64,000 nucleotides of DNA from Bacilli bacterium (GTDB lineage Bacteria; Bacillota_I; Bacilli_A; RF39; UBA660), in assembly GCA_900768815.1 (NCBI GenBank), contig CAAGEE010000002.1, positions 4,252-68,251 of the forward strand, in the 5' to 3' direction. The position numbers were made by a program, and so were the translations under genes. This document shows, piece by piece, positions 1 to 64,000 of this stretch. The stretch's first letter is position 1, and each line of letters starts with the position of its first letter. The notes below the pieces were generated by a model that was not told the DNA's origin, did no database searches, and saw only the letters and a program-made list of their open reading frames with translations.

Positions 1-1
1 T

Positions 2-475
2 GAAATAATTTCTTTTGCAAGAGGTATTACAAGATATTTAAGAAATGTTGATACAAGGAATGAGTTACTTGAACTTGGGTTTGCTCCTGGACTTTATAAT
101 GGATTGCTTGAATACTCTGGTTTTCAAAAAGATGAAAGCTTTAATATGATAGTTAATGGATGCTTAAGATATAGAGATTTAAGAAAGCTTGTTGTTTTTG
201 AAGATAAAAAGAGAAATTTAAGAGAGAAGGAGTTTGCTCAAGTATTAGAGAGTGATATAGTAGATAGGGAATTAAGATGTAGTCCAATTAAGAGTTCGAT
301 AATAGAAGATGTTTATAATACTAGAGATTCTTTAGGAGAAATAGATTGGGAGAGAGTTTTTAATACTATTAGTACAGATGATTTATTTAGATGTGAGAAT
401 TTTACTGATTTACAAAAAGTTGGATATTTTAAAAGTTATGAAACGAGAAAGAGTTCGGGGTATGATGGTAGGTGA
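2..475 (+). CDS. 3' end of an unidentified protein-coding gene, open at the window edge
   Basis: Frame 2 is open from nt 2 (EIISFARGITRYL...) and runs into the listed 104..475 ORF. No family recognised. Confidence 0.5.
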   Translation, partial: EIISFARGITRYLRNVDTRNELLELGFAPGLYNGLLEYSGFQKDESFNMIVNGCLRYRDLRKLVVFEDKKRNLREKEFAQVLESDIVDRELRCSPIKSSIIEDVYNTRDSLGEIDWERVFNTISTDDLFRCENFTDLQKVGYFKSYETRKSSGYDGR

Positions 476-483
476 TATAAGTA

Positions 484-1392
484 ATGATAAAAGAATTACA
501 AGAATATTGTGATTATTTAAAATATCAGAAGAATTATTCGGAGTATACTATAGAAAATTATTGTAGTGATATTATACAGTATTTAGATTATTTGGATAGT
601 GAAGAAATTAACTTTAAAAAGGTTGAGTATAGTGATTTAAGATTTTATCTTATGTATTTAAAAGAGAAAAAACGAGAAAATAATTCTTCAATAGATAGGA
701 AACTTAGTGCGTTAAGAGGTTTTTATAAGTTTTTAGCAACAGAAAAAATAGTTGATAATAATGCTTTTTCTTTAGTAACTGGATTAAAAAAAGAAAAGAA
801 ATTACCGAGATATTTTGAATATAATGAGTTAGAGGAGTTGTTTAAAGTACCAGATTTAAGAACGGCTCTTGGACAGCGTGATCGTTTAATACTTGAAATG
901 TTATACGCTACTGGTTTACGAGTTGGAGAACTTGTGTCAGTAAAAGTTAGTGATATTGATTTAGGTAGTAGAGTTATTTTAGTGGTTGGAAAAGGAAATA
1001 AAGAAAGAAGAGTTACTTATGGAGATTATTGTAATGATGCCTTAAAACTATATTTGAGTGATGGCTATCTTAAACTTAATAAGACTTGTAGTGCTTATTT
1101 ATTTTTAAATAATAATGGAGAGGTTATTACAGAAAGAGGTATTAGATATATACTTGATCGAGTAATTAAGAAGACCAGTTTAAATAAATCTATATCCCCA
1201 CACGTTCTTAGACATAGTTTTGCAACACATTTATTAAATGAAGGGTGTGACTTGTTAACAGTACAAAAATTACTAGGACATGAGAGTATTAGTGCTACTC
1301 AGATTTATACACATGTTACGACTGATAGATTAAAAGAAGTATATTATAATAGTTTTCCTAGAGCAATAAAAAAAGATAATAATGATAACTAG
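484..1392 (+). CDS. xerC: XerC/XerD-type tyrosine site-specific recombinase
   Basis: 302 aa. SAM-like N-terminal domain and catalytic C-terminus with ATGLRVGEL, HVLRHSFATHLL and LLGHESISATQIYTH (R..HxxR..Y). XerC cannot be separated from XerD by eye. No phage genes nearby. Confidence 0.85.
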   Translation: MIKELQEYCDYLKYQKNYSEYTIENYCSDIIQYLDYLDSEEINFKKVEYSDLRFYLMYLKEKKRENNSSIDRKLSALRGFYKFLATEKIVDNNAFSLVTGLKKEKKLPRYFEYNELEELFKVPDLRTALGQRDRLILEMLYATGLRVGELVSVKVSDIDLGSRVILVVGKGNKERRVTYGDYCNDALKLYLSDGYLKLNKTCSAYLFLNNNGEVITERGIRYILDRVIKKTSLNKSISPHVLRHSFATHLLNEGCDLLTVQKLLGHESISATQIYTHVTTDRLKEVYYNSFPRAIKKDNNDN

Positions 1393-1414
1393 AGTTAAAT
1401 ATTCTAGTTTTTAT
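1387..1414 (+). terminator. intrinsic terminator after xerC
   Basis: AACTAGA / TCTAGTT 7-bp stem with a 9-nt loop, followed by a T-run. Overlaps the TAG stop. Confidence 0.6.
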
Positions 1415-1497
1415 TATGTAAATTATTTGATTTTACTTTATCTTTTTTGACATTTTAGTTATAATAGTGTTGTCAATGAAGGATGTGGTGTCTTTTT

Positions 1498-1782
1498 ATG
1501 GATTTTGAATTTTCTAGTAAAGAAGAACTTTATCAGAGAGTTAAGCCAGCACTTAGAGCTAAAGCCATGGAACTTAAAAGACTAGGTTATTCGCATATAA
1601 AAGAGAATGATGTATGGAATTATTTAATTGAAACTAAATGGTGTAAGGCTCATGATTTAATGCTTTCTGATATAGTTAATGATATTTTAAGAACTAATAA
1701 TGAGAAGATAGATATGTATTTAAAAGAAAAATTAAATGGTGATAGGACACAATATTTTGATAAGAATTTAGAAATTTTATGA
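1498..1782 (+). CDS. comN: ComN/YrzD-family post-transcriptional regulator
   Basis: EELYQRVKPALRAKAMELKRLGYSHIKENDVWNYLIETKW...IVNDIL matches the ComN pattern as I recall it. Sits directly upstream of secDF as in B. subtilis. ATG 1498 has better RBS spacing than the track start 1483. Confidence 0.7.
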   Translation: MDFEFSSKEELYQRVKPALRAKAMELKRLGYSHIKENDVWNYLIETKWCKAHDLMLSDIVNDILRTNNEKIDMYLKEKLNGDRTQYFDKNLEIL

Positions 1783-1793
1783 GGTGAGGTTAC

Positions 1794-4067
1794 ATGAAAA
1801 GTAAAAATGGTAAAAAGAATGTTATTATTACAGCTATTTTAATGGGTTTATTAGCAGTAGTAATTTGTTTGTTATTTATTCCACTTTTTAAGAATTTAAA
1901 ATTTGGATTAGATTTACAAGGTGGATTTGAAATATTATACAAAGTTGATTCTATTGATGGTTCTAAGATGAATAGTAGTAAGTTAACAGCTACTTATAAA
2001 ACTTTAAGTAAGAGAATTGATAGTTTAGGTGTTAGTGAACCTGAAATAATATTAGAGGGTAATGATAAGATTAGGGTTAAACTTGCTGGAGTTACTGATC
2101 CTGAACAAGCACGTACGCAATTATCAACTGTTGCGACATTATCTTTTAGAGATACTAATGATAATTTATTGATGACTAGCGAGGTTTTAAAAGCTGGAGG
2201 AGCTAAAGTTAGTCAAGATTCTTCTGGAAACCCAGCTGTTTTATTAACAGTTAAAGATAAGGATAAATTTTATGAGGTTACTAATAAAGTAAAAGATTAT
2301 GAGAAGAACATGATTGTTATTTGGTTGGACTATAATGGTATGACTGATAGTTTTGCTAAAGAAGGTAGTTTATGTGGAACTTCTGAATCTAATTGTTTAA
2401 GTGCAGCTACTGTATCACAAGGCTTTGCCAGTGATGTTATTATTCAAGGAAACTTTACTGAAGATGAAGTTAATAATTTGGTAGATTTAATTAATTCTGG
2501 GTCTTTACCTAGTAAATTAACTGAAATATCTTCTAAGACAGTAGGAGCTTCGTTTGGTGATGATACTTTACAAAAAACATTAATTGCAGGTGTTATTGGT
2601 GTTGTATTAATTGGTGTTTTATTGGTTGTTATTTATCATTTTTCTGGATTTGTTTCAACTATATCAATGTTACTATATACATTCTTAGTATTCTTAGTAT
2701 TCTGGCTTGTAGGTGGTGTTTTAACACTTCCTGGTATTGCTGCTTTAGTACTTGGAATTGGTATGTCAGTTGATTCTAATGTTATTACATTTGCTCGCAT
2801 TAAAGAGGAATTATATAAAGGTAAAAGTCTGCCTTTAGCATTTAAGGAAGGTGTTAAGTGTAGTTTTAGTGCTATACTTGATTCTAACTTAACTACTTTG
2901 ATAGTTGCGATTATTATGTTTATATTTGGTGAATCTAGTATTAAGGGATTTGCTACAATGTTAATTATTACAGTTATTGTTACAATGTTTACAATGGTAT
3001 TCTTAACTAGAATTTTATTAAATTTATTTGTTAAGACTAATTACTTTAATGATAAGACAAAATTATTTATTGGGGTAAATAGTGAAGATATTCCAAATGT
3101 AAATAAAAATGAAAAAGTAAAGAAAGTACCATTTGCAAAAGTTGATTTCTTAAAAAATAGAAAATTATTTGCTGGGGTATCAGCAATCATTATTTTAGTT
3201 GGGGCAGTTACTATTGGTTTCTGTGGATTAAACTTGGGAATTGATTATAGAGCAGGATCAGATATTACAATAGCAACAAATAAAGATTTAACTAAGAAAC
3301 AAATAAATAGTGATTTAAGAGAATTAGGATTGAAGAGTTCAGATATTACTATTGGTGATGAAGAGACTGTAATTAGAATTGATTCAGCACTTGATGGAGA
3401 TAAAGTTAAAGAAGTTAATACATATTTTGAAGATAAGTATGATGCTAAAGTTAATATTGGAGTTGTTTCTAATGTTGTACAAAGAGAATTAATTAAGAAT
3501 GCAATTCTTTCAGTGCTATTAGCACTTGTTGGTATTATTCTTTATGTATCTTTCAGATTTAAATTTAGTTATGCTGTATCAGGAGTTCTTGCATTATTAC
3601 ATGATGTATTAATTATGATAGCTTTATTTGGTATATTTAATATTGAAGTTTCATCTATGTTTATTGCAGCACTTTTAGCTATCATTGGTTATTCAATTAA
3701 TGATACAATAGTTACATTTGACCGTATAAGAGAGAAATTAAAGAATGAAGATGAATCAAAGTTAAGTTATGATGAGTTTTATGATTTATGTAATATTAGT
3801 ATTAGAGAAACTTTCGGTCGTACTATAAATACTACTATTACTACTTTGATACCTGTTATTACATTAATAATTTTAGGTTCTAGTGAGATACTTTCATTTA
3901 ATTTAGCAATGTTAATTGGATTAATTGCTGGTACTTATTCAACTATTTTTATAGCAACAGCATTATTCTTAGTATTAGAAAAGAAAAATTTAGGTAAACC
4001 TAAAAAAGTAAAAAGAGTTTATACTGATGAATTTGAGGAAAAGAAAATAAAGGGAATTAATTGTTAG
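1794..4067 (+). CDS. secDF: protein translocase subunit SecDF (fused)
   Basis: 757 aa. N-terminal TM, large external loop, then two 6-TM blocks (SecD then SecF). GGTGAGG RBS. Confidence 0.95.
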   Translation: MKSKNGKKNVIITAILMGLLAVVICLLFIPLFKNLKFGLDLQGGFEILYKVDSIDGSKMNSSKLTATYKTLSKRIDSLGVSEPEIILEGNDKIRVKLAGVTDPEQARTQLSTVATLSFRDTNDNLLMTSEVLKAGGAKVSQDSSGNPAVLLTVKDKDKFYEVTNKVKDYEKNMIVIWLDYNGMTDSFAKEGSLCGTSESNCLSAATVSQGFASDVIIQGNFTEDEVNNLVDLINSGSLPSKLTEISSKTVGASFGDDTLQKTLIAGVIGVVLIGVLLVVIYHFSGFVSTISMLLYTFLVFLVFWLVGGVLTLPGIAALVLGIGMSVDSNVITFARIKEELYKGKSLPLAFKEGVKCSFSAILDSNLTTLIVAIIMFIFGESSIKGFATMLIITVIVTMFTMVFLTRILLNLFVKTNYFNDKTKLFIGVNSEDIPNVNKNEKVKKVPFAKVDFLKNRKLFAGVSAIIILVGAVTIGFCGLNLGIDYRAGSDITIATNKDLTKKQINSDLRELGLKSSDITIGDEETVIRIDSALDGDKVKEVNTYFEDKYDAKVNIGVVSNVVQRELIKNAILSVLLALVGIILYVSFRFKFSYAVSGVLALLHDVLIMIALFGIFNIEVSSMFIAALLAIIGYSINDTIVTFDRIREKLKNEDESKLSYDEFYDLCNISIRETFGRTINTTITTLIPVITLIILGSSEILSFNLAMLIGLIAGTYSTIFIATALFLVLEKKNLGKPKKVKRVYTDEFEEKKIKGINC

Positions 4068-4074
4068 AGAGGAG

Positions 4075-6234
4075 TTGGTTCCTACGTCAACAAAACATGA
4101 TAAAATTACATTTGATGATGTACTAGAATCTGTTGGTACATATATTGAAGATGAGGAACAGATTTCAGTTATAAAAAAAGCATATGACTTTGCAAGTAGT
4201 AAACATGAAGGTCAACTTAGGAAGTCTGGGGAACCATATATTATTCATCCTTTGAATGTGGCTCTAATCCTAGGTAAAATTTATGCAGATTATGAAACTA
4301 TTTCGGCTGCTTTACTACACGATGTTTTAGAAGATTGTGATTGTACAGTTGAAGAGATGGAGGATGAATTTGGAATTAATATTACACGTTTAGTTACAGG
4401 TGTTACTAGACTTAGTAGAATTAATTTTTCAACAGAAAATGAATATTTGATTGATTACTATAAAAAAATTATTGTAGGTATGAGTGAAGACGTTAGAGTA
4501 ATCATCATAAAATTAGCAGACTGTCTACATAATATGAGAACTTTATGGGCACTTCCTGAAGATAGACAAAAAGCTAAGGCACATGAGACATTAGATATTT
4601 TTGCTCCTATTGCACATCATTTAGGTATTCATAAAATCAAGAGTGAATTAGAAGATTTATCACTTCGTTATTTAAAACCGGATGTTTTTTATGATATAGC
4701 AGAAAAACTTAATAAAACAAAATTGGAACGTGATAAGACTGTTTTTGATATGCAGAAGTCAGTTTCAGAACTTTTAGATGCACATCATATTAATCATGAA
4801 ATTAAAGGTAGAGCAAAGAGTATATATAGTATCTATAATAAATTGGATAAGGGTAAGAAGTTTAGTGATATATATGATTTATTAGCACTTAGAATTTTAG
4901 TTCATACAGAGCAAGAATGTTATTTGGCTCTTGGTATTATTCATTCTAAGTTTAGACCTTTACCAAAACGTTTTAAAGATTATATTGCTATGCCTAAACC
5001 TAATATGTATCAATCATTACATACAACAGTATTTGGAATAGATGGATATTTATTTGAAATTCAGATTAGAACTTATGATATGGATGAAGTTGCAGAAAAT
5101 GGTATTGCTTCACATTGGGCATATAAAGAAGGTTCTGGTCCAGTAAGAGTAGATGTTATGAATCAGACTGAACAAAAACTTCAGTTCTTTAAATCAATTA
5201 TTGACTTATCTAGAGATAAGATGAGTAGTGAAGACTTTGTTAATAGTGTTAAAGATGACATTTTAAATAACAATATTTATTGTTTTACTCCTAAAGGTGA
5301 TGTTATTGAACTACCAGTAGGGTCAACTCCTTTAGACTTTGCTTATAGAATTCATACAAGAGTTGGTGAAACTACAGTAGGAGCAATTGTTAATAATAAT
5401 ATTGTTCCGTTGAATTATGAATTAAAGAATAATGATATAGTTAAAATTAATACTAATAAGAGTTCTACACCTTCTAAAGAGTGGATTAATATGGTTAAGA
5501 CTGCTCAAGCTAGAAATAAGATAAAAAGTTTCTTTACGAAAAGTGAAAGAGAAGTTTATATTGAACGTGGAAAAGATGCTATTGAAAAAGAGCTTCGTAA
5601 GAGAAAAATTGCGTTTGCTGATTTCTTTACGGATGAAAATATTAAAACTATTTGTAATGAGATTAATACTGATGACTTAGAGGAAATATATTTAGTAGTA
5701 GGTAATGGCAGATCACCAGTTAATTCGGTTATTAATATAATAGATAAGTCACATGAGACTCTAACACCTAAGAATATTAAAGTTACACCTACTAATACAG
5801 ATGCGGATATTATTGTTACTGGTATTGATAAGGTAAAAGTTAATTTAGCTAATTGTTGTAATCCAGTATATGGTGATGAAATAATTGGTTATATTACTAA
5901 GGGTAATGGAATATCAGTACATAGAATTAATTGTCATAATTTAGAGATGTTAGAGGATAGAACTTTAGAGGTTTGTTGGGGTAATAATACTAATAAAAGA
6001 TATTTAACTTCAATTATTGTTTATACTAAAGATAATAATAATCATATGCTTGATTTAATGCAAACTATATCTATGCTTAATGTTAGTGTTGATGAGATTA
6101 AGACTATTAATAGAGGAGATAATGCAATGTATGAAGTTGGTTGTTATGTTACTGGACTTGAACAATTAAATAAGGTTATTATGACTCTTACTAAGAGTAG
6201 TTTTGTTGAGAAAATTGAAAGGGTGATGCGATGA
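4075..6234 (+). CDS. relA: bifunctional (p)ppGpp synthetase/hydrolase, RelA/SpoT homologue
   Basis: 719 aa. HD hydrolase region (HPLNVALIL...LLHDVLED), synthetase region (YQSLHTTVFG...EIQIRT), TGS and ACT-like C-terminus. TTG start. Confidence 0.95.
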   Translation: MVPTSTKHDKITFDDVLESVGTYIEDEEQISVIKKAYDFASSKHEGQLRKSGEPYIIHPLNVALILGKIYADYETISAALLHDVLEDCDCTVEEMEDEFGINITRLVTGVTRLSRINFSTENEYLIDYYKKIIVGMSEDVRVIIIKLADCLHNMRTLWALPEDRQKAKAHETLDIFAPIAHHLGIHKIKSELEDLSLRYLKPDVFYDIAEKLNKTKLERDKTVFDMQKSVSELLDAHHINHEIKGRAKSIYSIYNKLDKGKKFSDIYDLLALRILVHTEQECYLALGIIHSKFRPLPKRFKDYIAMPKPNMYQSLHTTVFGIDGYLFEIQIRTYDMDEVAENGIASHWAYKEGSGPVRVDVMNQTEQKLQFFKSIIDLSRDKMSSEDFVNSVKDDILNNNIYCFTPKGDVIELPVGSTPLDFAYRIHTRVGETTVGAIVNNNIVPLNYELKNNDIVKINTNKSSTPSKEWINMVKTAQARNKIKSFFTKSEREVYIERGKDAIEKELRKRKIAFADFFTDENIKTICNEINTDDLEEIYLVVGNGRSPVNSVINIIDKSHETLTPKNIKVTPTNTDADIIVTGIDKVKVNLANCCNPVYGDEIIGYITKGNGISVHRINCHNLEMLEDRTLEVCWGNNTNKRYLTSIIVYTKDNNNHMLDLMQTISMLNVSVDEIKTINRGDNAMYEVGCYVTGLEQLNKVIMTLTKSSFVEKIERVMR

Positions 6235-6665
6235 GAGCTTTACTACAAAGAACTGGAAATGCTAAAGTGGTTGTTTCTGGTAAGACGGTTGGTAAGATTG
6301 ATCAAGGATTAGTTGTATTTGTTGGTTTTACTGAGGGGGATACTTTAGAGAAAATAGAATATATGGCTAAGAAGATTGTTAATCTTAGAATCTTTCCAGA
6401 TGAAAACGATGTTATGAATAAGAGTATTTTGGATTATGGGGGTAAGATACTTTCTGTTTCACAATTTACATTGTATGCTAATTGTGAAAAGGGTAATAGA
6501 CCAAGTTATATGGCTGCTATGAAAAATGATGATGCTATTAAATTTTATGAGATGTTTAATAGAGAGCTTGAAAAGTACATAGAGGTTGAAACTGGTGAAT
6601 TTGGTGCTGATATGGATGTTGAAATTAATAATATCGGTCCCACTACTATTTGGCTAGAGAGGTGA
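6231..6665 (+). CDS. dtd: D-aminoacyl-tRNA deacylase
   Basis: 144 aa. MRALLQR N-terminus, SQFTLYA and GPTT motifs. ATGA overlap with relA, as in Bacillus. Confidence 0.93.
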   Translation: MRALLQRTGNAKVVVSGKTVGKIDQGLVVFVGFTEGDTLEKIEYMAKKIVNLRIFPDENDVMNKSILDYGGKILSVSQFTLYANCEKGNRPSYMAAMKNDDAIKFYEMFNRELEKYIEVETGEFGADMDVEINNIGPTTIWLER

Positions 6666-6670
6666 TTTTC

Positions 6671-7729
6671 TTGTTTCCTAATAAGTTGAATTATAAAATT
6701 ATAAATCTAACATTTTTGCTGGGACTTTTATATATTGCGGTTACTAACATTGGTGTTTGGTGGGGTGTTTTATTAAAAATAATTTCTGTTATGGCACCAT
6801 TTATAATAGCTTTTGTATTTGCATATGCTTTTACTCCATTTATTAGACTTTTAGAAAAGAAAGGCCTTAGTAAAAATTTAGCAATTTTGGTTACGGTACT
6901 TGGACTTGTCTTATTAGTTGGGGGATTAATTGCGATAGTACTACCATTATTTTATGATCAGTTATCTTTACTTATTAAGATGCTTAAAGAAGTAATTGAA
7001 AATGTTGGTATGAAGTTTAATCTTAACTTAGGAAGTTTTGAAATTAAAGTTACAGATTATTTAAATGATGCTTTAAAAGATATAGGAGGAATTATTTCTT
7101 CAACTACTATAGATGTTGTTTCTAAGTCAATTGGTTTTGCTGGTAAGTTTATCGTAGGCTTTGTAGGTTTTATTTATTTCTTAGCTGATATGGATAAGAT
7201 AAGGTATTGGTTTAGAGAAATGCTTTTATCACTTAATAGGAAAACTTATAAATATTTTAAATGTTTAGATGTTGAAATTAGCAATTATTTAAAGGGACTT
7301 GGTATATTTATGTTAATTCAATTAGTTGAATATAGCTTTTTGTTCTTTGTTATTGGACATCCAAACTGGTTAATACTTGGTCTTCTTGCTTGTCTAACTA
7401 CTGTTATACCTTATTTTGGTGGACTTATTACAAATATTATTGCTATAATAATGGCAAGTGTTGTATCTACTCCTTTGGTTGTAGCAACGATAGTTATTTG
7501 TTTAATATTCCCACAAATAGATGGATATTTTACATCACCTAGAGTGTATGGTAGAACAAATGATATAAACCCACTTATTACAATTATGATGGTATCAGTT
7601 GGTGGTACTTTGGCTGGAATGGTTGGTATTGTTGTAGCTTTACCATGTTATTTACTAATTAGAACGACTTATAAATTCTTTAAAAAAGATTTAGAAAAGG
7701 GATTAGATAAAGTTAAAGAAGCTATATAA
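6671..7729 (+). CDS. AI-2E (PerM/YhhT) family transporter
   Basis: Polytopic membrane protein with the family-typical central soluble insert. TTG 6671 follows a GAGAGGTGA RBS; the track start 6650 would overlap dtd. Confidence 0.75.
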   Translation: MFPNKLNYKIINLTFLLGLLYIAVTNIGVWWGVLLKIISVMAPFIIAFVFAYAFTPFIRLLEKKGLSKNLAILVTVLGLVLLVGGLIAIVLPLFYDQLSLLIKMLKEVIENVGMKFNLNLGSFEIKVTDYLNDALKDIGGIISSTTIDVVSKSIGFAGKFIVGFVGFIYFLADMDKIRYWFREMLLSLNRKTYKYFKCLDVEISNYLKGLGIFMLIQLVEYSFLFFVIGHPNWLILGLLACLTTVIPYFGGLITNIIAIIMASVVSTPLVVATIVICLIFPQIDGYFTSPRVYGRTNDINPLITIMMVSVGGTLAGMVGIVVALPCYLLIRTTYKFFKKDLEKGLDKVKEAI

Positions 7730-7761
7730 TTTGGCTTCTTTTGTTTAAGGGGAAATATTTT

Positions 7762-8913
7762 ATGAGGTTGAATATAGATTATAGTGATCTTAAAAGACAA
7801 ATTATTGAATTGGCTGAGAGTTTAAAACATACTCCTGATAAAGATGACTTTTATAGAAAGTACATGACTTTTGGAGCACTTAACTACGTATATAGTTTGA
7901 GAAAAAGAAGCAATGTATTTTTATCAGAGAAAATCGAAGAGTTTGGAATAAAGTGTTATGATGAAGGCTGTCTTAAGGCTAAAGATGATTTCTTGAGTAA
8001 TAAGTTATATCACAGAGAAGTTTTGGGAAAGAGTTTTGATGAGAATAGTGAGGTAATGGTAGAGATTGCTCTTAGTAAATATTTTAGAAGTTTAAGGAGA
8101 AAACATTTTTCTAGGATTAAGGATGGAGAACGTTCTGAAATATTAGAATCATTTTTTAAGGATTCTTTTCCTGAGGGAAGGGATATTTTAGAAAAATTAC
8201 TTGAAGATGGACATTTATATAGATTTGATTCAATAGCTGCGATGGGAGTTCCTGCTTTTACAATATTTAATACAGAAGAGAAGCTTGCTAATGTATTTTT
8301 ATATAACAAACCAAGGTCTGTCGCAACCCTAGCATCTTTGATCCATGAGATGGGGCATGTTCACGATTATTTGGATGTTACTAGCACTTTTTCTAATACT
8401 GAGATAATTGATTATTCGGTAAATAGTATTTTTGTAGAGACGTTATCTTGCTATTATAATCAGCTTTTCCTGGAATATTTATTAAAAAATGGAATTAGAG
8501 AAGAAGAAACTATATTTTCTTTTAAAGAGTTTTTTACTAGCTTATTTTCTTATTTAGAATCAGGTCTACTACTTACATTACTATCTGAAAATGAATATAG
8601 GAAAGTATGTGATGGGAATGTTTTGAAGGAAGTGGTAGTTAAAAGTCTTTTAGATAAAAAAGTAATAGAAGAGGGAGAGTATTCATTTTCTTCACTTTCT
8701 TCTATGATGAGTGGAATAGATGAGAATCGTTATAGTTATGGAATTTTAATTTCTAATATGATTATTAATGGAGAAATTTCTTTAAATGATTTTATGAGTA
8801 TTAGAGGGAAAAAGTTTAATAAAGAAAATTTAGAAGGTATTGGTTTTGATGCTGATAAAGCAAAAAAGTCTTTGGTTAAGACAATGACTAGGACAATGAT
8901 TAAAAAAATATAA
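7762..8913 (+). CDS. cytoplasmic HExxH zinc metallopeptidase-like protein, M3-like motif
   Basis: LIHEMGHVHD, with Glu residues 15 (TEIID) and 26 (VETL) positions after the second motif His, the latter at M3-like distance. No signal peptide. At 383 aa it is much shorter than PepF. ATG 7762 follows an AAGGGG RBS. Confidence 0.5.
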   Translation: MRLNIDYSDLKRQIIELAESLKHTPDKDDFYRKYMTFGALNYVYSLRKRSNVFLSEKIEEFGIKCYDEGCLKAKDDFLSNKLYHREVLGKSFDENSEVMVEIALSKYFRSLRRKHFSRIKDGERSEILESFFKDSFPEGRDILEKLLEDGHLYRFDSIAAMGVPAFTIFNTEEKLANVFLYNKPRSVATLASLIHEMGHVHDYLDVTSTFSNTEIIDYSVNSIFVETLSCYYNQLFLEYLLKNGIREEETIFSFKEFFTSLFSYLESGLLLTLLSENEYRKVCDGNVLKEVVVKSLLDKKVIEEGEYSFSSLSSMMSGIDENRYSYGILISNMIINGEISLNDFMSIRGKKFNKENLEGIGFDADKAKKSLVKTMTRTMIKKI

Positions 8914-8951
8914 AAAAAGACTATCTTTTTAGAAAAATATGTTATAATATT

Positions 8952-9146
8952 CATATCTTCTTGGGAAAGAGTAGACTTTATAAATATTTTAGAGAGAGTA
9001 TGGTTGGTGAAAATACTTATTATTTTGAAGTTGAAGACATCTCATAAATGGGAAGCGAGTTACTTCGATATCAGTTTTTAAAGTATAAAATAAGGTGGCA
9101 CCACAGTAATAATACTGTCCTTTGTGAGTGTCATCTTTTTATTTTA
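8952..9146 (+). promoter_or_regulatory. T-box leader (His specifier) controlling hisS-aspS
   Basis: TGtTATAAT extended -10 at 8940-48. AGAGAG and GGTGAAA stem-I elements. Candidate CAU specifier followed by A (9043-46). T-box sequence AAGGTGGCACCACAG (9092-9106). Terminator arm TGTGAGTGTCA pairs with the T-box 3' half and is followed by a T-run. Confidence 0.8.
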
Positions 9147-9157
9147 GGAGGTTATTT

Positions 9158-10534
9158 ATGATACAAAGACAAAAGGGATGCAATGATATTTTTGGAAGAG
9201 AAGCTAAGATTTGGAAGTATATTGACAGTGTAATTGATGCAGTTATGGAAAAGTATAATTATACTTATATTCGCACTCCAATATTTGAAGCTACTGAATT
9301 ATTTCACCGTGGAGTTGGAGAAACTACAGATATTGTTACAAAAGAAAGTTATGATTTTATAGACAAGGGTGGAAGAAATATTACATTAAGACCTGAAGGT
9401 ACAGCTGGTGTTGTTAGAGCTTATATTGAAAATAAAATGTATGGTGATCCTAATCAACCAGTTAAAGTATATTATAATGGAACAATGTATAGATATGAAA
9501 GGCCACAATCTGGAAGAGACAGAGAACTTACTCAATTTGGAGTTGAGGTTTTAGGTACTGATGATCCAATGAGTGATGCTGAGGTTATTTCTGTTGCTGT
9601 TAATGTATATAGAATGCTTGGTTTAAAAGAGATAAAAGTTAATATTAATTCACTTGGTGATGATGATTCAAGAAAAGCCTATAGAGAAGCTTTAGTTGAA
9701 TATTTTAAACCACATATTGATGAATTATGTGATGATTGTAAGGCTAGATTAGAGAAAAATCCACTTAGAATATTAGATTGTAAAGTGGATGCTGAAAATG
9801 AAATTATGAAGAAGGCTCCTAAGACTTTGGATTATTTGAATGATGAAAGCCGTGATCGTTTTGAAAAGGTTTGCGATTATTTGGATATTTTAGGAATTAA
9901 GTATGAAATTAATCCTAGTATAGTTAGAGGACTTGATTATTATAATCATACAGTATTTGAGATTGAAGCTAAAGTTAAGGGATTTGGTGCTAATAATGTA
10001 ATTGGTGCTGGTGGTCGTTATAATGGGCTTGTTAGTCAACTTGATGGACCAGAAACTGCTTGTGTAGGATTTGCTTCTGGTATTGGTAGATTAGTTATGG
10101 CTTTAGAACTTGAAAAGGTTAAATTACCAATAGTTGATGATATAGATTTATTTTTAATGTATGTTAATGAAGATGAAAAAAAGTATGCGTTATATTTGGC
10201 ACAAGAGTTGAGAACTGCTGGATTTATTGTTGATACAGAATATACTGGTAGAGGTTTAAAGGGACAATTTAAACAAGCTGATAGATTAAATGCTAAATTT
10301 ACTTGTGTTTTAAATAGTGAAGACTTAAATAATAACGAAGTTAAAATTAAGAATAATAAAACTAAAGAAGAAGAAATTATTAGTTTAGATGCCATACTTT
10401 ATTATTTAGATGAAAAAACTAGTACTATGGAAGATAATGAGACTTGCAGATGCGGTTGTGATTGCTCTTCAGAAAGTGATGGAGACTGTGACTGCGGTGA
10501 TGATGGGTGTAGCTGTGGCGGATGCCATAAATAG
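9158..10534 (+). CDS. hisS: histidine--tRNA ligase with a Cys/Asp-rich C-terminal tail
   Basis: Class II aaRS motifs (RYERPQSGRDRELTQFGVE, GGRYNGL). ATG 9158 follows AGGAGG; the track start 9128 lies inside the T-box terminator. Confidence 0.95.
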   Translation: MIQRQKGCNDIFGREAKIWKYIDSVIDAVMEKYNYTYIRTPIFEATELFHRGVGETTDIVTKESYDFIDKGGRNITLRPEGTAGVVRAYIENKMYGDPNQPVKVYYNGTMYRYERPQSGRDRELTQFGVEVLGTDDPMSDAEVISVAVNVYRMLGLKEIKVNINSLGDDDSRKAYREALVEYFKPHIDELCDDCKARLEKNPLRILDCKVDAENEIMKKAPKTLDYLNDESRDRFEKVCDYLDILGIKYEINPSIVRGLDYYNHTVFEIEAKVKGFGANNVIGAGGRYNGLVSQLDGPETACVGFASGIGRLVMALELEKVKLPIVDDIDLFLMYVNEDEKKYALYLAQELRTAGFIVDTEYTGRGLKGQFKQADRLNAKFTCVLNSEDLNNNEVKIKNNKTKEEEIISLDAILYYLDEKTSTMEDNETCRCGCDCSSESDGDCDCGDDGCSCGGCHK

Positions 10535-10546
10535 GAGGTGTTGATA

Positions 10547-12286
10547 ATGAAAGAGATTAATAATAATACTTTAATAATTAATGATGTAGAAAAAGAAGTA
10601 ACTTTATATGGTTGGATACAAAAGAAACGCGATTTGGGTGGAGTTTGCTTTATTGATTTAAGAGATAGATCGGGAATTGTACAATTAGTAGCAAGAGAAG
10701 GTAAATGTTATGAAATTGCTAGCCAATTAAAGAGTGAATCAGTAATAAAAGTAGTAGGAGTAGTTAGTGAGAGAGAATCTAAAAATAAAAATATTCCTAC
10801 TGGAGATATTGAAGTAGAACTTTCTGATATTGAGGTTTTAAATTCATGTAAAGATTTACCATTCGAAATAAGTGATGATACAACCGCTTTGGAAGATACA
10901 AGGTTAAAGTATCGCTATTTAGATATTAGAAGAAGAACAGTTACAAATAATTTAGTAACAAGACATAAGATTACAATGGCTATTAGAAATTTTTTAGATA
11001 AAGAAAACTTCTTAGAAGTTGAAACTCCAGTACTTTGTAAATCAACTCCAGAAGGAGCACGAGATTACTTGGTACCGAGCAGAGTGAATAAAGGTAAGTT
11101 TTATGCATTACCACAATCTCCTCAAATATTTAAGCAGCTTTTAATGGTTGGAGGAATTGAGAGGTATTTCCAAATTGCTAAATGTTTTAGAGATGAAGAT
11201 TTAAGAAGTGATCGACAACCTGAATTTACACAAGTAGATTTAGAAATGAGTTTTGTAGATCAAGAGGATGTTATGAGTCTTACTGAAAGATTAGTTGCTC
11301 ATGTATTTAAGGAAATTAGAGGTATTGATATTAAGTTACCATTAATGAGAATGAAATATGATGTTGCAATGGATAAGTATGGTTCTGATAAACCGGATTT
11401 AAGATTTGATCTTGAAATACAAGATATTACTGAAATATTTAAAAATACTGAGTTTTCTATGTTTAGAAATGTTATAGAAAATAAGGGTATTGTTAACTGT
11501 TTGGTTGTCAAAGGTAAAGCTGCAGAATTTTCTAGAAAAAAGCTTGATGCTTTAACAGAATTTGTTAAGACTTATAAAGCATCTGGTCTTGCATATTTAA
11601 AGATTGAAGATGAAGTTACTGGTAGTATCGCTAAAGCTATTAGTGCAGATGAAGTTAATTCTTTAAAAGATGTTTTAGGTCTTGAGAAAGGTGACTTAGT
11701 ATTAATAGTTGCTGATAGTAAGTATAATGTTGTTAAAGTATCTTTAGGTGCATTACGTTGTAAATTAGCAAGGGATCTTGATTTAATTAAGAAAGATGAC
11801 TTTAAATTATGTTGGGTAGTAGAATTTCCTTCATTTGAGTATAGTGAAGAAGAGGGAAGATATGTAGCTTGTCATCATCCGTTTACTTCACCTCTTGATA
11901 GTGATGTAGATAAACTTCTTAACGATAAAGCACATTGTTATTCTAAAGCATATGACATAGTTATTAATGGTTATGAAGCAGGTGGAGGATCTATTCGTAT
12001 TCATGATGAAAAAGTACAAGAAAAGATGTTTAGAGCTTTGGAACTTACCGAAGAAGATATTAAAAATAAATTTGGTTTCTTTGTAGAGGCTTTAAAATAT
12101 GGTACACCTCCACATGGTGGACTTGCGTTGGGACTTGATCGTTTAACAATGTTACTTACAGGAACAGATAATATTCGTGATGTTATAGCGTTTCCTAAAA
12201 CGGCAAGTGCTTCATGTTTAATGAGTGAATGTCCTAATACAGTAGATAAAAAGCAATTAGATGATTTAGGAATTATGATAAAATAA
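10547..12286 (+). CDS. aspS: aspartate--tRNA ligase
   Basis: OB-fold N-terminus, FRDEDLRSDRQPEFTQVD (motif 2), GGLALGLDRL (motif 3). ATG 10547 is 8 nt after AGGAGG. Confidence 0.95.
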   Translation: MKEINNNTLIINDVEKEVTLYGWIQKKRDLGGVCFIDLRDRSGIVQLVAREGKCYEIASQLKSESVIKVVGVVSERESKNKNIPTGDIEVELSDIEVLNSCKDLPFEISDDTTALEDTRLKYRYLDIRRRTVTNNLVTRHKITMAIRNFLDKENFLEVETPVLCKSTPEGARDYLVPSRVNKGKFYALPQSPQIFKQLLMVGGIERYFQIAKCFRDEDLRSDRQPEFTQVDLEMSFVDQEDVMSLTERLVAHVFKEIRGIDIKLPLMRMKYDVAMDKYGSDKPDLRFDLEIQDITEIFKNTEFSMFRNVIENKGIVNCLVVKGKAAEFSRKKLDALTEFVKTYKASGLAYLKIEDEVTGSIAKAISADEVNSLKDVLGLEKGDLVLIVADSKYNVVKVSLGALRCKLARDLDLIKKDDFKLCWVVEFPSFEYSEEEGRYVACHHPFTSPLDSDVDKLLNDKAHCYSKAYDIVINGYEAGGGSIRIHDEKVQEKMFRALELTEEDIKNKFGFFVEALKYGTPPHGGLALGLDRLTMLLTGTDNIRDVIAFPKTASASCLMSECPNTVDKKQLDDLGIMIK

Positions 12287-12309
12287 GTTACGTAAATCGT
12301 AACTTTTTT
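12287..12309 (+). terminator. intrinsic terminator after aspS
   Basis: GTTACG-taaat-CGTAAC hairpin followed by TTTTTT. Confidence 0.75.
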
Positions 12310-12366
12310 CTTTGCTAGTTCTGTTGTTTTTATATAAAATGTGTTATACTTTTAGTAGATGAAGAT

Positions 12367-13224
12367 ATGGTGAAAAATATGGAAGAAAAAGAAATCAAAA
12401 ATAAAAAAATTAGTAGTAGCCAAGATAATAAATCTTTAAAGAAAAATAATAGTGTTGATATTAATGATGAAAATACTGATAGTAAGGTAGATAAGAATAT
12501 TGATGTTAAGGATCAGAAAAGGAAGGTCACTAAGAAAGAAAAAAAGTCTTTAAAGAAAGAGGATAAGAAGACAAAGACGAATGGGAAGAAAGACAAAAAA
12601 AAGCTTACTCAGGCTGATATAAAAAAATATTCTTCAACGCAGATTGATCATGTTATTTTAAAGATTAAGGCTAATGAACGTAAATATACAATTATTTCTG
12701 TATGTATTATCTTGTTTGCATTTTTAGTTTGTTCTTATATTATTTTTTCAGCAATACAAGAGTCTAATGTAAAGCCAACTTTTAAAGTTGGTAAACTTTA
12801 TTATGAGTTTAATGAAACTAAAAATGGTTTGGGAGATGTAATTAGTTTAGTAGATGTTTCTCCAATTAGTGATAAAGATGGCATGAAGACAAAGACTTAT
12901 ACTATTAAGTTATATAATTCTGGTAAAGAAAAGCAAAAGTTTAAGATATTTATTTCTGATGATAAGGAAATGATAGCATTTGATGAGTGTGGTGACAAAG
13001 TAGTAGAAAGAGACTTTATAAAATATAGTATTAATGATAAAAAGGCTTTGGCGCTTGATAATGATGAAGAAGTTAGTATTATATCTAGTACATTGGCACC
13101 TAAAGAAAGTAGAATTTATACAATTAGATGTTGGGTTAGTGATACTTACACTAAGAGTGATGTTGTGCATTATCATGGTACTATTTCAGTTAGATTAGAT
13201 AATAGTGAAAATAAAGCTAAGTGA
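12367..13224 (+). CDS. membrane-anchored protein with a Lys-rich N-terminus, unknown function
   Basis: About 100 aa of K/D/E low complexity, one TM (YTIISVCIILFAFLVCSYIIFSAI), then a ~160-aa beta-rich external domain. No family recognised. Confidence 0.55.
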   Translation: MVKNMEEKEIKNKKISSSQDNKSLKKNNSVDINDENTDSKVDKNIDVKDQKRKVTKKEKKSLKKEDKKTKTNGKKDKKKLTQADIKKYSSTQIDHVILKIKANERKYTIISVCIILFAFLVCSYIIFSAIQESNVKPTFKVGKLYYEFNETKNGLGDVISLVDVSPISDKDGMKTKTYTIKLYNSGKEKQKFKIFISDDKEMIAFDECGDKVVERDFIKYSINDKKALALDNDEEVSIISSTLAPKESRIYTIRCWVSDTYTKSDVVHYHGTISVRLDNSENKAK

Positions 13225-13228
13225 AGCT

Positions 13229-13999
13229 TTATTTTTTTTGATTTTTTATAAATTCTAGGATTATTTGATTTGTTAAGTATGGATATTGGAGATAAGAAAA
13301 ATGATTTCCTTTTGGGAAGATTATTAAGGCTGAATCTTTTAGCAGGTTATTCATTTTATAGCCGTCTTTTAGAGGTGTTGTGTCATCTAGTTTACCCCAG
13401 AGAAGTAAAACTTCACTTTCAATACTTTTCAAATAATATACTAAGTTTTCGTTAACAATATTTTGAAATGTTTTATGCATACTTGGTGGTAGGGTTTGAT
13501 AGTCTGATGAACCAAATATTTTTAGAAGTTTTTGTTTATAGTACTCTTGTTTTAGTTTTGGAAAGATTTTGGTTAATTTTTTTAGGAGTTTATATGTTTT
13601 TTCTTTTAGGAATCGTTTGAAAGTTTTTCTAGGTTTTATTGTAGCGGCATCGATGTAGATAATTTTATCTATTTTTTCTTTATAGTAACCAGCTAGGAGA
13701 GTAGTTATTCTTCCTCCAAAAGAATGAGCTATAATGATGGGATTTACAATGTTATTTTCTTCTAGAAAGTCACGAATTATATTTGTATAGTCATAAATTG
13801 TTAGTTCATCTTGAGGAATAGGACTATTACCAAAGCCAGGGTAATCTATTATGTAAATTGTATAATCTTCTTTGAAAAAATTTATTATACTCGTAAATGT
13901 TGTTCTTGTGTTTCCCCAACCTGGTAGAATTAAAATTACTTTGTCTTTAGTACCATATTTTTCATAATAAATCGATATATTTTTGGTGTTAAAATACAT
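13229..13999 (-). CDS. alpha/beta-fold hydrolase
   Basis: 256 aa. LPGWG oxyanion region, nucleophile elbow AHSFGG, C-terminal GNHF. Confidence 0.8.
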   Translation of the reverse strand: MYFNTKNISIYYEKYGTKDKVILILPGWGNTRTTFTSIINFFKEDYTIYIIDYPGFGNSPIPQDELTIYDYTNIIRDFLEENNIVNPIIIAHSFGGRITTLLAGYYKEKIDKIIYIDAATIKPRKTFKRFLKEKTYKLLKKLTKIFPKLKQEYYKQKLLKIFGSSDYQTLPPSMHKTFQNIVNENLVYYLKSIESEVLLLWGKLDDTTPLKDGYKMNNLLKDSALIIFPKGNHFSYLQYPYLTNQIILEFIKNQKK

Positions 14000-14085
14000 A
14001 TATATTCACCTATAGTAATGTATGTTAAAGTGTCAATTTAGTGAAAATGTATTGTATAAAATTTTCTTAATATGGTACAATAATA

Positions 14086-14269
14086 GTGTCAGATGGATGC
14101 GACACCGACACTTTTAAAACCGACTAAAGTGACGATAAGGGAGTTCTGATCTGTTATTGGTGTTGAAGGCCTGTATTTATATGGGAATCCTAAAAATAAC
14201 GTACGAACACCCACCTGGACGAGAGAACAGGTTTTATCGTTTGTTAGGACGCTCTGGTCTGACTTTTTT
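14086..14269 (+). ncRNA. candidate 6S RNA (SsrS/BsrA-like) or other structured sRNA
   Basis: Own promoter (TTGTAT 14052-57, TGgTACAAT 14073-81). About 180 nt, visibly more GC-rich than its flanks. The 5' end GTCAGATGGATGCG pairs with the 3' end CGCTCTGGTCTGAC and is followed by T6. The next gene has a separate promoter (TTGTTC-17-TGgTATAAT, 14271-99). Lies between aspS and tcdA(yrvM), where I recall B. subtilis bsrA being. Confidence 0.45.
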
Positions 14270-14320
14270 ATTGTTCAAAAACACTTTTTGTGGTATAATA
14301 AGCCATGCGAGGTGATTAGA

Positions 14321-15130
14321 ATGTTGATTTTACCAATTATTAATAGAAATAGAATACTAAACGTTAGTATTAGTTATAAAGAGGCTGCTAAGATTAGAGT
14401 GGATGTAGAGCTAGAAGATACTTTACCCAGTGATATTATAGTTAGTGGTAAAAGTTTTAATTCATCAGCTTTTTATGATTCAAAAGATAAAACTAATATA
14501 GTTGAATTTATTAGAAATAATTCTATTTTGTATAGAAGAAGTGTTTTAGTTACTACCAAGAGTAGACGTGATAGCTGTAACTATGATGTATATGATGTCG
14601 GCGTTGCACCTAGAAAAATTAGTATGGCAACAGATATGCTCTATATTAGAGCTATTTTAGATTTAGAGAAAGAGTTACCTGGAGTTGTTAGAGGTAAGTA
14701 TATATCTTTTGAAGAGTTAGGTTTTGGAGAAGTCTTTTCAGATGATAAGATTTCTAGACTTAAGAGGATTGTTACTTCTAATCCTACTAGTAGGTGGGAG
14801 ATGTTATTTAAAGAAAACAATCTTATGGATATGATAGAGACGCTAGCGTTTCTAAAAAGTTTTGATTGTATAGTTGTTAGTGAAGCATCAGTACCAGAAG
14901 AGACTATGCAACAAGTTTTAGCAAGTTTTGAAAAAATCTGTTCTAGAGATACTAAGAGTTTGAATAAGTATTATAGTATGGCAGAGGAAAATAGAGATTT
15001 ATATGCAAAGATGACTTATGTTAATAAATTGGTTTATGGTAGGCCACTTGATTTAATACAGTCTAAATCACAAAAAAATAGACAATTAATAAAAAAAGAA
15101 GAGAATTGGGAGAGTAAAAAGGGTGCATAA
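14321..15130 (+). CDS. hypothetical protein
   Basis: ATG 14321 follows a GAGGTGA RBS. 269 aa, soluble, no motif recognised. Its 3' end overlaps the tcdA start by 8 nt. Confidence 0.6.
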   Translation: MLILPIINRNRILNVSISYKEAAKIRVDVELEDTLPSDIIVSGKSFNSSAFYDSKDKTNIVEFIRNNSILYRRSVLVTTKSRRDSCNYDVYDVGVAPRKISMATDMLYIRAILDLEKELPGVVRGKYISFEELGFGEVFSDDKISRLKRIVTSNPTSRWEMLFKENNLMDMIETLAFLKSFDCIVVSEASVPEETMQQVLASFEKICSRDTKSLNKYYSMAEENRDLYAKMTYVNKLVYGRPLDLIQSKSQKNRQLIKKEENWESKKGA

Positions 15131-15815
15131 GTTTGATAGATTTAAAAAGATAGTTGGAGAGGATAAAGTTAATTATCTTGGAGAAAAATGTGTTTTAGTA
15201 CTTGGTGTTGGTGGTGTTGGTGGATATGTTGTTGAAGGACTAGTTAGATCTGGTATTGGCAAGATAATTGTTGTTGATAATGATATTGTTGATGAGACTA
15301 ATATTAATAGACAGATTATTGCAACTGATAGTAGTATTGGTAAGAAGAAAGTTGATGTAATAGAGAAGCGCATTAAAGATATAAATAGTTTGGTTGAAGT
15401 TATTAAGATTGATAAATTTATTGATAAAGATAATTTGAATGAACTATTTAAGTATCAGTTTGATTACTTAGTTGATGCTTGTGATACTGTTAGTACCAAG
15501 TTAGCAGTAATTGATAGGTGTTTGAAGGATAAGAGAAGAATTATTTCTAGTATGGGTACTGGTAATAAACTTGATCCTAGTATGTTAGAAATTGTTGATA
15601 TTAGAAAGACTATTAATGATCCTTTGGCTAGAATTGTTAGAAAGTATGTAAAAGATAATAAGATTAATAGCAAGCTTATGGTATTATCTTCTAGAGAGTT
15701 ACCAGTAAAAACTGGAGATAGGACACCTGGCTCTACGGCTTTTGTACCTAGTTCTGCTGGGTTATTGATTGCTAGTTATATAGTTAGACAATTTATTGAA
15801 GAAGTTCAAGATTAG
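15123..15815 (+). CDS. tcdA: tRNA threonylcarbamoyladenosine dehydratase (ThiF/E1-like, YrvM/TcdA family)
   Basis: GVGGVGG Rossmann loop, VDNDIVDETNINRQ, DACD motif, ~230 aa. Syntenic with B. subtilis yrvM. Confidence 0.8.
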   Translation: MHKFDRFKKIVGEDKVNYLGEKCVLVLGVGGVGGYVVEGLVRSGIGKIIVVDNDIVDETNINRQIIATDSSIGKKKVDVIEKRIKDINSLVEVIKIDKFIDKDNLNELFKYQFDYLVDACDTVSTKLAVIDRCLKDKRRIISSMGTGNKLDPSMLEIVDIRKTINDPLARIVRKYVKDNKINSKLMVLSSRELPVKTGDRTPGSTAFVPSSAGLLIASYIVRQFIEEVQD

Positions 15816-15822
15816 AACAACA

Positions 15823-15850
15823 AAAAAGTCAGAAAGTTTTCTGGCTTTTT
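15823..15850. terminator. bidirectional terminator between tcdA and lexA
   Basis: AAAAAGTCAG / CTGGCTTTTT stem flanked by A- and T-runs, between convergent genes. Confidence 0.65.
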
Positions 15851-15853
15851 GTT

Positions 15854-16471
15854 TTAGAATCTACGATATAGGCCCACTGCTTTACCTAGTATGGTTACTT
15901 CTTTTAGAATAATTGGTGCCATAGTATCATTTTCTGGCTGTAATCTAAAATGGTCTTTTTCTTTATAAAAAGTTTTAACTGTTACTTCATTGTCACTATT
16001 CATTGCTACTACGGTGTCACCATTATTAGCTGTGTTTTGTCTTTCAACTATTAAGATGTCACCATCATAAATACCAATATTTATCATGGATTCTCCAGAT
16101 ACTTTTAAAGTAAAAGTTTCTTTTTTGGGATTAATTAAGTTTGCTGGTAGAGAAAAATATTCATCTGGTGTTTCAATTGCTTCTATTGGAGTACCAGCAG
16201 TTACTTTACCAAGTAGAGGAACTTCAACAACGTTTTCTTCTTTTTCAATATATTCATTTGGCACTAGTATTTCAATAGTTCTATTTTTACTATTACCTTT
16301 TTTTATGTATCCTTTTTCTTCAAGTTTGGTTAAATGAAAATGAATAGTTGCGGGAGAATTAAGATGGGCTTTAGTACCAATTTCCCTGACGGTAGGTGGA
16401 TAACCATTTTTAGCAACAAGCTGTTTGATTACTTGTAATATATATTCTTGGCGAGCAGTTAATTTTTCCAT
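15854..16471 (-). CDS. lexA: LexA repressor
   Basis: wHTH N-terminus, Ala-Gly cleavage site (KVTAGTP), Ser-Lys dyad (VSGESM ... VTVKTF). Confidence 0.95.
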   Translation of the reverse strand: MEKLTARQEYILQVIKQLVAKNGYPPTVREIGTKAHLNSPATIHFHLTKLEEKGYIKKGNSKNRTIEILVPNEYIEKEENVVEVPLLGKVTAGTPIEAIETPDEYFSLPANLINPKKETFTLKVSGESMINIGIYDGDILIVERQNTANNGDTVVAMNSDNEVTVKTFYKEKDHFRLQPENDTMAPIILKEVTILGKAVGLYRRF

Positions 16472-16518
16472 ATAATCACTCCTTATGACAATAGTTTAAC
16501 ATTATAAATGTAAAATGT

Positions 16519-16532
16519 CAAACAAATGTTTC
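16519..16532. promoter_or_regulatory. weak LexA (Cheo-type) box at the lexA promoter
   Basis: CAAACAAATGTTTC keeps the AAC-N4-GTT core. On the minus strand it abuts a TTGACA -35 upstream of lexA. Confidence 0.45.
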
Positions 16533-16547
16533 ATTTAACAATTGACA

Positions 16548-16561
16548 CGAACAAGTGTACG
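16548..16561. promoter_or_regulatory. LexA (Cheo-type) box inside a + strand promoter
   Basis: CGAACAAGTGTACG versus CGAAC-N4-GTTCG, one mismatch. It fills the start of the 17-nt spacer between TTGACA (16542-47) and TATAAT (16565-70). Confidence 0.7.
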
Positions 16562-16598
16562 AGATATAATGTATTTGTAGTTGAGAGGAGTGATTAGT

Positions 16599-16748
16599 AT
16601 GATAATAAAATTTGACTTAAGAAAGGTATTGATTATATTAGCAATATATTGTTTTGTAACATTATGTTTATTTATGGCTGCTGATCATTTGAAGAGATTG
16701 GAGAATATTTATAACGAGACAGTTAGTTGTACAAATATTGACAAGTAG
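16599..16748 (+). CDS. 49-aa single-pass membrane peptide, candidate SOS-induced gene (not in the ORF track)
   Basis: GAGAGGAG RBS 8 nt before the ATG. MIIKFDLRKVLIILAIYCFVTLCLFMAADHLKRLENIYNETVSCTNIDK. Driven by the LexA-box promoter and divergent from lexA. Confidence 0.55.
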   Translation: MIIKFDLRKVLIILAIYCFVTLCLFMAADHLKRLENIYNETVSCTNIDK

Positions 16749-16797
16749 GATAGAAAAAGAATTAAATTTTGTGATATACTAAATTATAGGTGATATT

Positions 16798-19410
16798 ATG
16801 AAAAAGATTATTTTAGTTGATGGAAATAACTTATTATTTAGGAGCTTTTATGCTACGGCTTATCAAGGTGTTATTATGAGAAACTCTAAAGGTTTTCCTA
16901 CTAATGCATTATATGGTTTTATTAATATGATAAATAAAATTATAAAAGAAGAAGAACCAAGTTATATATTAGTGGCATTTGATAAAGGAAAAACTTTTAG
17001 ACATGATAAATATTTAGACTATAAGGCAGGAAGAGTTGCGGTACCAGACGAGTTAAAACAACAGTTTCCAAAAGCTAAAGAAGTATTAGATGCTTTAGGT
17101 ATTAAGCATTTTGAAATAGATAATTATGAAGCAGATGATATTATTGGAACACTTGCTAGAATAGTTGATGAAGAAGATGAGTTTATTGCAACTATTGTTA
17201 GTAGTGATAAAGATTTGTTACAACTTATTAGTGATGAAGTTACCGTTAAATTATTAAAGACTTCTGGACATATAATGATGGACAGAGATGAGTTCATGAA
17301 GACTTATCAAGTTGAACCAGCTAGAATGGTTGACTTAAAAGCACTTATGGGAGATGCAAGTGATCATATACCGGGAGTTAAAGGAATAGGTGAAAAGACT
17401 GCTATTAATTTACTTGTTAAGTATGGAACCTTAGATAATTTATATGCAAATATAGATTCAGTTACTGGGAAGACTAAGGAAAAGTTAATTAATGATAAAG
17501 ATAATGCTTATATGAGTTATGATTTAGCAACTATATATAGACAGGTACCATTAGATTTTACTTTAGAAGATTGTAAATATAATTTTGTAAATAACGAAAA
17601 ATTCGTAAATATATTGGAAGAATTAGAGTTTCATTCATTACTTAGGAAATTAAGTTTAGATAGTGTTGTTTCTTCTAAAAAAGAAGATGTTAAGGAAGAA
17701 GAAAAAATCATTATAAAAGATATTAGTGAATTTAGTGAAAAAGACTTTGCTTTTTATTTAGAAACTAGAGGTTCTATATATAGTAAGAGTGAAGTATTAG
17801 GTATTGGTATTTATGATGGTGAGAATGGATATTTTATAAAACGGGAAGAAATAGATAAATATAAATATCTTTTTGAGATGGATTGTTGTAAATATACGTA
17901 TGATTATAAGAAGAGTTTAGTTGTTTTAAATAAATATGGGGTTAAGTTTAGAAATGTTTATTTTGATACGATGATTGCTACTTATTTACTCGATTATGTA
18001 GTTAAAGATGATATCAGTTTTGTAGCTAAAAGTTTTGATTATCAATTACCTGTTTATGAAGATGTATATGGTACTGATAAAAGGCCAATAGATGTTAGTG
18101 AAGATACTTTAAAAGATATTTGTATTAGAAAAGCTAAGTTTATTTATGAAACAAGAGAGAAAATACTTAATGAGTTGAGTGAAGATGGAGAACTTGATTT
18201 ATTTATGAATATTGAGATGCCTTTAACAGAAGTTTTAGCTGATATGGAAATTACAGGAGTTAAAGTAGATGTACCATATTTAAGTAAAGTAGAAGCAGAA
18301 CTTGCTGAACAATTAAAGAATAAAGAACAAGAAATATATGATTTAGCCGGAGTTAAGTTTAATATTATGTCTCCAGTACAACTTGCTAAAGTTTTATTTA
18401 AAGATTTAGCAATTCCTTATCCTAAGAAAGTTAAAGATAATAAGTATTCGACAAGTAAAGATATTTTGGATAAGATTGTATTTGTCCATCCTATAGTAGA
18501 GAAAATATTAGAATATAGAACACTTGCTAAATTATATACAAATTATGCAGTTGGCTTAAAAGAAGAAGTTAGAGAAGATGGTAGAATTCATACTATCTTT
18601 ACACAGACTTTAACTAGAACAGGTAGACTTTCTAGTATTAGTCCTAATTTACAAAATATACCGGCTAGATCTGAATATTCAGCATTAATTAGAAAAGCTT
18701 TTATACCAGATGAAGATTCTAAGATGTTGTCAAGTGATTATTCACAGGTTGAACTTAGAATATTTGCATCTATGTCTAAGGCTACTAATTTGATAAATGC
18801 TTTTATAAATGAAGAGGATATACATGCTAGAACTGCTGCTGATATATTTAAAGTTGATATAGATAAAGTTACTAAAGATATGAGAAGAACAGCTAAAGCA
18901 GTTAACTTTGGTATTTTATATGGAATTAGTAGTTTTGGATTATCAGAAGACTTAGGAATAGATGTTAAGACTGCTAAAAGGTTTATTGATGATTATTTAG
19001 AAACTTATCCAGGTATTAGAGATTTTCAGGCTAAAGAAATAGCGGATGCTTATGCTAATGGATACGTTAGAACTTTAATGAATAGGAAAAGAGTAATAGA
19101 AGAGTTAAAGAATAAGAATTATATGATACGATCTTCTGGAGAAAGAATGGCTTTAAATACACCTATTCAAGGTACAGCTGCTGATATATTAAAGAAGGCT
19201 ATGGTTGAAATATTTAGAGAGTTTAATAAACGTGGTTTGAAGAGTAAAATGTTAATTCAAGTACACGATGAACTTGTGTTTAATGTTTTAAATAGTGAAC
19301 TTGACGAAGTAAAAGAGATAGTTAGAGATGTAATGGAAAATACCTTTAAAATAGATGTACCATTGAAAGTAGATATTGAGGTTGGTAATAACTGGTATGA
19401 GGCTAAGTAG
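16798..19410 (+). CDS. polA: DNA polymerase I
   Basis: 870 aa. 5'-3' exonuclease N-terminus, DYSQVELRI and QVHDELVF polymerase motifs. Confidence 0.97.
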   Translation: MKKIILVDGNNLLFRSFYATAYQGVIMRNSKGFPTNALYGFINMINKIIKEEEPSYILVAFDKGKTFRHDKYLDYKAGRVAVPDELKQQFPKAKEVLDALGIKHFEIDNYEADDIIGTLARIVDEEDEFIATIVSSDKDLLQLISDEVTVKLLKTSGHIMMDRDEFMKTYQVEPARMVDLKALMGDASDHIPGVKGIGEKTAINLLVKYGTLDNLYANIDSVTGKTKEKLINDKDNAYMSYDLATIYRQVPLDFTLEDCKYNFVNNEKFVNILEELEFHSLLRKLSLDSVVSSKKEDVKEEEKIIIKDISEFSEKDFAFYLETRGSIYSKSEVLGIGIYDGENGYFIKREEIDKYKYLFEMDCCKYTYDYKKSLVVLNKYGVKFRNVYFDTMIATYLLDYVVKDDISFVAKSFDYQLPVYEDVYGTDKRPIDVSEDTLKDICIRKAKFIYETREKILNELSEDGELDLFMNIEMPLTEVLADMEITGVKVDVPYLSKVEAELAEQLKNKEQEIYDLAGVKFNIMSPVQLAKVLFKDLAIPYPKKVKDNKYSTSKDILDKIVFVHPIVEKILEYRTLAKLYTNYAVGLKEEVREDGRIHTIFTQTLTRTGRLSSISPNLQNIPARSEYSALIRKAFIPDEDSKMLSSDYSQVELRIFASMSKATNLINAFINEEDIHARTAADIFKVDIDKVTKDMRRTAKAVNFGILYGISSFGLSEDLGIDVKTAKRFIDDYLETYPGIRDFQAKEIADAYANGYVRTLMNRKRVIEELKNKNYMIRSSGERMALNTPIQGTAADILKKAMVEIFREFNKRGLKSKMLIQVHDELVFNVLNSELDEVKEIVRDVMENTFKIDVPLKVDIEVGNNWYEAK

Positions 19411-19424
19411 GAGTTTTGAAAGTT

Positions 19425-19778
19425 ATGGAGTATACGTATAATATTTACAATGATATTTATTATTTGATGTTAGCTGGTAAGAAAGATATTGAAGTTAGAT
19501 TATTAAATGAAAAGTCAGAAAAAATTTTAGTAGGAGATTTTATAACATTTAATAATCTTGATGAAAAGGGTAAATATATTAAAACAAAGATTATTAAAAA
19601 AACTATTTATAAAGATGTAGATGAACTACTTTTAGATAATGATATTGAAAGGATTCTTCCGGGAAGGTCTAAAGAAGATTTGGTTGAGATATTGGTTAAG
19701 ATATTTAAAGAAGATTTTAATAGTAGTAAACTGGTAGCTTTTAAGTTTAAATATATAGATAGTAATTTTGATGCTTAG
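19425..19778 (+). CDS. ASCH (PUA-like) domain protein
   Basis: Small protein between polA and mutM. The GKKDIEVRLLNEK...GDFITF pattern resembles ASCH domains. Start 19416 or 19425. Confidence 0.5.
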   Translation: MEYTYNIYNDIYYLMLAGKKDIEVRLLNEKSEKILVGDFITFNNLDEKGKYIKTKIIKKTIYKDVDELLLDNDIERILPGRSKEDLVEILVKIFKEDFNSSKLVAFKFKYIDSNFDA

Positions 19779-19798
19779 GTTAATTTGGAGGTGGAGTT

Positions 19799-20620
19799 AT
19801 GCCTGAAAAACCAGAGGTAATAACAGTTAGTAATAGTTTAAGACCGAGATTAGTAGGAAAGAAGATTACGAGATGTAATGTTTACTGGGATAATATTATT
19901 TCCTATCCAACAACAGATGAATTCAAAAAGGAAATTATTGGTCAAAAGATTTTAGATGTTACCACACGTGGCAAATTTATTAAAGTGCTATTAGATAGAG
20001 ATGTATTACTTATTCATTTAAGAATGGAAGGAAAGTTTTTCTTTAGAAAGAAGAATGATCCAATTGTAAAACATGAACATGTTGAATTTATATTAGATGA
20101 TGATATTAGTTTTAGATATCATGATGTTAGAAAGTTTGGAAAGATGTATTTAATTGATAAAGATAAAGTTAATGATGTTAAACCTTTATCAGAACTTGGA
20201 TATGAATTTGACGATAGTGATTTAACTAAAAAATATTTATATGAAAGACTTCATAATAAGAAGTTACCAATAAAGATAGTTTTACTTGATCAAAGTATTA
20301 TTACGGGTATTGGTAATATTTATGTTGATGAGATACTCTTTAGAAGCAAGATTAGCCCATATAGAAAGTCTTGTGATATTTCAATAGATGAGTGTGATGA
20401 GATAATTAAAAATATTAGATTAGTTTTAAAAGAGGCTATAAAAAAAGGTGGAACAACAATTAAGAGTTTTACATCTAGTGAAGGGGTACATGGTTTATTT
20501 CAAAATGAGTTATTAGTACATGGTAAGAAAAATGCTAAATGTCCTGTTTGTGATACTAAAATAGAAGTATGTAGAATAGGTGGAAGAGGTACTTATTACT
20601 GTACTAAGTGTCAAAAATAA
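19799..20620 (+). CDS. mutM: formamidopyrimidine-DNA glycosylase
   Basis: N-terminal MPEKPEV (catalytic Pro2/Glu3), H2TH region, C-terminal CxxC...CxxC zinc finger. Adjacent to polA as in Bacillus. Confidence 0.93.
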   Translation: MPEKPEVITVSNSLRPRLVGKKITRCNVYWDNIISYPTTDEFKKEIIGQKILDVTTRGKFIKVLLDRDVLLIHLRMEGKFFFRKKNDPIVKHEHVEFILDDDISFRYHDVRKFGKMYLIDKDKVNDVKPLSELGYEFDDSDLTKKYLYERLHNKKLPIKIVLLDQSIITGIGNIYVDEILFRSKISPYRKSCDISIDECDEIIKNIRLVLKEAIKKGGTTIKSFTSSEGVHGLFQNELLVHGKKNAKCPVCDTKIEVCRIGGRGTYYCTKCQK

Positions 20621-20907
20621 TAATTAGAAGATGTTACTTTTATATATTTAAAAAGTAACTAGTGGATAAAATTATATTTTTTAGAGGGTGTTTTCTTTGA
20701 AAACATCTTTTTCTTTAGGGGAAAGTTAAAATTTGAGACTTTATCATTGACAAAAATGATTAATTCTTTTATTATAGTGAGCTAATTCAGGAATATATTT
20801 TTAGTAACTATATTAAGGGTTCGGTTGATTATAATTATCCTCTTGATAAATAGGAAAAATTATGTATAAAAGTGCATAATTTTAAAAAAAATAATATTGG
20901 GAGGAAA

Positions 20908-21113
20908 ATAGGAAAAAAATTTTACAAAACGTTTTATTTGTACTTATTGTTGCTTTTGGATTTATGTTAGTTAGTACTAATGTATATGCAGAAGAAGTTG
21001 GTGAAATTACTCCTCCAAATACAGGTGTTTCTACAGGAAATGATAATTTACTATTATTACTTTCATTAGTTACTGTTTGAACTGTTGGATTTGCTTTAAC
21101 AAAGAAAAACTAA
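20908..21113 (+). pseudogene. decayed gene for a very small sortase substrate (signal peptide + PPNTG sorting signal)
   Basis: GGGAGG RBS 20899-904. The frame reads KKILQNVLFVLIVAFGFMLVSTNVYA/EEVGEITPPNTGVSTGNDNLLLLLSLVTV*TVGFALTKKN*. No canonical in-frame start. A7 run at 20913-19. In-frame TGA at 21078-80. Confidence 0.45.
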
Positions 21114-21138
21114 TTGTAAGAATTAGAATAAAAGAGGG

Positions 21139-21855
21139 ATGTTTGTGAAAAGAAAAGTTTTTAAAATTAGTTTCTTTATAGTAGTTGTATTTATTGTTGG
21201 TTTAGTGTTTTATAACAATAGTCAATTTATAAAGAACAAAAAAGAACAATCTAATTTAGAAAAAGTAGTAATAAAGTATGAAAAAATTAGTAAGGAAGAG
21301 AATAGTTCTAATGTTATTTTAGAATATCAAAAAGAGTTTAATAATACAGATATTTTAGGGGAATTATCTATTACTAATGCTAATTTAGTAGTACCTGTTG
21401 TTCAAGCAAGTGATAATGAGTATTATTTGAATCATTTACTTGATAAAAGTTATAATACGTTAGGTAGTGTATTTTTAGATTATAGAAATAAAGTTGATGA
21501 TCGAAAGATATTAATATATGGGCATAATTCTAAGTTGGCTGATACAGAATTTAAGTTACTTGAGAATTATTCTGATAAAAATTATTATACAGAACATAGT
21601 GATATTTATTTTAAAACGATAGATAATAATTACCGCTATAAAATATTCTCGGTATATATAGCTACTACTGATTATCGCCACGTTAATTTAAAATTTGATG
21701 ATAATGGTTATAAAGAACATTTACGTTGGTTAAAGAGTCAATCTTTATATGAAACTTCAGTTGATGTTTATAATGAAGATATTTTAGTTCTTCAGACTTG
21801 TTACTATAATCCAGAAGGTTCATTTCTAATAGTAGCAGCTAAAAAAGTTGCTTAA
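21139..21855 (+). CDS. class B-like sortase
   Basis: N-terminal TM. DILGELSI...VVQASDNEYYLNH...ILIYGHNS (His) ... VLQTC (Cys). GTG 21145 has better RBS spacing than ATG 21139. No Arg after the Cys (see findings). Confidence 0.8.
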   Translation: MFVKRKVFKISFFIVVVFIVGLVFYNNSQFIKNKKEQSNLEKVVIKYEKISKEENSSNVILEYQKEFNNTDILGELSITNANLVVPVVQASDNEYYLNHLLDKSYNTLGSVFLDYRNKVDDRKILIYGHNSKLADTEFKLLENYSDKNYYTEHSDIYFKTIDNNYRYKIFSVYIATTDYRHVNLKFDDNGYKEHLRWLKSQSLYETSVDVYNEDILVLQTCYYNPEGSFLIVAAKKVA

Positions 21856-21896
21856 AAAAATAAGAATTATCAAATTAAAGATAATTCTTATTTTTT
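21855..21896. terminator. bidirectional terminator
   Basis: AATAAGAATTATC / GATAATTCTTATT 13-bp stem flanked by A- and T-runs, between convergent genes. Confidence 0.75.
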
Positions 21897-22217
21897 GGGT
21901 TTTTCTAATAATGACCAGTATTGTTTATATAGTTTTTGAACACTGTTTTCTAAGAAATAATAATAGAATATATATGGTATAAAAAGTACCATTGTAGCAA
22001 GAAATGGAATGTATAGTATTATATTGTAAACGTTGGCAAATAAGAAAAAAAATATAGTTATACTACCAACAAAGACTGTTACGATTAAGTGAACTAATCT
22101 TTCGTGTTGCCAAAAGTTTATTTGTGTTAGATGTTTTGCAGGCAGGTCTTTTTCAATCTTTTCTTCTTTTAGAACTTTATCGATGTATTCTAAATAATCT
22201 TTTAAATTTTCTTTCAT
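21888..22217 (-). CDS. small two-TM membrane protein, unknown function
   Basis: 109 aa. Charged N-terminus followed by two hydrophobic spans. Sits downstream of gmk where rpoZ is usually found. Confidence 0.55.
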   Translation of the reverse strand: MKENLKDYLEYIDKVLKEEKIEKDLPAKHLTQINFWQHERLVHLIVTVFVGSITIFFFLFANVYNIILYIPFLATMVLFIPYIFYYYFLENSVQKLYKQYWSLLEKPKK

Positions 22218-22237
22218 ATAAACTCCTTAATATCTTT

Positions 22238-22915
22238 TTAAATCTTTTCTGTTATAGTTGAATTATCATAATCTTCTTCCATTAATAATTCGTGGATTTC
22301 TTCTTCTTTGGTATCTAGATAAACTTCTTCAATACGATCAACACGACATTTTTCAGCCTTGATTATAGCTTCAACTTTATCGACGGTATCTTCTAAGGTG
22401 TCATTTACAACTACGTAGTTATATTTTGTTACATCATTTATTTCTTTATAGGTTTTATGGAAACGTTCTAGTAATTTATCATTGCTATCAGTGTTTCTTT
22501 TTTTTAGTCTTTTTACAAGAGTTTTTATAGATGGTGGCATGATAAAGATAAAGATTGATTCTGGAAGAAGTTTTTTTATGTTACTAGCTCCTTCTATTTC
22601 TATTTCTAAAATTACATCAATACCTTGGTCTAGTTTTTCTTTAATTTGACCTTTTGGAGTACCATAGTAGTTTCCAACGTAGTTGGTGTATTCTAGAAAG
22701 TAACCTTCTTCTATTTTTTTTTCAAACTCTTCTTTTGAAACAAAGTTATAAGTAGTACCTGGTATATCATTTGTTCTTATTGGTCTTGAAGTAGTTGATA
22801 CAGACAACCATAAGTTTTTCTTTCTTTTTAAAAGTTCTGCAATAACTGTTCCTTTTCCTCCTCCTGATGGGGAAGATATTACAATGACTTGACCTGTTTT
22901 TTTACTTTTTATCAT
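22238..22915 (-). CDS. gmk: guanylate kinase
   Basis: P-loop SPSGGGKGT, TTSRPIR, YYGT motifs. About 20 aa of acidic C-terminal extension. Confidence 0.92.
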   Translation of the reverse strand: MIKSKKTGQVIVISSPSGGGKGTVIAELLKRKKNLWLSVSTTSRPIRTNDIPGTTYNFVSKEEFEKKIEEGYFLEYTNYVGNYYGTPKGQIKEKLDQGIDVILEIEIEGASNIKKLLPESIFIFIMPPSIKTLVKRLKKRNTDSNDKLLERFHKTYKEINDVTKYNYVVVNDTLEDTVDKVEAIIKAEKCRVDRIEEVYLDTKEEEIHELLMEEDYDNSTITEKI

Positions 22916-22917
22916 AT

Positions 22918-24066
22918 TTATTCTCCCTTTATTATATGTTGATATTCTTGTTTAATTAGTTCGGACTGTTTTTCGTTAGGTAGACTTAGAGCATATATTT
23001 TAGTGGTTTCTATTTCAAAGGCTAACATAGGATCTTTTTCTTTAGTTATTTTACTTATTAGTGGGATTGTTAGATCTTTTTTGATAGAGTTTAAGTATTT
23101 TCTACCTGTTTCATTTAAACCTAAGATTCTAATATAGGTTATGTTACTAAATTGTTCTTTTTCTTCTTTAGTAAAATTACATAAAATATGAAGTAACATT
23201 CTAGATAGTTTGTTGTAAGTATATCTTTTACTTTTAAGACGAGTTATTAAATCATCATAAGAAGTTGCGTTTAGGATTTCTTTTTTTAATAATTTATCAA
23301 TTCCTTCGTCGACTGTATTATAAATAGATAAGTCTTTTTCAGTGATTATTTTATATTTTAAGAGTGGATAATAGTCTTCTATAAAATGAAAAGCTGTTAA
23401 ATACTTTTTTGTATATTCTGGAACTTGATTATCAATATTTTTATTTTCTTTTAGAGCTAGTCTTATAGAAGTAGCACTTGATATTTTTTCTTCAATATTT
23501 TTACCATGATAATCATTTGTTCTTTTTATAGTTTCTGGTATTATTTTATAGTTGTTTTTCAGAATTGTTTTGATGTAACTTACTCCTAAAAGATCGTTTG
23601 GAGTGGTAATTATTTCATTAGTTAAATCTTTGATTGCTAGTGAGATTGCGGTTGGATAATTTTTACCGAATTTAGAATAAATTTTTACTAATTTATCAAA
23701 ATCGGGATTATTATTTTGAGTTTTAGCAATTAGTTTTAAAGTTTCTATGTTGTTTGATTCACTACCGAAAATAACTTTTGTAACATGAAGTTGCTCAAGG
23801 AGTGTTATAGCACCATAACTAAAATAGTCAGCACTTTGAGTTGCAAATGGGAATGGTAGTTCTATTACTAAGTCGGCACCAGACTTTAGAGCTATCTCGG
23901 TTCTTTTCCATTTATCGATAATTGCAACATCGCCACGTTCTGTGAAGTTACCAGTCATTACTAAAATAATAGGGGAATCTTTATACTTTTCTTTAATCTT
24001 TTTTAGGTGATAAAGATGTCCATTATGAAAGGGATTATACTCTGCAATAACACCAATACTTTCCAT
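22918..24066 (-). CDS. tmcAL: tRNA(Met) cytidine acetate ligase (YlbM/TmcAL nucleotidyltransferase)
   Basis: AEYNPFHNGHLYHL (HxGH). About 380 aa. ATG at 24066 follows GAGGTAAAAAT; the track start 24120 adds 18 unlikely residues. Confidence 0.85.
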   Translation of the reverse strand: MESIGVIAEYNPFHNGHLYHLKKIKEKYKDSPIILVMTGNFTERGDVAIIDKWKRTEIALKSGADLVIELPFPFATQSADYFSYGAITLLEQLHVTKVIFGSESNNIETLKLIAKTQNNNPDFDKLVKIYSKFGKNYPTAISLAIKDLTNEIITTPNDLLGVSYIKTILKNNYKIIPETIKRTNDYHGKNIEEKISSATSIRLALKENKNIDNQVPEYTKKYLTAFHFIEDYYPLLKYKIITEKDLSIYNTVDEGIDKLLKKEILNATSYDDLITRLKSKRYTYNKLSRMLLHILCNFTKEEKEQFSNITYIRILGLNETGRKYLNSIKKDLTIPLISKITKEKDPMLAFEIETTKIYALSLPNEKQSELIKQEYQHIIKGE

Positions 24067-24218
24067 ATTTTTACCTCGTTTCTTGGTATTTAGTTTAACA
24101 CAATTTTTAGTAAAATACAATTTTTGAAGAAGTTCTTTTATTTACATATTTGTTAGTATGAGTTATAATTTATTTGAATATGATTAAGTAGAAATTTATC
24201 TTTAGAATGGGTGATATA

Positions 24219-25295
24219 ATGAGAGCGGTTGTTGTTGCTGGGGGTACTGGGGGACATATATATCCAGCTATTGCGATTATTAATAAAATTAAAATGATGG
24301 AACCGGATAGTTCGTTTTTATATATTGGAACAACAGATAGAATGGAAAAAGATATTATTCCAAAGCTTGGTATAGAATATGTTGGTATTGAAATGGCAGG
24401 TTTAAATAGAAAGAAGATATTTGATAATTTTAGAATTTTAGGTTTATATAAAAAAGCCGTTAATAGAGCAAGGGAAGCTATAAAAGAATTTAATCCTGAT
24501 ATAGTTATTGGAGTTGGAGGATATATAACGGCGCCAGTATTATATGCTGCTCATAAATTGAAATATAAAATAGTTATTCATGAACAAAATTCAATACCTG
24601 GTTTATCTAATAAGTTTTTAGCAAGATATGCTGATAAGATATTTGTATCTTTACCAGGCAGTGTTAAATATTTTAATAAAGATAAGACTGTTTATACGGG
24701 AAATCCTAGAAGTGAGGAAATTATTGATGCTAAGTTAGTTAGTAGAGAAAAGTATGGTTTTGTTAAAGATAAAAAATTAGTTATAATAGTTATGGGATCT
24801 TTAGGATCTGTTACAATGACTAGAAAAATACAAGAATTAATCCCTTGTTTTAATGATAAAAAATATCAAGTTTTAATTATTACAGGTAAGAATTATTATG
24901 ATAATTATAAAAATATAAAAGTTAATTCTAATGTTAAAATTTTACCTTTTTTGGATAATTTAATTGGGTTAATGAAAGATACTGATTTGATTGTTTCTAG
25001 AGCTGGAGCTTCAACTATAGCAGAAATTACCGCTATTGGGTTACCTGCTATACTTGTACCTTCTCCTTATGTTGCTCATAATCATCAGTATATGAATGCT
25101 AAAGAGTTGGAGAATAGTTCGGCTTGTTGCATTGTTAGTGAAGAGGAGTTTTCTAAGAATATATTAATCAAAAAGATTGATGAATTATTAGAAAATGATA
25201 AGTTGTATGAAAAGATGCATGAGGCTAGTAGAAAGCTTGGAGTTACTGATTCGGCAACTAGAATATACAGGGAAATTAAAAAGTTAGTAGGGTGA
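24219..25295 (+). CDS. murG: UDP-GlcNAc:lipid I GlcNAc transferase MurG
   Basis: AGGTGGHIYPA N-terminal motif, GT-B architecture, followed by murB. Confidence 0.95.
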   Translation: MRAVVVAGGTGGHIYPAIAIINKIKMMEPDSSFLYIGTTDRMEKDIIPKLGIEYVGIEMAGLNRKKIFDNFRILGLYKKAVNRAREAIKEFNPDIVIGVGGYITAPVLYAAHKLKYKIVIHEQNSIPGLSNKFLARYADKIFVSLPGSVKYFNKDKTVYTGNPRSEEIIDAKLVSREKYGFVKDKKLVIIVMGSLGSVTMTRKIQELIPCFNDKKYQVLIITGKNYYDNYKNIKVNSNVKILPFLDNLIGLMKDTDLIVSRAGASTIAEITAIGLPAILVPSPYVAHNHQYMNAKELENSSACCIVSEEEFSKNILIKKIDELLENDKLYEKMHEASRKLGVTDSATRIYREIKKLVG

Positions 25296-25301
25296 GATAC
25301 G

Positions 25302-26207
25302 ATGAATGTATTAGAGAAAATTATAAAGTCTGATTTAGGTAGAGTAGAGACAAATCCGTTTTTAAGTAAATATACGACTTATAAAGTCGGGGGTAAGGCT
25401 TTAGCAATTGTTTATCCTAAAAATACTAGTTGTTTAATTAATTTATTAAAGTTACTTAATGAAAATAATATTAAATATAAGATTATAGGAAATGGTTCTA
25501 ATTTACTTTTTAGTGATTCGTTGTTTGATGGTGTAATCATTAAATTATCTTCTTTTGATGGGGTACAGTTTTTTGGGAATAATAAAGTTAAAGTTGGAGC
25601 TGGTTTTTCTTTAATTAAGCTTTCTTTACTTGCTGCTAAAAAGGGACTTGCTGGATTAGAGTTTGCATCTGGAATACCTGGTACAGTAGGTGGAGCTATT
25701 TTCATGAATGCTGGTGCTTATAAGAGTGATATGGGTTATATTGTTCAAGAGGTTAAGGTACTTACGCCAGATTATAAAATTATTACACTTGAAAATAAAG
25801 AGTTGAATTTCCATTATCGTTCGTCTTTTTTACAAAAGCATCCAGAGTATATATGTTTAGAAGCAATTATTAAGTTACAACAAGGTGATAGAGAATTAAT
25901 TGAAGATGTTATAAAAGAAAGAAGAGAGAGAAGAATTAGTTCACAACCTTTAGAGTATCCATCAGCAGGCTCAGTATTTCGTAATCCAGAAGATGGTTTT
26001 GCAGGTAAGATGATAGAAGATTTGGGTTTAAAAGGATATAGAATTGGTGGGGCTATGGTTAGTGAGAAACATGCTAATTTTATTATTAATTATAATAATG
26101 CAACTAGTAGTGATATAAAGAATTTAATTGATTATGTACATGATCAGGTTTTAGAAAAATATAATGTTGATTTAAAAGTAGAACAAGAATTTGTAAACTG
26201 GGAGTAG
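25302..26207 (+). CDS. murB: UDP-N-acetylenolpyruvoylglucosamine reductase
   Basis: FAD-binding PCMH domain (IGNGSNLLF), GSVFRNP, C-terminal MurB domain. Confidence 0.95.
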   Translation: MNVLEKIIKSDLGRVETNPFLSKYTTYKVGGKALAIVYPKNTSCLINLLKLLNENNIKYKIIGNGSNLLFSDSLFDGVIIKLSSFDGVQFFGNNKVKVGAGFSLIKLSLLAAKKGLAGLEFASGIPGTVGGAIFMNAGAYKSDMGYIVQEVKVLTPDYKIITLENKELNFHYRSSFLQKHPEYICLEAIIKLQQGDRELIEDVIKERRERRISSQPLEYPSAGSVFRNPEDGFAGKMIEDLGLKGYRIGGAMVSEKHANFIINYNNATSSDIKNLIDYVHDQVLEKYNVDLKVEQEFVNWE

Positions 26208-26212
26208 ATTAA

Positions 26213-26902
26213 ATGAAGAAAAAGGTAGTCAAAAAGAAAAAACTTAAAATTATACCATTTTTTATAGCACTTTTGATTATAGCTTTAGTTTCTTTTAGTG
26301 TTATACAAATATTACAAGCTAAAATAAAGAATATAATTATAACTAATGGTGACTATTTAAAAGATGATTATATTATAGATTTAGCAGGGATTAGAGATTA
26401 TCCAAGTTTTTATTTGACTAATACTTTAAAAATAAAGAAGAATTTATTGAAGTCTCCTTATATTAGAAACGTTAAGATAAAGAGAGAATTTTATCATGTG
26501 TTAGAAATTGAAGTTGTTACTAATAGACCGTTATTTATTAATAGTGCTACTAATGAAGTGGTATTTGAAGATAAAAATACGGTTAAAGTAGATGATGAGA
26601 TTGATTTATTTAGAGTACCTAGACTTATGAATTATGTTCCGGATGATAAGTATAGTACTTTTATTGATAAGATGGCTAAAGTTGATAAGGGAATACTTGG
26701 AAAGATTTCAGACATCGAATATGTACCTAATGATTATGATAAAGATAGATTTCTTTTATATATGGATGATGGTAATATGGTTTATTTAACTTTAACGAAG
26801 TTTAAACAGATAGAATATTATAATGATGTTTTAAGTCAGTTAGAGGGAAGGAAAGGTATTTTATATTTAGATAGTGGTAATCATTTTCAAATTAAGGAGT
26901 AA
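26213..26902 (+). CDS. divIB: cell division protein DivIB/FtsQ
   Basis: K-rich N-terminus, one TM, POTRA-like region (IKNIIITNGDYL). Position directly after murB. Confidence 0.85.
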   Translation: MKKKVVKKKKLKIIPFFIALLIIALVSFSVIQILQAKIKNIIITNGDYLKDDYIIDLAGIRDYPSFYLTNTLKIKKNLLKSPYIRNVKIKREFYHVLEIEVVTNRPLFINSATNEVVFEDKNTVKVDDEIDLFRVPRLMNYVPDDKYSTFIDKMAKVDKGILGKISDIEYVPNDYDKDRFLLYMDDGNMVYLTLTKFKQIEYYNDVLSQLEGRKGILYLDSGNHFQIKE

Positions 26903-26905
26903 GGT

Positions 26906-28258
26906 ATGGAGAAAGAGAAAATTAAAAGTATAGTTAAGTATATTTGTATTTTTAGTTATTCTTTTCTTTGCCTTCTTTTTATTTATACTTTATCTAGAGG
27001 GGATTTGTATGTTAATTATGGCTTTAGTTACGCGATTAGTAGAGGAGAGGTTCCTTATGTTGATTTTAACTTAGTAATACTTCCATTTGCTCCTTTTCTT
27101 TATGCAATATTTTTATTGTTTTCAAAATCAATTATTTGTTATTATTTAGGACAGGCATTATTATTAACTATTTTTTCTTATTTTGTTTTTAAATTATTAG
27201 ATAAGAAGGCCTTTTGTTACTTTGCAGTATTATTAATGCCTTTTCCAATAGCGATGGCCTCAGTTATATTTCCGGGATATAATTTTTTATTGTTACTACT
27301 TACAGTAATTGTTATTTATTTGGAGAAAGAAAAGAAGTCTGACTATTTAATTGGTGTTTTACTAGGGTGCCTTTTTCTTACGAAACAAACTGTTGGAGGA
27401 CTTTTATGTCTTGCTTCGATATATTATTTATTTAAAGATTGGAAGAAGGTTTTAAAAAGAGTTTTAGGATTTTTTATTCCAGTTTTAGTTTGCTTTTTGT
27501 ATTTGGTTTTAAGTGGTAGCTTAGCTTCTTGCATTGATTTATGTTTCTTAGGACTTTTTGATTTTGGACATAGTAATTTTTATTATGATAAGTTTTATTT
27601 GATATATTTAGTTATAGCTTTTTTTGTAGTAGTTTATAGAATATTTAAAAGACCAAAAGATATAGATAATTATTATTTATTATTATTTATGAGTTGTACT
27701 TTTCCTTTGATTGATTATTATCATGTTTCGCTATTTTTAGCATTGTTTTTTTTAGTAATTTTTTCGGATTTAAAGATAAATGTTAATTTGGAAAAACAGG
27801 CAATTGTTTTTATAATAGCAATTGGTTTTATTTGGGGGATTGTAGAAACTAAGTGTATAGGAAGTTTAAATATAGTTAATTATAAGAATTTGGAGTTATC
27901 TATTTTTTCTAGTAAATATATAAATAATGTAGAGCAGCTTGATAATTATCTTGATAATAAAAATATGGAAGTTGTTTATTTTTTAAGGGGATCGGAGAAT
28001 TATTTTTATAAGATTAAGAGTAATTCTTTGATTACTTATTTTGATTTACCTAACTATGGTAATTATGGTTATAATGGTACAGAAAAGATAATTAATAAAC
28101 TTAGTGAGTTAGATGATGTATTGATTGTTATTGATAAATCGTGTTACTTGGATGATAATGAAGCACAACAATATATAAAAGAAGCTGTTACTTATATTAT
28201 TGAAAATTGTAAATTTGTGAAGAAAATTGGCAATTACGAAGTTTACTTTAAGGAGTAG
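26906..28258 (+). CDS. polytopic membrane protein, GT-C-like glycosyltransferase candidate (paralogue 1)
   Basis: 450 aa. Multiple TM spans plus a soluble C-terminal domain. Shares NYGFSYA..GEVPYVDFN, YLEKEKKSDYLIG...FLTKQTVG, DLCFLGLFDF and NYGYNGT blocks with the next two ORFs. Confidence 0.6.
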   Translation: MEKEKIKSIVKYICIFSYSFLCLLFIYTLSRGDLYVNYGFSYAISRGEVPYVDFNLVILPFAPFLYAIFLLFSKSIICYYLGQALLLTIFSYFVFKLLDKKAFCYFAVLLMPFPIAMASVIFPGYNFLLLLLTVIVIYLEKEKKSDYLIGVLLGCLFLTKQTVGGLLCLASIYYLFKDWKKVLKRVLGFFIPVLVCFLYLVLSGSLASCIDLCFLGLFDFGHSNFYYDKFYLIYLVIAFFVVVYRIFKRPKDIDNYYLLLFMSCTFPLIDYYHVSLFLALFFLVIFSDLKINVNLEKQAIVFIIAIGFIWGIVETKCIGSLNIVNYKNLELSIFSSKYINNVEQLDNYLDNKNMEVVYFLRGSENYFYKIKSNSLITYFDLPNYGNYGYNGTEKIINKLSELDDVLIVIDKSCYLDDNEAQQYIKEAVTYIIENCKFVKKIGNYEVYFKE

Positions 28259-28264
28259 TTGGAG

Positions 28265-29635
28265 ATGAAGATAAAAAATAATAAGATATTTAAATTCATA
28301 AGAGAAAATATTAAGTATGTAGTTGTTTTTTTTATAGTGCTTGTTGCGTTAACTTTTTTTAGTAATTTGAATTGTTATGATGCGGCTTGGAATTATGGCT
28401 TTAGTTATGCTTTTTCTAAAGGAGAAGTTCCATTTAAGGATTTTAATATGATTACACCGGGGCTATATAATTTTGTTATGTCTTTAGGTTTACATATATC
28501 ACATAATAATTTGTTGTTTTTAATTGAACAGTCATTATTAATTACTTTAACGTTTTTTATAGTTTATAAGATGTATGGGAAGAAGAGTTGGTTATTTTTA
28601 TTTTTTATGGTTTTTCCTAGTTTTTATGCATTTACGCCAACATATAATTTCTTTTTAATGTTTTTAACAATACTTCTTATTTATTTGGAAAAAGAAGAAG
28701 CAAATGACTATTTAATTGGTGTTGTGTTATCATTATGTATTTTAACTAAACATACAGTGGGAATATTTTTGGTTATTCCAAGTTTTATATTTTATTTTAA
28801 GGATAAGAAGAAATTATTAAAAAGATTTATTGGTTGTTTAATACCAGGAATTATTTATGTAGTCTATTTACTTTTTATTGGAGCATTGAAATACTTCTTC
28901 GATTTATGTGTACTTGGTCTTTTTGATTTTGCTAGCAAGAATGGGGAGTTTGTTTTAATATATGTAGCTTTAACTTTTATACTTTTAGTTTTAAATGTTT
29001 TATATGTTATTTTTAATAGAAAAGATATAATGGGTTATTATATACTTTGTTTCTTTTCAGTTATGATACCAATATTTTCTTTTTATCATTTTAGTGTTTA
29101 TTTAGCAATTTGTTCTTTAATGTTACTTTCTATATTGAAAAAGAAAGATATTTCAGATAATTATCTTGGTTTTTTAGGAATAGTTTTGACGTTAATTACT
29201 TTTAGTTTTAATTTAACTTTTGTTAGAGGAGAATATTTCTTTCATGTACATAATTTTGACTATTTATATTCTAACAAAGAGAGTAGAGATAATTTTAAGA
29301 GATTGAATGACCTTTATTTAAAATACAGAGATGGTTCTAGTGTTAATATACTTTCTAGTAAGGGAGTATTAATTAAGATTATCAATGAAGAAAAACTAGA
29401 TTATTTTATGGTTCCTCTTAATGGCAATTTTGGTTATAATGGTACTTTGAAGATGATTGATAAAGTTAAAGATAACGATAAAAGCTATTATATTATTGAT
29501 ATGAATGAATATAAAAGAACTAAAGTATATGGTGGACAGTTTGCTTTAGAAATATGTGACTATATTATAAAAAATAGTAAAATAATAGAAGAAAATGAAG
29601 ACTATAATGTTTATTATTATGAGGGTGTGGTATGA
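28265..29635 (+). CDS. polytopic membrane protein, GT-C-like glycosyltransferase candidate (paralogue 2)
   Basis: Same architecture and motif blocks (WNYGFSYAFSKGEVPFKDFN, YLEKEEANDYLIG...LTKHTVG, DLCVLGLFDF, NFGYNGT). ATG 28265 is 9 nt after AAGGAG; the track start is TTG 28259. Confidence 0.6.
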   Translation: MKIKNNKIFKFIRENIKYVVVFFIVLVALTFFSNLNCYDAAWNYGFSYAFSKGEVPFKDFNMITPGLYNFVMSLGLHISHNNLLFLIEQSLLITLTFFIVYKMYGKKSWLFLFFMVFPSFYAFTPTYNFFLMFLTILLIYLEKEEANDYLIGVVLSLCILTKHTVGIFLVIPSFIFYFKDKKKLLKRFIGCLIPGIIYVVYLLFIGALKYFFDLCVLGLFDFASKNGEFVLIYVALTFILLVLNVLYVIFNRKDIMGYYILCFFSVMIPIFSFYHFSVYLAICSLMLLSILKKKDISDNYLGFLGIVLTLITFSFNLTFVRGEYFFHVHNFDYLYSNKESRDNFKRLNDLYLKYRDGSSVNILSSKGVLIKIINEEKLDYFMVPLNGNFGYNGTLKMIDKVKDNDKSYYIIDMNEYKRTKVYGGQFALEICDYIIKNSKIIEENEDYNVYYYEGVV

Positions 29636-30957
29636 TAAAAAAATATTATAAAAAAATAATTTTAGGAGTATTTTTATTCTTTGCTTTTTTGATTTGGAAT
29701 CTTATTTTATATCCGGTTAATTTAGATGAGGTTTGGAATTATGGATTTAGTCATAATATATATTCTGGACTTATTCCATATAAAGATTTTAATATGGTAA
29801 TTACTCCTTTTTATCCATTTTTAATGTCTCTAGGATTTCATTTGTTTGGCTCTAGTATGTTAGTATTTCATATAGAACAAGCACTTATTTCAGTTGTGTT
29901 TTGTTTTATATTGTTTACATTATTAGGAAAAAAGATTTGGTTTATTATTCCACTTTTATTTGTACCAATTAACGTATCTTTTCCAAGTTATAATATATTT
30001 TTATTTTATTTATTGGTTTTGTTAGTATACTTAGAAAAAAATAAAAGTTCTGATTATGTAATTGGGTTTATATTGGGACTTGCAGTTTTGACAAAACAGA
30101 GCGTTGGAGTTTGTTTATTATTACCAAGTTTATATTATATTAAAAGTTTTGATAAAATTAAGAAGAGAATTATAGGATTTATAATACCAATAAGTATATT
30201 TATTTTATATTTAGTATTTACAAGTAGTTTATATTCATTTTTAGATTTGTGTTTGCTTGGACTTTTTGATTTTGCTTCTGGTAATGGAGGAAAGTTTAAT
30301 GTTTATTTAATTTTCTTTATAATAATGGTTGGAATTACAATTTACTTTATATATAAAGATAGAAAAAATATAGTTAATTATTATATACTTTTCTTTTTTA
30401 GTATTATGATACCGTTATTTGATACTTATCATTTTGCGGTAGCATTTTTAGCTTTTTTACTCTTAATATTACTTAAGATGCAAAAAGATATTTTGAGGCC
30501 AGAATTATTTGGAATTAGTATTATTATTTTTGCATCAATACTTATGGGAAATTTTAGATTTAGAGGGCAGATAGTTTATCCTAATAATATTAGACATTTT
30601 GAATATAGGTTTATTGATTATGATTCTTTGATTTTTACTAATAAAGTTAATGAATTTATAAATGAAAATAGAGATAAAGAGATTGTTTTTCTTAATTCAA
30701 ATGGGTATTATTTTAGAATTATTAATGATATGAAGATATCTTATATTGATTTAATTAATATTGGTAATTTTGGTTATGATGGGAGTAATAAATTACTTAG
30801 AGAGATTAAGAAGAAAAAGCATGCAATATTTTTAGTGGATAGAAGTGAACTTGCTTTAGTTAAACAGACTGATAAACAGGTTTTAAACTATGTTTTAGAT
30901 AATGGAAAAAGGATTGGAAAGATAGATTTTTATGAGATTTATATTTTAAATAGTTAA
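29632..30957 (+). CDS. polytopic membrane protein, GT-C-like glycosyltransferase candidate (paralogue 3)
   Basis: LDEVWNYGFS...IPYKDFN, YLEKNKSSDYVIG...LTKQSVG, DLCLLGLFDF, NFGYDGS. ATGA overlap with paralogue 2. Confidence 0.6.
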   Translation: MIKKYYKKIILGVFLFFAFLIWNLILYPVNLDEVWNYGFSHNIYSGLIPYKDFNMVITPFYPFLMSLGFHLFGSSMLVFHIEQALISVVFCFILFTLLGKKIWFIIPLLFVPINVSFPSYNIFLFYLLVLLVYLEKNKSSDYVIGFILGLAVLTKQSVGVCLLLPSLYYIKSFDKIKKRIIGFIIPISIFILYLVFTSSLYSFLDLCLLGLFDFASGNGGKFNVYLIFFIIMVGITIYFIYKDRKNIVNYYILFFFSIMIPLFDTYHFAVAFLAFLLLILLKMQKDILRPELFGISIIIFASILMGNFRFRGQIVYPNNIRHFEYRFIDYDSLIFTNKVNEFINENRDKEIVFLNSNGYYFRIINDMKISYIDLINIGNFGYDGSNKLLREIKKKKHAIFLVDRSELALVKQTDKQVLNYVLDNGKRIGKIDFYEIYILNS

Positions 30958-31029
30958 GAATTTCAGAATTTGTATTTTACAAATCTTTTTTTTATAGTAT
31001 AATTAAATTTAAGAATAGGAGATGCTAGG

Positions 31030-32268
31030 ATGAGTGATATTTATACTTCAATTGATTTAGGTACTAATAGTATTAAAGTTGTTGTATGTGAAAAACATAA
31101 TAATGATTTTCATGTATTGGCTGCTGTTAGTAGTAAGTCTCAAGGTATTAAGAATGGACAAATTGAAGATACTAAGTTAGCTGTTACTAGTGTTAGAAAT
31201 GCTGTTAAGAAGGTTAATGCAATGCTTGGTATTAAGATTACTAAAGTACTTGCATGTATTCCTCCTACGGAATGCAGAATGGATATTGTTGTTGGTTCTG
31301 TTGATGTTATTGATTATGAGAAAATAACTGGTGAAGATGTTAGAGGTGTCTTAAAAGATGCTTTAGTGGGGCATATAGATGAGGAATTTGAGATTATTAC
31401 GGCTTCTCCTATTAGTTTTACAGTAGATGATAAAGAAAACATTAAGGATCCTAAGGGAATGTCTGGAAAATCACTTGAGGCTAAAGTGGTTGTTAGTACT
31501 TTACCTAAGGAACCATTATATAGAATATTACAAGTTTTAAAATTAGCAGGATTAGAAACTATTGATATGGCTTATAGTTCTACAGGAGATTATTATACTA
31601 TTGCTAGTGAGAGGACTAGTGAGGTAGTTGGTGCTATTATTGATATTGGAGAGAGAAGTACTAATGTTTCTGTATTTAATAAGGGAATACAAATTAAAAA
31701 TGATGTTATTCCTATTGGTAGTTTTAATGTGGATCAAGATATTTCATATATTTTTAAATTAAGATTACCAGATAGTCGTAAATTAAAAGAAACATTTGCG
31801 GTTGCTTCAGCAAATTATGCTTCTAGTAATGATGTTATGGAATGCTTAACTATGGCAGATGAAAATAAAGAAATATCTCAAGTTGGAGCTTCTAAAGTTG
31901 TACAAGCTAGAGTGGAAGAAATATTAAAACTTGCTAAAATATCAATAAAAAACTTAACAAATAGAGAAATACGTTATATAATTGTAACAGGTGGATTGAG
32001 TGAGTTAGCTGGTTTTCAGTATTTACTTGAAGATATTTTTGGAACTAGAGCTAAAGTTTGCAATATACCGGTTATGGGATTAAGACATAATAAATATAGT
32101 AGTGTTTTTGGGGTTATAAAGTATTTTGATGATAAACTTTTACTTAGAGGTAAAAGATGTAATATGATTGGAGAAAATGATAGAGAAATTTTAGTATCTA
32201 CTGGACAAAAGACTACTATTAACGATAATATAGTAAGTAGAGTGTTTGGACATTTTTTTGATAATTAA
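31030..32268 (+). CDS. ftsA: cell division protein FtsA
   Basis: Actin-like ATPase ([21 protein letters not shown]). Directly upstream of ftsZ. Confidence 0.95.
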
Positions 32269-32279
32269 GGAGGTCTAGG

Positions 32280-33398
32280 ATGATAGGCGGATTAGAAATG
32301 GATATGGTAACAACTATAAAGGTTATTGGAATAGGTGGCGGTGGCGGAAACGCTATCAACAGAATGGTTGAAACTGGTGTTAAAGGTGTTGAATTTATTG
32401 CTGCTAATACAGATAAACAAGCTTTGAATCAGTCTAAAGCAGATGTTAAAATTCAATTAGGAACGGCCTTAACTGATGGAAAAGGTGCTGGTGCTAATCC
32501 AGCTATAGGTAAAGAGGCGGCTATTGAATCTAAGAAAGAAATAGAGGAAGCTTTAACTGGTGCTGATATGATATTCGTTACTTGTGGTATGGGTGGAGGA
32601 ACTGGTACTGGAGCTGCTCCTGTTGTTGCTGAAATTGCACAAAGCCTTGGAGCATTAACTGTTGCTATTGTAACTAAACCTTTCTCATTTGAGGGTCCAA
32701 GAAGAATGAAACAAGCAGTAGCAGGTATTGAAGATTTAAAGAAACATGTGGATACTTTGATTATTATTCCTAATGATCGTTTAAGAGAAATTATTGATAG
32801 ATCAACTCCTATGTGTGAGGCGTTTAAAGAAGTAGATAATGTTTTACGTAGAGGTGTTCAGTCTATTTCAGATTTGATTGCTGTAGTTGGACTTATTAAC
32901 TTGGATTTTGCTGATGTAAAAGCAGTTATGGAAAAGTCTGGTCAAGCAATTATTGGTATTGGTATTGGTATGGGTGAGGATAGAGCAATAGATGCGGCTA
33001 AGCAAGCCGTTTCATCACCATTACTTGAAACTTCAATAGAAGGTGCTACTGATGCTATTATTAATATTACAGGTGGCGTTAATTTAACATTGTTTGAAGC
33101 TGAACAAGCAGCTGAAGTAGTAAGAGCTGCTGCTAATACTGATATTAATACGATATTTGGTTCAGTAATTAATGAGAATTTATCTGATGAAGTTATTGTT
33201 ACAGTTATTGCTACTGGTTTTGATAAAAATAAAAAAGCAGCTACTAATACTGCACAAACTCAAAATGAACAACCAGTATTTAGTAATGCACAACCTACTA
33301 GAAGAAGTAAAGAACCAGAAATTTTACAAACTAGTGATGATGATTCCGATAGTGGAGATTTTGATATACCAGCATTCTTAAGAGATAGAAATTATTAG
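32280..33398 (+). CDS. ftsZ: cell division protein FtsZ
   Basis: Tubulin signature [18 protein letters not shown]-terminal DIPAFLR peptide. AGGAGG RBS. Confidence 0.98.
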
Positions 33399-33417
33399 AG
33401 ACATGGGTCTCTTTTTT
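33397..33417 (+). terminator. intrinsic terminator after ftsZ
   Basis: AGAGAC-atgg-GTCTCT hairpin followed by TTTTT. Confidence 0.75.
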
Positions 33418-33439
33418 GTTGTATAAAAAAAGAAGTAAA

Positions 33440-34348
33440 CTATTTTAGTTTTACTTCAAATTCATTTTCATTTTTCTTGTTAACAGCATTTATTATTTGC
33501 GCTAGAATGTTTAGAGCAATTTGTTCTGTTTTTCTATTTTCATCACGTAAGGGATTAAATTCAACTATGTCATAAGAAATTATATCTTTCATATGAGCAA
33601 TTATTAAGTTATTGATATTCATTACTTCTTCTTCAGTCATACCATCAAATTCAGGTATGGATACCCCAGGAGCAATACTTGGATCTAGTAGACCTAAGTC
33701 AAAACTAATGTGAATTCCTTTAGTTCTTTCTTTAGCAATAGTAAAGGCTTCATTAATTACAGTTTCAAATCCTTTTTGTTTAATATCTTCACTAGTAAAA
33801 ATATTTAGGCCAGAGTATTTTACATTATCCTTTTCCCAATCATCAATACTTCTTGCACCAACTACAACAGTTTTAGTAGGTTGAATAACATTACCATCAT
33901 GGTAGTAGCGTAGTTCATTATTTTTATAACCATTTATAGCTGCTAAAGACATACCATTAATGTTACCGGAAACAGTTGTATCAAAAGTATTATAGTTAGT
34001 ATATGGGGAAAATAAAATCATACCAATATTTTCGTAAGTTTTAGAACTGGCTAGTGCTGTTGGTATAGTAATAGAACTATCACCACCAATTACGATAGGA
34101 AAATAATTTTCCTTTTCTTTTTCAAATATGGTGTTGTAAATTTTAGTATTTATTTCATCAACTTCATATTCATTTTTTCGACGATCAGAAAGATTTCTAC
34201 TCTTTAGGATATCTTCTTCTTGCATAATAGTGATTGTATCACCTTTATAAAAACTTTTTATATCATTTATTAACTGTACTGGGCCAAGAGATGAACCATC
34301 AATGTGAACACCTAAATCACTTCCGGCTCCAATAATTATTGATTTCAT
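33440..34348 (-). CDS. arginase/ureohydrolase-fold protein with degenerate metal site
   Basis: 302 aa. Collinear by eye with B. subtilis RocF (FPIVIGGDSSI..., SGNINGM, ISFDLGLLDP, EFNP), but most Mn ligands are substituted (see findings). Confidence 0.75.
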   Translation of the reverse strand: MKSIIIGAGSDLGVHIDGSSLGPVQLINDIKSFYKGDTITIMQEEDILKSRNLSDRRKNEYEVDEINTKIYNTIFEKEKENYFPIVIGGDSSITIPTALASSKTYENIGMILFSPYTNYNTFDTTVSGNINGMSLAAINGYKNNELRYYHDGNVIQPTKTVVVGARSIDDWEKDNVKYSGLNIFTSEDIKQKGFETVINEAFTIAKERTKGIHISFDLGLLDPSIAPGVSIPEFDGMTEEEVMNINNLIIAHMKDIISYDIVEFNPLRDENRKTEQIALNILAQIINAVNKKNENEFEVKLK

Positions 34349-34448
34349 ATAACCACCTTATATAAATTTTAACGTAAAATATAATCTATATCAAGAAAAA
34401 ACTTTGAATTAGAATATATTTACTGTATAATTTGTATAGGTGAATAAT

Positions 34449-35879
34449 ATGAAGAAACTAAATGATTTGTATCCTGGAATTGGGACGGATTTTGTTATTA
34501 GAAATATAAGATGTAATCCTAGTGAAGTAGAAAAAGATGATTTATTTGTCTGTACTATTGATAGTAAGTTAGATAGACATAATTGTATAGAGGAAGCTAT
34601 TAGAAATGGGGCTAGTACAATAATAGTTAGTAAAGATATTGTTGACCCAAGAGTTGCTATTATAAAAGTTCCTGATACAAATAGAGAGTTTCCATACTTA
34701 TGTCAAAAGTTTTACGATTTTCCAGACAAAAAGCTAAAGATGATTGGTGTTGTTGGTACTGATGGTAAGACTAGTACAGGTAGTATTATTCAGAGTTTAT
34801 TAGGTATTAGTAAGACAGGTTTTATTGGGACAATGGGTAGAAGTTGTGCTGCTTTTAATGATAATAGAACTACTAAAAATATAGATGCTGCTAGACTATA
34901 TGATGGGTTAGAAGAGTTTGTGAAGTTTGGATGTGGATATGCAGTTGTTGAGTCTTCTAATAGTGATATAGCATCGTTAAGTTTAGCTGCTCTTAATTAT
35001 GATGTTTTAGTATTTACTAATCTTGCAAATGAATATTTAGATGATAATGAAAAGTTTGTTGAATATTTTAATACAATGAGTAGTCTTTTTGGTCAACTAA
35101 AGGAAGATGGATGGTGTATACTTAATGGAGATGATCCATACTTTGAAAGTGTGAAGAGTGTATGTAGAGGAAATATAGTTACATATGGTAGAAGAGATGA
35201 TGTTACACTACAGATAGTTGATTATAGTATTAATAATTCAAAGACACTTATAAAGTTTAAATATAATAATGAAGAGTTTGATGTACTTAGTTCTTTACTT
35301 GGCGAATTTAATATATATAATTTAGCAGCAGCAATACTATGTGTTTTAACAATAGGATATAGAAAAGAAGAGTTTTTAAATAAAATAAGTGATTTAGTAA
35401 TACCAGGTAGAATGGAAATGTTAAAAACTGATGCTAATTATTATGTTATGGTTGATTATGCACATACGGTTAATAGTATTGTTAAACTTGTTAATTTTGT
35501 ACATACTTTAGGAGTTAATAATATAATAATTGTACTTGGTGCTATTATGGATAAAGATTCTAGTATGTTAGCAAGTATTGGAAGTTGTGTTTGCGAGATG
35601 GCTAATAATGTAATATTTACTTATGATGATCCTAATGATATGACTATGGTTAATAGTGTTAATATAATGTATGATGCTATAAAAGAAAAATATAATAATA
35701 TGATGATTGTTCCAGATAGGAAACTAGCAATTAGAAATGCAATAGAAATAGCAAAAGACAGGGATATAGTTTTATTACTTGGAAAGGGAAGAGAAATATA
35801 TCAAAAGTTAGAATTTAATGATGTAGATGTTTGCTATCAAGAAATTGTTAATAGAAAGATAAAGGAAGAAAATAGTTAA
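34449..35879 (+). CDS. murE: Mur ligase family protein, MurE-like (divergent)
   Basis: P-loop GVVGTDGKTST, DYAHT, DDPN in place of DNPR, DRKLAI...LLGKGRE. ATG 34449 follows an AGGTGA RBS. Confidence 0.7.
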   Translation: MKKLNDLYPGIGTDFVIRNIRCNPSEVEKDDLFVCTIDSKLDRHNCIEEAIRNGASTIIVSKDIVDPRVAIIKVPDTNREFPYLCQKFYDFPDKKLKMIGVVGTDGKTSTGSIIQSLLGISKTGFIGTMGRSCAAFNDNRTTKNIDAARLYDGLEEFVKFGCGYAVVESSNSDIASLSLAALNYDVLVFTNLANEYLDDNEKFVEYFNTMSSLFGQLKEDGWCILNGDDPYFESVKSVCRGNIVTYGRRDDVTLQIVDYSINNSKTLIKFKYNNEEFDVLSSLLGEFNIYNLAAAILCVLTIGYRKEEFLNKISDLVIPGRMEMLKTDANYYVMVDYAHTVNSIVKLVNFVHTLGVNNIIIVLGAIMDKDSSMLASIGSCVCEMANNVIFTYDDPNDMTMVNSVNIMYDAIKEKYNNMMIVPDRKLAIRNAIEIAKDRDIVLLLGKGREIYQKLEFNDVDVCYQEIVNRKIKEENS

Positions 35880-36340
35880 TGGTTCGTAAAATAATAAAAA
35901 TAATATTAATAGTATTGTGGTGTAGTTTAATATTTATGTTTTCTAATGATACTGGTGGGACTTCTACTAAGAAGAGTGATGGTTTTATAGTTAGGACAGT
36001 TGAAAAGGTAATAAAGAGAAGTTTAAGTAGTGAGGAAAAAGATAGGGTATTAAAATATTTTGTGGTACCGGTTAGAAAGAGTGCACATTTATTTATATAT
36101 TTTATATTGGGATTTTTAATTATTAGCTTACTTAGAGAGTATAGAAATATTGATATGAAAGTAGTTTTTCTAGCAGTCTTTTTAGCGTTCTTATATGCTT
36201 GTAGTGATGAAGTGCACCAGTTATTTGTTAGAGGAAGATCTGGACAGATAAAAGATGTTTTTATAGATACGTTTGGAGCACTTTTAGGAGTTTTACTATA
36301 TAGTTTGATTTATAGATTTAGAAGACGCAATAATAATTAA
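35879..36340 (+). CDS. VanZ family membrane protein
   Basis: 153 aa, 4 TM. KSAHLFIYFILG and SDEVHQLFVRGRSG motifs typical of VanZ-like proteins. TAATG overlap with the murE-like gene. Confidence 0.8.
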   Translation: MVRKIIKIILIVLWCSLIFMFSNDTGGTSTKKSDGFIVRTVEKVIKRSLSSEEKDRVLKYFVVPVRKSAHLFIYFILGFLIISLLREYRNIDMKVVFLAVFLAFLYACSDEVHQLFVRGRSGQIKDVFIDTFGALLGVLLYSLIYRFRRRNNN

Positions 36341-36378
36341 GTTACAAATTTAGACATATAATTTAGTAGGAGGATTAT

Positions 36379-37077
36379 ATGTTTTTTGATTTGTTAAATA
36401 TTTTAAAAAATTTATTTTGTTTTACGGGGTCTTACTCTAATGATGTTTTTCCGGAACCTTTAAGTGTAGAGGAGGAAGAAAAATGTATTAAGGGTAAGAT
36501 GGAAGGTAATATAGAAGATAGGAATAAACTTATAGAACATAATTTAAGATTAGTTGCTCATATAATAAAAAAGTTTGATAATAAATATGTAGATAGTGAT
36601 GATTTAATTAGTATTGGAACTATTGGATTAATTAAAGGAGTAGACACTTTTTCTAGTGATAAAGGAGTAAAGATTACTACTTATTGTGCTAGATGTATAG
36701 AGAATGAAATACTTATGTATTTTAGAAGTAATAATCGTTACAATAATGATATTTCAATAAATGATGCGGTTGGTTTTGATAAGGATGGGAATGAGATAGC
36801 AATAATGGATGTTTTAAAGACTCCTAATCCAGACTTTGTATCAGATATAGATTTAAAAGATAATATAGAGTTATTAAAAAAATATATTAATGTATTAACC
36901 CCTAGAGAAAAAGAAATACTAATTAGAAGATATGGATTAAATAATCAAGATGAAGAGACGCAGAAAACTATTAGTAAGAAGTTAGGTATTTCTAGGAGTT
37001 ATGTTTCAAGGATAGAGAAGAGAGCACTTACTAAAATACTTAGAGAGTTTATTAAGAATAATAAATATGATAAATAG
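36379..37077 (+). CDS. sigK: sporulation sigma factor, pro-sigma-K type
   Basis: LFCFTGSYSNDVFPEPLS...LIEHNLRLVAHIIKKF...ISIGTIGLIKG...ARCIENEILMY...GISRSYVSRIEKRAL aligns closely with B. subtilis pro-sigma-K, including the S/Y processing site. Uninterrupted ORF. Confidence 0.85.
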   Translation: MFFDLLNILKNLFCFTGSYSNDVFPEPLSVEEEEKCIKGKMEGNIEDRNKLIEHNLRLVAHIIKKFDNKYVDSDDLISIGTIGLIKGVDTFSSDKGVKITTYCARCIENEILMYFRSNNRYNNDISINDAVGFDKDGNEIAIMDVLKTPNPDFVSDIDLKDNIELLKKYINVLTPREKEILIRRYGLNNQDEETQKTISKKLGISRSYVSRIEKRALTKILREFIKNNKYDK

Positions 37078-37134
37078 GTTTTCTAGACAATAGATAATAT
37101 TTTTAGTATAATTGTAGTAGTGATGGAGAAGTTT

Positions 37135-38583
37135 ATGAAAGAAAAACATATTAATAAATATAATAGACAATGTATTAGATATTTTAAGAAGAGCAACTCT
37201 TCTCTTATTGTTTGTGGAGTTGTTGTTCTGTTTTGTGCTTTAGCTTTTGCAATATATGACTTTTTGTTGATGCCAACTATTAATTTGAAGGGATCTAGAT
37301 ATGTAGAAGTTGGATATAAAAGTACTTATGTTGAAAAAGGATATAAGGCTAAGTTTTTAGGAAAAGATGTTAGTGGTAATGTAGTTGTTAATGGTAAGGT
37401 TGATACTTCTAAGCTTGGAGTATATGAAATTACTTATAAAGTTAAGGAAGGGTATTTTTCTAAGAGTGTTACTAGGAAAGTAAAGGTAGTAGATAAAGTT
37501 GCTCCTGTAATTAAGTTAGTAAGTAAAGATGACATATATGTATGTCCTAATAGTACTTATAAAGAAGAAGAATATAGTGCTGTTGATGACTATGATGGAG
37601 ATATTACTTCTTTAGTTAAAGTAATACAAGATAAAGATAAAATTACTTATAGTGTTAAAGATAAACAGGGTAATAAAAGTAGTATTAGTAGAAAGATTAT
37701 TTATAAAGATAAGACTAATCCTTCTATTGAATTAGTAGGTAGCGATGTTTCTTATTTATATGTAGGAGATAATTATAATGAACTTGGTTATAAAGCAAGA
37801 GATAATTGTGATGGAGATATTACAAGCAAAGTTAAGGTAAGTAATAATATTAATACAAAAAAAGTGGGAGACTATAGTGTTACTTATACGGTTAGTGATA
37901 AAGCTAATAATACTTACAAGGTAGTGCGTAAGGTAATTGTATCTAAGAGAGATTCTAAAGGAACAATTTATTTAACTTTTGATGATGGGCCTAAGTATGG
38001 GACAACTGATGCTATTTTAGATATATTAAAAGAAGAAGGAATAAAGGCTACTTTCTTTGTTACAGGTTATGGACCAGATGAATTAATAAAAAGGGAATAT
38101 GATGAGGGACATAGTATTGCTCTTCATACGGATAGTCATGATTATAGTGCAGTGTATCAGTCAGTTGATGCATACTTTAATGATTTAGGTAGAGTATCAG
38201 ATAGAGTAAAGAGAATTACTGGAGAAGAGAGTAAGATAATCAGATTCCCAGGAGGAGCAAGTAATACAATTAGTAGACGTTATTCTCCAGGAATTATGAG
38301 TATTTTAACTAAGGAAGTATTAAATAGAGGATATCGTTATTATGATTGGAATATATCTAGTGGAGATGCAACTAGTGACCCACGAGTTACTTCAGATGTT
38401 ATATATAATAATGTAGTTTCAAGATTATCAAAAGATAGAGTTAATATGGTATTAATGCATGATGTAAAACCATATACAAGAGATGCATTAAGAAGAATAA
38501 TTAGATATGGGAAGGAAAATGGCTATACATTTGATAAGGTAACGATGAGTACAGAAATGATTAGACAGAGAGTTAATAATTAA
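37135..38583 (+). CDS. membrane-anchored polysaccharide deacetylase (NodB domain) with three Ig-like repeats
   Basis: N-terminal TM. Three DUF5011-like repeats (D(D/N)(Y/C)DGDITS.VKV). NodB motifs TFDDGP, HTDSHDY, RFPGG, LMHD. Confidence 0.85.
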   Translation: MKEKHINKYNRQCIRYFKKSNSSLIVCGVVVLFCALAFAIYDFLLMPTINLKGSRYVEVGYKSTYVEKGYKAKFLGKDVSGNVVVNGKVDTSKLGVYEITYKVKEGYFSKSVTRKVKVVDKVAPVIKLVSKDDIYVCPNSTYKEEEYSAVDDYDGDITSLVKVIQDKDKITYSVKDKQGNKSSISRKIIYKDKTNPSIELVGSDVSYLYVGDNYNELGYKARDNCDGDITSKVKVSNNINTKKVGDYSVTYTVSDKANNTYKVVRKVIVSKRDSKGTIYLTFDDGPKYGTTDAILDILKEEGIKATFFVTGYGPDELIKREYDEGHSIALHTDSHDYSAVYQSVDAYFNDLGRVSDRVKRITGEESKIIRFPGGASNTISRRYSPGIMSILTKEVLNRGYRYYDWNISSGDATSDPRVTSDVIYNNVVSRLSKDRVNMVLMHDVKPYTRDALRRIIRYGKENGYTFDKVTMSTEMIRQRVNN

Positions 38584-38597
38584 TTGTAGGTGAGAAG

Positions 38598-39116
38598 ATG
38601 AATTTATTTAGACCTAATATGTATAAAAAAAATATATTTGAGATAGACTATAATAAATTAAAGAAACAAGGAATTACATGTTTAATATTTGATTTAGATA
38701 ATACATTAGGATTAATAGAACATGAGAAGTGTCCTTTAAAGACAAAAAAGTTATTAAAAGAATTACAGAAAGATTTCTTAATATTAATAAGTTCTAATAA
38801 TACAAAGAAAAGAATTGCTCCATACTTAAAAGATTTAGGAATTGGAGGAGTGGCTTTTAGTTTAAAGCCTTCTACTAAAGGATTAAGAAAGATAAAAAAA
38901 CATTATAACCTAAATAAAAAAGAAATGGTTATGATAGGAGATCAAATAGTTACGGATATCTTATCTGGTAATAGGTATAAGATAATGACAATACTAGTTG
39001 ATCCATTAGGAGAAAAGGATTTAAGAATAACAGGGTTAAATAGAAAAATAGAGGCTAGAATAATAAAGCACTATAAAAAACGAGGAATGTTTGAGAGAGG
39101 TAAATATTATGGATAA
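38598..39116 (+). CDS. yqeG: YqeG-family HAD phosphatase
   Basis: LIFDLDNTL (DxD), SNN, GDQIVTDI. Directly upstream of yqeH as in Bacillus. Confidence 0.88.
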   Translation: MNLFRPNMYKKNIFEIDYNKLKKQGITCLIFDLDNTLGLIEHEKCPLKTKKLLKELQKDFLILISSNNTKKRIAPYLKDLGIGGVAFSLKPSTKGLRKIKKHYNLNKKEMVMIGDQIVTDILSGNRYKIMTILVDPLGEKDLRITGLNRKIEARIIKHYKKRGMFERGKYYG

Positions 39117-40125
39117 TGAAGAAGTTAAGACCTGTTCGGGATGTGGAGTTAAGTTACAAGATGAAAATGTATTACAAGAAGGGTATACGACAAGTTTAGA
39201 TAATGATATATGTCAAAGATGTTTTAGAATGAAAAACTATGGAGAATATCAAATGGTTACGAAGTCAAATGATGAGTACTTAGAGATATTAAAAGGAGTA
39301 GGTCAGACAAAGGACTTAGTTTTATATATTACAGATTTACTTAATTTAGAGAAAAATATAGAACAAATTAGAACGATTATTCCTAATAAAATGATTTTAG
39401 TTTTAAACAAAAGAGATGTATTACCTAAGTCTGTAAAAGAAACTAAACTTATTAAGTATTTAGAAGAGAAAAATATACATTTTGAAGAAGTAATTGTTGT
39501 TAGTGTAAATAAGAATTATAATATAGATTATTTGCTTAAGAGAATTAAATTTTATCAAACATCTAAGAATGTATATGTAGTAGGACATACTAATGCTGGA
39601 AAGTCTAGTTTAATAAATAAACTTATTCAAAATTATTCAGATAATTGTCAAGAACTTACAATGTCTCCATTACCTTCAACTACATTAAATACTATTTCTA
39701 TTGAAATTAATGATTATTTAACTTTGATAGATACTCCGGGACTTGTTGATTCTGGCTCTGTTTTAAATCATGTAGATGCTTCTTTAGTAAAGAAGATATC
39801 AGCAAAAAAAGAGATAAAACCTAAGACATTTCAACTTAGACCAAATCAATCTATTATTATTGAAGATATAATAAGAATTGATTATGTAGAAGGAGAAAAA
39901 AACAGTTTTACATTATTTGTTTCTAATGATTTAAAGGTAAGAAGATTACTTAATTTACTTAATAATAATGAGCTTAGAGATAAGAATAAGATTACTTATC
40001 AAGTTAAGTATGATGAAGATCTTGTTGTTGATGGGTTAGGATTTATTAAGATAGTTAATAAAGGTGTAATAGATGTTTACATTGATAAAGATATTGAAAC
40101 ATTTATGAGAAAGTCATTGATATAG
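39109..40125 (+). CDS. yqeH: ribosome biogenesis GTPase YqeH
   Basis: N-terminal CSGCG...CQRC zinc knuckle. Circularly permuted GTPase (NKRD before GHTNAGKSSL, DTPG). ATG 39109 follows a GAGAGAGG RBS. Confidence 0.9.
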   Translation: MDNEEVKTCSGCGVKLQDENVLQEGYTTSLDNDICQRCFRMKNYGEYQMVTKSNDEYLEILKGVGQTKDLVLYITDLLNLEKNIEQIRTIIPNKMILVLNKRDVLPKSVKETKLIKYLEEKNIHFEEVIVVSVNKNYNIDYLLKRIKFYQTSKNVYVVGHTNAGKSSLINKLIQNYSDNCQELTMSPLPSTTLNTISIEINDYLTLIDTPGLVDSGSVLNHVDASLVKKISAKKEIKPKTFQLRPNQSIIIEDIIRIDYVEGEKNSFTLFVSNDLKVRRLLNLLNNNELRDKNKITYQVKYDEDLVVDGLGFIKIVNKGVIDVYIDKDIETFMRKSLI

Positions 40126-40142
40126 ATGTGACTTTCTTTTTT
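40109..40142 (+). terminator. intrinsic terminator after yqeH
   Basis: GAAAGTCA / TGACTTTC stem followed by TTTTTT. Overlaps the gene end. Confidence 0.7.
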
Positions 40143-40245
40143 ATTTCGATGAAAAAACTATAGTGATTTTTATTTTATGTGGTCTTTATTGAAAAAGATG
40201 CAAAAATATGATACAATATGTGTTGTTTAGAAGGAGTGGTGTCAG

Positions 40246-41970
40246 TTGAATAATGACTTAGCGAATGAAATTCGTAGTAAGACAGATATTGTTGACATCA
40301 TAGGAGAAAGAATACCTTTAGTGGCAAGAGGTAAAAACTTCTTTGGAGTTTGTCCATTTCATGATGATTCCAATCCTTCGATGTGCGTTTCAAGAGAAAA
40401 ACAAATCTATACTTGTTTTTCTTGTCATGCTACAGGGAATGTTTATACCTTTTTAATGAATTATGAGCATATCGATTTTAGAGAGGCATTAAGATATTTA
40501 GGAGAAAAAGTAGGGGTAAATGTTTCTTCAATAAATATTAAAAAAAAGACTACTAAGTTTGAACATTTATATGAAGCATATAACTTTGCAGTTAAATATT
40601 TTCAAAATAACTTGTCGGCAGCTGTTGGTAAAGAGGCAAGGTCTTACTTAAGTAAACGTGGTATTAATGAAGAAGCAATTAAAGAATTTGAAATTGGTTT
40701 ATCATTAGAGAGTCGAGATGATTTAACTAAGTTATTAGTTAGTAAAAAATATGAACTCAGTACTTTAAATAAAATTGGATTATCTAGTGATGATCATGAT
40801 ATATATGATGATAGAATTATGTTTCCACTGTATGATGTTTCTGGGCAAGTAGTTGGATTTAGTGGAAGAATATATAAAGATGTAGATCAGAATAAATACT
40901 TAAATACGAAAGAGACAGATATCTTTAAAAAGGGCGAAATGTTATACCATTACCATGTTGCGAGAGAAGAGTGCAGACTTAAAAAGTCTGTTATCGTAAT
41001 GGAAGGGTTTATGGATGTTATTAGAGCAAGCATTGTAGGAGTTAAAAATACAGTTGCTTTAATGGGAACTGCTTTAACTAATAATCAATTTAATTTAATT
41101 AAGAGACTTTCTAATAACATTATTTTATGTTTAGACGGAGATGATCCAGGAGTTAAGGCAATGCTTAGTATAGGGGAGCATTTACTTGATGAGGGAGTTG
41201 AAGTAAAAGTAGTAGTTTTACCAGATAATGATGATCCAGATTCATTTATATTAAAACATGGTAAAGATAGATTTATTGGACTTGTTGAGAATGCTTTAAA
41301 CTTTAGTGATTTTAAAATGCAACAGTTACGAAAAAATGTTAATTTTAGAAGTGATGAAGAAAAAGCAAATTATATAAATGAAGTTTTAAAAGAAACAGTT
41401 AAAATAAATGATACGATTAGAGTAGAAATAGTACTTAAAAGACTTGAAAAAGAATTTGATATAAGTTATAATACACTGGAAAAACGTTTTAAAGACTTGA
41501 TGGAGTTTAAAAAGACAACTAAAAGAGTGGGTCCAGAGGTAGTAAATAGAGTAGTTAAGAAAACAAAGTATGATAAAGCAGTTGAACAAATACTTTACTT
41601 TATGCTTAATAATGATTGGGTAATTAGTCAAGTAGAGAGGGAAAATATAGTGTTTCCAAGTGAAGAGAGTAGAATACTTTCTAGTGAGATTATTTATTAT
41701 TATAAGTTGTATGGTAATATAAATGTTCCTGATTTTTATACTTATGTTCAAGATAAAGAAGATGTTCTAGTTTTACTTAATTCTATATTAGCAGATAGTT
41801 ATAGTGAGGAGACTACAAAAGAAGAGTTATTTCAATTTTTAAAGGTTATAAAGGATTATCGCTGTAGCCAAGAAATTAAAAGATTAACTAATTTAATGAA
41901 AAAAGAAGTAGATCCATTAGAACAAGCTAAGATAGCGGATAAAATTAGAAGGTTAAGAATGGGAGAATAG
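40246..41970 (+). CDS. dnaG: DNA primase
   Basis: Zinc finger CPFHDDSNPSM...CFSCHATG, TOPRIM (MEGFMDVI, DGDDPG). TTG start after a GGAGTGG RBS. Followed by rpoD. Confidence 0.95.
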   Translation: MNNDLANEIRSKTDIVDIIGERIPLVARGKNFFGVCPFHDDSNPSMCVSREKQIYTCFSCHATGNVYTFLMNYEHIDFREALRYLGEKVGVNVSSINIKKKTTKFEHLYEAYNFAVKYFQNNLSAAVGKEARSYLSKRGINEEAIKEFEIGLSLESRDDLTKLLVSKKYELSTLNKIGLSSDDHDIYDDRIMFPLYDVSGQVVGFSGRIYKDVDQNKYLNTKETDIFKKGEMLYHYHVAREECRLKKSVIVMEGFMDVIRASIVGVKNTVALMGTALTNNQFNLIKRLSNNIILCLDGDDPGVKAMLSIGEHLLDEGVEVKVVVLPDNDDPDSFILKHGKDRFIGLVENALNFSDFKMQQLRKNVNFRSDEEKANYINEVLKETVKINDTIRVEIVLKRLEKEFDISYNTLEKRFKDLMEFKKTTKRVGPEVVNRVVKKTKYDKAVEQILYFMLNNDWVISQVERENIVFPSEESRILSSEIIYYYKLYGNINVPDFYTYVQDKEDVLVLLNSILADSYSEETTKEELFQFLKVIKDYRCSQEIKRLTNLMKKEVDPLEQAKIADKIRRLRMGE

Positions 41971-41973
41971 AGC

Positions 41974-43065
41974 ATGGTTGGAGAAATAAAAACACTTGAA
42001 GAAAGAAAGAATAAATTACTAGCAAAAGGTAAGAAACAAGGTTTTATTACTTATGAACAATTAGCAGAAGAATTAAAGGGTTTAGATGTAGATAGTGATT
42101 CATTAGATGATTTATATAATACTTTAGTTGAGGCAGACATTGATATAGTTACAGAAGATGGTAGTGATGATGCTTCTGGTGAAGAAATTACGTCAGATGT
42201 AGTAGTTGAAGATATTACATTATCTAAAGATGTTAAAATTAATGATCCTGTACGTATGTACTTAAAAGAAATTGGACGTATTAACTTACTTACTTCAGAT
42301 GAAGAGTTTGAATATGCTAAGAGAGCTGAAGAGGGTGATGAGGAAGCAAAGAGAATGCTTGCTGAATCAAATTTACGTTTAGTTGTTAGTATTGCAAAAA
42401 GATATGTAGGACGTGGAATGTTATTCTTAGATTTAATTCAAGAAGGAAATATTGGATTAATGAAAGCGGTAGATAAGTTTGATCCTACCAAGGGATATAA
42501 ATTCTCTACATATGCTACTTGGTGGATTAGACAAGCAATTACAAGAGCAATAGCTGATCAAGCTAGAACAATACGTGTACCAGTACATATGGTTGAAACT
42601 ATTAATAAATTGGCACGTGTACAAAGACAATTAACACAAGAGTTAAATCGTGAACCAACAGATGAAGAAATTGCTAAAAAGTTAGGAATTTCTATTGATA
42701 AAGTTCGTGAAGTTTATAAAATTTCACAAGATCCAGTTTCGTTGGAAACACCAATAGGTGAAGAAGATGATTCACATTTAGGCGATTTTATTAAAGATGA
42801 GAGAACTATGGGCCCAGAAGAGTATGCAACAGTTGAAATGTTAAAAGAAGAGTTATCTGGAGTTTTATCAACTTTAACAGATCGTGAAGAAAAGGTACTT
42901 AGACTTAGATTTGGTCTTAATGATGGACAATGTAGAACACTAGAAGAAGTTGGACAAATATTTGGAGTTACTCGTGAGAGAATTAGACAAATAGAGGCTA
43001 AAGCACTTCGTAAATTAAGACACCCTTCTCGTAGTCGAAAATTAAAGGATTTCTTGACTGATTAA
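41974..43065 (+). CDS. rpoD: RNA polymerase primary sigma factor
   Basis: Acidic region 1, region 2 ([32 protein letters not shown]), region 4.2 ([30 protein letters not shown]). Confidence 0.97.
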
Positions 43066-43727
43066 TGAAAATTAATTATAGATTAAAACATATAGGGGAT
43101 TTAGTAGAAGCTAACTCCTTTTGTTTAGATATTGGTTGTGATCATGCTTTTTTAGATATTTACTTAGTTAAACAAAATAAGAATATTAAAGCAATTGCTT
43201 CTGATATAGCTGAAGGTCCAGTTAAACAAGCAAGAGAGAATATAAAAAGAGAAGGGTTAGAAGATATAATAGAAGTTAGACTGGGAAATGGTTTAGATAC
43301 TTATTCAGATGAAGTTAATACTGTGATTATTGCTGGTATGGGTGGAAGAAATATGATAGGTATATTTAAAAATAATATGAAAGTATTAAAAAAAATAGAT
43401 ACTATTATAGTTAGTCCTAATAATTATCAGATAGATGTTAAGAAGTTTTTAACTAAGAATGGTTTTTATATTGATGATGAAGAATTAGTTAAAGAAAAGA
43501 AGTTTATTTATCAGATAATTAAATTTAAAAGAGGTAGGAAACATTATACTAGAAAAGAATTTTTCTTTGGACCTGTACTTCTTAAGAAAAAGGGTAATTT
43601 ATTTGAGGAGTATTATAAAAGAGAAAAGTTATCTAGAGAGATTCTTATTTCTATATTACCTAAGAATTATAGGTATAAAAAATTTATTACTAAAAGAGAA
43701 ATTAAGATGATAGAGAAGGAACTGTAG
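43065..43727 (+). CDS. trmK: tRNA (adenine22-N1)-methyltransferase TrmK
   Basis: DIGCDHAFL SAM-binding start, IIAGMGG. Position after rpoD as for B. subtilis yqfN. Confidence 0.8.
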   Translation: MKINYRLKHIGDLVEANSFCLDIGCDHAFLDIYLVKQNKNIKAIASDIAEGPVKQARENIKREGLEDIIEVRLGNGLDTYSDEVNTVIIAGMGGRNMIGIFKNNMKVLKKIDTIIVSPNNYQIDVKKFLTKNGFYIDDEELVKEKKFIYQIIKFKRGRKHYTRKEFFFGPVLLKKKGNLFEEYYKREKLSREILISILPKNYRYKKFITKREIKMIEKEL

Positions 43728-43851
43728 AGTTCTTTTTTTGATATATTCTTGGGAAATATACTTTTGAATAGTTGTTTCTATTGATTGTGTAAACTTGACA
43801 TTACTACTCTTCTATGCTACTCTTTTTTTATAATATGGAGGGTTAAGTAGT

Positions 43852-45747
43852 ATGAGAAATGTTAATGTTAATAGTGAGAAAATTGAGGAGTCTTTAAAAA
43901 GAAGTAGGAATGGAAATTTTTCTGTAAAAAGGGTTGCTTCTGCTCTTTTAGCTGGTCTTATTATTAGTGGTAGTGCAATTGGGCTTTCTGGTTGTAATAC
44001 TAAAGATAAGCAATCTAAATATCCTGATTATGTACCTGGTTACTCTAGTGTTGAAGCAGTAAAAGATAATACTGATGATAGTTTTGTTATTTTGGATGTT
44101 GGTAATCATAGTAGACAGAGAAAAATATCAGAAATAAAAAAGGGGAATGAAAAAGATATTTCTCTTGGAGTTGTTATTTCTACAGATGCTGATAGTGAGG
44201 CGGCTATTTATGATGATGTTGAATATGTTAGAAGTTTAATAAATAATTATGATATTAATTTTCCTGTATATTTAAATATAGAGAGTATTGTTAATAATAA
44301 GTCTTTAAATAATGAAATGAAAGGTAAATTAATATCAGACTTTTTAGGTAAGTGTTCAGCTAATCATATATTTGTTGGTGTATATGGTACTGATAGTACT
44401 TTGTGTATGGCCTCTAAGTATTTTGATTTTAAAGATTATGATGCTTTTGTTGTTATGGACAGTGATAGTATTAAGTATTCTGGAGCTTGTACTGTTTTTA
44501 AAACGAAAGATGGGGAGATTTTTTCTAAAGAGGATCTTAGCAAAACCATTCAAGAAAACACTTTAAATGAGGCTGGTTCTTTAGTTAATGATAAGAAGTC
44601 TTTTGTTAAAGGTAGTGATGAGTTACTTCAATTATCATTAGAGTGTGGACTTAGCTATGATGAGTTACTTGAATATAATGGGCTTAAGGAAAAAGACTTA
44701 GAAGAGGGATGCGAGGTTAAAATACCTTCTAGGGTTGGAGCAAGTGTTAAAATTTTGGATGAGGCTAGTTTAGATGATAACATGATTATGGGTTGTGATA
44801 TTTCATATTGTCAAGATAATGTTGATTGGAATAAAGCTAAGGAAAACTTTGACTTTGTTATTGTACGAGTAAGTCAAGGAAATTCACTTGATGAGAGATT
44901 TACTTCACATATAGAAAATGCTAATAAACATGGTGTTGCAGCAGGAGTTTATTGTTTTAATAATTATAATGCTAAGTCATGTGATAATTTAGAAAGGTTT
45001 GTTGAATTAGAAAAGAATCAAGCTGACTTTGTTGTTAACTCTTTACAAAATCATAAGATTGACTATCCAGTGTATTTAGATATTGAACGTTGTCGTAACA
45101 ATGAATATGGAGTTTCTTGGAATGAGTTGTTACCTAGGGATTATACTGTTTCTATGATTAATACTTGGTGTAGCAAAATTGATAGTGCTGGTTATATTCC
45201 TGGTCTTTATTTTAGTGAGGATTGTTACAATTATTTAACAAGTGTATGTGATAGTATTAAGAGTAGTGCTAGTAAATCAGAAGAAGAGGCAAAGTTTGTT
45301 GACAATTTTGAAAAAACTCGTAAGTGGTTAGCTGGCGGTGAGCAATATGGTAATACATCATATGATATATCTGAGGTTAAAGAGCCATCTGAAGATCGAA
45401 AAAGAGAATTTAATGATGTTGATGTTTTTCAAGTTACTTCTACAGCGACTAATTCAGGAGCTGGTAATTGGCATGGACATGTAGATGTTAATTTTTCTAG
45501 TACGGATTATAGTAAGAATACTACTTCGGAAAATGTTGAACCTGTAGATATAAAAGACTTTGATAAAGGAAAAGAAATACAAGGTAAGCTTGTTGGAATG
45601 TTACCTACTGCTGGAGTATTCTTAAGTGGTGCTGCTTTAGGTACATACTTTGATAGAAGACATCTTAAAAAAGAAAGAGAAAAAAGAGAAGAAAGAAGAG
45701 CTAGGAGAGAAGCTGGAAATAATGGACAAAAGCATGGAGGTTATTAA
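43852..45747 (+). CDS. surface-anchored GH25 muramidase with LysM, lipobox and C-terminal sorting-signal-like tail
   Basis: Lipobox GLSG|C (Cys codon 43993-95). Degenerate GH25-like domain (VYLNIE). LysM-like segment. Intact GH25 domain (DISYCQ...VYLDIE). LPTAG (45601-15) followed by a hydrophobic span and an R/K-rich tail. Confidence 0.8.
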   Translation: MRNVNVNSEKIEESLKRSRNGNFSVKRVASALLAGLIISGSAIGLSGCNTKDKQSKYPDYVPGYSSVEAVKDNTDDSFVILDVGNHSRQRKISEIKKGNEKDISLGVVISTDADSEAAIYDDVEYVRSLINNYDINFPVYLNIESIVNNKSLNNEMKGKLISDFLGKCSANHIFVGVYGTDSTLCMASKYFDFKDYDAFVVMDSDSIKYSGACTVFKTKDGEIFSKEDLSKTIQENTLNEAGSLVNDKKSFVKGSDELLQLSLECGLSYDELLEYNGLKEKDLEEGCEVKIPSRVGASVKILDEASLDDNMIMGCDISYCQDNVDWNKAKENFDFVIVRVSQGNSLDERFTSHIENANKHGVAAGVYCFNNYNAKSCDNLERFVELEKNQADFVVNSLQNHKIDYPVYLDIERCRNNEYGVSWNELLPRDYTVSMINTWCSKIDSAGYIPGLYFSEDCYNYLTSVCDSIKSSASKSEEEAKFVDNFEKTRKWLAGGEQYGNTSYDISEVKEPSEDRKREFNDVDVFQVTSTATNSGAGNWHGHVDVNFSSTDYSKNTTSENVEPVDIKDFDKGKEIQGKLVGMLPTAGVFLSGAALGTYFDRRHLKKEREKREERRARREAGNNGQKHGGY

Positions 45748-45849
45748 GAGATCAATAATTTTATTGGTCTTTTTTTCTTTTGCTTTACATATTCTTTATA
45801 TTGTGGTATACTTATGGAACTTTTGTGTACAGAGGGGAGAAATATAAAT

Positions 45850-46317
45850 ATGTTAGATTACGAAAGAGAAGATTCAGTAGACAGAATAATTTTTGATTAT
45901 ATAAATCAAGCTTTTCCTGTTACTTTTGGACCTAATTATAGAGGACCTAGAAATGTTACGTTTGGTAAAAATAAAGAGATGAAGGATTTAGCTTATAAAT
46001 TAAGAAGAAATGGAATACAGTCAGAAGAAGTATTAAAACTTTTGCTTAGTGATAGGCCATTTGGAGAGATAAGTGATGTTACTTATGTTGATTTTATTTA
46101 TCGATATATTAATTTAGTGGTACCAGGTAGAGATGAGACTAGTGAAAGTGAACAAGTTGATTTTCGTGATTTGTACTTTGAAAAAGTAAATGAGATTGTT
46201 TCTAATGGATATGGAATGGATGTTGCTTTTAAATATGTCGTTAGAGGAGAGATTCCAATAAAATCAATAGTAATAGTTAATCCAAAACAATATGTAAAGA
46301 CAAATAAAAAGAGCTAA
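45850..46317 (+). CDS. hypothetical protein
   Basis: ATG 45850 follows a GAGGGGAG RBS. 155 aa, soluble, no motif recognised. Confidence 0.55.
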   Translation: MLDYEREDSVDRIIFDYINQAFPVTFGPNYRGPRNVTFGKNKEMKDLAYKLRRNGIQSEEVLKLLLSDRPFGEISDVTYVDFIYRYINLVVPGRDETSESEQVDFRDLYFEKVNEIVSNGYGMDVAFKYVVRGEIPIKSIVIVNPKQYVKTNKKS

Positions 46318-46679
46318 GACTCTTTTTTTCTATTTATACCAATCATACTACCTAAAATGGATGTTATAAAAATAATAATATAATAAATTAGGACTTTTAT
46401 TTTTATTGGAGAAGAAGTAATTAGAGAGATAATGATAAATATAGGAATAATTATTAAAGCAAATTTAATACCTTCTAGATAACCTTTGCTAGTTGTTGAT
46501 TTACCTAAAATAAAGCTACTTATAAATATGTTTGCTAAGATAATTATAATTTTTAAGATCTTATTTATATTTGGACTAATTAAATTAAAATAATAAAGAA
46601 GAGATATTATGAATAAAGAAATAATTATAGAGAACATTGTAAATAGAAGTCTTTTACCATATCTTTTTATATAAGTCAT
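46314..46679 (-). CDS. small 4-TM membrane protein (YrzE/TIGR04086-like)
   Basis: ATG at 46679 follows a GAGGTG RBS. Four hydrophobic spans. My match to TIGR04086-type proteins is a resemblance only. Confidence 0.5.
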   Translation of the reverse strand: MTYIKRYGKRLLFTMFSIIISLFIISLLYYFNLISPNINKILKIIIILANIFISSFILGKSTTSKGYLEGIKFALIIIPIFIIISLITSSPIKIKVLIYYIIIFITSILGSMIGINRKKES

Positions 46680-46751
46680 ATTACACCTCAATTAATATTA
46701 TGTTTAAGTATAAAAAATATGATTTTAGACATTATATTAATGGTGATAATT

Positions 46752-47396
46752 ATGAAATATTTATTAGTCTTTGGAAAGAGTTTATTCTTTTACTTATTGA
46801 TAACTATAGTATATAGACTTATGGGTAAAAGAGAAATTGGAGAATTATCGATAATGGATTTTATAGTATCAATATTTATAGCGGAACTTGCGGCGATATC
46901 GATAGAAAATTATAATGATAGTATGTTTTTATCTATTATACCTATTGGTGTATTGGTTGCTTTACAAATTATTACTTCAAAAATATCTTTTAAGAGTGAG
47001 AAAGTTAGAAGTGTTATAGATGGAAATCCTTCAGTTATTATTAATAGAGGGAAGATTAATTTTGGAGAAATGTTAAAACAAAGATATAATTTAGATGATT
47101 TATTAACTCAACTTAGAGCAAAGTCTATTAAATCAATAGAAGAAGTTGATTATGCAATATTAGAGACTTCTGGTAAATTATCAATATTTAAAAAAGATGA
47201 TGATAAGAATAGGACTTATCCTTTACCAGTAATTATAGATGGGAAAGTACAAGAGGATGTATTAATACAAATTAATAAGAGTATTGGGTGGTTAGAGGAA
47301 AATTTAAAAAGAGAGGGGTATTTGTTAGAAGATATATTTTATGGTTTTTATAGGAATAAAAGATTATTTTTAATTAGAAATGAAAATATAAAATGA
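46752..47396 (+). CDS. DUF421 (YetF/YrbG-like) membrane protein
   Basis: MGKREIGELSIMDFIVSIFIAELAA and C-terminal GKLSIFKK...PLPVIIDGK pattern typical of DUF421. Start 46752 (alternatives 46719, 46740). Confidence 0.75.
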   Translation: MKYLLVFGKSLFFYLLITIVYRLMGKREIGELSIMDFIVSIFIAELAAISIENYNDSMFLSIIPIGVLVALQIITSKISFKSEKVRSVIDGNPSVIINRGKINFGEMLKQRYNLDDLLTQLRAKSIKSIEEVDYAILETSGKLSIFKKDDDKNRTYPLPVIIDGKVQEDVLIQINKSIGWLEENLKREGYLLEDIFYGFYRNKRLFLIRNENIK

Positions 47397-47440
47397 CAAA
47401 TTATTTGGATTGTTTTTTATATAGTATTATTGGTGATACT

Positions 47441-48613
47441 ATGAAGAGAGTAATCTTAATAATTTTTTTGTTTGGGTTAGCATGTATTGTTATTTTTAAT
47501 AATAATGTTGCTGAGGAGGAGAGAGAAGTTAATAATTTGGAGAAGAGAGGGGTATTTGTTAGTTATATTGATATTAGTAAATATATTAAGAATAGTGATG
47601 TTTCTGTTAGTAAGATGAATATTGTTAAGATGCTTGATAATATTTGTAATTTAGGTTTTAATATGGTTATTTTACAGGTGGTTAGTTTTAGTGATGCTAT
47701 ATATAAGTCTAATATATATCCTTGGAGTAGTATTATTTCTTCTTCTGAGGGTGTTTATCCTGGGTATGATGTATTAGACTATTTTTTGGAAAAAGCCCAT
47801 GAAAAGGATATTTCTGTATATGCATGGATTAATCCTTATAGGGTTAGAACTAATAGTAATATTGATAGTATCAGTAGTTATAATCCTGCTTATAAATATA
47901 TAGGTAGTGATACTTTATATGTAAATAAAGGTATTTATTTTAATCCAGCTAAGGAAGAGGTAGAAGATTTAATAGTAGAGGGAGTAGAAGAGTTAATTAG
48001 TAATTATAAAGTAGATGGGGTGTTATTTGATGATTATTTTTATCCTGACAGAGATGTTTCTATAAATGATTATGAAGCATATTTAGAGAAAAATAAAAAT
48101 ATTAGTTTTTCTGAGTATAAGTTAATGATTATTAATAGAATGATTGAAAGGGTTCATAGGGTATGCAGTAAACATAATATTTTATTTGGAGTTTCTCCTG
48201 ATGGAAACATTGATAATAATTATAGTAATGTATGTGCTGATGTTATTACATGGCTTAGTAGTGATAAGTATGTTGACTTTATAATACCACAAATATATTA
48301 TGGTTTTTATAATGGAAATAAACCTTTTTTAGAAACTGTTAATGAATGGAATAATTTAATTAAGAATAAGAATATAGATATGTATGTGGCATTGGCTTTT
48401 TATAAAGTCGGTTTGGTTGATAATTTTGCTAAGGGTGGGAAGTTTGAATGGGAAGTAAATGATAATATTATTATGAAAGAAATACTTATGAGTAGAAATT
48501 TAAAACAGTATAGAGGCTTTGTTTTATTTAGATATGGTTATTTATTTGATGAAAAGTTATATTCTATTACTACTTTGAAGGAAATTGAAAATATGAAAAA
48601 GTTTGTAAAATAA
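47441..48613 (+). CDS. glycoside-hydrolase-like family 10 protein (YngK/DUF187-like)
   Basis: Signal/anchor MKRVILIIFLFGLACIVIF. RGVFVS, VYAWINPYRV and VDGVLFDDYFYP motifs typical of GHL10. Confidence 0.7.
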   Translation: MKRVILIIFLFGLACIVIFNNNVAEEEREVNNLEKRGVFVSYIDISKYIKNSDVSVSKMNIVKMLDNICNLGFNMVILQVVSFSDAIYKSNIYPWSSIISSSEGVYPGYDVLDYFLEKAHEKDISVYAWINPYRVRTNSNIDSISSYNPAYKYIGSDTLYVNKGIYFNPAKEEVEDLIVEGVEELISNYKVDGVLFDDYFYPDRDVSINDYEAYLEKNKNISFSEYKLMIINRMIERVHRVCSKHNILFGVSPDGNIDNNYSNVCADVITWLSSDKYVDFIIPQIYYGFYNGNKPFLETVNEWNNLIKNKNIDMYVALAFYKVGLVDNFAKGGKFEWEVNDNIIMKEILMSRNLKQYRGFVLFRYGYLFDEKLYSITTLKEIENMKKFVK

Positions 48614-48669
48614 TATTAAATTATTTATTTTTTCTGTTATAATTGTTTTAAGGTAGGTGAAGAAGAGAA

Positions 48670-49233
48670 GTGTTAAGAAATAAAAATGGTTTTACTTTAG
48701 TCGAATTACTGGCAACTGTAGTTATTTTAGGTATTATTATGATTGTTGCAGTTCCTAATGTTATGGGTATTTTAACTAGAAATAGGTCTAATACTTATTT
48801 GGAAGATGCTAAAAAGTTATCTACTTTGGCTGAATATCAAATTAGATCTGGTAGTAATGCTGTACAAAAACCAGCAACTGGTCAATGTATTGTAATGACT
48901 TTATCATATTTGGATAATGCTGAGTTTGAAGATGCTCCTAATGGTGGAGAGTATTTAAAGAATGTCTCTTTTGTTGTCGTTAAAAAAGAAGGAAATGAAC
49001 TTAAATATTATGTACAATTACTTGAAAACTATAAAAATACTTATAGAGGTGTAAAGTTGATTGAGACTTCTAAGTTGACTGAAAATGGTGCTGTTAATAA
49101 TTATGTTGTTAATGCTAAGAAGGCTGATGTTGAGAGTGTTACTGGATTAGAAAAGGATAATTTTTTAACTTTTGCTCAAAAATTTAATAGTAGTTTTGCT
49201 TGTAATTCAGTTAGTTCTGTTTATTCAAAATAA
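48670..49233 (+). CDS. prepilin-type (type IV pilin/pseudopilin-like) protein
   Basis: Class III signal NKNG|FTLVELL with Glu at +5 and a hydrophobic alpha1-N helix. GTG start after a GGTAGGTGA RBS. Confidence 0.8.
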   Translation: MLRNKNGFTLVELLATVVILGIIMIVAVPNVMGILTRNRSNTYLEDAKKLSTLAEYQIRSGSNAVQKPATGQCIVMTLSYLDNAEFEDAPNGGEYLKNVSFVVVKKEGNELKYYVQLLENYKNTYRGVKLIETSKLTENGAVNNYVVNAKKADVESVTGLEKDNFLTFAQKFNSSFACNSVSSVYSK

Positions 49234-49336
49234 ACTTTTGTAAAGTTTAGTAAAAAGTATAAAAAGCAGTTGAATTTTGAAAATTGATATGCTATTATAA
49301 AATTGTAAACAAAATAGAAAGAGAGAGTGAATTGTA

Positions 49337-50002
49337 ATGAAAAAGATTAATGATAAAGGTTTTACATTGATCGAACTATTAGCTGTTATCGTAATCATGG
49401 GTATCTTAATGATGGTTGCTATTCCAGCTGTTTCAAGAACTATTGAAAATTCAAGAAAGGATACATTTATTGATATTGCTAAAAACTATGCAAATGCAGT
49501 TACTACTTTATGGTCTGCAGATGGATTAACTTGTGCTGGTACAGTTTCTTCAGCAACTGCTGATGGTGATTACTATGTAAAGATTAATTCTAATGGTAAT
49601 ACAGTAGATACTAACGGTACTTCATTTACTTCTACTGCTGATACTGATGTTCCAACATTACTAGAATCAGGTGGTAAATCTTCTTGGGGTAGTCGTGATG
49701 TATATGGTTATGTAAGAGTTAATGTTGCTACTACTCCTGATACTTGTGTAACTTCTGCTGGTGCTAATACTCCTTGTACTACTCCAGGAGCAATCATTAA
49801 AACTCGTGGTAAAAGAACAACTAAGTATTATGTAACTTTATCTGATGGTATTCGTGGTTTAGGTAGTACAGTTGCTACTGGAGCTAATGCTATTGAATCT
49901 TCTAAAATAGTTCGTGGTAATTTAACAATGTCTGGTTTAAAATATAGCGATGTTGCTATTCCAACAACTACTCCAGCTGCTGTTACTTGTGTAGAAAACT
50001 AA
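49337..50002 (+). CDS. type IV pilin-like protein, probable major subunit
   Basis: NDKG|FTLIELLAVIVIMGILMMVAIPAV. Codon choice (cgt, ggt, gct, act) looks like a highly expressed gene. Own promoter-like sequence and a strong terminator. Confidence 0.8.
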   Translation: MKKINDKGFTLIELLAVIVIMGILMMVAIPAVSRTIENSRKDTFIDIAKNYANAVTTLWSADGLTCAGTVSSATADGDYYVKINSNGNTVDTNGTSFTSTADTDVPTLLESGGKSSWGSRDVYGYVRVNVATTPDTCVTSAGANTPCTTPGAIIKTRGKRTTKYYVTLSDGIRGLGSTVATGANAIESSKIVRGNLTMSGLKYSDVAIPTTTPAAVTCVEN

Positions 50003-50024
50003 TTAGATAGATAGAGATTATTAA

Positions 50025-50057
50025 AGACTTAAGAAAGATACCTTAAGTCTTTTTTTT
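50025..50057 (+). terminator. intrinsic terminator after the pilin gene
   Basis: AGACTTAAG / CTTAAGTCT 9-bp stem followed by T7. Confidence 0.8.
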
Positions 50058-50096
50058 GTCTTTTTTTTTTGATATACTTTGATAGAGGTGATTAGA

Positions 50097-50975
50097 ATGT
50101 TGATACTTGGTTGTCACGTTAGTTATAAAAAAGATAGTCAGTTACTTGGGAGTTTAAATGAGGCATTAGGGTATGGTGCTAATACCTTTATGTTTTATAC
50201 TGGTGCTCCTCAAAATACTAGTCGTTATCCGATTAATGATAATTTAACTTTAGAAGCTTTTAAAAAGATGAAGGAGATTGGTTTTGACTATTCAAAAGTA
50301 GTGGTTCATGCTCCATACATTGTTAATTTGGCTAATGATGATGAAGTTAAATTTAATTTTGCAGTACAATTCTTAAAAGATGAGTTAAAAAGATGCAGTC
50401 AGTTAGGGATAAAGAACGTAGTATTACATCCAGGAAGTCATGTTGGAATTGGAATTGATGCTGGTATTTCTAATATTGCTAGAGGGCTCAATATGGTACT
50501 TGGAGATGTTGATGTTAGAATACTTTTAGAGACAATGGCTGGAAAAGGTAGTGAAATTGGTTCTAAGTTAGAAGAGATAAAAAGAATAATTGATTTAGTA
50601 GAAGATAAAAAACATATTGGAGTTTGTATAGATACATGTCATTTAAGTGATGCTGGATATAATCTTAGAGATTTTGATAGTTTTTTAAATAAGTTTGATG
50701 AGGTTATTGGAATAGAAAAAATTGGTTGTGTCCATGTAAATGATAGTAAAAATGATTTAGGTAGTCATAAAGATAGACATGAAAATATTGGATTTGGTAA
50801 AGTCGGTTTTGAAACGTTATTGCAAATTATTTATAATAAACGCTTGGAAAATATTCCTAAAATATTAGAAACACCATATGTAGATAGAGAATATCCTCCG
50901 TACAAGTTTGAAATAGAGATGATTAAGAATAAAAAGTTTGATGAAGAATTGATTAGTAAAATCAGAGGTGAGTAA
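50097..50975 (+). CDS. nfo: endonuclease IV
   Basis: HAPYIVNLA, VLHPGSH, LETMAGKG, CIDTCHL, HVNDSK metal-binding motifs. ATG 50097 follows a GAGGTGA RBS. Confidence 0.93.
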   Translation: MLILGCHVSYKKDSQLLGSLNEALGYGANTFMFYTGAPQNTSRYPINDNLTLEAFKKMKEIGFDYSKVVVHAPYIVNLANDDEVKFNFAVQFLKDELKRCSQLGIKNVVLHPGSHVGIGIDAGISNIARGLNMVLGDVDVRILLETMAGKGSEIGSKLEEIKRIIDLVEDKKHIGVCIDTCHLSDAGYNLRDFDSFLNKFDEVIGIEKIGCVHVNDSKNDLGSHKDRHENIGFGKVGFETLLQIIYNKRLENIPKILETPYVDREYPPYKFEIEMIKNKKFDEELISKIRGE

Positions 50976-50978
50976 GAG

Positions 50979-51971
50979 TTGAGTACTTTGACATCTTATT
51001 ATTATGATGGCAGTAAGTTTAGTAAGTTACTAGATGAGAAGTTTCCTAAATCTATGGGTATTGATTCTTCTGTTGACTTTAGTTTATGTAGTAGGCAAAG
51101 TATTGATGAAATTATGGATTCTTTAAAAGAAACTCTTGCAAATCCATTTATGAGGCAAGTTGAGGTTTTAGATAGTGTTAGAGAAAATATTATATGTTTG
51201 CCAGACAAAGTTAAAGATAAAATAGTTAGTTTGTTTGATGATGATAATTTACTTTTATATGGTCATGGTGGCAATGCTGATGAAATATTAAGGGAAGGTA
51301 AGATGAGGTGCAAATATGCAAATATTTCATCACACTTTTTACCACTTTCACAAACTAATAGTTCATTAGATAATCTTAATCATTGGCCACATAGAGATGC
51401 TAAAAAAATACTTATTATGGGTATTGATAGGAGAGAATTTAATCCAATATATAGAAGAGAGGATAATGGTTATAGTATTCCTAGTGAATATTTTTTAGGA
51501 TATTATGATAAAGATTTAGAAGAGTTTATAGTTAATCCTCTTTTTAAGAGAAGACATGAGTATAAAGAGGAGGATCCTTCAATTGAACTTCATACAGGAG
51601 AATATCATGCTAGAAGTCTTTACTCAGATCAAGATAACTTTCAACATATTCTTGATAATTTGACTAATATAAATATGATTCTTAGTTTATCTTCTTATTT
51701 ACCATTAGATCAAAAGGGAATTGCCGGGGTTTCTGGACAGGTTTTGCATTTAGTAAAAGATACTTATTTAGAGATTGAAAAAATTACTCCTGAAGTAGTT
51801 AGTACATATAATAGTACCAAGATTACTAATAATGATAGAGTTAGTAATGCTAGTACTGGTACTGATGAAGACTGGGTATTTGATTTTGACGATAATGAGT
51901 TAAATATGATGCTTTCTGATGGTAATAAAATAAATGCTAGCACTAATAGTAAAGAAAATAAATCTATTTAA
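50979..51971 (+). CDS. hypothetical protein
   Basis: 330 aa. TTG start 3 nt after the nfo stop. Soluble, S/N/D-rich C-terminus, no motif recognised. Confidence 0.5.
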   Translation: MSTLTSYYYDGSKFSKLLDEKFPKSMGIDSSVDFSLCSRQSIDEIMDSLKETLANPFMRQVEVLDSVRENIICLPDKVKDKIVSLFDDDNLLLYGHGGNADEILREGKMRCKYANISSHFLPLSQTNSSLDNLNHWPHRDAKKILIMGIDRREFNPIYRREDNGYSIPSEYFLGYYDKDLEEFIVNPLFKRRHEYKEEDPSIELHTGEYHARSLYSDQDNFQHILDNLTNINMILSLSSYLPLDQKGIAGVSGQVLHLVKDTYLEIEKITPEVVSTYNSTKITNNDRVSNASTGTDEDWVFDFDDNELNMMLSDGNKINASTNSKENKSI

Positions 51972-51987
51972 AAGAAAGAAAATAAGG

Positions 51988-52239
51988 CTATAAATATTTA
52001 GCCTTATTTTCGTTATAGAGAGAAATAATTTTATTAAAGAGAAAGGGACGAATTTCTAATTTTAAGAGATTAAATACTGAAGTATCATTATTTAAAAGTT
52101 CGTTATAATGACTTTTTATAAAATTGTAGATAATTAATAATTCTCGATCTGTTACTTCTATATTTTGTTTTAATGCATATTTTTTAATGTCATCTACTGT
52201 TAAATAATTAATATATTTTTTTATTAGATCTTTATAGAT
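51988..52239 (-). CDS. DUF2624-like small protein lacking a canonical start codon (not in the ORF track)
   Basis: Open 83-codon frame behind a GAGGTGAT RBS: (I)YKDLIKKYINYLTVDDIKKYALKQNIEVTDRELLIIYNFIKSHYNELL... The first in-frame candidates are ATC, ATA and ATT only. The end is covered by a bidirectional hairpin at 51980-52010. Confidence 0.35.
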   Translation of the reverse strand: MYKDLIKKYINYLTVDDIKKYALKQNIEVTDRELLIIYNFIKSHYNELLNNDTSVFNLLKLEIRPFLFNKIISLYNENKAKYL

Positions 52240-52308
52240 AGTATCACCTCATAAAAAATATATGAAATAAGATTTTAAATATGAGACAAACTAGTAATGG
52301 TGATTATA

Positions 52309-54348
52309 ATGAAAAAGACAAGAAATAATTATGAAGTAATTATTGGTAAAAGGATTTTATATGTATATATTTTAACTATTGGGCTTTTTTCAATATTATT
52401 TGGAAAGTTATTTTCAGTTATTATTGTACATGGTTCTTTTTATAATAAAAGATTAGAGTCTTTAACTAATAAAAGTATTACTTTGGGTAGCTCTCCTCGA
52501 GGACGAATTTATGATAGGAATTATAAGGTTATAGTTGATAATAAGGCTATTAATACTATTGTATATAAGAAAGAAAAGGGTACTACTACTGAAGAAATGA
52601 TTGATCTTGCGTATTTAGTTTCTAAGCATTTGGATTTAGATATTAGTAAACTTAATATGAGAGCTAGAAAAGAATTTTATTTGGCAAAGTATCCAGATGT
52701 TTGTAATTTAAAGATTACAGATAATGAAAGGGAACTAGTTAAACAGAGAAAGTTATCTAATAAAGACATACTTGAGTTAAAGATAGAGAGAATTACTTTA
52801 GATGATGTTTCGGTATTTAATGAAGATGATTTAAAAGCTTCTTATTTATATTATTTAATGTCTAAGGGTTATGCCTATGAAGAAAAAGTTATTAAAAGTG
52901 GGGTTAATGATAGTGAGTTTGCATATATTTCAGAGAATGTTAATAATTTAAAGGGTTTTAATACTAGAGTTGATTGGGAGAGAGTTTATCCTTACGGAGA
53001 TAGTTTAAGAAGTATTTTAGGAAATGTTTCGTCTAGTAGTCAAGGTATTCCTGAGGAAGAGAAGGATAATTATTTAAAGCTTGGGTATTCTTTAAATGAT
53101 CGGGTAGGACTTAATTATTTAGAAAAACAATATGAGAAATACCTTAAAGGAGAAAAAAATGTTTATGAGACGGTTAATTTGCATGAGGTGAGGCTGGTTA
53201 AAGAAGGAAAAAGAGGGAATGATATAGTTTTATCTATTGATATGGATTTGCAGTTAGAGGTAGAAAAAATCATTGATGAACAATTGATTAGAACTAAGAA
53301 TGAAGCAAATACTGAATATTATGATCATTCCTCTGTTATTATTTCTGATCCTAATACTGGAGAAATTTTAGTAATGGCATCTAGAAAACTAGTGGGCGAT
53401 AAAATAATTGATAATGTTAATAGTATTTTAATATCACCAATTACACCAGGCTCTGTTGTTAAGGGGGCTTCAATGTTAGTAGGGTATGAGACTGGGGCAA
53501 TTCATTTTGGGGAAAGGATGTTAGATGAGTGTATAAAAATAGCAGGAGCTCCAGCTAAGTGTTCATCGGTTTTAGACTTAGGGGTAATAGATGATATTAC
53601 GGCTATGGCTAAAAGTAGTAATGTTTATCAGTTTAAAACGGCAATTAGAGTTAATGGACAAGAATATTTTAGAGGAATGAAACTTAATTTTAATCAAAAG
53701 GCTTTTGATACTTATAGAAATATGTATCATAAATTTGGACTTGGTGTTTATACTGGTATTGATTTACCAATTGAAAGTAGAGGTTATTCTTCTTTAGATA
53801 AGGCAAGTGGTAATTTGCTTGATTTTGTGATGGGTCAGTATGAAACTTATACTCCAATACAATTGTTACAATATGTATCTACTATTGCGAAAAATGGTAT
53901 GAGAATTAGGCCTCATTTATTAAAAGAGGTTAGGACTAGTACTGATGGTTTAGAATTAGGAGATGTTTTGTATTCTTATAAGACTGACGTTTTAAATACA
54001 GTTGATGTTAAGGAAGAAAACTTAAAAAGAGTACAGCAAGGTTTTTATGCAGTTATGCATATGAAGGGTGGATATGGTAATTACTATACTGATGATAGGT
54101 TGGATGCTGCTGGTAAGACTGGTACTTCTCAGAGCTTTATTGATACTGATAATGATGGTGTTATTGATAAAGAAACTATTACAACCTCATTTATTGGATA
54201 TGCACCATTTAATAATCCAAAGGTTTCATTTATGGTTACTTCACCTAATTGTTCACACTTAAATTCGGGATATGATTTTATGAGTTTAGTTAATTATAGA
54301 ATTACAAGAGCAGTTACAGATAAGTATTATGAAATGTTTGGAATATAG
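52309..54348 (+). CDS. class B penicillin-binding protein (PBP2-type transpeptidase)
   Basis: N-terminal TM, PBP dimerisation domain, SVVK (SxxK), SSN, KTGT motifs. ATG 52309 follows a GGTGAT RBS. Confidence 0.92.
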   Translation: MKKTRNNYEVIIGKRILYVYILTIGLFSILFGKLFSVIIVHGSFYNKRLESLTNKSITLGSSPRGRIYDRNYKVIVDNKAINTIVYKKEKGTTTEEMIDLAYLVSKHLDLDISKLNMRARKEFYLAKYPDVCNLKITDNERELVKQRKLSNKDILELKIERITLDDVSVFNEDDLKASYLYYLMSKGYAYEEKVIKSGVNDSEFAYISENVNNLKGFNTRVDWERVYPYGDSLRSILGNVSSSSQGIPEEEKDNYLKLGYSLNDRVGLNYLEKQYEKYLKGEKNVYETVNLHEVRLVKEGKRGNDIVLSIDMDLQLEVEKIIDEQLIRTKNEANTEYYDHSSVIISDPNTGEILVMASRKLVGDKIIDNVNSILISPITPGSVVKGASMLVGYETGAIHFGERMLDECIKIAGAPAKCSSVLDLGVIDDITAMAKSSNVYQFKTAIRVNGQEYFRGMKLNFNQKAFDTYRNMYHKFGLGVYTGIDLPIESRGYSSLDKASGNLLDFVMGQYETYTPIQLLQYVSTIAKNGMRIRPHLLKEVRTSTDGLELGDVLYSYKTDVLNTVDVKEENLKRVQQGFYAVMHMKGGYGNYYTDDRLDAAGKTGTSQSFIDTDNDGVIDKETITTSFIGYAPFNNPKVSFMVTSPNCSHLNSGYDFMSLVNYRITRAVTDKYYEMFGI

Positions 54349-54428
54349 AAATTGGTAAAAAGTATAAAAATCTTTTGCAATTTGGGAAAATTTTGGTATA
54401 ATACCTATAGACGTAAGGAGGGATAGAC

Positions 54429-54590
54429 ATGGCTAAAGCAGGAAATAGACAATTCAAAACTCTATTTTGTACTGAATGTAAAGAAGAAAATTATAGAGTT
54501 GAAAGAAATGTTAAAAAAACAGACCGTCTTGAATTAAATAGATACTGTCCTAGATGTAAGAAACATACTGTACATAAGGAAAAGAAATAA
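54429..54590 (+). CDS. rpmG: 50S ribosomal protein L33 (not in the ORF track)
   Basis: [53 protein letters not shown]. CxxC...CxxC zinc form. AAGGAGGGA RBS. Confidence 0.93.
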
Positions 54591-54609
54591 TTTGATTGGT
54601 GGAACTAAA

Positions 54610-54789
54610 ATGGATAAAAATTTAAAAACGCCAGAAAATATTGATAAGTTGATTGAACGTCAAGCTGGTACTCCTAGCTATGTTGACGGACTTTATCCTC
54701 CTGTTGGTAATAATGGTGGAGAAACAAATATTGCCACAAAAGGCAAAGTTTATGTAAAGAAGTATAATAAATCAAAAAGAGAAAAATAG
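54610..54789 (+). CDS. small hypothetical protein
   Basis: 59 aa from ATG 54610 (GGTGGA RBS). Basic C-terminus. Between rpmG and efp. No family recognised. Confidence 0.4.
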   Translation: MDKNLKTPENIDKLIERQAGTPSYVDGLYPPVGNNGGETNIATKGKVYVKKYNKSKREK

Positions 54790-54798
54790 GAGGTTCTT

Positions 54799-55356
54799 AT
54801 GATTAGTACTAACGATTTAAAAAATGGTATTACTATCGAAGTTGATGGTGCTATTTTTGTAGTAATGGATACGCAACATGTTAAACCTGGTAAGGGTGCT
54901 GCTATTGTTAAAGCTAAATTAAAAAATTTAAGAACTGGAGCTATCTTTGAAAAGACATTTAATGCAGGAGTTAAAGTTGCTACTGCCAGAATAGAGAAGA
55001 CTTTAATGCAATATTTATATTGTATGGGTGAGACATATTATTTTATGAATATGGATACTTATGAACAATTAGAGCTTAATAAGTCTACTATCGGAGATGG
55101 AGCTAAATTCTTAAAAGAAAATTTAGAAGTATATATTACTACTTATGAAGGTGAAGTGTTAGGTATTGATTTACCAGATAAAGTAGAGTTAAAGATTACT
55201 CATACTGAAGCTGCTGTTAAAGGAAATACTACTAATAACGCTTTGAAAGATGCTGAATGTGAAACTGGATTAATGGTTCGTGTACCTTTATTTATAGAAG
55301 AGGGAGAAACTATTATTGTTTCAACAGCTGATGGTAAATATGTGTCAAGAGCATAA
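54799..55356 (+). CDS. efp: elongation factor P
   Basis: 185 aa. VKPGKGAA loop carrying the modified Lys. Three OB-like domains. Confidence 0.97.
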   Translation: MISTNDLKNGITIEVDGAIFVVMDTQHVKPGKGAAIVKAKLKNLRTGAIFEKTFNAGVKVATARIEKTLMQYLYCMGETYYFMNMDTYEQLELNKSTIGDGAKFLKENLEVYITTYEGEVLGIDLPDKVELKITHTEAAVKGNTTNNALKDAECETGLMVRVPLFIEEGETIIVSTADGKYVSRA

Positions 55357-55464
55357 TAATTAGTGCTCTTTTTTTTAACTTTTTTTTTAATTAGATTGAG
55401 ATTTATATTAAAACATGGTATTCTTTTTATAGTAGGTAGAATATAGAGTAGGGAGTAATTTATA

Positions 55465-57588
55465 ATGAAAAATAATAAAGGTTTTACTTTGATTGAAATT
55501 TTGGTAGCAGTTACAATACTTGCTATTATTTCATCTATTTCAATAATTTCTGTTACTAGGTATACGGAAAGAACTAAAAAGAAAGCTTATGAAACGATGT
55601 TATTGAGTGTTTGTGATGCAGCAAATAACTATGTTTTAAATGAAGGTTTAGAATCTGATGTTATAGGGGCTGGTGGTGCTGGTGTTACTTATGATGCGGT
55701 AAATTTAATGGATGATAAATATTTGGAAGATTTGATTGATCCAGATGATAAACAAAGAAGATGTGGAGCTAATGTTAATGTTAAACTAGTTAATGGTACA
55801 CTTGATGCTGATGGTATTTCGGAATTTTCTTATTTTGTAAAATTAAGATGTAAAAAATATAGTAGTGATACGGGATTTTCTCAAGGGTGTGTTGTCAATA
55901 AGTCGGTAACTGATCCTGGTTCTCCAGAACCTACAATTCCAACAGCTCCTCCTGTACCTGAGCCAGATCCAGATCCAGAACCAGAGCCAGAACCTGAACC
56001 TGAACCTGATCCAGGACCAGCTGGTTCAATATCTTGTAGTGTTGTTAAAGAAAATGGAACTTGGACTAATAAAGTACCAGTAGAAGTACAAGTAAAATGT
56101 ATTTCTTCTGGTAGTAGTGTTTGTAAAAAAAATCTTTATACTGAACAGTTTTCTACGGATAAAAAGACGGCAGTTATTACTGTTTATGATAAAGCAGGTA
56201 ATACTAAATCTTGTAATGCTAAAGTATATGTAGATACTACTATTCCAAGTAAACCTATTGTTAATAATACTTATGATAATATATGGTCGAGTAAACCTTA
56301 TACTGTTACTTTGAGTTCAACAGATAACGTTTCAGGAATTGATTATTTTGCTTATAGATATCCTAATTCTAGTGTTGCTAGTGAAAAAAAGTGGCATAAA
56401 TATGCTAATTCTTCTAGAAATCCTGGTGATAGTACAGCTTTTGTTACTACGGCATTTTCTAAGGAAAGAAATGAGATAGTTGAATTTAGAGCTTGTGATA
56501 AAGCGGGAAATTGTTCTGAGACTAGTACTAGTACAATTAAGATAAATAAAAAAATTCCTACGTGTACTTTGGAAGCTACAGCATCAGGTGTTTCATTTAA
56601 ATCAAAATCTTCTGATGTAGTGGCATTTGGTATGGGGAAAACTTCAACAGCAACATATAATAGTACCTCTTCACTTGGTCTAGCTACTGGTACATTCTAT
56701 GGTTACGTAAAAAATGCAGCTGGTAGTGAAGGCAGATGTAGTATAACTATTTCTAATACAAAGGTATCAAGCTATTCAAAGAGGACTACTACATGTAATA
56801 AAAAAGTATCAAGCTATGATTGCAGAAAGAGTGCTTCGACTGAATACTATTGTCCATCAGGATATAGTGATAGTGGAAGTACGTGTTATAAGAGGACTTA
56901 TGCTAATTCTAAAACTACTTGGACAAAGACAAGTATGTATTGTAAAAAAACGTCATCTACTTCATACGGAACTGTTTATAGATGTAGCGGTAGATCTAAA
57001 AGAAATTGTACAGGGAAATGTAAATGGATGTCTAAAGGAGGTAATAGTACTTGTATAGGTAACCCTAGTAATATATATTGTGATTCTGGTTATACATATT
57101 CTGGGGGAAAATGTAAAAAAACCACTTATTCTTATGAATGGACAAACAGGTCTACCAGTACTGTAAGTAGTTGTAGTGATAATGTGTTTAACTGTATTAG
57201 TAGCAATGCTGGTAGAACATACGTGGCATGTTCTAATAAAAAGACAACTTACTCTTGTTCAACAGGTAGTTTATCTGGTTCGTATTGTTATACTTATACA
57301 AATTATAGTTCTAGATATACTTGTTCATCTGGTAGTTTATCTGGTTCATATTGTTATAAAGATAATCAAAGTTATTGTCCATCGGGATTTAGCTCATATA
57401 ATACAAACTATACTTATACAACTAGTTCTTCTACAGCGAATGCTACAACGTGTACTGTAGGTTCAGCTATTAGTTGTAATTCAGCTAATGTGGGTAAGAG
57501 TTATGTAGCTAGTTGTATACCTAATGGATATGCTTGTGCGACAGGAGCAACAAAGATTAATAATAGTTATTGTTATAAAACTAATTAA
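55465..57588 (+). CDS. modular type IV pilin-like adhesin (707 aa)
   Basis: NNKG|FTLIEILVAVTILAIISSISI prepilin N-terminus, pilin-like head, (P-E/D)n linker, DKAGN-type Ig-like modules, then a Cys/Ser/Thr/Tyr-rich repeat domain. Confidence 0.8.
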   Translation: MKNNKGFTLIEILVAVTILAIISSISIISVTRYTERTKKKAYETMLLSVCDAANNYVLNEGLESDVIGAGGAGVTYDAVNLMDDKYLEDLIDPDDKQRRCGANVNVKLVNGTLDADGISEFSYFVKLRCKKYSSDTGFSQGCVVNKSVTDPGSPEPTIPTAPPVPEPDPDPEPEPEPEPEPDPGPAGSISCSVVKENGTWTNKVPVEVQVKCISSGSSVCKKNLYTEQFSTDKKTAVITVYDKAGNTKSCNAKVYVDTTIPSKPIVNNTYDNIWSSKPYTVTLSSTDNVSGIDYFAYRYPNSSVASEKKWHKYANSSRNPGDSTAFVTTAFSKERNEIVEFRACDKAGNCSETSTSTIKINKKIPTCTLEATASGVSFKSKSSDVVAFGMGKTSTATYNSTSSLGLATGTFYGYVKNAAGSEGRCSITISNTKVSSYSKRTTTCNKKVSSYDCRKSASTEYYCPSGYSDSGSTCYKRTYANSKTTWTKTSMYCKKTSSTSYGTVYRCSGRSKRNCTGKCKWMSKGGNSTCIGNPSNIYCDSGYTYSGGKCKKTTYSYEWTNRSTSTVSSCSDNVFNCISSNAGRTYVACSNKKTTYSCSTGSLSGSYCYTYTNYSSRYTCSSGSLSGSYCYKDNQSYCPSGFSSYNTNYTYTTSSSTANATTCTVGSAISCNSANVGKSYVASCIPNGYACATGATKINNSYCYKTN
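55957..56010 (+). repeat. coding microsatellite-like (CCN-GAN)9 tract encoding a Pro-Glu/Asp linker
   Basis: cct gag cca gat cca gat cca gaa cca gag cca gaa cct gaa cct gaa cct gat = PEPDPDPEPEPEPEPEPD. Confidence 0.9.
57254..57358 (+). repeat. in-frame internal duplication in the pilin Cys-rich domain
   Basis: 57254-57292 and 57320-57358 match at 36 of 39 nt, 66 nt (22 codons) apart. They encode SCSTGSLSGSYCYT and TCSSGSLSGSYCYK. Confidence 0.85.
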
Positions 57589-57604
57589 ATAAATGAAAGT
57601 AATT

Positions 57605-57638
57605 ATAGTCAATACGAATATGTGTTGACTATTTTTTT
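57605..57638 (+). terminator. intrinsic terminator after the modular pilin gene
   Basis: ATAGTCAA / TTGACTAT stem followed by T6. Confidence 0.75.
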
Positions 57639-57831
57639 ATGACTTTGATAAAGTTATTATTACCTTAAATAAAACTATTATGATATTTTATTAGTTGTTT
57701 ATAAAGATAAGAAATGGGGTATTATTAGTAATTATAATGTACTTTATTTTTCTTTTGTAAAGTTTTTGATTTTGTATTTTAAAAGTGTATTATTTTTAGT
57801 ATAATATCTATGTAATGATAGGAGTGGTAAG

Positions 57832-60132
57832 ATGGCTAAAAAGAAAAAGAAAAAAGCTGTTAAGAAGAGTTTTAATTATAGTGCTGAATTATATGGAATA
57901 GTATTAATCTTAATAGCAGTTTTAGGTATTGGAAAGTATGGTCCAGTTGGAAGACTTTTTGCATCGTTTGGTTTATTTTTAGTTGGATCTTTATATAATG
58001 TATTTTTAGTTGTTATATTTATAGTAGGTGGATATTTATTATTAAAAAGAGAATGGCCGGACTTTTTTTCAACTAAACTTATTGGTGTTTATATATTTTC
58101 TTTAGGTCTTTTAATTATGATGCATAGGGAATTTATACTACAGAATGATGGTAATATGACTTTAATATTTAGAGAAACTATTGATCAATTGGTTTTATCT
58201 TTTAATAGTATTATGTCTACTGGGGTGTTAGATAATTGGTTAGCAGTAGGCGGTGGTTTAATTGGCGGGGTACTTGCATCTGTATTTGTTAAGTTATTTT
58301 CATTTATGGGTATGCAGATTGTATCATGGGTTTTAATGATAGCTGGTTTCTGTTTGTTTACTAGTTTCTCTGTAATTGATTTTATTAAGAACTCTATAGA
58401 GAAAAGCAAAGAAATTAAGATTCATAAGAGAGAAGAGAAAGAGGCTAATGAGAAGAAGTCTTCAGTTATTATTAGTGATGGTGAAGATGAAGAAGACGGT
58501 GAGAAAAAACTTTCTAGTAATAATCATATTAAAATTACTAGTATTGATGAGTTAACTAAGGTTCCTGAGAAAAATGAGAAGAACGAGGTTCCTAGTACTT
58601 CAGTTGTTAGTAATGAAGTTAGAGAAACTCCAACTTGTAACTTGAAGTATCAATTACCACCGTTAACTTTACTTGACCAGCCTAAGAAAAGAGAAAAAGG
58701 TCCTGATAATGCGGCAATAGAGAAGAATATTGAAATACTTGAACAAGTTCTTAAAGATTTTAAGATTGTTGGTAAAGTAGTTGAAGTACATATTGGACCT
58801 AGTGTTGCTCAATATGAATTAGAAATTGCTTCTGGTACAAGAGTTAATAAAATTACTTCTATTAATAGAGAGATTGCTTTAGCTCTTGCTAAAAAAGATG
58901 TTAGAATTGAGGCACCTATTCCTGGTAAGAATACTGTTGGTATTGAGTTTGCTAATGACAAAGCTACTCCAGTTAGTTTCTATGAAATTATTAGTAGCAA
59001 GAAAATGCAGGATGCTATGAATAAGAAATTAATGGTTCCTCTAGGTAAGAGTATTATGGGTGATGTTGAGGTCTGTGAAGTTAACAAGATGCCACACTTG
59101 CTTATTGCGGGTACTACTGGTTCTGGTAAATCAGTTTGTGTTAATGGTATTATTTGTTCTATTTTGATGAGAGCTAGGCCAGATGAGGTTAAATTAGTTA
59201 TGGTTGATCCTAAAGTAGTTGAATTATCTGTTTACAATGGAATTCCACATTTAATGTGTCCAGTTGTTACAGATCCTAAAAAGGCTGCTGTTGCATTAGC
59301 TAAAATGGTTGCTGAAATGGAAAGACGTTATGAGACTTTTAGTGAGACTGGTACTAAGAATATTGAATCATATAATGATTATATAGATAAATGGAATAAG
59401 GAAAATGCTCATGATGATTATAAGAAATCTAGAATGCCTTATATAGTTGTTATTATCGATGAGTTATCTGACTTGATGATGGTTGCTGCTAAAGAAGTTG
59501 AAGATTCAATTTTACGTATTACACAAAAAGCTCGTGCAGCAGGTATTCATTTAATCGTTGCTACGCAGAGGCCTTCAACTGAAGTTATTACAGGTTTAAT
59601 TAAAGCTAATATTCCTTCTCGTATATCATTTGCGGTTGGATCTGGAATTGATTCTAGAACAATACTTGATCAGACAGGTGCTGAAAAATTACTTGGTAAA
59701 GGTGATATGTTATTCTTACCAATTGGAGTAAATTCTCCAACTCGTATTCAAGGTTCATTTATTACTGATGATGAGATTAAACGTTTAATTGACTTTACAG
59801 TTGAGCAACAAAAAGTTCAATATGATGAAGCATTATTAAATCTTGAGGCAATTGATCATAATGCAGTTGATGGTACGGTTATTGATGAAGTGGCTGGAGA
59901 TGCTGATAGTGAAGAGGAGTTATATCAACAAGTATTGGAGTTTGTTGTTAGAACACAAAAGGCTAGTGCTTCACTTTTACAAAGAAAGTTTAAGATAGGC
60001 TATAATAAAGCAGCTAGAATGATTGATACTTTAGAGGAACGTGGAGTTATTGGTCCGGCTACCGGTAACTCTAAACCTAGAGAAGTATTGGTACAATTTG
60101 ATGAGAGTTCTACAGGAGAAGTAACAGAGTAA
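57832..60132 (+). CDS. ftsK: DNA translocase FtsK/SpoIIIE
   Basis: N-terminal 4-5 TM, linker, Walker A GTTGSGKSV, Walker B VVIIDELSDLMM, gamma wHTH (LLQRKFKIGYNKAARMIDTLEERGVIG). Confidence 0.96.
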   Translation: MAKKKKKKAVKKSFNYSAELYGIVLILIAVLGIGKYGPVGRLFASFGLFLVGSLYNVFLVVIFIVGGYLLLKREWPDFFSTKLIGVYIFSLGLLIMMHREFILQNDGNMTLIFRETIDQLVLSFNSIMSTGVLDNWLAVGGGLIGGVLASVFVKLFSFMGMQIVSWVLMIAGFCLFTSFSVIDFIKNSIEKSKEIKIHKREEKEANEKKSSVIISDGEDEEDGEKKLSSNNHIKITSIDELTKVPEKNEKNEVPSTSVVSNEVRETPTCNLKYQLPPLTLLDQPKKREKGPDNAAIEKNIEILEQVLKDFKIVGKVVEVHIGPSVAQYELEIASGTRVNKITSINREIALALAKKDVRIEAPIPGKNTVGIEFANDKATPVSFYEIISSKKMQDAMNKKLMVPLGKSIMGDVEVCEVNKMPHLLIAGTTGSGKSVCVNGIICSILMRARPDEVKLVMVDPKVVELSVYNGIPHLMCPVVTDPKKAAVALAKMVAEMERRYETFSETGTKNIESYNDYIDKWNKENAHDDYKKSRMPYIVVIIDELSDLMMVAAKEVEDSILRITQKARAAGIHLIVATQRPSTEVITGLIKANIPSRISFAVGSGIDSRTILDQTGAEKLLGKGDMLFLPIGVNSPTRIQGSFITDDEIKRLIDFTVEQQKVQYDEALLNLEAIDHNAVDGTVIDEVAGDADSEEELYQQVLEFVVRTQKASASLLQRKFKIGYNKAARMIDTLEERGVIGPATGNSKPREVLVQFDESSTGEVTE

Positions 60133-60187
60133 TCTAGTTACTTTCTTTTTTTTAGATGTATGTTATAATGAAATAGGAGGGATAGAG

Positions 60188-60904
60188 ATGACAGCACATA
60201 TAGAAAGCAGTAAAGATGATATAGCAAAGGTAGTATTAATGCCAGGAGATCCATTAAGGGCTAAATATATAGCAGAACATTTTTTAACAGATTATAGATT
60301 AGTTAATAGTGTTAGAAATATGTTTGCATATACTGGTTATTATAAAGGAAATAAGGTTACAGTATTTTCATCAGGTATGGGAATTCCAAGCATTGGAATT
60401 TATGCTTATGAATTATTTAAGTTTTATGATGTAGAGAAAATCATTAGAATTGGTACATCTGGTACTATTCATAAAGATGTTAAATTACTTGATGTTATTT
60501 TAGCGACTAGTGCTTATTCAGTTAGTACTTTTCCGTTATTATTTGATGGGGATACTGATAAGGAATATGAATCTAGTTGTGAATTAAATAATTTAATTAT
60601 GGAAAAGGGTCATGAACTTGGAGTTAATATAAAAGCAGGTAAGATTATTACGAGTGATGTTTTTGATCCATATGTAGATGGAGAAAAGTTTATGAATAAT
60701 TTTCCAAATGATGAATTTTTAGCTAGTGAAATGGAAGCGTTTTGTCTTTTCTATTTGGCTAAAAAATTAAATAGACAGGCAACATCATTACTTACCGTAG
60801 TTGATTCAAAATATGATAAAAGAAGCTTAAGTAGTGATGAGAGGGAACAGTCATTAAATGATATGATTAACTTAGCTTTAGAGAGTGTTTCTAATAAAAA
60901 TTAA
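60188..60904 (+). CDS. deoD: purine nucleoside phosphorylase, DeoD type
   Basis: VVLMPGDPLRAKYIAEHFL is nearly identical to the E. coli DeoD N-terminus as I recall it. SEMEA motif. Confidence 0.93.
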   Translation: MTAHIESSKDDIAKVVLMPGDPLRAKYIAEHFLTDYRLVNSVRNMFAYTGYYKGNKVTVFSSGMGIPSIGIYAYELFKFYDVEKIIRIGTSGTIHKDVKLLDVILATSAYSVSTFPLLFDGDTDKEYESSCELNNLIMEKGHELGVNIKAGKIITSDVFDPYVDGEKFMNNFPNDEFLASEMEAFCLFYLAKKLNRQATSLLTVVDSKYDKRSLSSDEREQSLNDMINLALESVSNKN

Positions 60905-60937
60905 AATACTGAATATACTAATTGATAGAGGTGAGGT

Positions 60938-62209
60938 ATGGAATATATAAAGAAAGATTTAGGTTCTTATAAATTGCATTTAATTAAAACTGATAAATTT
61001 AAATCTATTACTGTTAAAGTTTCATTCCACAGGGTAATAAAGAAGAATGAGATTACTATTAGAAATATTTTAAGTGATATGTTTATGCAATCTAGTAAGA
61101 AATATAATAGTAAAAGGGATTTAACTATAAAAGCACAAGACTTGTATGCAGCTGGTCTTAGAACTACTAATTCAAGACTTGGTAATTATATTAATACTGA
61201 TTTTTATTTGACTGTATTAAATGATAAGTATACTGAAGAGGGAAATTTTGCTAGTTCTTTAGAGTTTTTGAGTGAGATTGTTTTTAATCCAGATGTAGAG
61301 AATGGCCAGTTTAATGAGGAAAAACTTGATATAGTAAAAAGTGCTTGTCGTAGTGCTTTAAATTCTATTAAAGAAGATGCTAGTAATTATAGTTTAATTC
61401 GTATGGCTGAGGAGTTTGGTAAAGGTGAACCTATTTCTTATAGAATGATTGGTTATCTAGAAGATTTGGATGATATTACTGGTAAAAGTCTTTATGAATT
61501 TTATCTAGATATGATTAAGAATGATTTTGTTGATATTTTTGTTATTGGAGATATTGATATAAAAGGGACTACGGATTTAATTAAGAAGTACTTTAAGTTT
61601 GGAGTCTTAAAAAAGTTAAAAGTACCGTTTATGGTAGATGAGAAAAAACCTAGAAGAAGTAAATTGGTTTTAAATGAGAAAATTGATAATACTCAGTCTA
61701 AACTTGCGATTGGGTGTAGGTTAAATGATCTTAATGAGTATGAGAGGGGATATCCTTTAACATTATTTAATGTTATTTTTGGAGGATGTTCAGATTCTAA
61801 ATTATTTAAGGAAGTAAGAGAAGAAAATTCACTTTGCTACACAATTTATTCTATTACTAATAAGTTAGATAATGTTTTGTTAATTAGAGCTGGAATTGAT
61901 AAAGAAAATTATAAGAAGACGGTTAGCTTAATTGAAAAAAATTTAAAAGATATGTGTAATGGTAAGTTTGATGAAACTGATATTTTAATGGCAAAAGAGT
62001 ATTATAATACTGCATTAGAAGAAATTGAGGATAGTCAAAGTAAAATAATTAATAATTATTTAATGATGGAATTAATTAATGCTGATGATATAGATGTAAA
62101 GCGTGAAAAAATGAATAAGGTTACAAAAAGTGAAATAGTTAGAGTTGCTAAAAAAGTGACGATTGATACAATATTATGTTTAGAAGGGGTTAAAGATGAA
62201 GAAAATTGA
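60938..62209 (+). CDS. M16-family peptidase-like protein without HxxEH (YmfF-like, probably non-catalytic partner)
   Basis: 423 aa M16 fold pattern with no HxxEH motif. Overlaps the next M16 gene by 14 nt. Lies downstream of ftsK as ymfF/ymfH do in Bacillus. Confidence 0.75.
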   Translation: MEYIKKDLGSYKLHLIKTDKFKSITVKVSFHRVIKKNEITIRNILSDMFMQSSKKYNSKRDLTIKAQDLYAAGLRTTNSRLGNYINTDFYLTVLNDKYTEEGNFASSLEFLSEIVFNPDVENGQFNEEKLDIVKSACRSALNSIKEDASNYSLIRMAEEFGKGEPISYRMIGYLEDLDDITGKSLYEFYLDMIKNDFVDIFVIGDIDIKGTTDLIKKYFKFGVLKKLKVPFMVDEKKPRRSKLVLNEKIDNTQSKLAIGCRLNDLNEYERGYPLTLFNVIFGGCSDSKLFKEVREENSLCYTIYSITNKLDNVLLIRAGIDKENYKKTVSLIEKNLKDMCNGKFDETDILMAKEYYNTALEEIEDSQSKIINNYLMMELINADDIDVKREKMNKVTKSEIVRVAKKVTIDTILCLEGVKDEEN

Positions 62210-63470
62210 TTTTAGAGGATTAGATGTTAGTTGTTATAAAGAAGTTCTTGATAATGGTTTAGAAGTATTTTTAATTCCTTTTACAAATAAGAAGAATTAT
62301 TTTATGGCTTATGCTACTAGATTTGGTTCTGAAGTCACTACTTTTATACCAGCGGGAGAAGAGAAGAAAATTAAAGTGCCTGATGGTATTGCTCACTTTT
62401 TGGAACATAAAATGTTTGAACAGGAAGATGGTATAGATCCGTTCACATACTTTTCTAAGTCTGGTACTGGTGCTAATGCTTTTACGTCTTTTGATAGAAC
62501 TCAATACATTTGTTATGGTACAAAGAATTTTAATGATAATTTAGCATTTTTATTGAATTTTGTTGATTCTCCTTATTATACAGATGAGAATGTAGAAAAA
62601 GAAAAGGGTATTATTGCAGAAGAGTTAAATATGTATTCTGATATGCCTGATTGGCAAGTTGAAACTAAGTTACGTGAAGCAGTTTATGTTAATCATCCTA
62701 GACGTATTGATATAGGTGGAAGTGTTTCGGAGATTAATAAGATTACTAAAGAAGATTTATATACTTGCTACAACAATTTTTATAGTCCTAATAATATGTT
62801 TTTATTATTAGTTGGTAATTTTAATGTGGATGAGGCTCGTAATATTATTCATGGAGAAATGAATAATCGTAAGAATATGGGTAAACCTGTAGTTAGTGAA
62901 ATCTTTGAAGATAAGAAGGTTAATGTTCATGAAGAAACTTTTTATGCTAATATAAAGGTACCCAAAGTTGCTATTGGTTTAAAAGTTCCTACTGATAATC
63001 TTAGTGATTATGATGATTTGACATTAGATTTATATTTACAGATGTTTAGTACTCTTATTTTTGGTAGTTCATCTTTATTTAGAGAAAGAGTTAGAAATAA
63101 GAAACTATTAAATAGTTTTAGTGCTGACTGGGAATCAATTTCAGGATTTAAAAATTACTTAGTGATTGTATCTACAGATAATCCTGATGAATTTATTACT
63201 GAGTTTAAAAATGAGCTTAACAATATTAATATTTCAGAGGAAGCATTTAATAGAATGAAGAAAGTCTGGATTTCTAGTGAAGTTAAATTATTTGATTATG
63301 TAGATAGTGTTGCTAGTAATGTTTCTGATGATTTGATTAGATATGGAGATGTTATTCCTGATAAGATCGAGAGATTTAGAAAGTTAAATGTTGAAGAGAT
63401 GAATGATATTATTTTAAAGATTGATTTTGATAATATTTCTTACATTAAATGCTTAGGCAAGGAAGAATAG
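62196..63470 (+). CDS. M16-family zinc peptidase (YmfH-like)
   Basis: Inverted zinc motif HFLEH plus downstream EE (GIIAEELNMY). Confidence 0.85.
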   Translation: MKKIDFRGLDVSCYKEVLDNGLEVFLIPFTNKKNYFMAYATRFGSEVTTFIPAGEEKKIKVPDGIAHFLEHKMFEQEDGIDPFTYFSKSGTGANAFTSFDRTQYICYGTKNFNDNLAFLLNFVDSPYYTDENVEKEKGIIAEELNMYSDMPDWQVETKLREAVYVNHPRRIDIGGSVSEINKITKEDLYTCYNNFYSPNNMFLLLVGNFNVDEARNIIHGEMNNRKNMGKPVVSEIFEDKKVNVHEETFYANIKVPKVAIGLKVPTDNLSDYDDLTLDLYLQMFSTLIFGSSSLFRERVRNKKLLNSFSADWESISGFKNYLVIVSTDNPDEFITEFKNELNNINISEEAFNRMKKVWISSEVKLFDYVDSVASNVSDDLIRYGDVIPDKIERFRKLNVEEMNDIILKIDFDNISYIKCLGKEE

Positions 63471-63768
63471 TTATTGTAATAGTTAGTAATTTGTAATGTG
63501 ATGAACGTAGATGAAGGAAACTTCATAAAATAAAAATGGAACACTTAGTTTAGCGTTTGAGTGTTACCTTATTTTGTGGTTTCACCTAACAACTAGTTAG
63601 GTGATTTTCTTTTATATTAAAACTTTTATAGATGAATTTTTTTAGATTATGTGGTGTTTTTAATATAATTATTTTAGGGGTTATTTTACTTGGAAAAAAA
63701 ATTTATATTTTCTTTGATTTACTAAATACTATATGGCATGTTATAATAAGTAAGCGAGGAAGATGTAT

Positions 63769-64000
63769 ATGAAACAGGAAAATATTAGAAATTTTTGTAT
63801 TATAGCACATATTGATCATGGTAAGAGTACTTTAGCTGATCGTATACTTGAGATTACTGGTGCTATACAAAAACGTGAATTAAAAGAGCAAATACTTGAT
63901 TCTATGGAGATAGAAAGAGAAAGAGGCATTACAATTAAGTTAAATGCTGTACAACTTACTTATAAATATAATAATGAGGAGTATTATTTACATTTAATAG
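63769..64000 (+). CDS. lepA: elongation factor 4 (LepA), 5' part, runs off the window (not in the ORF track)
   Basis: [31 protein letters not shown]...[21 protein letters not shown]. TGtTATAAT promoter at 63740-48. Confidence 0.93.

Follow-up and report, generated by a model that had tools for sequence, protein, structure and literature searches.

The window, that is, the whole 64-kb stretch of DNA analysed here, carries an array of three tandem genes between the division genes divIB and ftsA (Table 1). A preliminary description of the locus had placed these ORFs exactly, and no other ORF of at least 80 amino acids overlaps them on either strand. The flanks named there are also correct: DivIB and FtsA are recognised by their domain matches, and FtsZ is likewise confirmed. 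Paralogue 2 is counted from the ATG at 28265; an in-frame TTG at 28259 is an alternative start, and the ATG is backed by identical 456-residue proteins in public data.

Table 1. Positions and supporting evidence for the array, its signals and its neighbours
Feature	Position	Strand	Evidence
murG	24207..25295	+	ORF; same position in related loci; called from sequence and conserved position
murB	25302..26207	+	ORF; conserved synteny; called from sequence and position
divIB/ftsQ, 5' anchor of the slot	26213..26902	+	POTRA_1 2.6e-10, FtsQ_DivIB_C 2.3e-3
AAGGAG RBS of paralogue 1	26894..26899	+	Overlaps last codons of divIB; 6 nt 5' of ATG 26906
Paralogue 1, subtype B, 450 aa, putative GT-C-fold membrane glycosyltransferase	26906..28258	+	PMT_2 4e-4, AF2/Foldseek, dN/dS 0.177
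AAGGAG RBS of paralogue 2	28250..28255	+	Within end of paralogue 1; 9 nt 5' of ATG 28265
Paralogue 2, subtype D, 456 aa	28265..29635	+	36% identity to paralogue 1 (E ~1e-63), all motif residues present, dN/dS 0.152
Paralogue 3, subtype A, 441 aa	29632..30957	+	PMT_2 8.5e-4, dN/dS 0.171; start overlaps stop of paralogue 2
Weak A+T-rich hairpin then T8, at best a leaky terminator	30965..30993	+	Hairpin 30965-30986, -4.4 kcal/mol, z = -0.78
Promoter-like TTTACA-16-TATAAT, 5' of ftsA	30976..31003	+	11/12 consensus matches; suggestive only
ftsA, 3' anchor of the slot	31030..32268	+	FtsA 2.7e-18, SHS2_FTSA 6e-15
ftsZ	32280..33398	+	ORF; orthologues 74-99% identical

The genes are tightly packed. An AAGGAG ribosome-binding site lies at the very end of divIB and, as first described, the start of paralogue 3 shares an ATGA (29632-29635, 4 nt) with the end of paralogue 2. 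This packing makes co-transcription with divIB plausible and, since the array follows murG-murB-divIB, its proteins are probably produced alongside those of the wall and division machinery. The terminator-like hairpin after the third gene is less convincing than first reported, being weak when compared with shuffled sequences and missed by the terminator scan, which places the first + strand terminator past the array at 33397-33412, after ftsZ. The promoter-like site upstream of ftsA can only be called suggestive, as the regional count of such sites equals the shuffle expectation.

Paralogy and distribution of the array

The three proteins share 35-38% pairwise identity over nearly their full length (BLAST E-values of 1e-60 to 1e-76), a sequence similarity far above chance. 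The motif blocks listed in the preliminary description are real and correspond to invariant alignment columns: D..(W)NYGFS...G.(V/I)P(Y/F).DFN, YLEK...DY.IG...LTK..VG, DLC.LGLFDF and GN(Y/F)GY(N/D)G..K. At the DNA level, the paralogues align in the motif stretches only, in register and with 60-77% identity, as expected if the duplication is old and gene conversion has not occurred recently. For each paralogue, distinct orthologues are found in many species (45-89% identity, against 31-38% between paralogue types). All three genes are under purifying selection, with dN/dS values of 0.15-0.18 that are similar to those of the neighbouring murG (0.145) and murB (0.115). Virtually none of the 193 copies of the family has lost the candidate catalytic residues, and the triplicate is thus old and maintained, as had been proposed.

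The array is no isolated insertion: family members fill the divIB-ftsA slot in every one of the 53 related loci with both flanks visible, from at least 53 genomes of related uncultured gut and rumen Bacilli whose nearest named relative is in the order RF39. In these loci the copy number is not fixed (1-5 copies), so that paralogy and age stand while a special triplication does not. The family comprises six or more old subtypes, and their order in the array is conserved, for example as B-D-A, found in the window, or F-G-B-A-C. Subtype A (61/193 copies) is near-universal and usually the last before ftsA. Successive copies are separated by a median of 3 nt, 50 of 135 junctions overlap, and 209/210 copies share the orientation of the dcw genes. 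One species whose murG, murB, ftsA and ftsZ are 90-95% identical has a replacement third copy (45% identity), and decayed fragments of the family occur in four loci. Other occupants of the slot in other species are a true PMT_2 protein and DUF6056 (GT-C-type or polytopic genes) and a FAD oxidoreductase. Extra copies are found beside ezrA (loci L068 and L072) and directly upstream of murG (L057 and L071). To note, all family members come from uncultured organisms.

The slot had been thought to be normally empty before ftsA. This is not the case in Firmicutes: in Bacillus subtilis, ylxW-ylxX-sbp occupies the same operon position, within murB-divIB-[...]-ftsA-ftsZ (PMC6827917). The slot thus commonly carries accessory envelope or division genes. 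The products of these B. subtilis genes, which we take to be two DUF881 proteins (YlxW and YlxX) and a small basic protein (Sbp), are not polytopic glycosyltransferases, and no homology to the window proteins was seen. As first supposed, the array itself is undescribed: the family has no name in databases and no describing paper was found in the literature. The possibility that the locus is a common, already characterised arrangement is hence only half borne out, since it is widespread among uncultured Bacilli of the gut and rumen related to the window organism, yet uncharacterised.

Fold, topology and candidate active site

The preliminary description had recognised GT-C-like features in these proteins. 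The Pfam family PMT_2 (PF13231, GT39-type) is the sole family match of paralogue 1 (21.1 bits) and the best match of paralogue 3 (20.0 bits), both below the family threshold of 26.1 bits, while paralogue 2 has no Pfam match of its own. The match spans TM2 to TM7 (residues 61-199). Among 37 diverse family members, PMT_2 matches 16 (best 3e-7) and GT87 (PF09594, PimE-like) matches 6; no other curated family detects the array family. YfhO, another Pfam family suggested at the outset, matches neither the window proteins nor these 37 members, and no NCBIfam model matches the window proteins. With matches below threshold or absent, the array proteins form a separate, unnamed family of the GT-C clan.

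The AlphaFold2 model of paralogue 1 is of high confidence (pLDDT 91.7, pTM 0.91). Its best 12 Foldseek matches in the PDB are all GT-C enzymes (AglB, ArnT, ALG9, ALG3, PimE, AftB and EmbA/B/C). E-values are modest, from 5.8e-4 to about 0.1, the best being for AglB, an oligosaccharyltransferase. ArnT is the best global match, with TM-scores of 0.57-0.58 (query) and 0.50 (target); a top score of 0.57 indicates a shared fold rather than close kinship. At the sequence level, no match was found to any solved structure or to E. coli ArnT. RodA, FtsW, WaaL and other B-class GT-C enzymes are absent from the structural matches. The GT-C proposal is therefore supported by PMT_2 in relatives, by the model and by the exclusively GT-C matches in the PDB.

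The architecture described earlier is also recovered: ~320 membrane-embedded residues, with 11 TM helices predicted in an N-in/C-out topology, are followed by a soluble C-terminal domain of ~130 residues, for which structure comparison returned no structural relative. Lysine and arginine amount to 0.34 per residue in the predicted cytoplasmic loops versus 0.045 in the external loops (193 copies). According to this topology, the invariant residues are mostly in external loops or in the C-terminal domain. The acidic first loop holds true, as a conserved Asp directly follows TM1 on the outward face: D33 is Asp/Glu in 191/193 copies, and so is D53. K160, Y125, G150 and F220 are present in 193/193 copies and H273 in 192/193. 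For GT-C enzymes, the catalytic base is usually proposed to be an Asp just after TM1 (PMC11127046), and Gram-positive GT-C enzymes typically carry a (modified) DxD motif in an external loop (PMC8035078). Invariant E140, D146 and R185 are on the predicted cytoplasmic side and have no role in the model proposed below.

Possible roles in the cell envelope

With slightly more than even confidence, we favour the reading that the array proteins are glycosyltransferases of the GT-C (A-class) fold, belonging to a family nameless in all databases, and that each, by analogy, moves a sugar from a polyprenyl-phosphate donor to an envelope glycopolymer. The active site would lie on the outer face of the membrane, formed by Asp33 just after TM1, Asn37, Asp53 and Asn55 of the first external loop, together with Tyr125/Asn126, Lys160, the DLCxLGxFDF loop and His273, and would be capped by the family-specific external α/β domain of ~130 residues. 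The donor would most likely be a polyprenyl-phosphate-linked sugar flipped to the outer leaflet, as for ArnT, PMT, PimE, AftB and Gram-positive GT-C enzymes, and the acceptor most probably a glycopolymer or lipoglycan anchored in the wall or the membrane. Subtypes (here B, D and A) probably differ in sugar, linkage or acceptor position, and they may act in a given order.

The most likely working model is that of Gram-positive multi-component systems. Their GT-C enzymes (YfhO/GtlB, GacL, Lactococcus Csd/Cfl) possess 8-13 TM helices and an external acidic motif, work outside the membrane, where they glycosylate teichoic acids or wall polysaccharides with a sugar taken from C55-P-sugar, and are paired with a GT-A/GT2 synthase and a GtrA- or Wzx-type flippase (PMC8035078). 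The array proteins would likewise be Firmicute envelope enzymes with an external acidic motif. However, neither the window nor the 8 kb around family members in 75 loci yielded a GT2 polyprenyl-phosphate sugar synthase or a flippase, so the classical three-component layout is not visible locally; the dcw position and arrays of 1-5 copies are not described for these systems, and their YfhO type is not matched here. RF39 bacteria are predicted to make peptidoglycan without having the standard teichoic-acid pathways (PMC10868615), which leaves room for an alternative envelope glycopolymer. Against the model, one RF39 study questioned the completeness of bactoprenol synthesis in these lineages (PMC7301438).

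The coexistence of several subtypes finds a good analogy in the mycobacterial and corynebacterial GT-C sets (PimE, MptA/B/C, AftA-D, EmbA-C) that build lipomannan, LAM and arabinogalactan. There too, several diverged paralogues occur per genome, each thought to be responsible for a single linkage, made on the outer face with a polyprenyl-phosphate sugar as donor, and PimE, AftB and EmbA/B/C are structural matches of the array protein. These enzymes belong to another phylum, are much larger (Emb chains exceed 1000 residues), have no sequence-level relationship to the array family beyond the clan and, to our knowledge, are not encoded in the division cluster.

PMT_2 is named for protein mannosyltransferases, and the array proteins may instead be protein O-glycosyltransferases (PMT-like or streptococcal PgtC2/PgfM1-like) that use polyprenyl-phosphate donors to glycosylate exported proteins, for example pilins, sortase substrates, divisome or wall-synthesis proteins. 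We consider this unlikely. PMT_2 is broad in scope and takes in ArnT-like transferases of lipids and glycans as well. The window does encode pilin-like proteins with Ser/Thr-rich tracts (49337-50002 and 55465-57588) and a sortase, but its DivIB and class B PBP have no such tract (maximum below 0.4 in any 25-residue window). There is a precedent in streptococcal GT-C enzymes, which glycosylate the Ser/Thr-rich tails of PBP1a, PrsA, PknB and FtsQ (PMC12041528); these, however, are YfhO-type enzymes. Moreover, 1-5 divergent paralogues per genome better fit multi-step glycan building than one step of protein glycosylation.

The likeness to ArnT (GT83; undecaprenyl-phosphate-L-Ara4N:lipid A transferase; PDB 5EZM/5F15) raises the idea, in our view quite unlikely, that the enzymes modify membrane lipid or glycolipid head groups, as ArnT does lipid A, without building or decorating any polymer. 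Both are polytopic, N-in proteins with an acidic residue in the first external loop and a small C-terminal external domain, the array enzyme being compact, and the same type of donor, a polyprenyl-phosphate monosaccharide, is presumed. [quoted passage not shown] Lipid A is absent in the window organism, and neither arn-type nor other lipid-modification partner genes were found near the array. Wall-less Mollicutes rely on membrane glycolipids, and head-group modification would adjust the charge or rigidity of the membrane in a thin-walled relative. RF39 is indeed related to them (PMC10868615), but a single modification hardly accounts for tandem arrays in which several divergent paralogues keep a conserved order.

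The strictly conserved dcw position (53/53 loci) and the extra copies beside ezrA and upstream of murG could point to direct action on peptidoglycan or lipid II, by a non-canonical glycan polymerase or an enzyme that glycosylates or attaches peptidoglycan; oligosaccharyltransferases such as AglB, the match with the best E-value, use lipid-linked oligosaccharide donors. Such an activity would explain the fixed divIB-ftsA position and compensate for PBPs of the lineage, most of which are predicted to have been lost in the common ancestor of RFN20, RF39 and ML615J-28 (PMC10868615). This is very unlikely, as the structural matches include no B-class enzyme and as variable copy number, subtype replacement and pseudogene fragments are not expected of an essential polymerase. 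A class B PBP is also present in the window (52297-54348). Class B PBPs normally pair with a SEDS polymerase, encoded elsewhere in the genome. That the proteins lack catalytic activity and serve the divisome as GT-C-derived membrane scaffolds, as their location and sub-threshold profile scores might suggest, is hardly credible, given purifying selection like that of neighbouring enzymes. Moreover, 191-193 of 193 copies retain the acidic and basic residues at positions canonical for GT-C active sites, which a scaffold would have no use for.

For envelope glycopolymer glycosylation, the preferred reading, variable copy number, subtypes, replacement, decay and other slot occupants count in favour, as this is how glycan loci would behave. 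Strict anchoring in the division cluster is unusual for variable surface-glycan loci and hints at a specific tie to septal wall synthesis. The array points to an unstudied sugar-adding step at the cell surface, probably expressed with wall and division genes, and the subtype set of a species would determine the structure of its surface glycan.

The gene array between divIB and ftsA

The three plus-strand ORFs that the preliminary description placed between divIB and ftsA are found exactly at the coordinates claimed (see the table), and no ORF of at least 80 amino acids overlaps them on either strand. The tight packing is equally borne out: an AAGGAG motif overlaps the divIB stop 6 nt before the ATG at 26906, another lies 9 nt before the ATG at 28265, and the stop of gene 2 overlaps the start of gene 3 in an ATGA. 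Two other claims fare less well. The terminator hairpin proposed downstream of gene 3 is of marginal stability (-4.4 kcal/mol, z = -0.78), equalled by 38 of 200 shuffles, and is not called by a consensus terminator scan, which places the first plus-strand terminator downstream of the array after ftsZ; it is too weak to serve as evidence of an operon boundary. Nor is the site before ftsA “normally empty” in Firmicutes, as B. subtilis has ylxW-ylxX-sbp there. A promoter-like element close to consensus precedes ftsA.

The paralogues share 35-38% pairwise identity over essentially their full length (BLAST E 1e-60 to 1e-76), and the motif blocks previously listed by eye coincide with the invariant columns of their alignment. 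At the DNA level, only the motif-encoding stretches can be aligned, in register and at 60-77% identity. The duplication is therefore old and without recent homogenisation, and recent duplication or gene conversion is rejected. Since the subtypes to which the three genes belong are common to many species, the paralogues pre-date the divergence of those species, in agreement with the initial guess of an old triplication. Compared with the closest species, paralogues 1, 2 and 3 display dN/dS values of 0.177, 0.152 and 0.171, the neighbouring murG, murB, divIB, ftsA and ftsZ having values of 0.145, 0.115, 0.073, 0.098 and 0.031, respectively. All three paralogues are maintained by selection.

The window is A+T-rich (GC 0.23-0.33) and almost all its genes lie on the plus strand. 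The array has a GC content of 0.23-0.25, compared with 0.24-0.33 elsewhere in the window, and a negative AT skew, both fitting the T-rich codons of hydrophobic residues. A foreign origin of the array is rejected: it occurs throughout the related genomes surveyed, and its GC skew is the same as that of its surroundings. This skew is positive in every 2-kb bin of positions 1-64000 (+0.045 to +0.49), reaching at least +0.2 in all bins except 22001-24000, and with about 90% of the ORFs of at least 100 amino acids on the plus strand, the bias of genes towards the leading strand is very strong. No origin or terminus signal is present, the window being part of a single replichore arm. ARAGORN detects no tRNA gene in the whole 64 kb; a 6S/SsrS RNA gene and six Pfam-negative ORFs (109-390 amino acids) are listed in the table.

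Coordinates of the features discussed (L-numbered loci are related loci from GTDB contigs, with locus-internal coordinates)
Feature	Locus	Position	Strand	Remarks
murG, murB, divIB	window	upstream of paralogue 1		divIB from POTRA_1, 2.6e-10
Paralogue 1 (subtype B)	window	26906-28258	+	450 aa ORF
Paralogue 2 (subtype D)	window	28265-29635	+	456 aa ORF from ATG; alternative start, in-frame TTG at 28259
Paralogue 3 (subtype A)	window	29632-30957	+	441 aa ORF
Promoter-like element	window	30976-31003		TTTACA-16-TATAAT
ftsA, then ftsZ	window	downstream of paralogue 3		ftsA from FtsA, 2.7e-18
6S/SsrS RNA gene	window	14084-14268	+	Rfam RF00013, 53.2 bits (gathering 46.4), full-length match; in gap before ORF 14288-15130
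Pfam-negative ORF	window	7741-8913	+	
Pfam-negative ORF	window	12367-13224	+	very Lys-rich N-terminus, one TM helix, external domain
Pfam-negative ORF	window	14288-15130	+	
Pfam-negative ORF	window	21888-22217	-	
Pfam-negative ORF	window	45814-46317	+	
Pfam-negative ORF	window	50979-51971	+	just upstream of class B PBP
Class B PBP	window	52297-54348		
Prepilin-motif protein	window	48670-49233	+	
Prepilin-motif protein	window	49337-50002	+	Ser/Thr-rich tract
Prepilin-motif protein	window	55465-57588	+	707 aa; Ser/Thr-rich tract
Copy beside ezrA	L072	4228-9320		EzrA 1.3e-100
Copy beside ezrA	L068	4029-9263		neighbour assigned by similarity to that of L072
Copy directly upstream of murG	L057	7896-9218		
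Copy directly upstream of murG	L071	7965-9287		
Span with FAD protein	L022	12010-16395		polytopic neighbours on both sides
Span with FAD protein	L023	10800-13768		polytopic neighbour downstream
Span with FAD protein	L028	13228-16259		polytopic neighbour upstream
DYFWHIKAGE family	L002	12103-13506		
DYFWHIKAGE family	L009	12106-13512		
DYFWHIKAGE family	L021	10701-12116		
DYFWHIKAGE family	L040	1437-2849		
DYFWHIKAGE family	L044	1450-2880		
DYFWHIKAGE family	L045	6463-7911		
DYFWHIKAGE family	L073	8899-10311		
DYFWHIKAGE family	L022	14977-16395		more distant
DYFWHIKAGE family	L023	12341-13768		more distant

Fold, topology and conserved residues

PMT_2 and GT87 are Pfam families of polytopic GT-C-type glycosyltransferases. 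PMT_2 (PF13231) is the sole Pfam match of paralogue 1 (4e-4, 21.1 bits) and the top match of paralogue 3 (8.5e-4, 20.0 bits), while paralogue 2 has none; the curated gathering threshold of 26.1 bits is reached by none of the three. Among 37 diverse family members scanned singly, 16 display PMT_2 at E <=0.01 (best 3e-7), and a few database relatives carry a precomputed PF13231 match. GT87 (PimE-like, PF09594) has no match in the paralogues and weak ones in 6 of the 37 relatives (best 2.1e-5). Neither YfhO nor FTSW_RODA_SPOVE matches the paralogues or the 37 relatives, an NCBIfam scan of the paralogues and DivIB returns nothing, and the family profile finds nothing at E <=10 among all PDB sequences. 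Judged by sequence, the window proteins thus fall outside every family definition tested: the PMT_2 threshold, GT87, ArnT (see below), YfhO and NCBIfam.

From an alignment of these 37 sequences, AlphaFold2 models paralogue 1 with a pLDDT of 91.7 and a pTM of 0.91, no residue falling below 50. The 12 best Foldseek matches of this model in the PDB are all GT-C proteins: the best E-value, 5.8e-4, is that of the archaeal oligosaccharyltransferase AglB, the others being ArnT, ALG9, ALG3, PimE, AftB, a GPI transamidase complex chain (9ub7_B) and EmbA, with EmbB and EmbC further down. Matches outside GT-C have probabilities of at most 0.05; among those listed, no transporter fold competes and RodA/FtsW chains are absent. 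These matches, together with the PMT_2 hits of the relatives, support the GT-C reading of the preliminary description, and we regard it as very likely that the paralogues are GT-C glycosyltransferases. The predicted A-class fold and the active-site layout place the family inside this superfamily. The C-terminal domain (~130 amino acids), although well predicted when folded alone (pLDDT 89.7), has no significant structural relative in the PDB (best E 0.07, TM <=0.36).

GT-C enzymes possess 7-13 TM helices and an active site on extracytoplasmic loops (PMC11127046, PMC8035078). AlphaFold2 secondary structure and the positive-inside rule applied to 193 copies yield 11 TM helices in an N-in/C-out topology, with 0.34 K/R per residue in inside loops vs 0.045 in outside loops. 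Most of the invariant residues of the 193 copies face outwards. In paralogue 1 numbering, the first external loop (residues 26-75) harbors D33 and D53, each Asp/Glu in 191 of 193 copies, and the conserved N37 and N55; the resulting D-x3-N ... D-F-N motif is a modified form, not a strict DxD. The catalytic base usually proposed for GT-C enzymes is an Asp that immediately follows TM1 (PMC11127046), and an external, modified DxD is typical of those of Gram-positive bacteria (PMC8035078). The outer face also bears the conserved Y125, N126, T159, K160, Y272 and H273, the loop DLCxLGxFDF...N and, in the C-terminal domain, the motif G-N-x-G-Y-x-G. H273 is kept in 192 of the 193 copies and K160 in all of them; the latter, the sole invariant external lysine, is a candidate phosphate ligand and the only hint of a lipid-phosphate-linked donor. 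To note, E140, D146 and R185 are invariant or nearly so and lie where TM4, TM5 and TM7 are predicted to end on the cytoplasmic side, whereas most other conserved residues map to TM ends or to the outer face. The standard GT-C mechanism assigns no function to these three residues, which may form a cytoplasmic interaction site or a lipid-entry feature.

Distribution and turnover of the array

A word-indexed search identified 561 relatives in the 8,000 candidates that it scored; the matches listed all come from metagenomes or MAGs, with “hypothetical protein” as their only name, and cluster look-ups provide no family name from any source. An HMM run exhaustively against 1.84 billion cluster representatives (50% identity clusters) retrieved 1,582 clusters at E <=1e-3, 1,085 at 1e-10 and 527 at 1e-30, nearly all of 430-460 amino acids. 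The most distant members (P0269, P0265, P0257 and P0249) are on contigs of 1.5-4.5 kb that are uninformative as to gene context. From GTDB contigs, one genome per species, 75 loci were recovered, all from MAGs of uncultured gut or rumen Bacilli or “Tenericutes”. The closest is that of “Mycoplasma sp. CAG:877” (89% identity for paralogue 1, 99% for FtsZ); GTDB assigns the genus CAG-877 (“Ca. Faecimonas”) to family CAG-611 of order RF39 (PMC8035907).

The family lies between divIB and ftsA in 53 of the 53 loci in which both genes are visible, a count that describes where the family is located and not the fraction of RF39 genomes carrying it, as the loci were retrieved with the family's own motifs. 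One, two, three, four and five full-length copies are present in 7, 16, 14, 8 and 8 of these loci, respectively. A further 14 loci are truncated on one side; in 11 of them, the family is adjacent to whichever anchor gene is visible. The copies are on the strand of the division and wall (dcw) cluster in 209 of 210 cases, with a median gap of 3 nt and overlaps at 50 of 135 junctions.

Clustering of 193 full-length copies distinguishes at least six major subtypes, with identities of 45-53% within and 31-38% between them. Subtype A (61 copies) is near-universal and usually last before ftsA, B (33 copies) is usually first, D has 17 copies, and C, E, F and others make up the remainder. Some orders are found repeatedly: B-D-A in the window, L001, L002 and L017, F-G-B-A-C in L010, L012 and L020, and A-C in many loci. 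The array turns over between close species in a cassette-like manner. The third copy of L002 is only 45% identical, compared with 90-95% for murG, murB, ftsA and ftsZ; L005 and L011 each possess three D-type copies; and decayed-looking fragments beside intact copies in the slots of L003, L007, L009 and L024 are evidence of ongoing birth and death.

Other genes share this site. The L039 slot contains a true PMT_2 protein (2.2e-9) and that of L073 a DUF6056 polytopic protein (1e-91). In L022, L023 and L028 it harbors a 513-524-residue FAD/NAD-binding, amine-oxidase-like protein (Amino_oxidase 1.9e-16 for the L022 copy, the sole one scanned) flanked by Pfam-negative polytopic proteins; together they may constitute a sugar-modifying module with membrane glycosyltransferases. 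A second recurrent polytopic family of ~470 amino acids, defined by the motifs DYFWHIKAGE, NxHGGSSN, YDYGGYLIY and DGRADLY, occurs in other species in the slot or adjoining a family copy. It has no Pfam match, and no kinship with the GT-C family is detectable (hhalign probability 1.3%); its shape is suggestive of a further uncharacterised enzyme of GT-C-like type. Polytopic envelope genes of GT-C type thus seem to collect in the slot. Family copies located elsewhere are mostly type A singletons: they are beside ezrA in two loci and directly upstream of murG in two others, a second and a third association with division or wall genes, and four copies are in unrelated contexts.

Putative function and significance

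Each protein would be an outward-facing GT-C glycosyltransferase taking a sugar from a polyprenyl-phosphate carrier and adding it to an envelope acceptor. By analogy with known systems, the balance of probability tips slightly towards this reading as a whole, with a wall- or membrane-anchored glycopolymer as the acceptor. Such an acceptor is favored because RF39 bacteria are predicted to lack standard teichoic-acid synthesis (PMC10868615). The array resembles mycobacterial multi-GT-C pathways and Gram-positive wall-polysaccharide decoration systems in its multiple old subtypes, conserved order, cassette-like turnover and co-location with other GT-C-type genes.

Pfam analysis of 45 window proteins identifies, among wall-related functions, a Mur ligase, a class B PBP, a sortase, a polysaccharide deacetylase, GH25, VanZ and FtsK, and neither a GT2 polyprenyl-phosphate sugar synthase nor a flippase of the GtrA, Wzx or ArnEF type; BLAST with E. 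coli ArnC, ArnE and ArnF has no hit in the window, nor in the 75 loci taken with flanks of 8 kb. The local three-component layout (GT-A synthase, flippase and GT-C) is absent from the window and these loci, and the donor pathway is therefore encoded elsewhere or unconventional.

The window encodes three proteins with a prepilin N-terminal methylation motif (N_methyl 1e-7 to 6e-9), two of which contain its only Ser/Thr-rich tracts (0.44 and 0.56 Ser+Thr in 25 amino acids for the 49337-50002 and 55465-57588 products); these two are possible O-glycosylation targets. Protein O-glycosylation is indeed a rival to the glycopolymer proposal, and has a precedent in streptococcal GT-C enzymes that glycosylate the tails of FtsQ, PBP1a and PrsA (PMC12041528). 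Against it, Ser/Thr tracts are confined to this pilin-like pair and missing from the window PBP and DivIB; DivIB, devoid of a Ser/Thr-rich tail, is rejected as a streptococcal-style acceptor. An ArnT-like modification of lipid head groups is another rival: ArnT superimposes with Foldseek TM values of 0.57-0.58 (query) and 0.50 (target), but no sequence homology is found, the hhalign alignment of the family profile with E. coli ArnT, meant for mapping catalytic residues, being meaningless (E 0.56, probability 0.1%) and without usable residue equivalences. A direct role on peptidoglycan or lipid II is attractive in view of the dcw, ezrA and murG associations, but hard to reconcile with an A-class fold and a copy number that varies. 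The idea of an inactive scaffold or pseudo-enzyme is rejected on the residue conservation in the 193 copies and on the dN/dS values.

A more ambitious extension of the glycopolymer proposal, which we consider unlikely, makes the array the core of a division-coupled extracytoplasmic glycan assembly peculiar to RF39 and related reduced-genome Bacilli, lineages that in this scenario lack standard teichoic-acid pathways and most PBPs. An alternative wall- or membrane-anchored glycopolymer would be built or attached at the septum, with peptidoglycan or its lipid-linked precursors as possible substrates. This would explain the lock between divIB and ftsA as well as the ezrA and murG copies, and surface glycans would differ from species to species with the subtypes present.

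Our literature searches found no account of this family, nor of a GT-C module in RF39 or between divIB/ftsQ and ftsA. The array is genuine, widespread and undescribed, its link to division being one of gene position alone. What is new is an unnamed family with a novel external domain and an unusual arrangement, in which arrays of one to five copies are anchored in the division operon and conserved in the related genomes surveyed; the enzymes are of a familiar class and their enzymology is probably conventional.

RF39 and its relatives, abundant and uncultured inhabitants of gut and rumen, occupy a position between Firmicutes with a wall and Mollicutes without one. What is known of their envelope comes solely from gene inventories, which predict peptidoglycan, few PBPs and no standard teichoic-acid synthesis. 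No candidate for the missing envelope-glycan chemistry is therefore more obvious than this large, unnamed family, which is under purifying selection at a fixed site of the division and wall operon. CAZy would gain a new compact GT-C family with a novel external domain, and cell biology a case, open to experiment, in which glycan modification and the divisome are linked genetically. Should glycan structure depend on the subtypes, the array would also provide a convenient marker of surface diversity, relevant to recognition by phages and the immune system, in this common lineage of the human gut.
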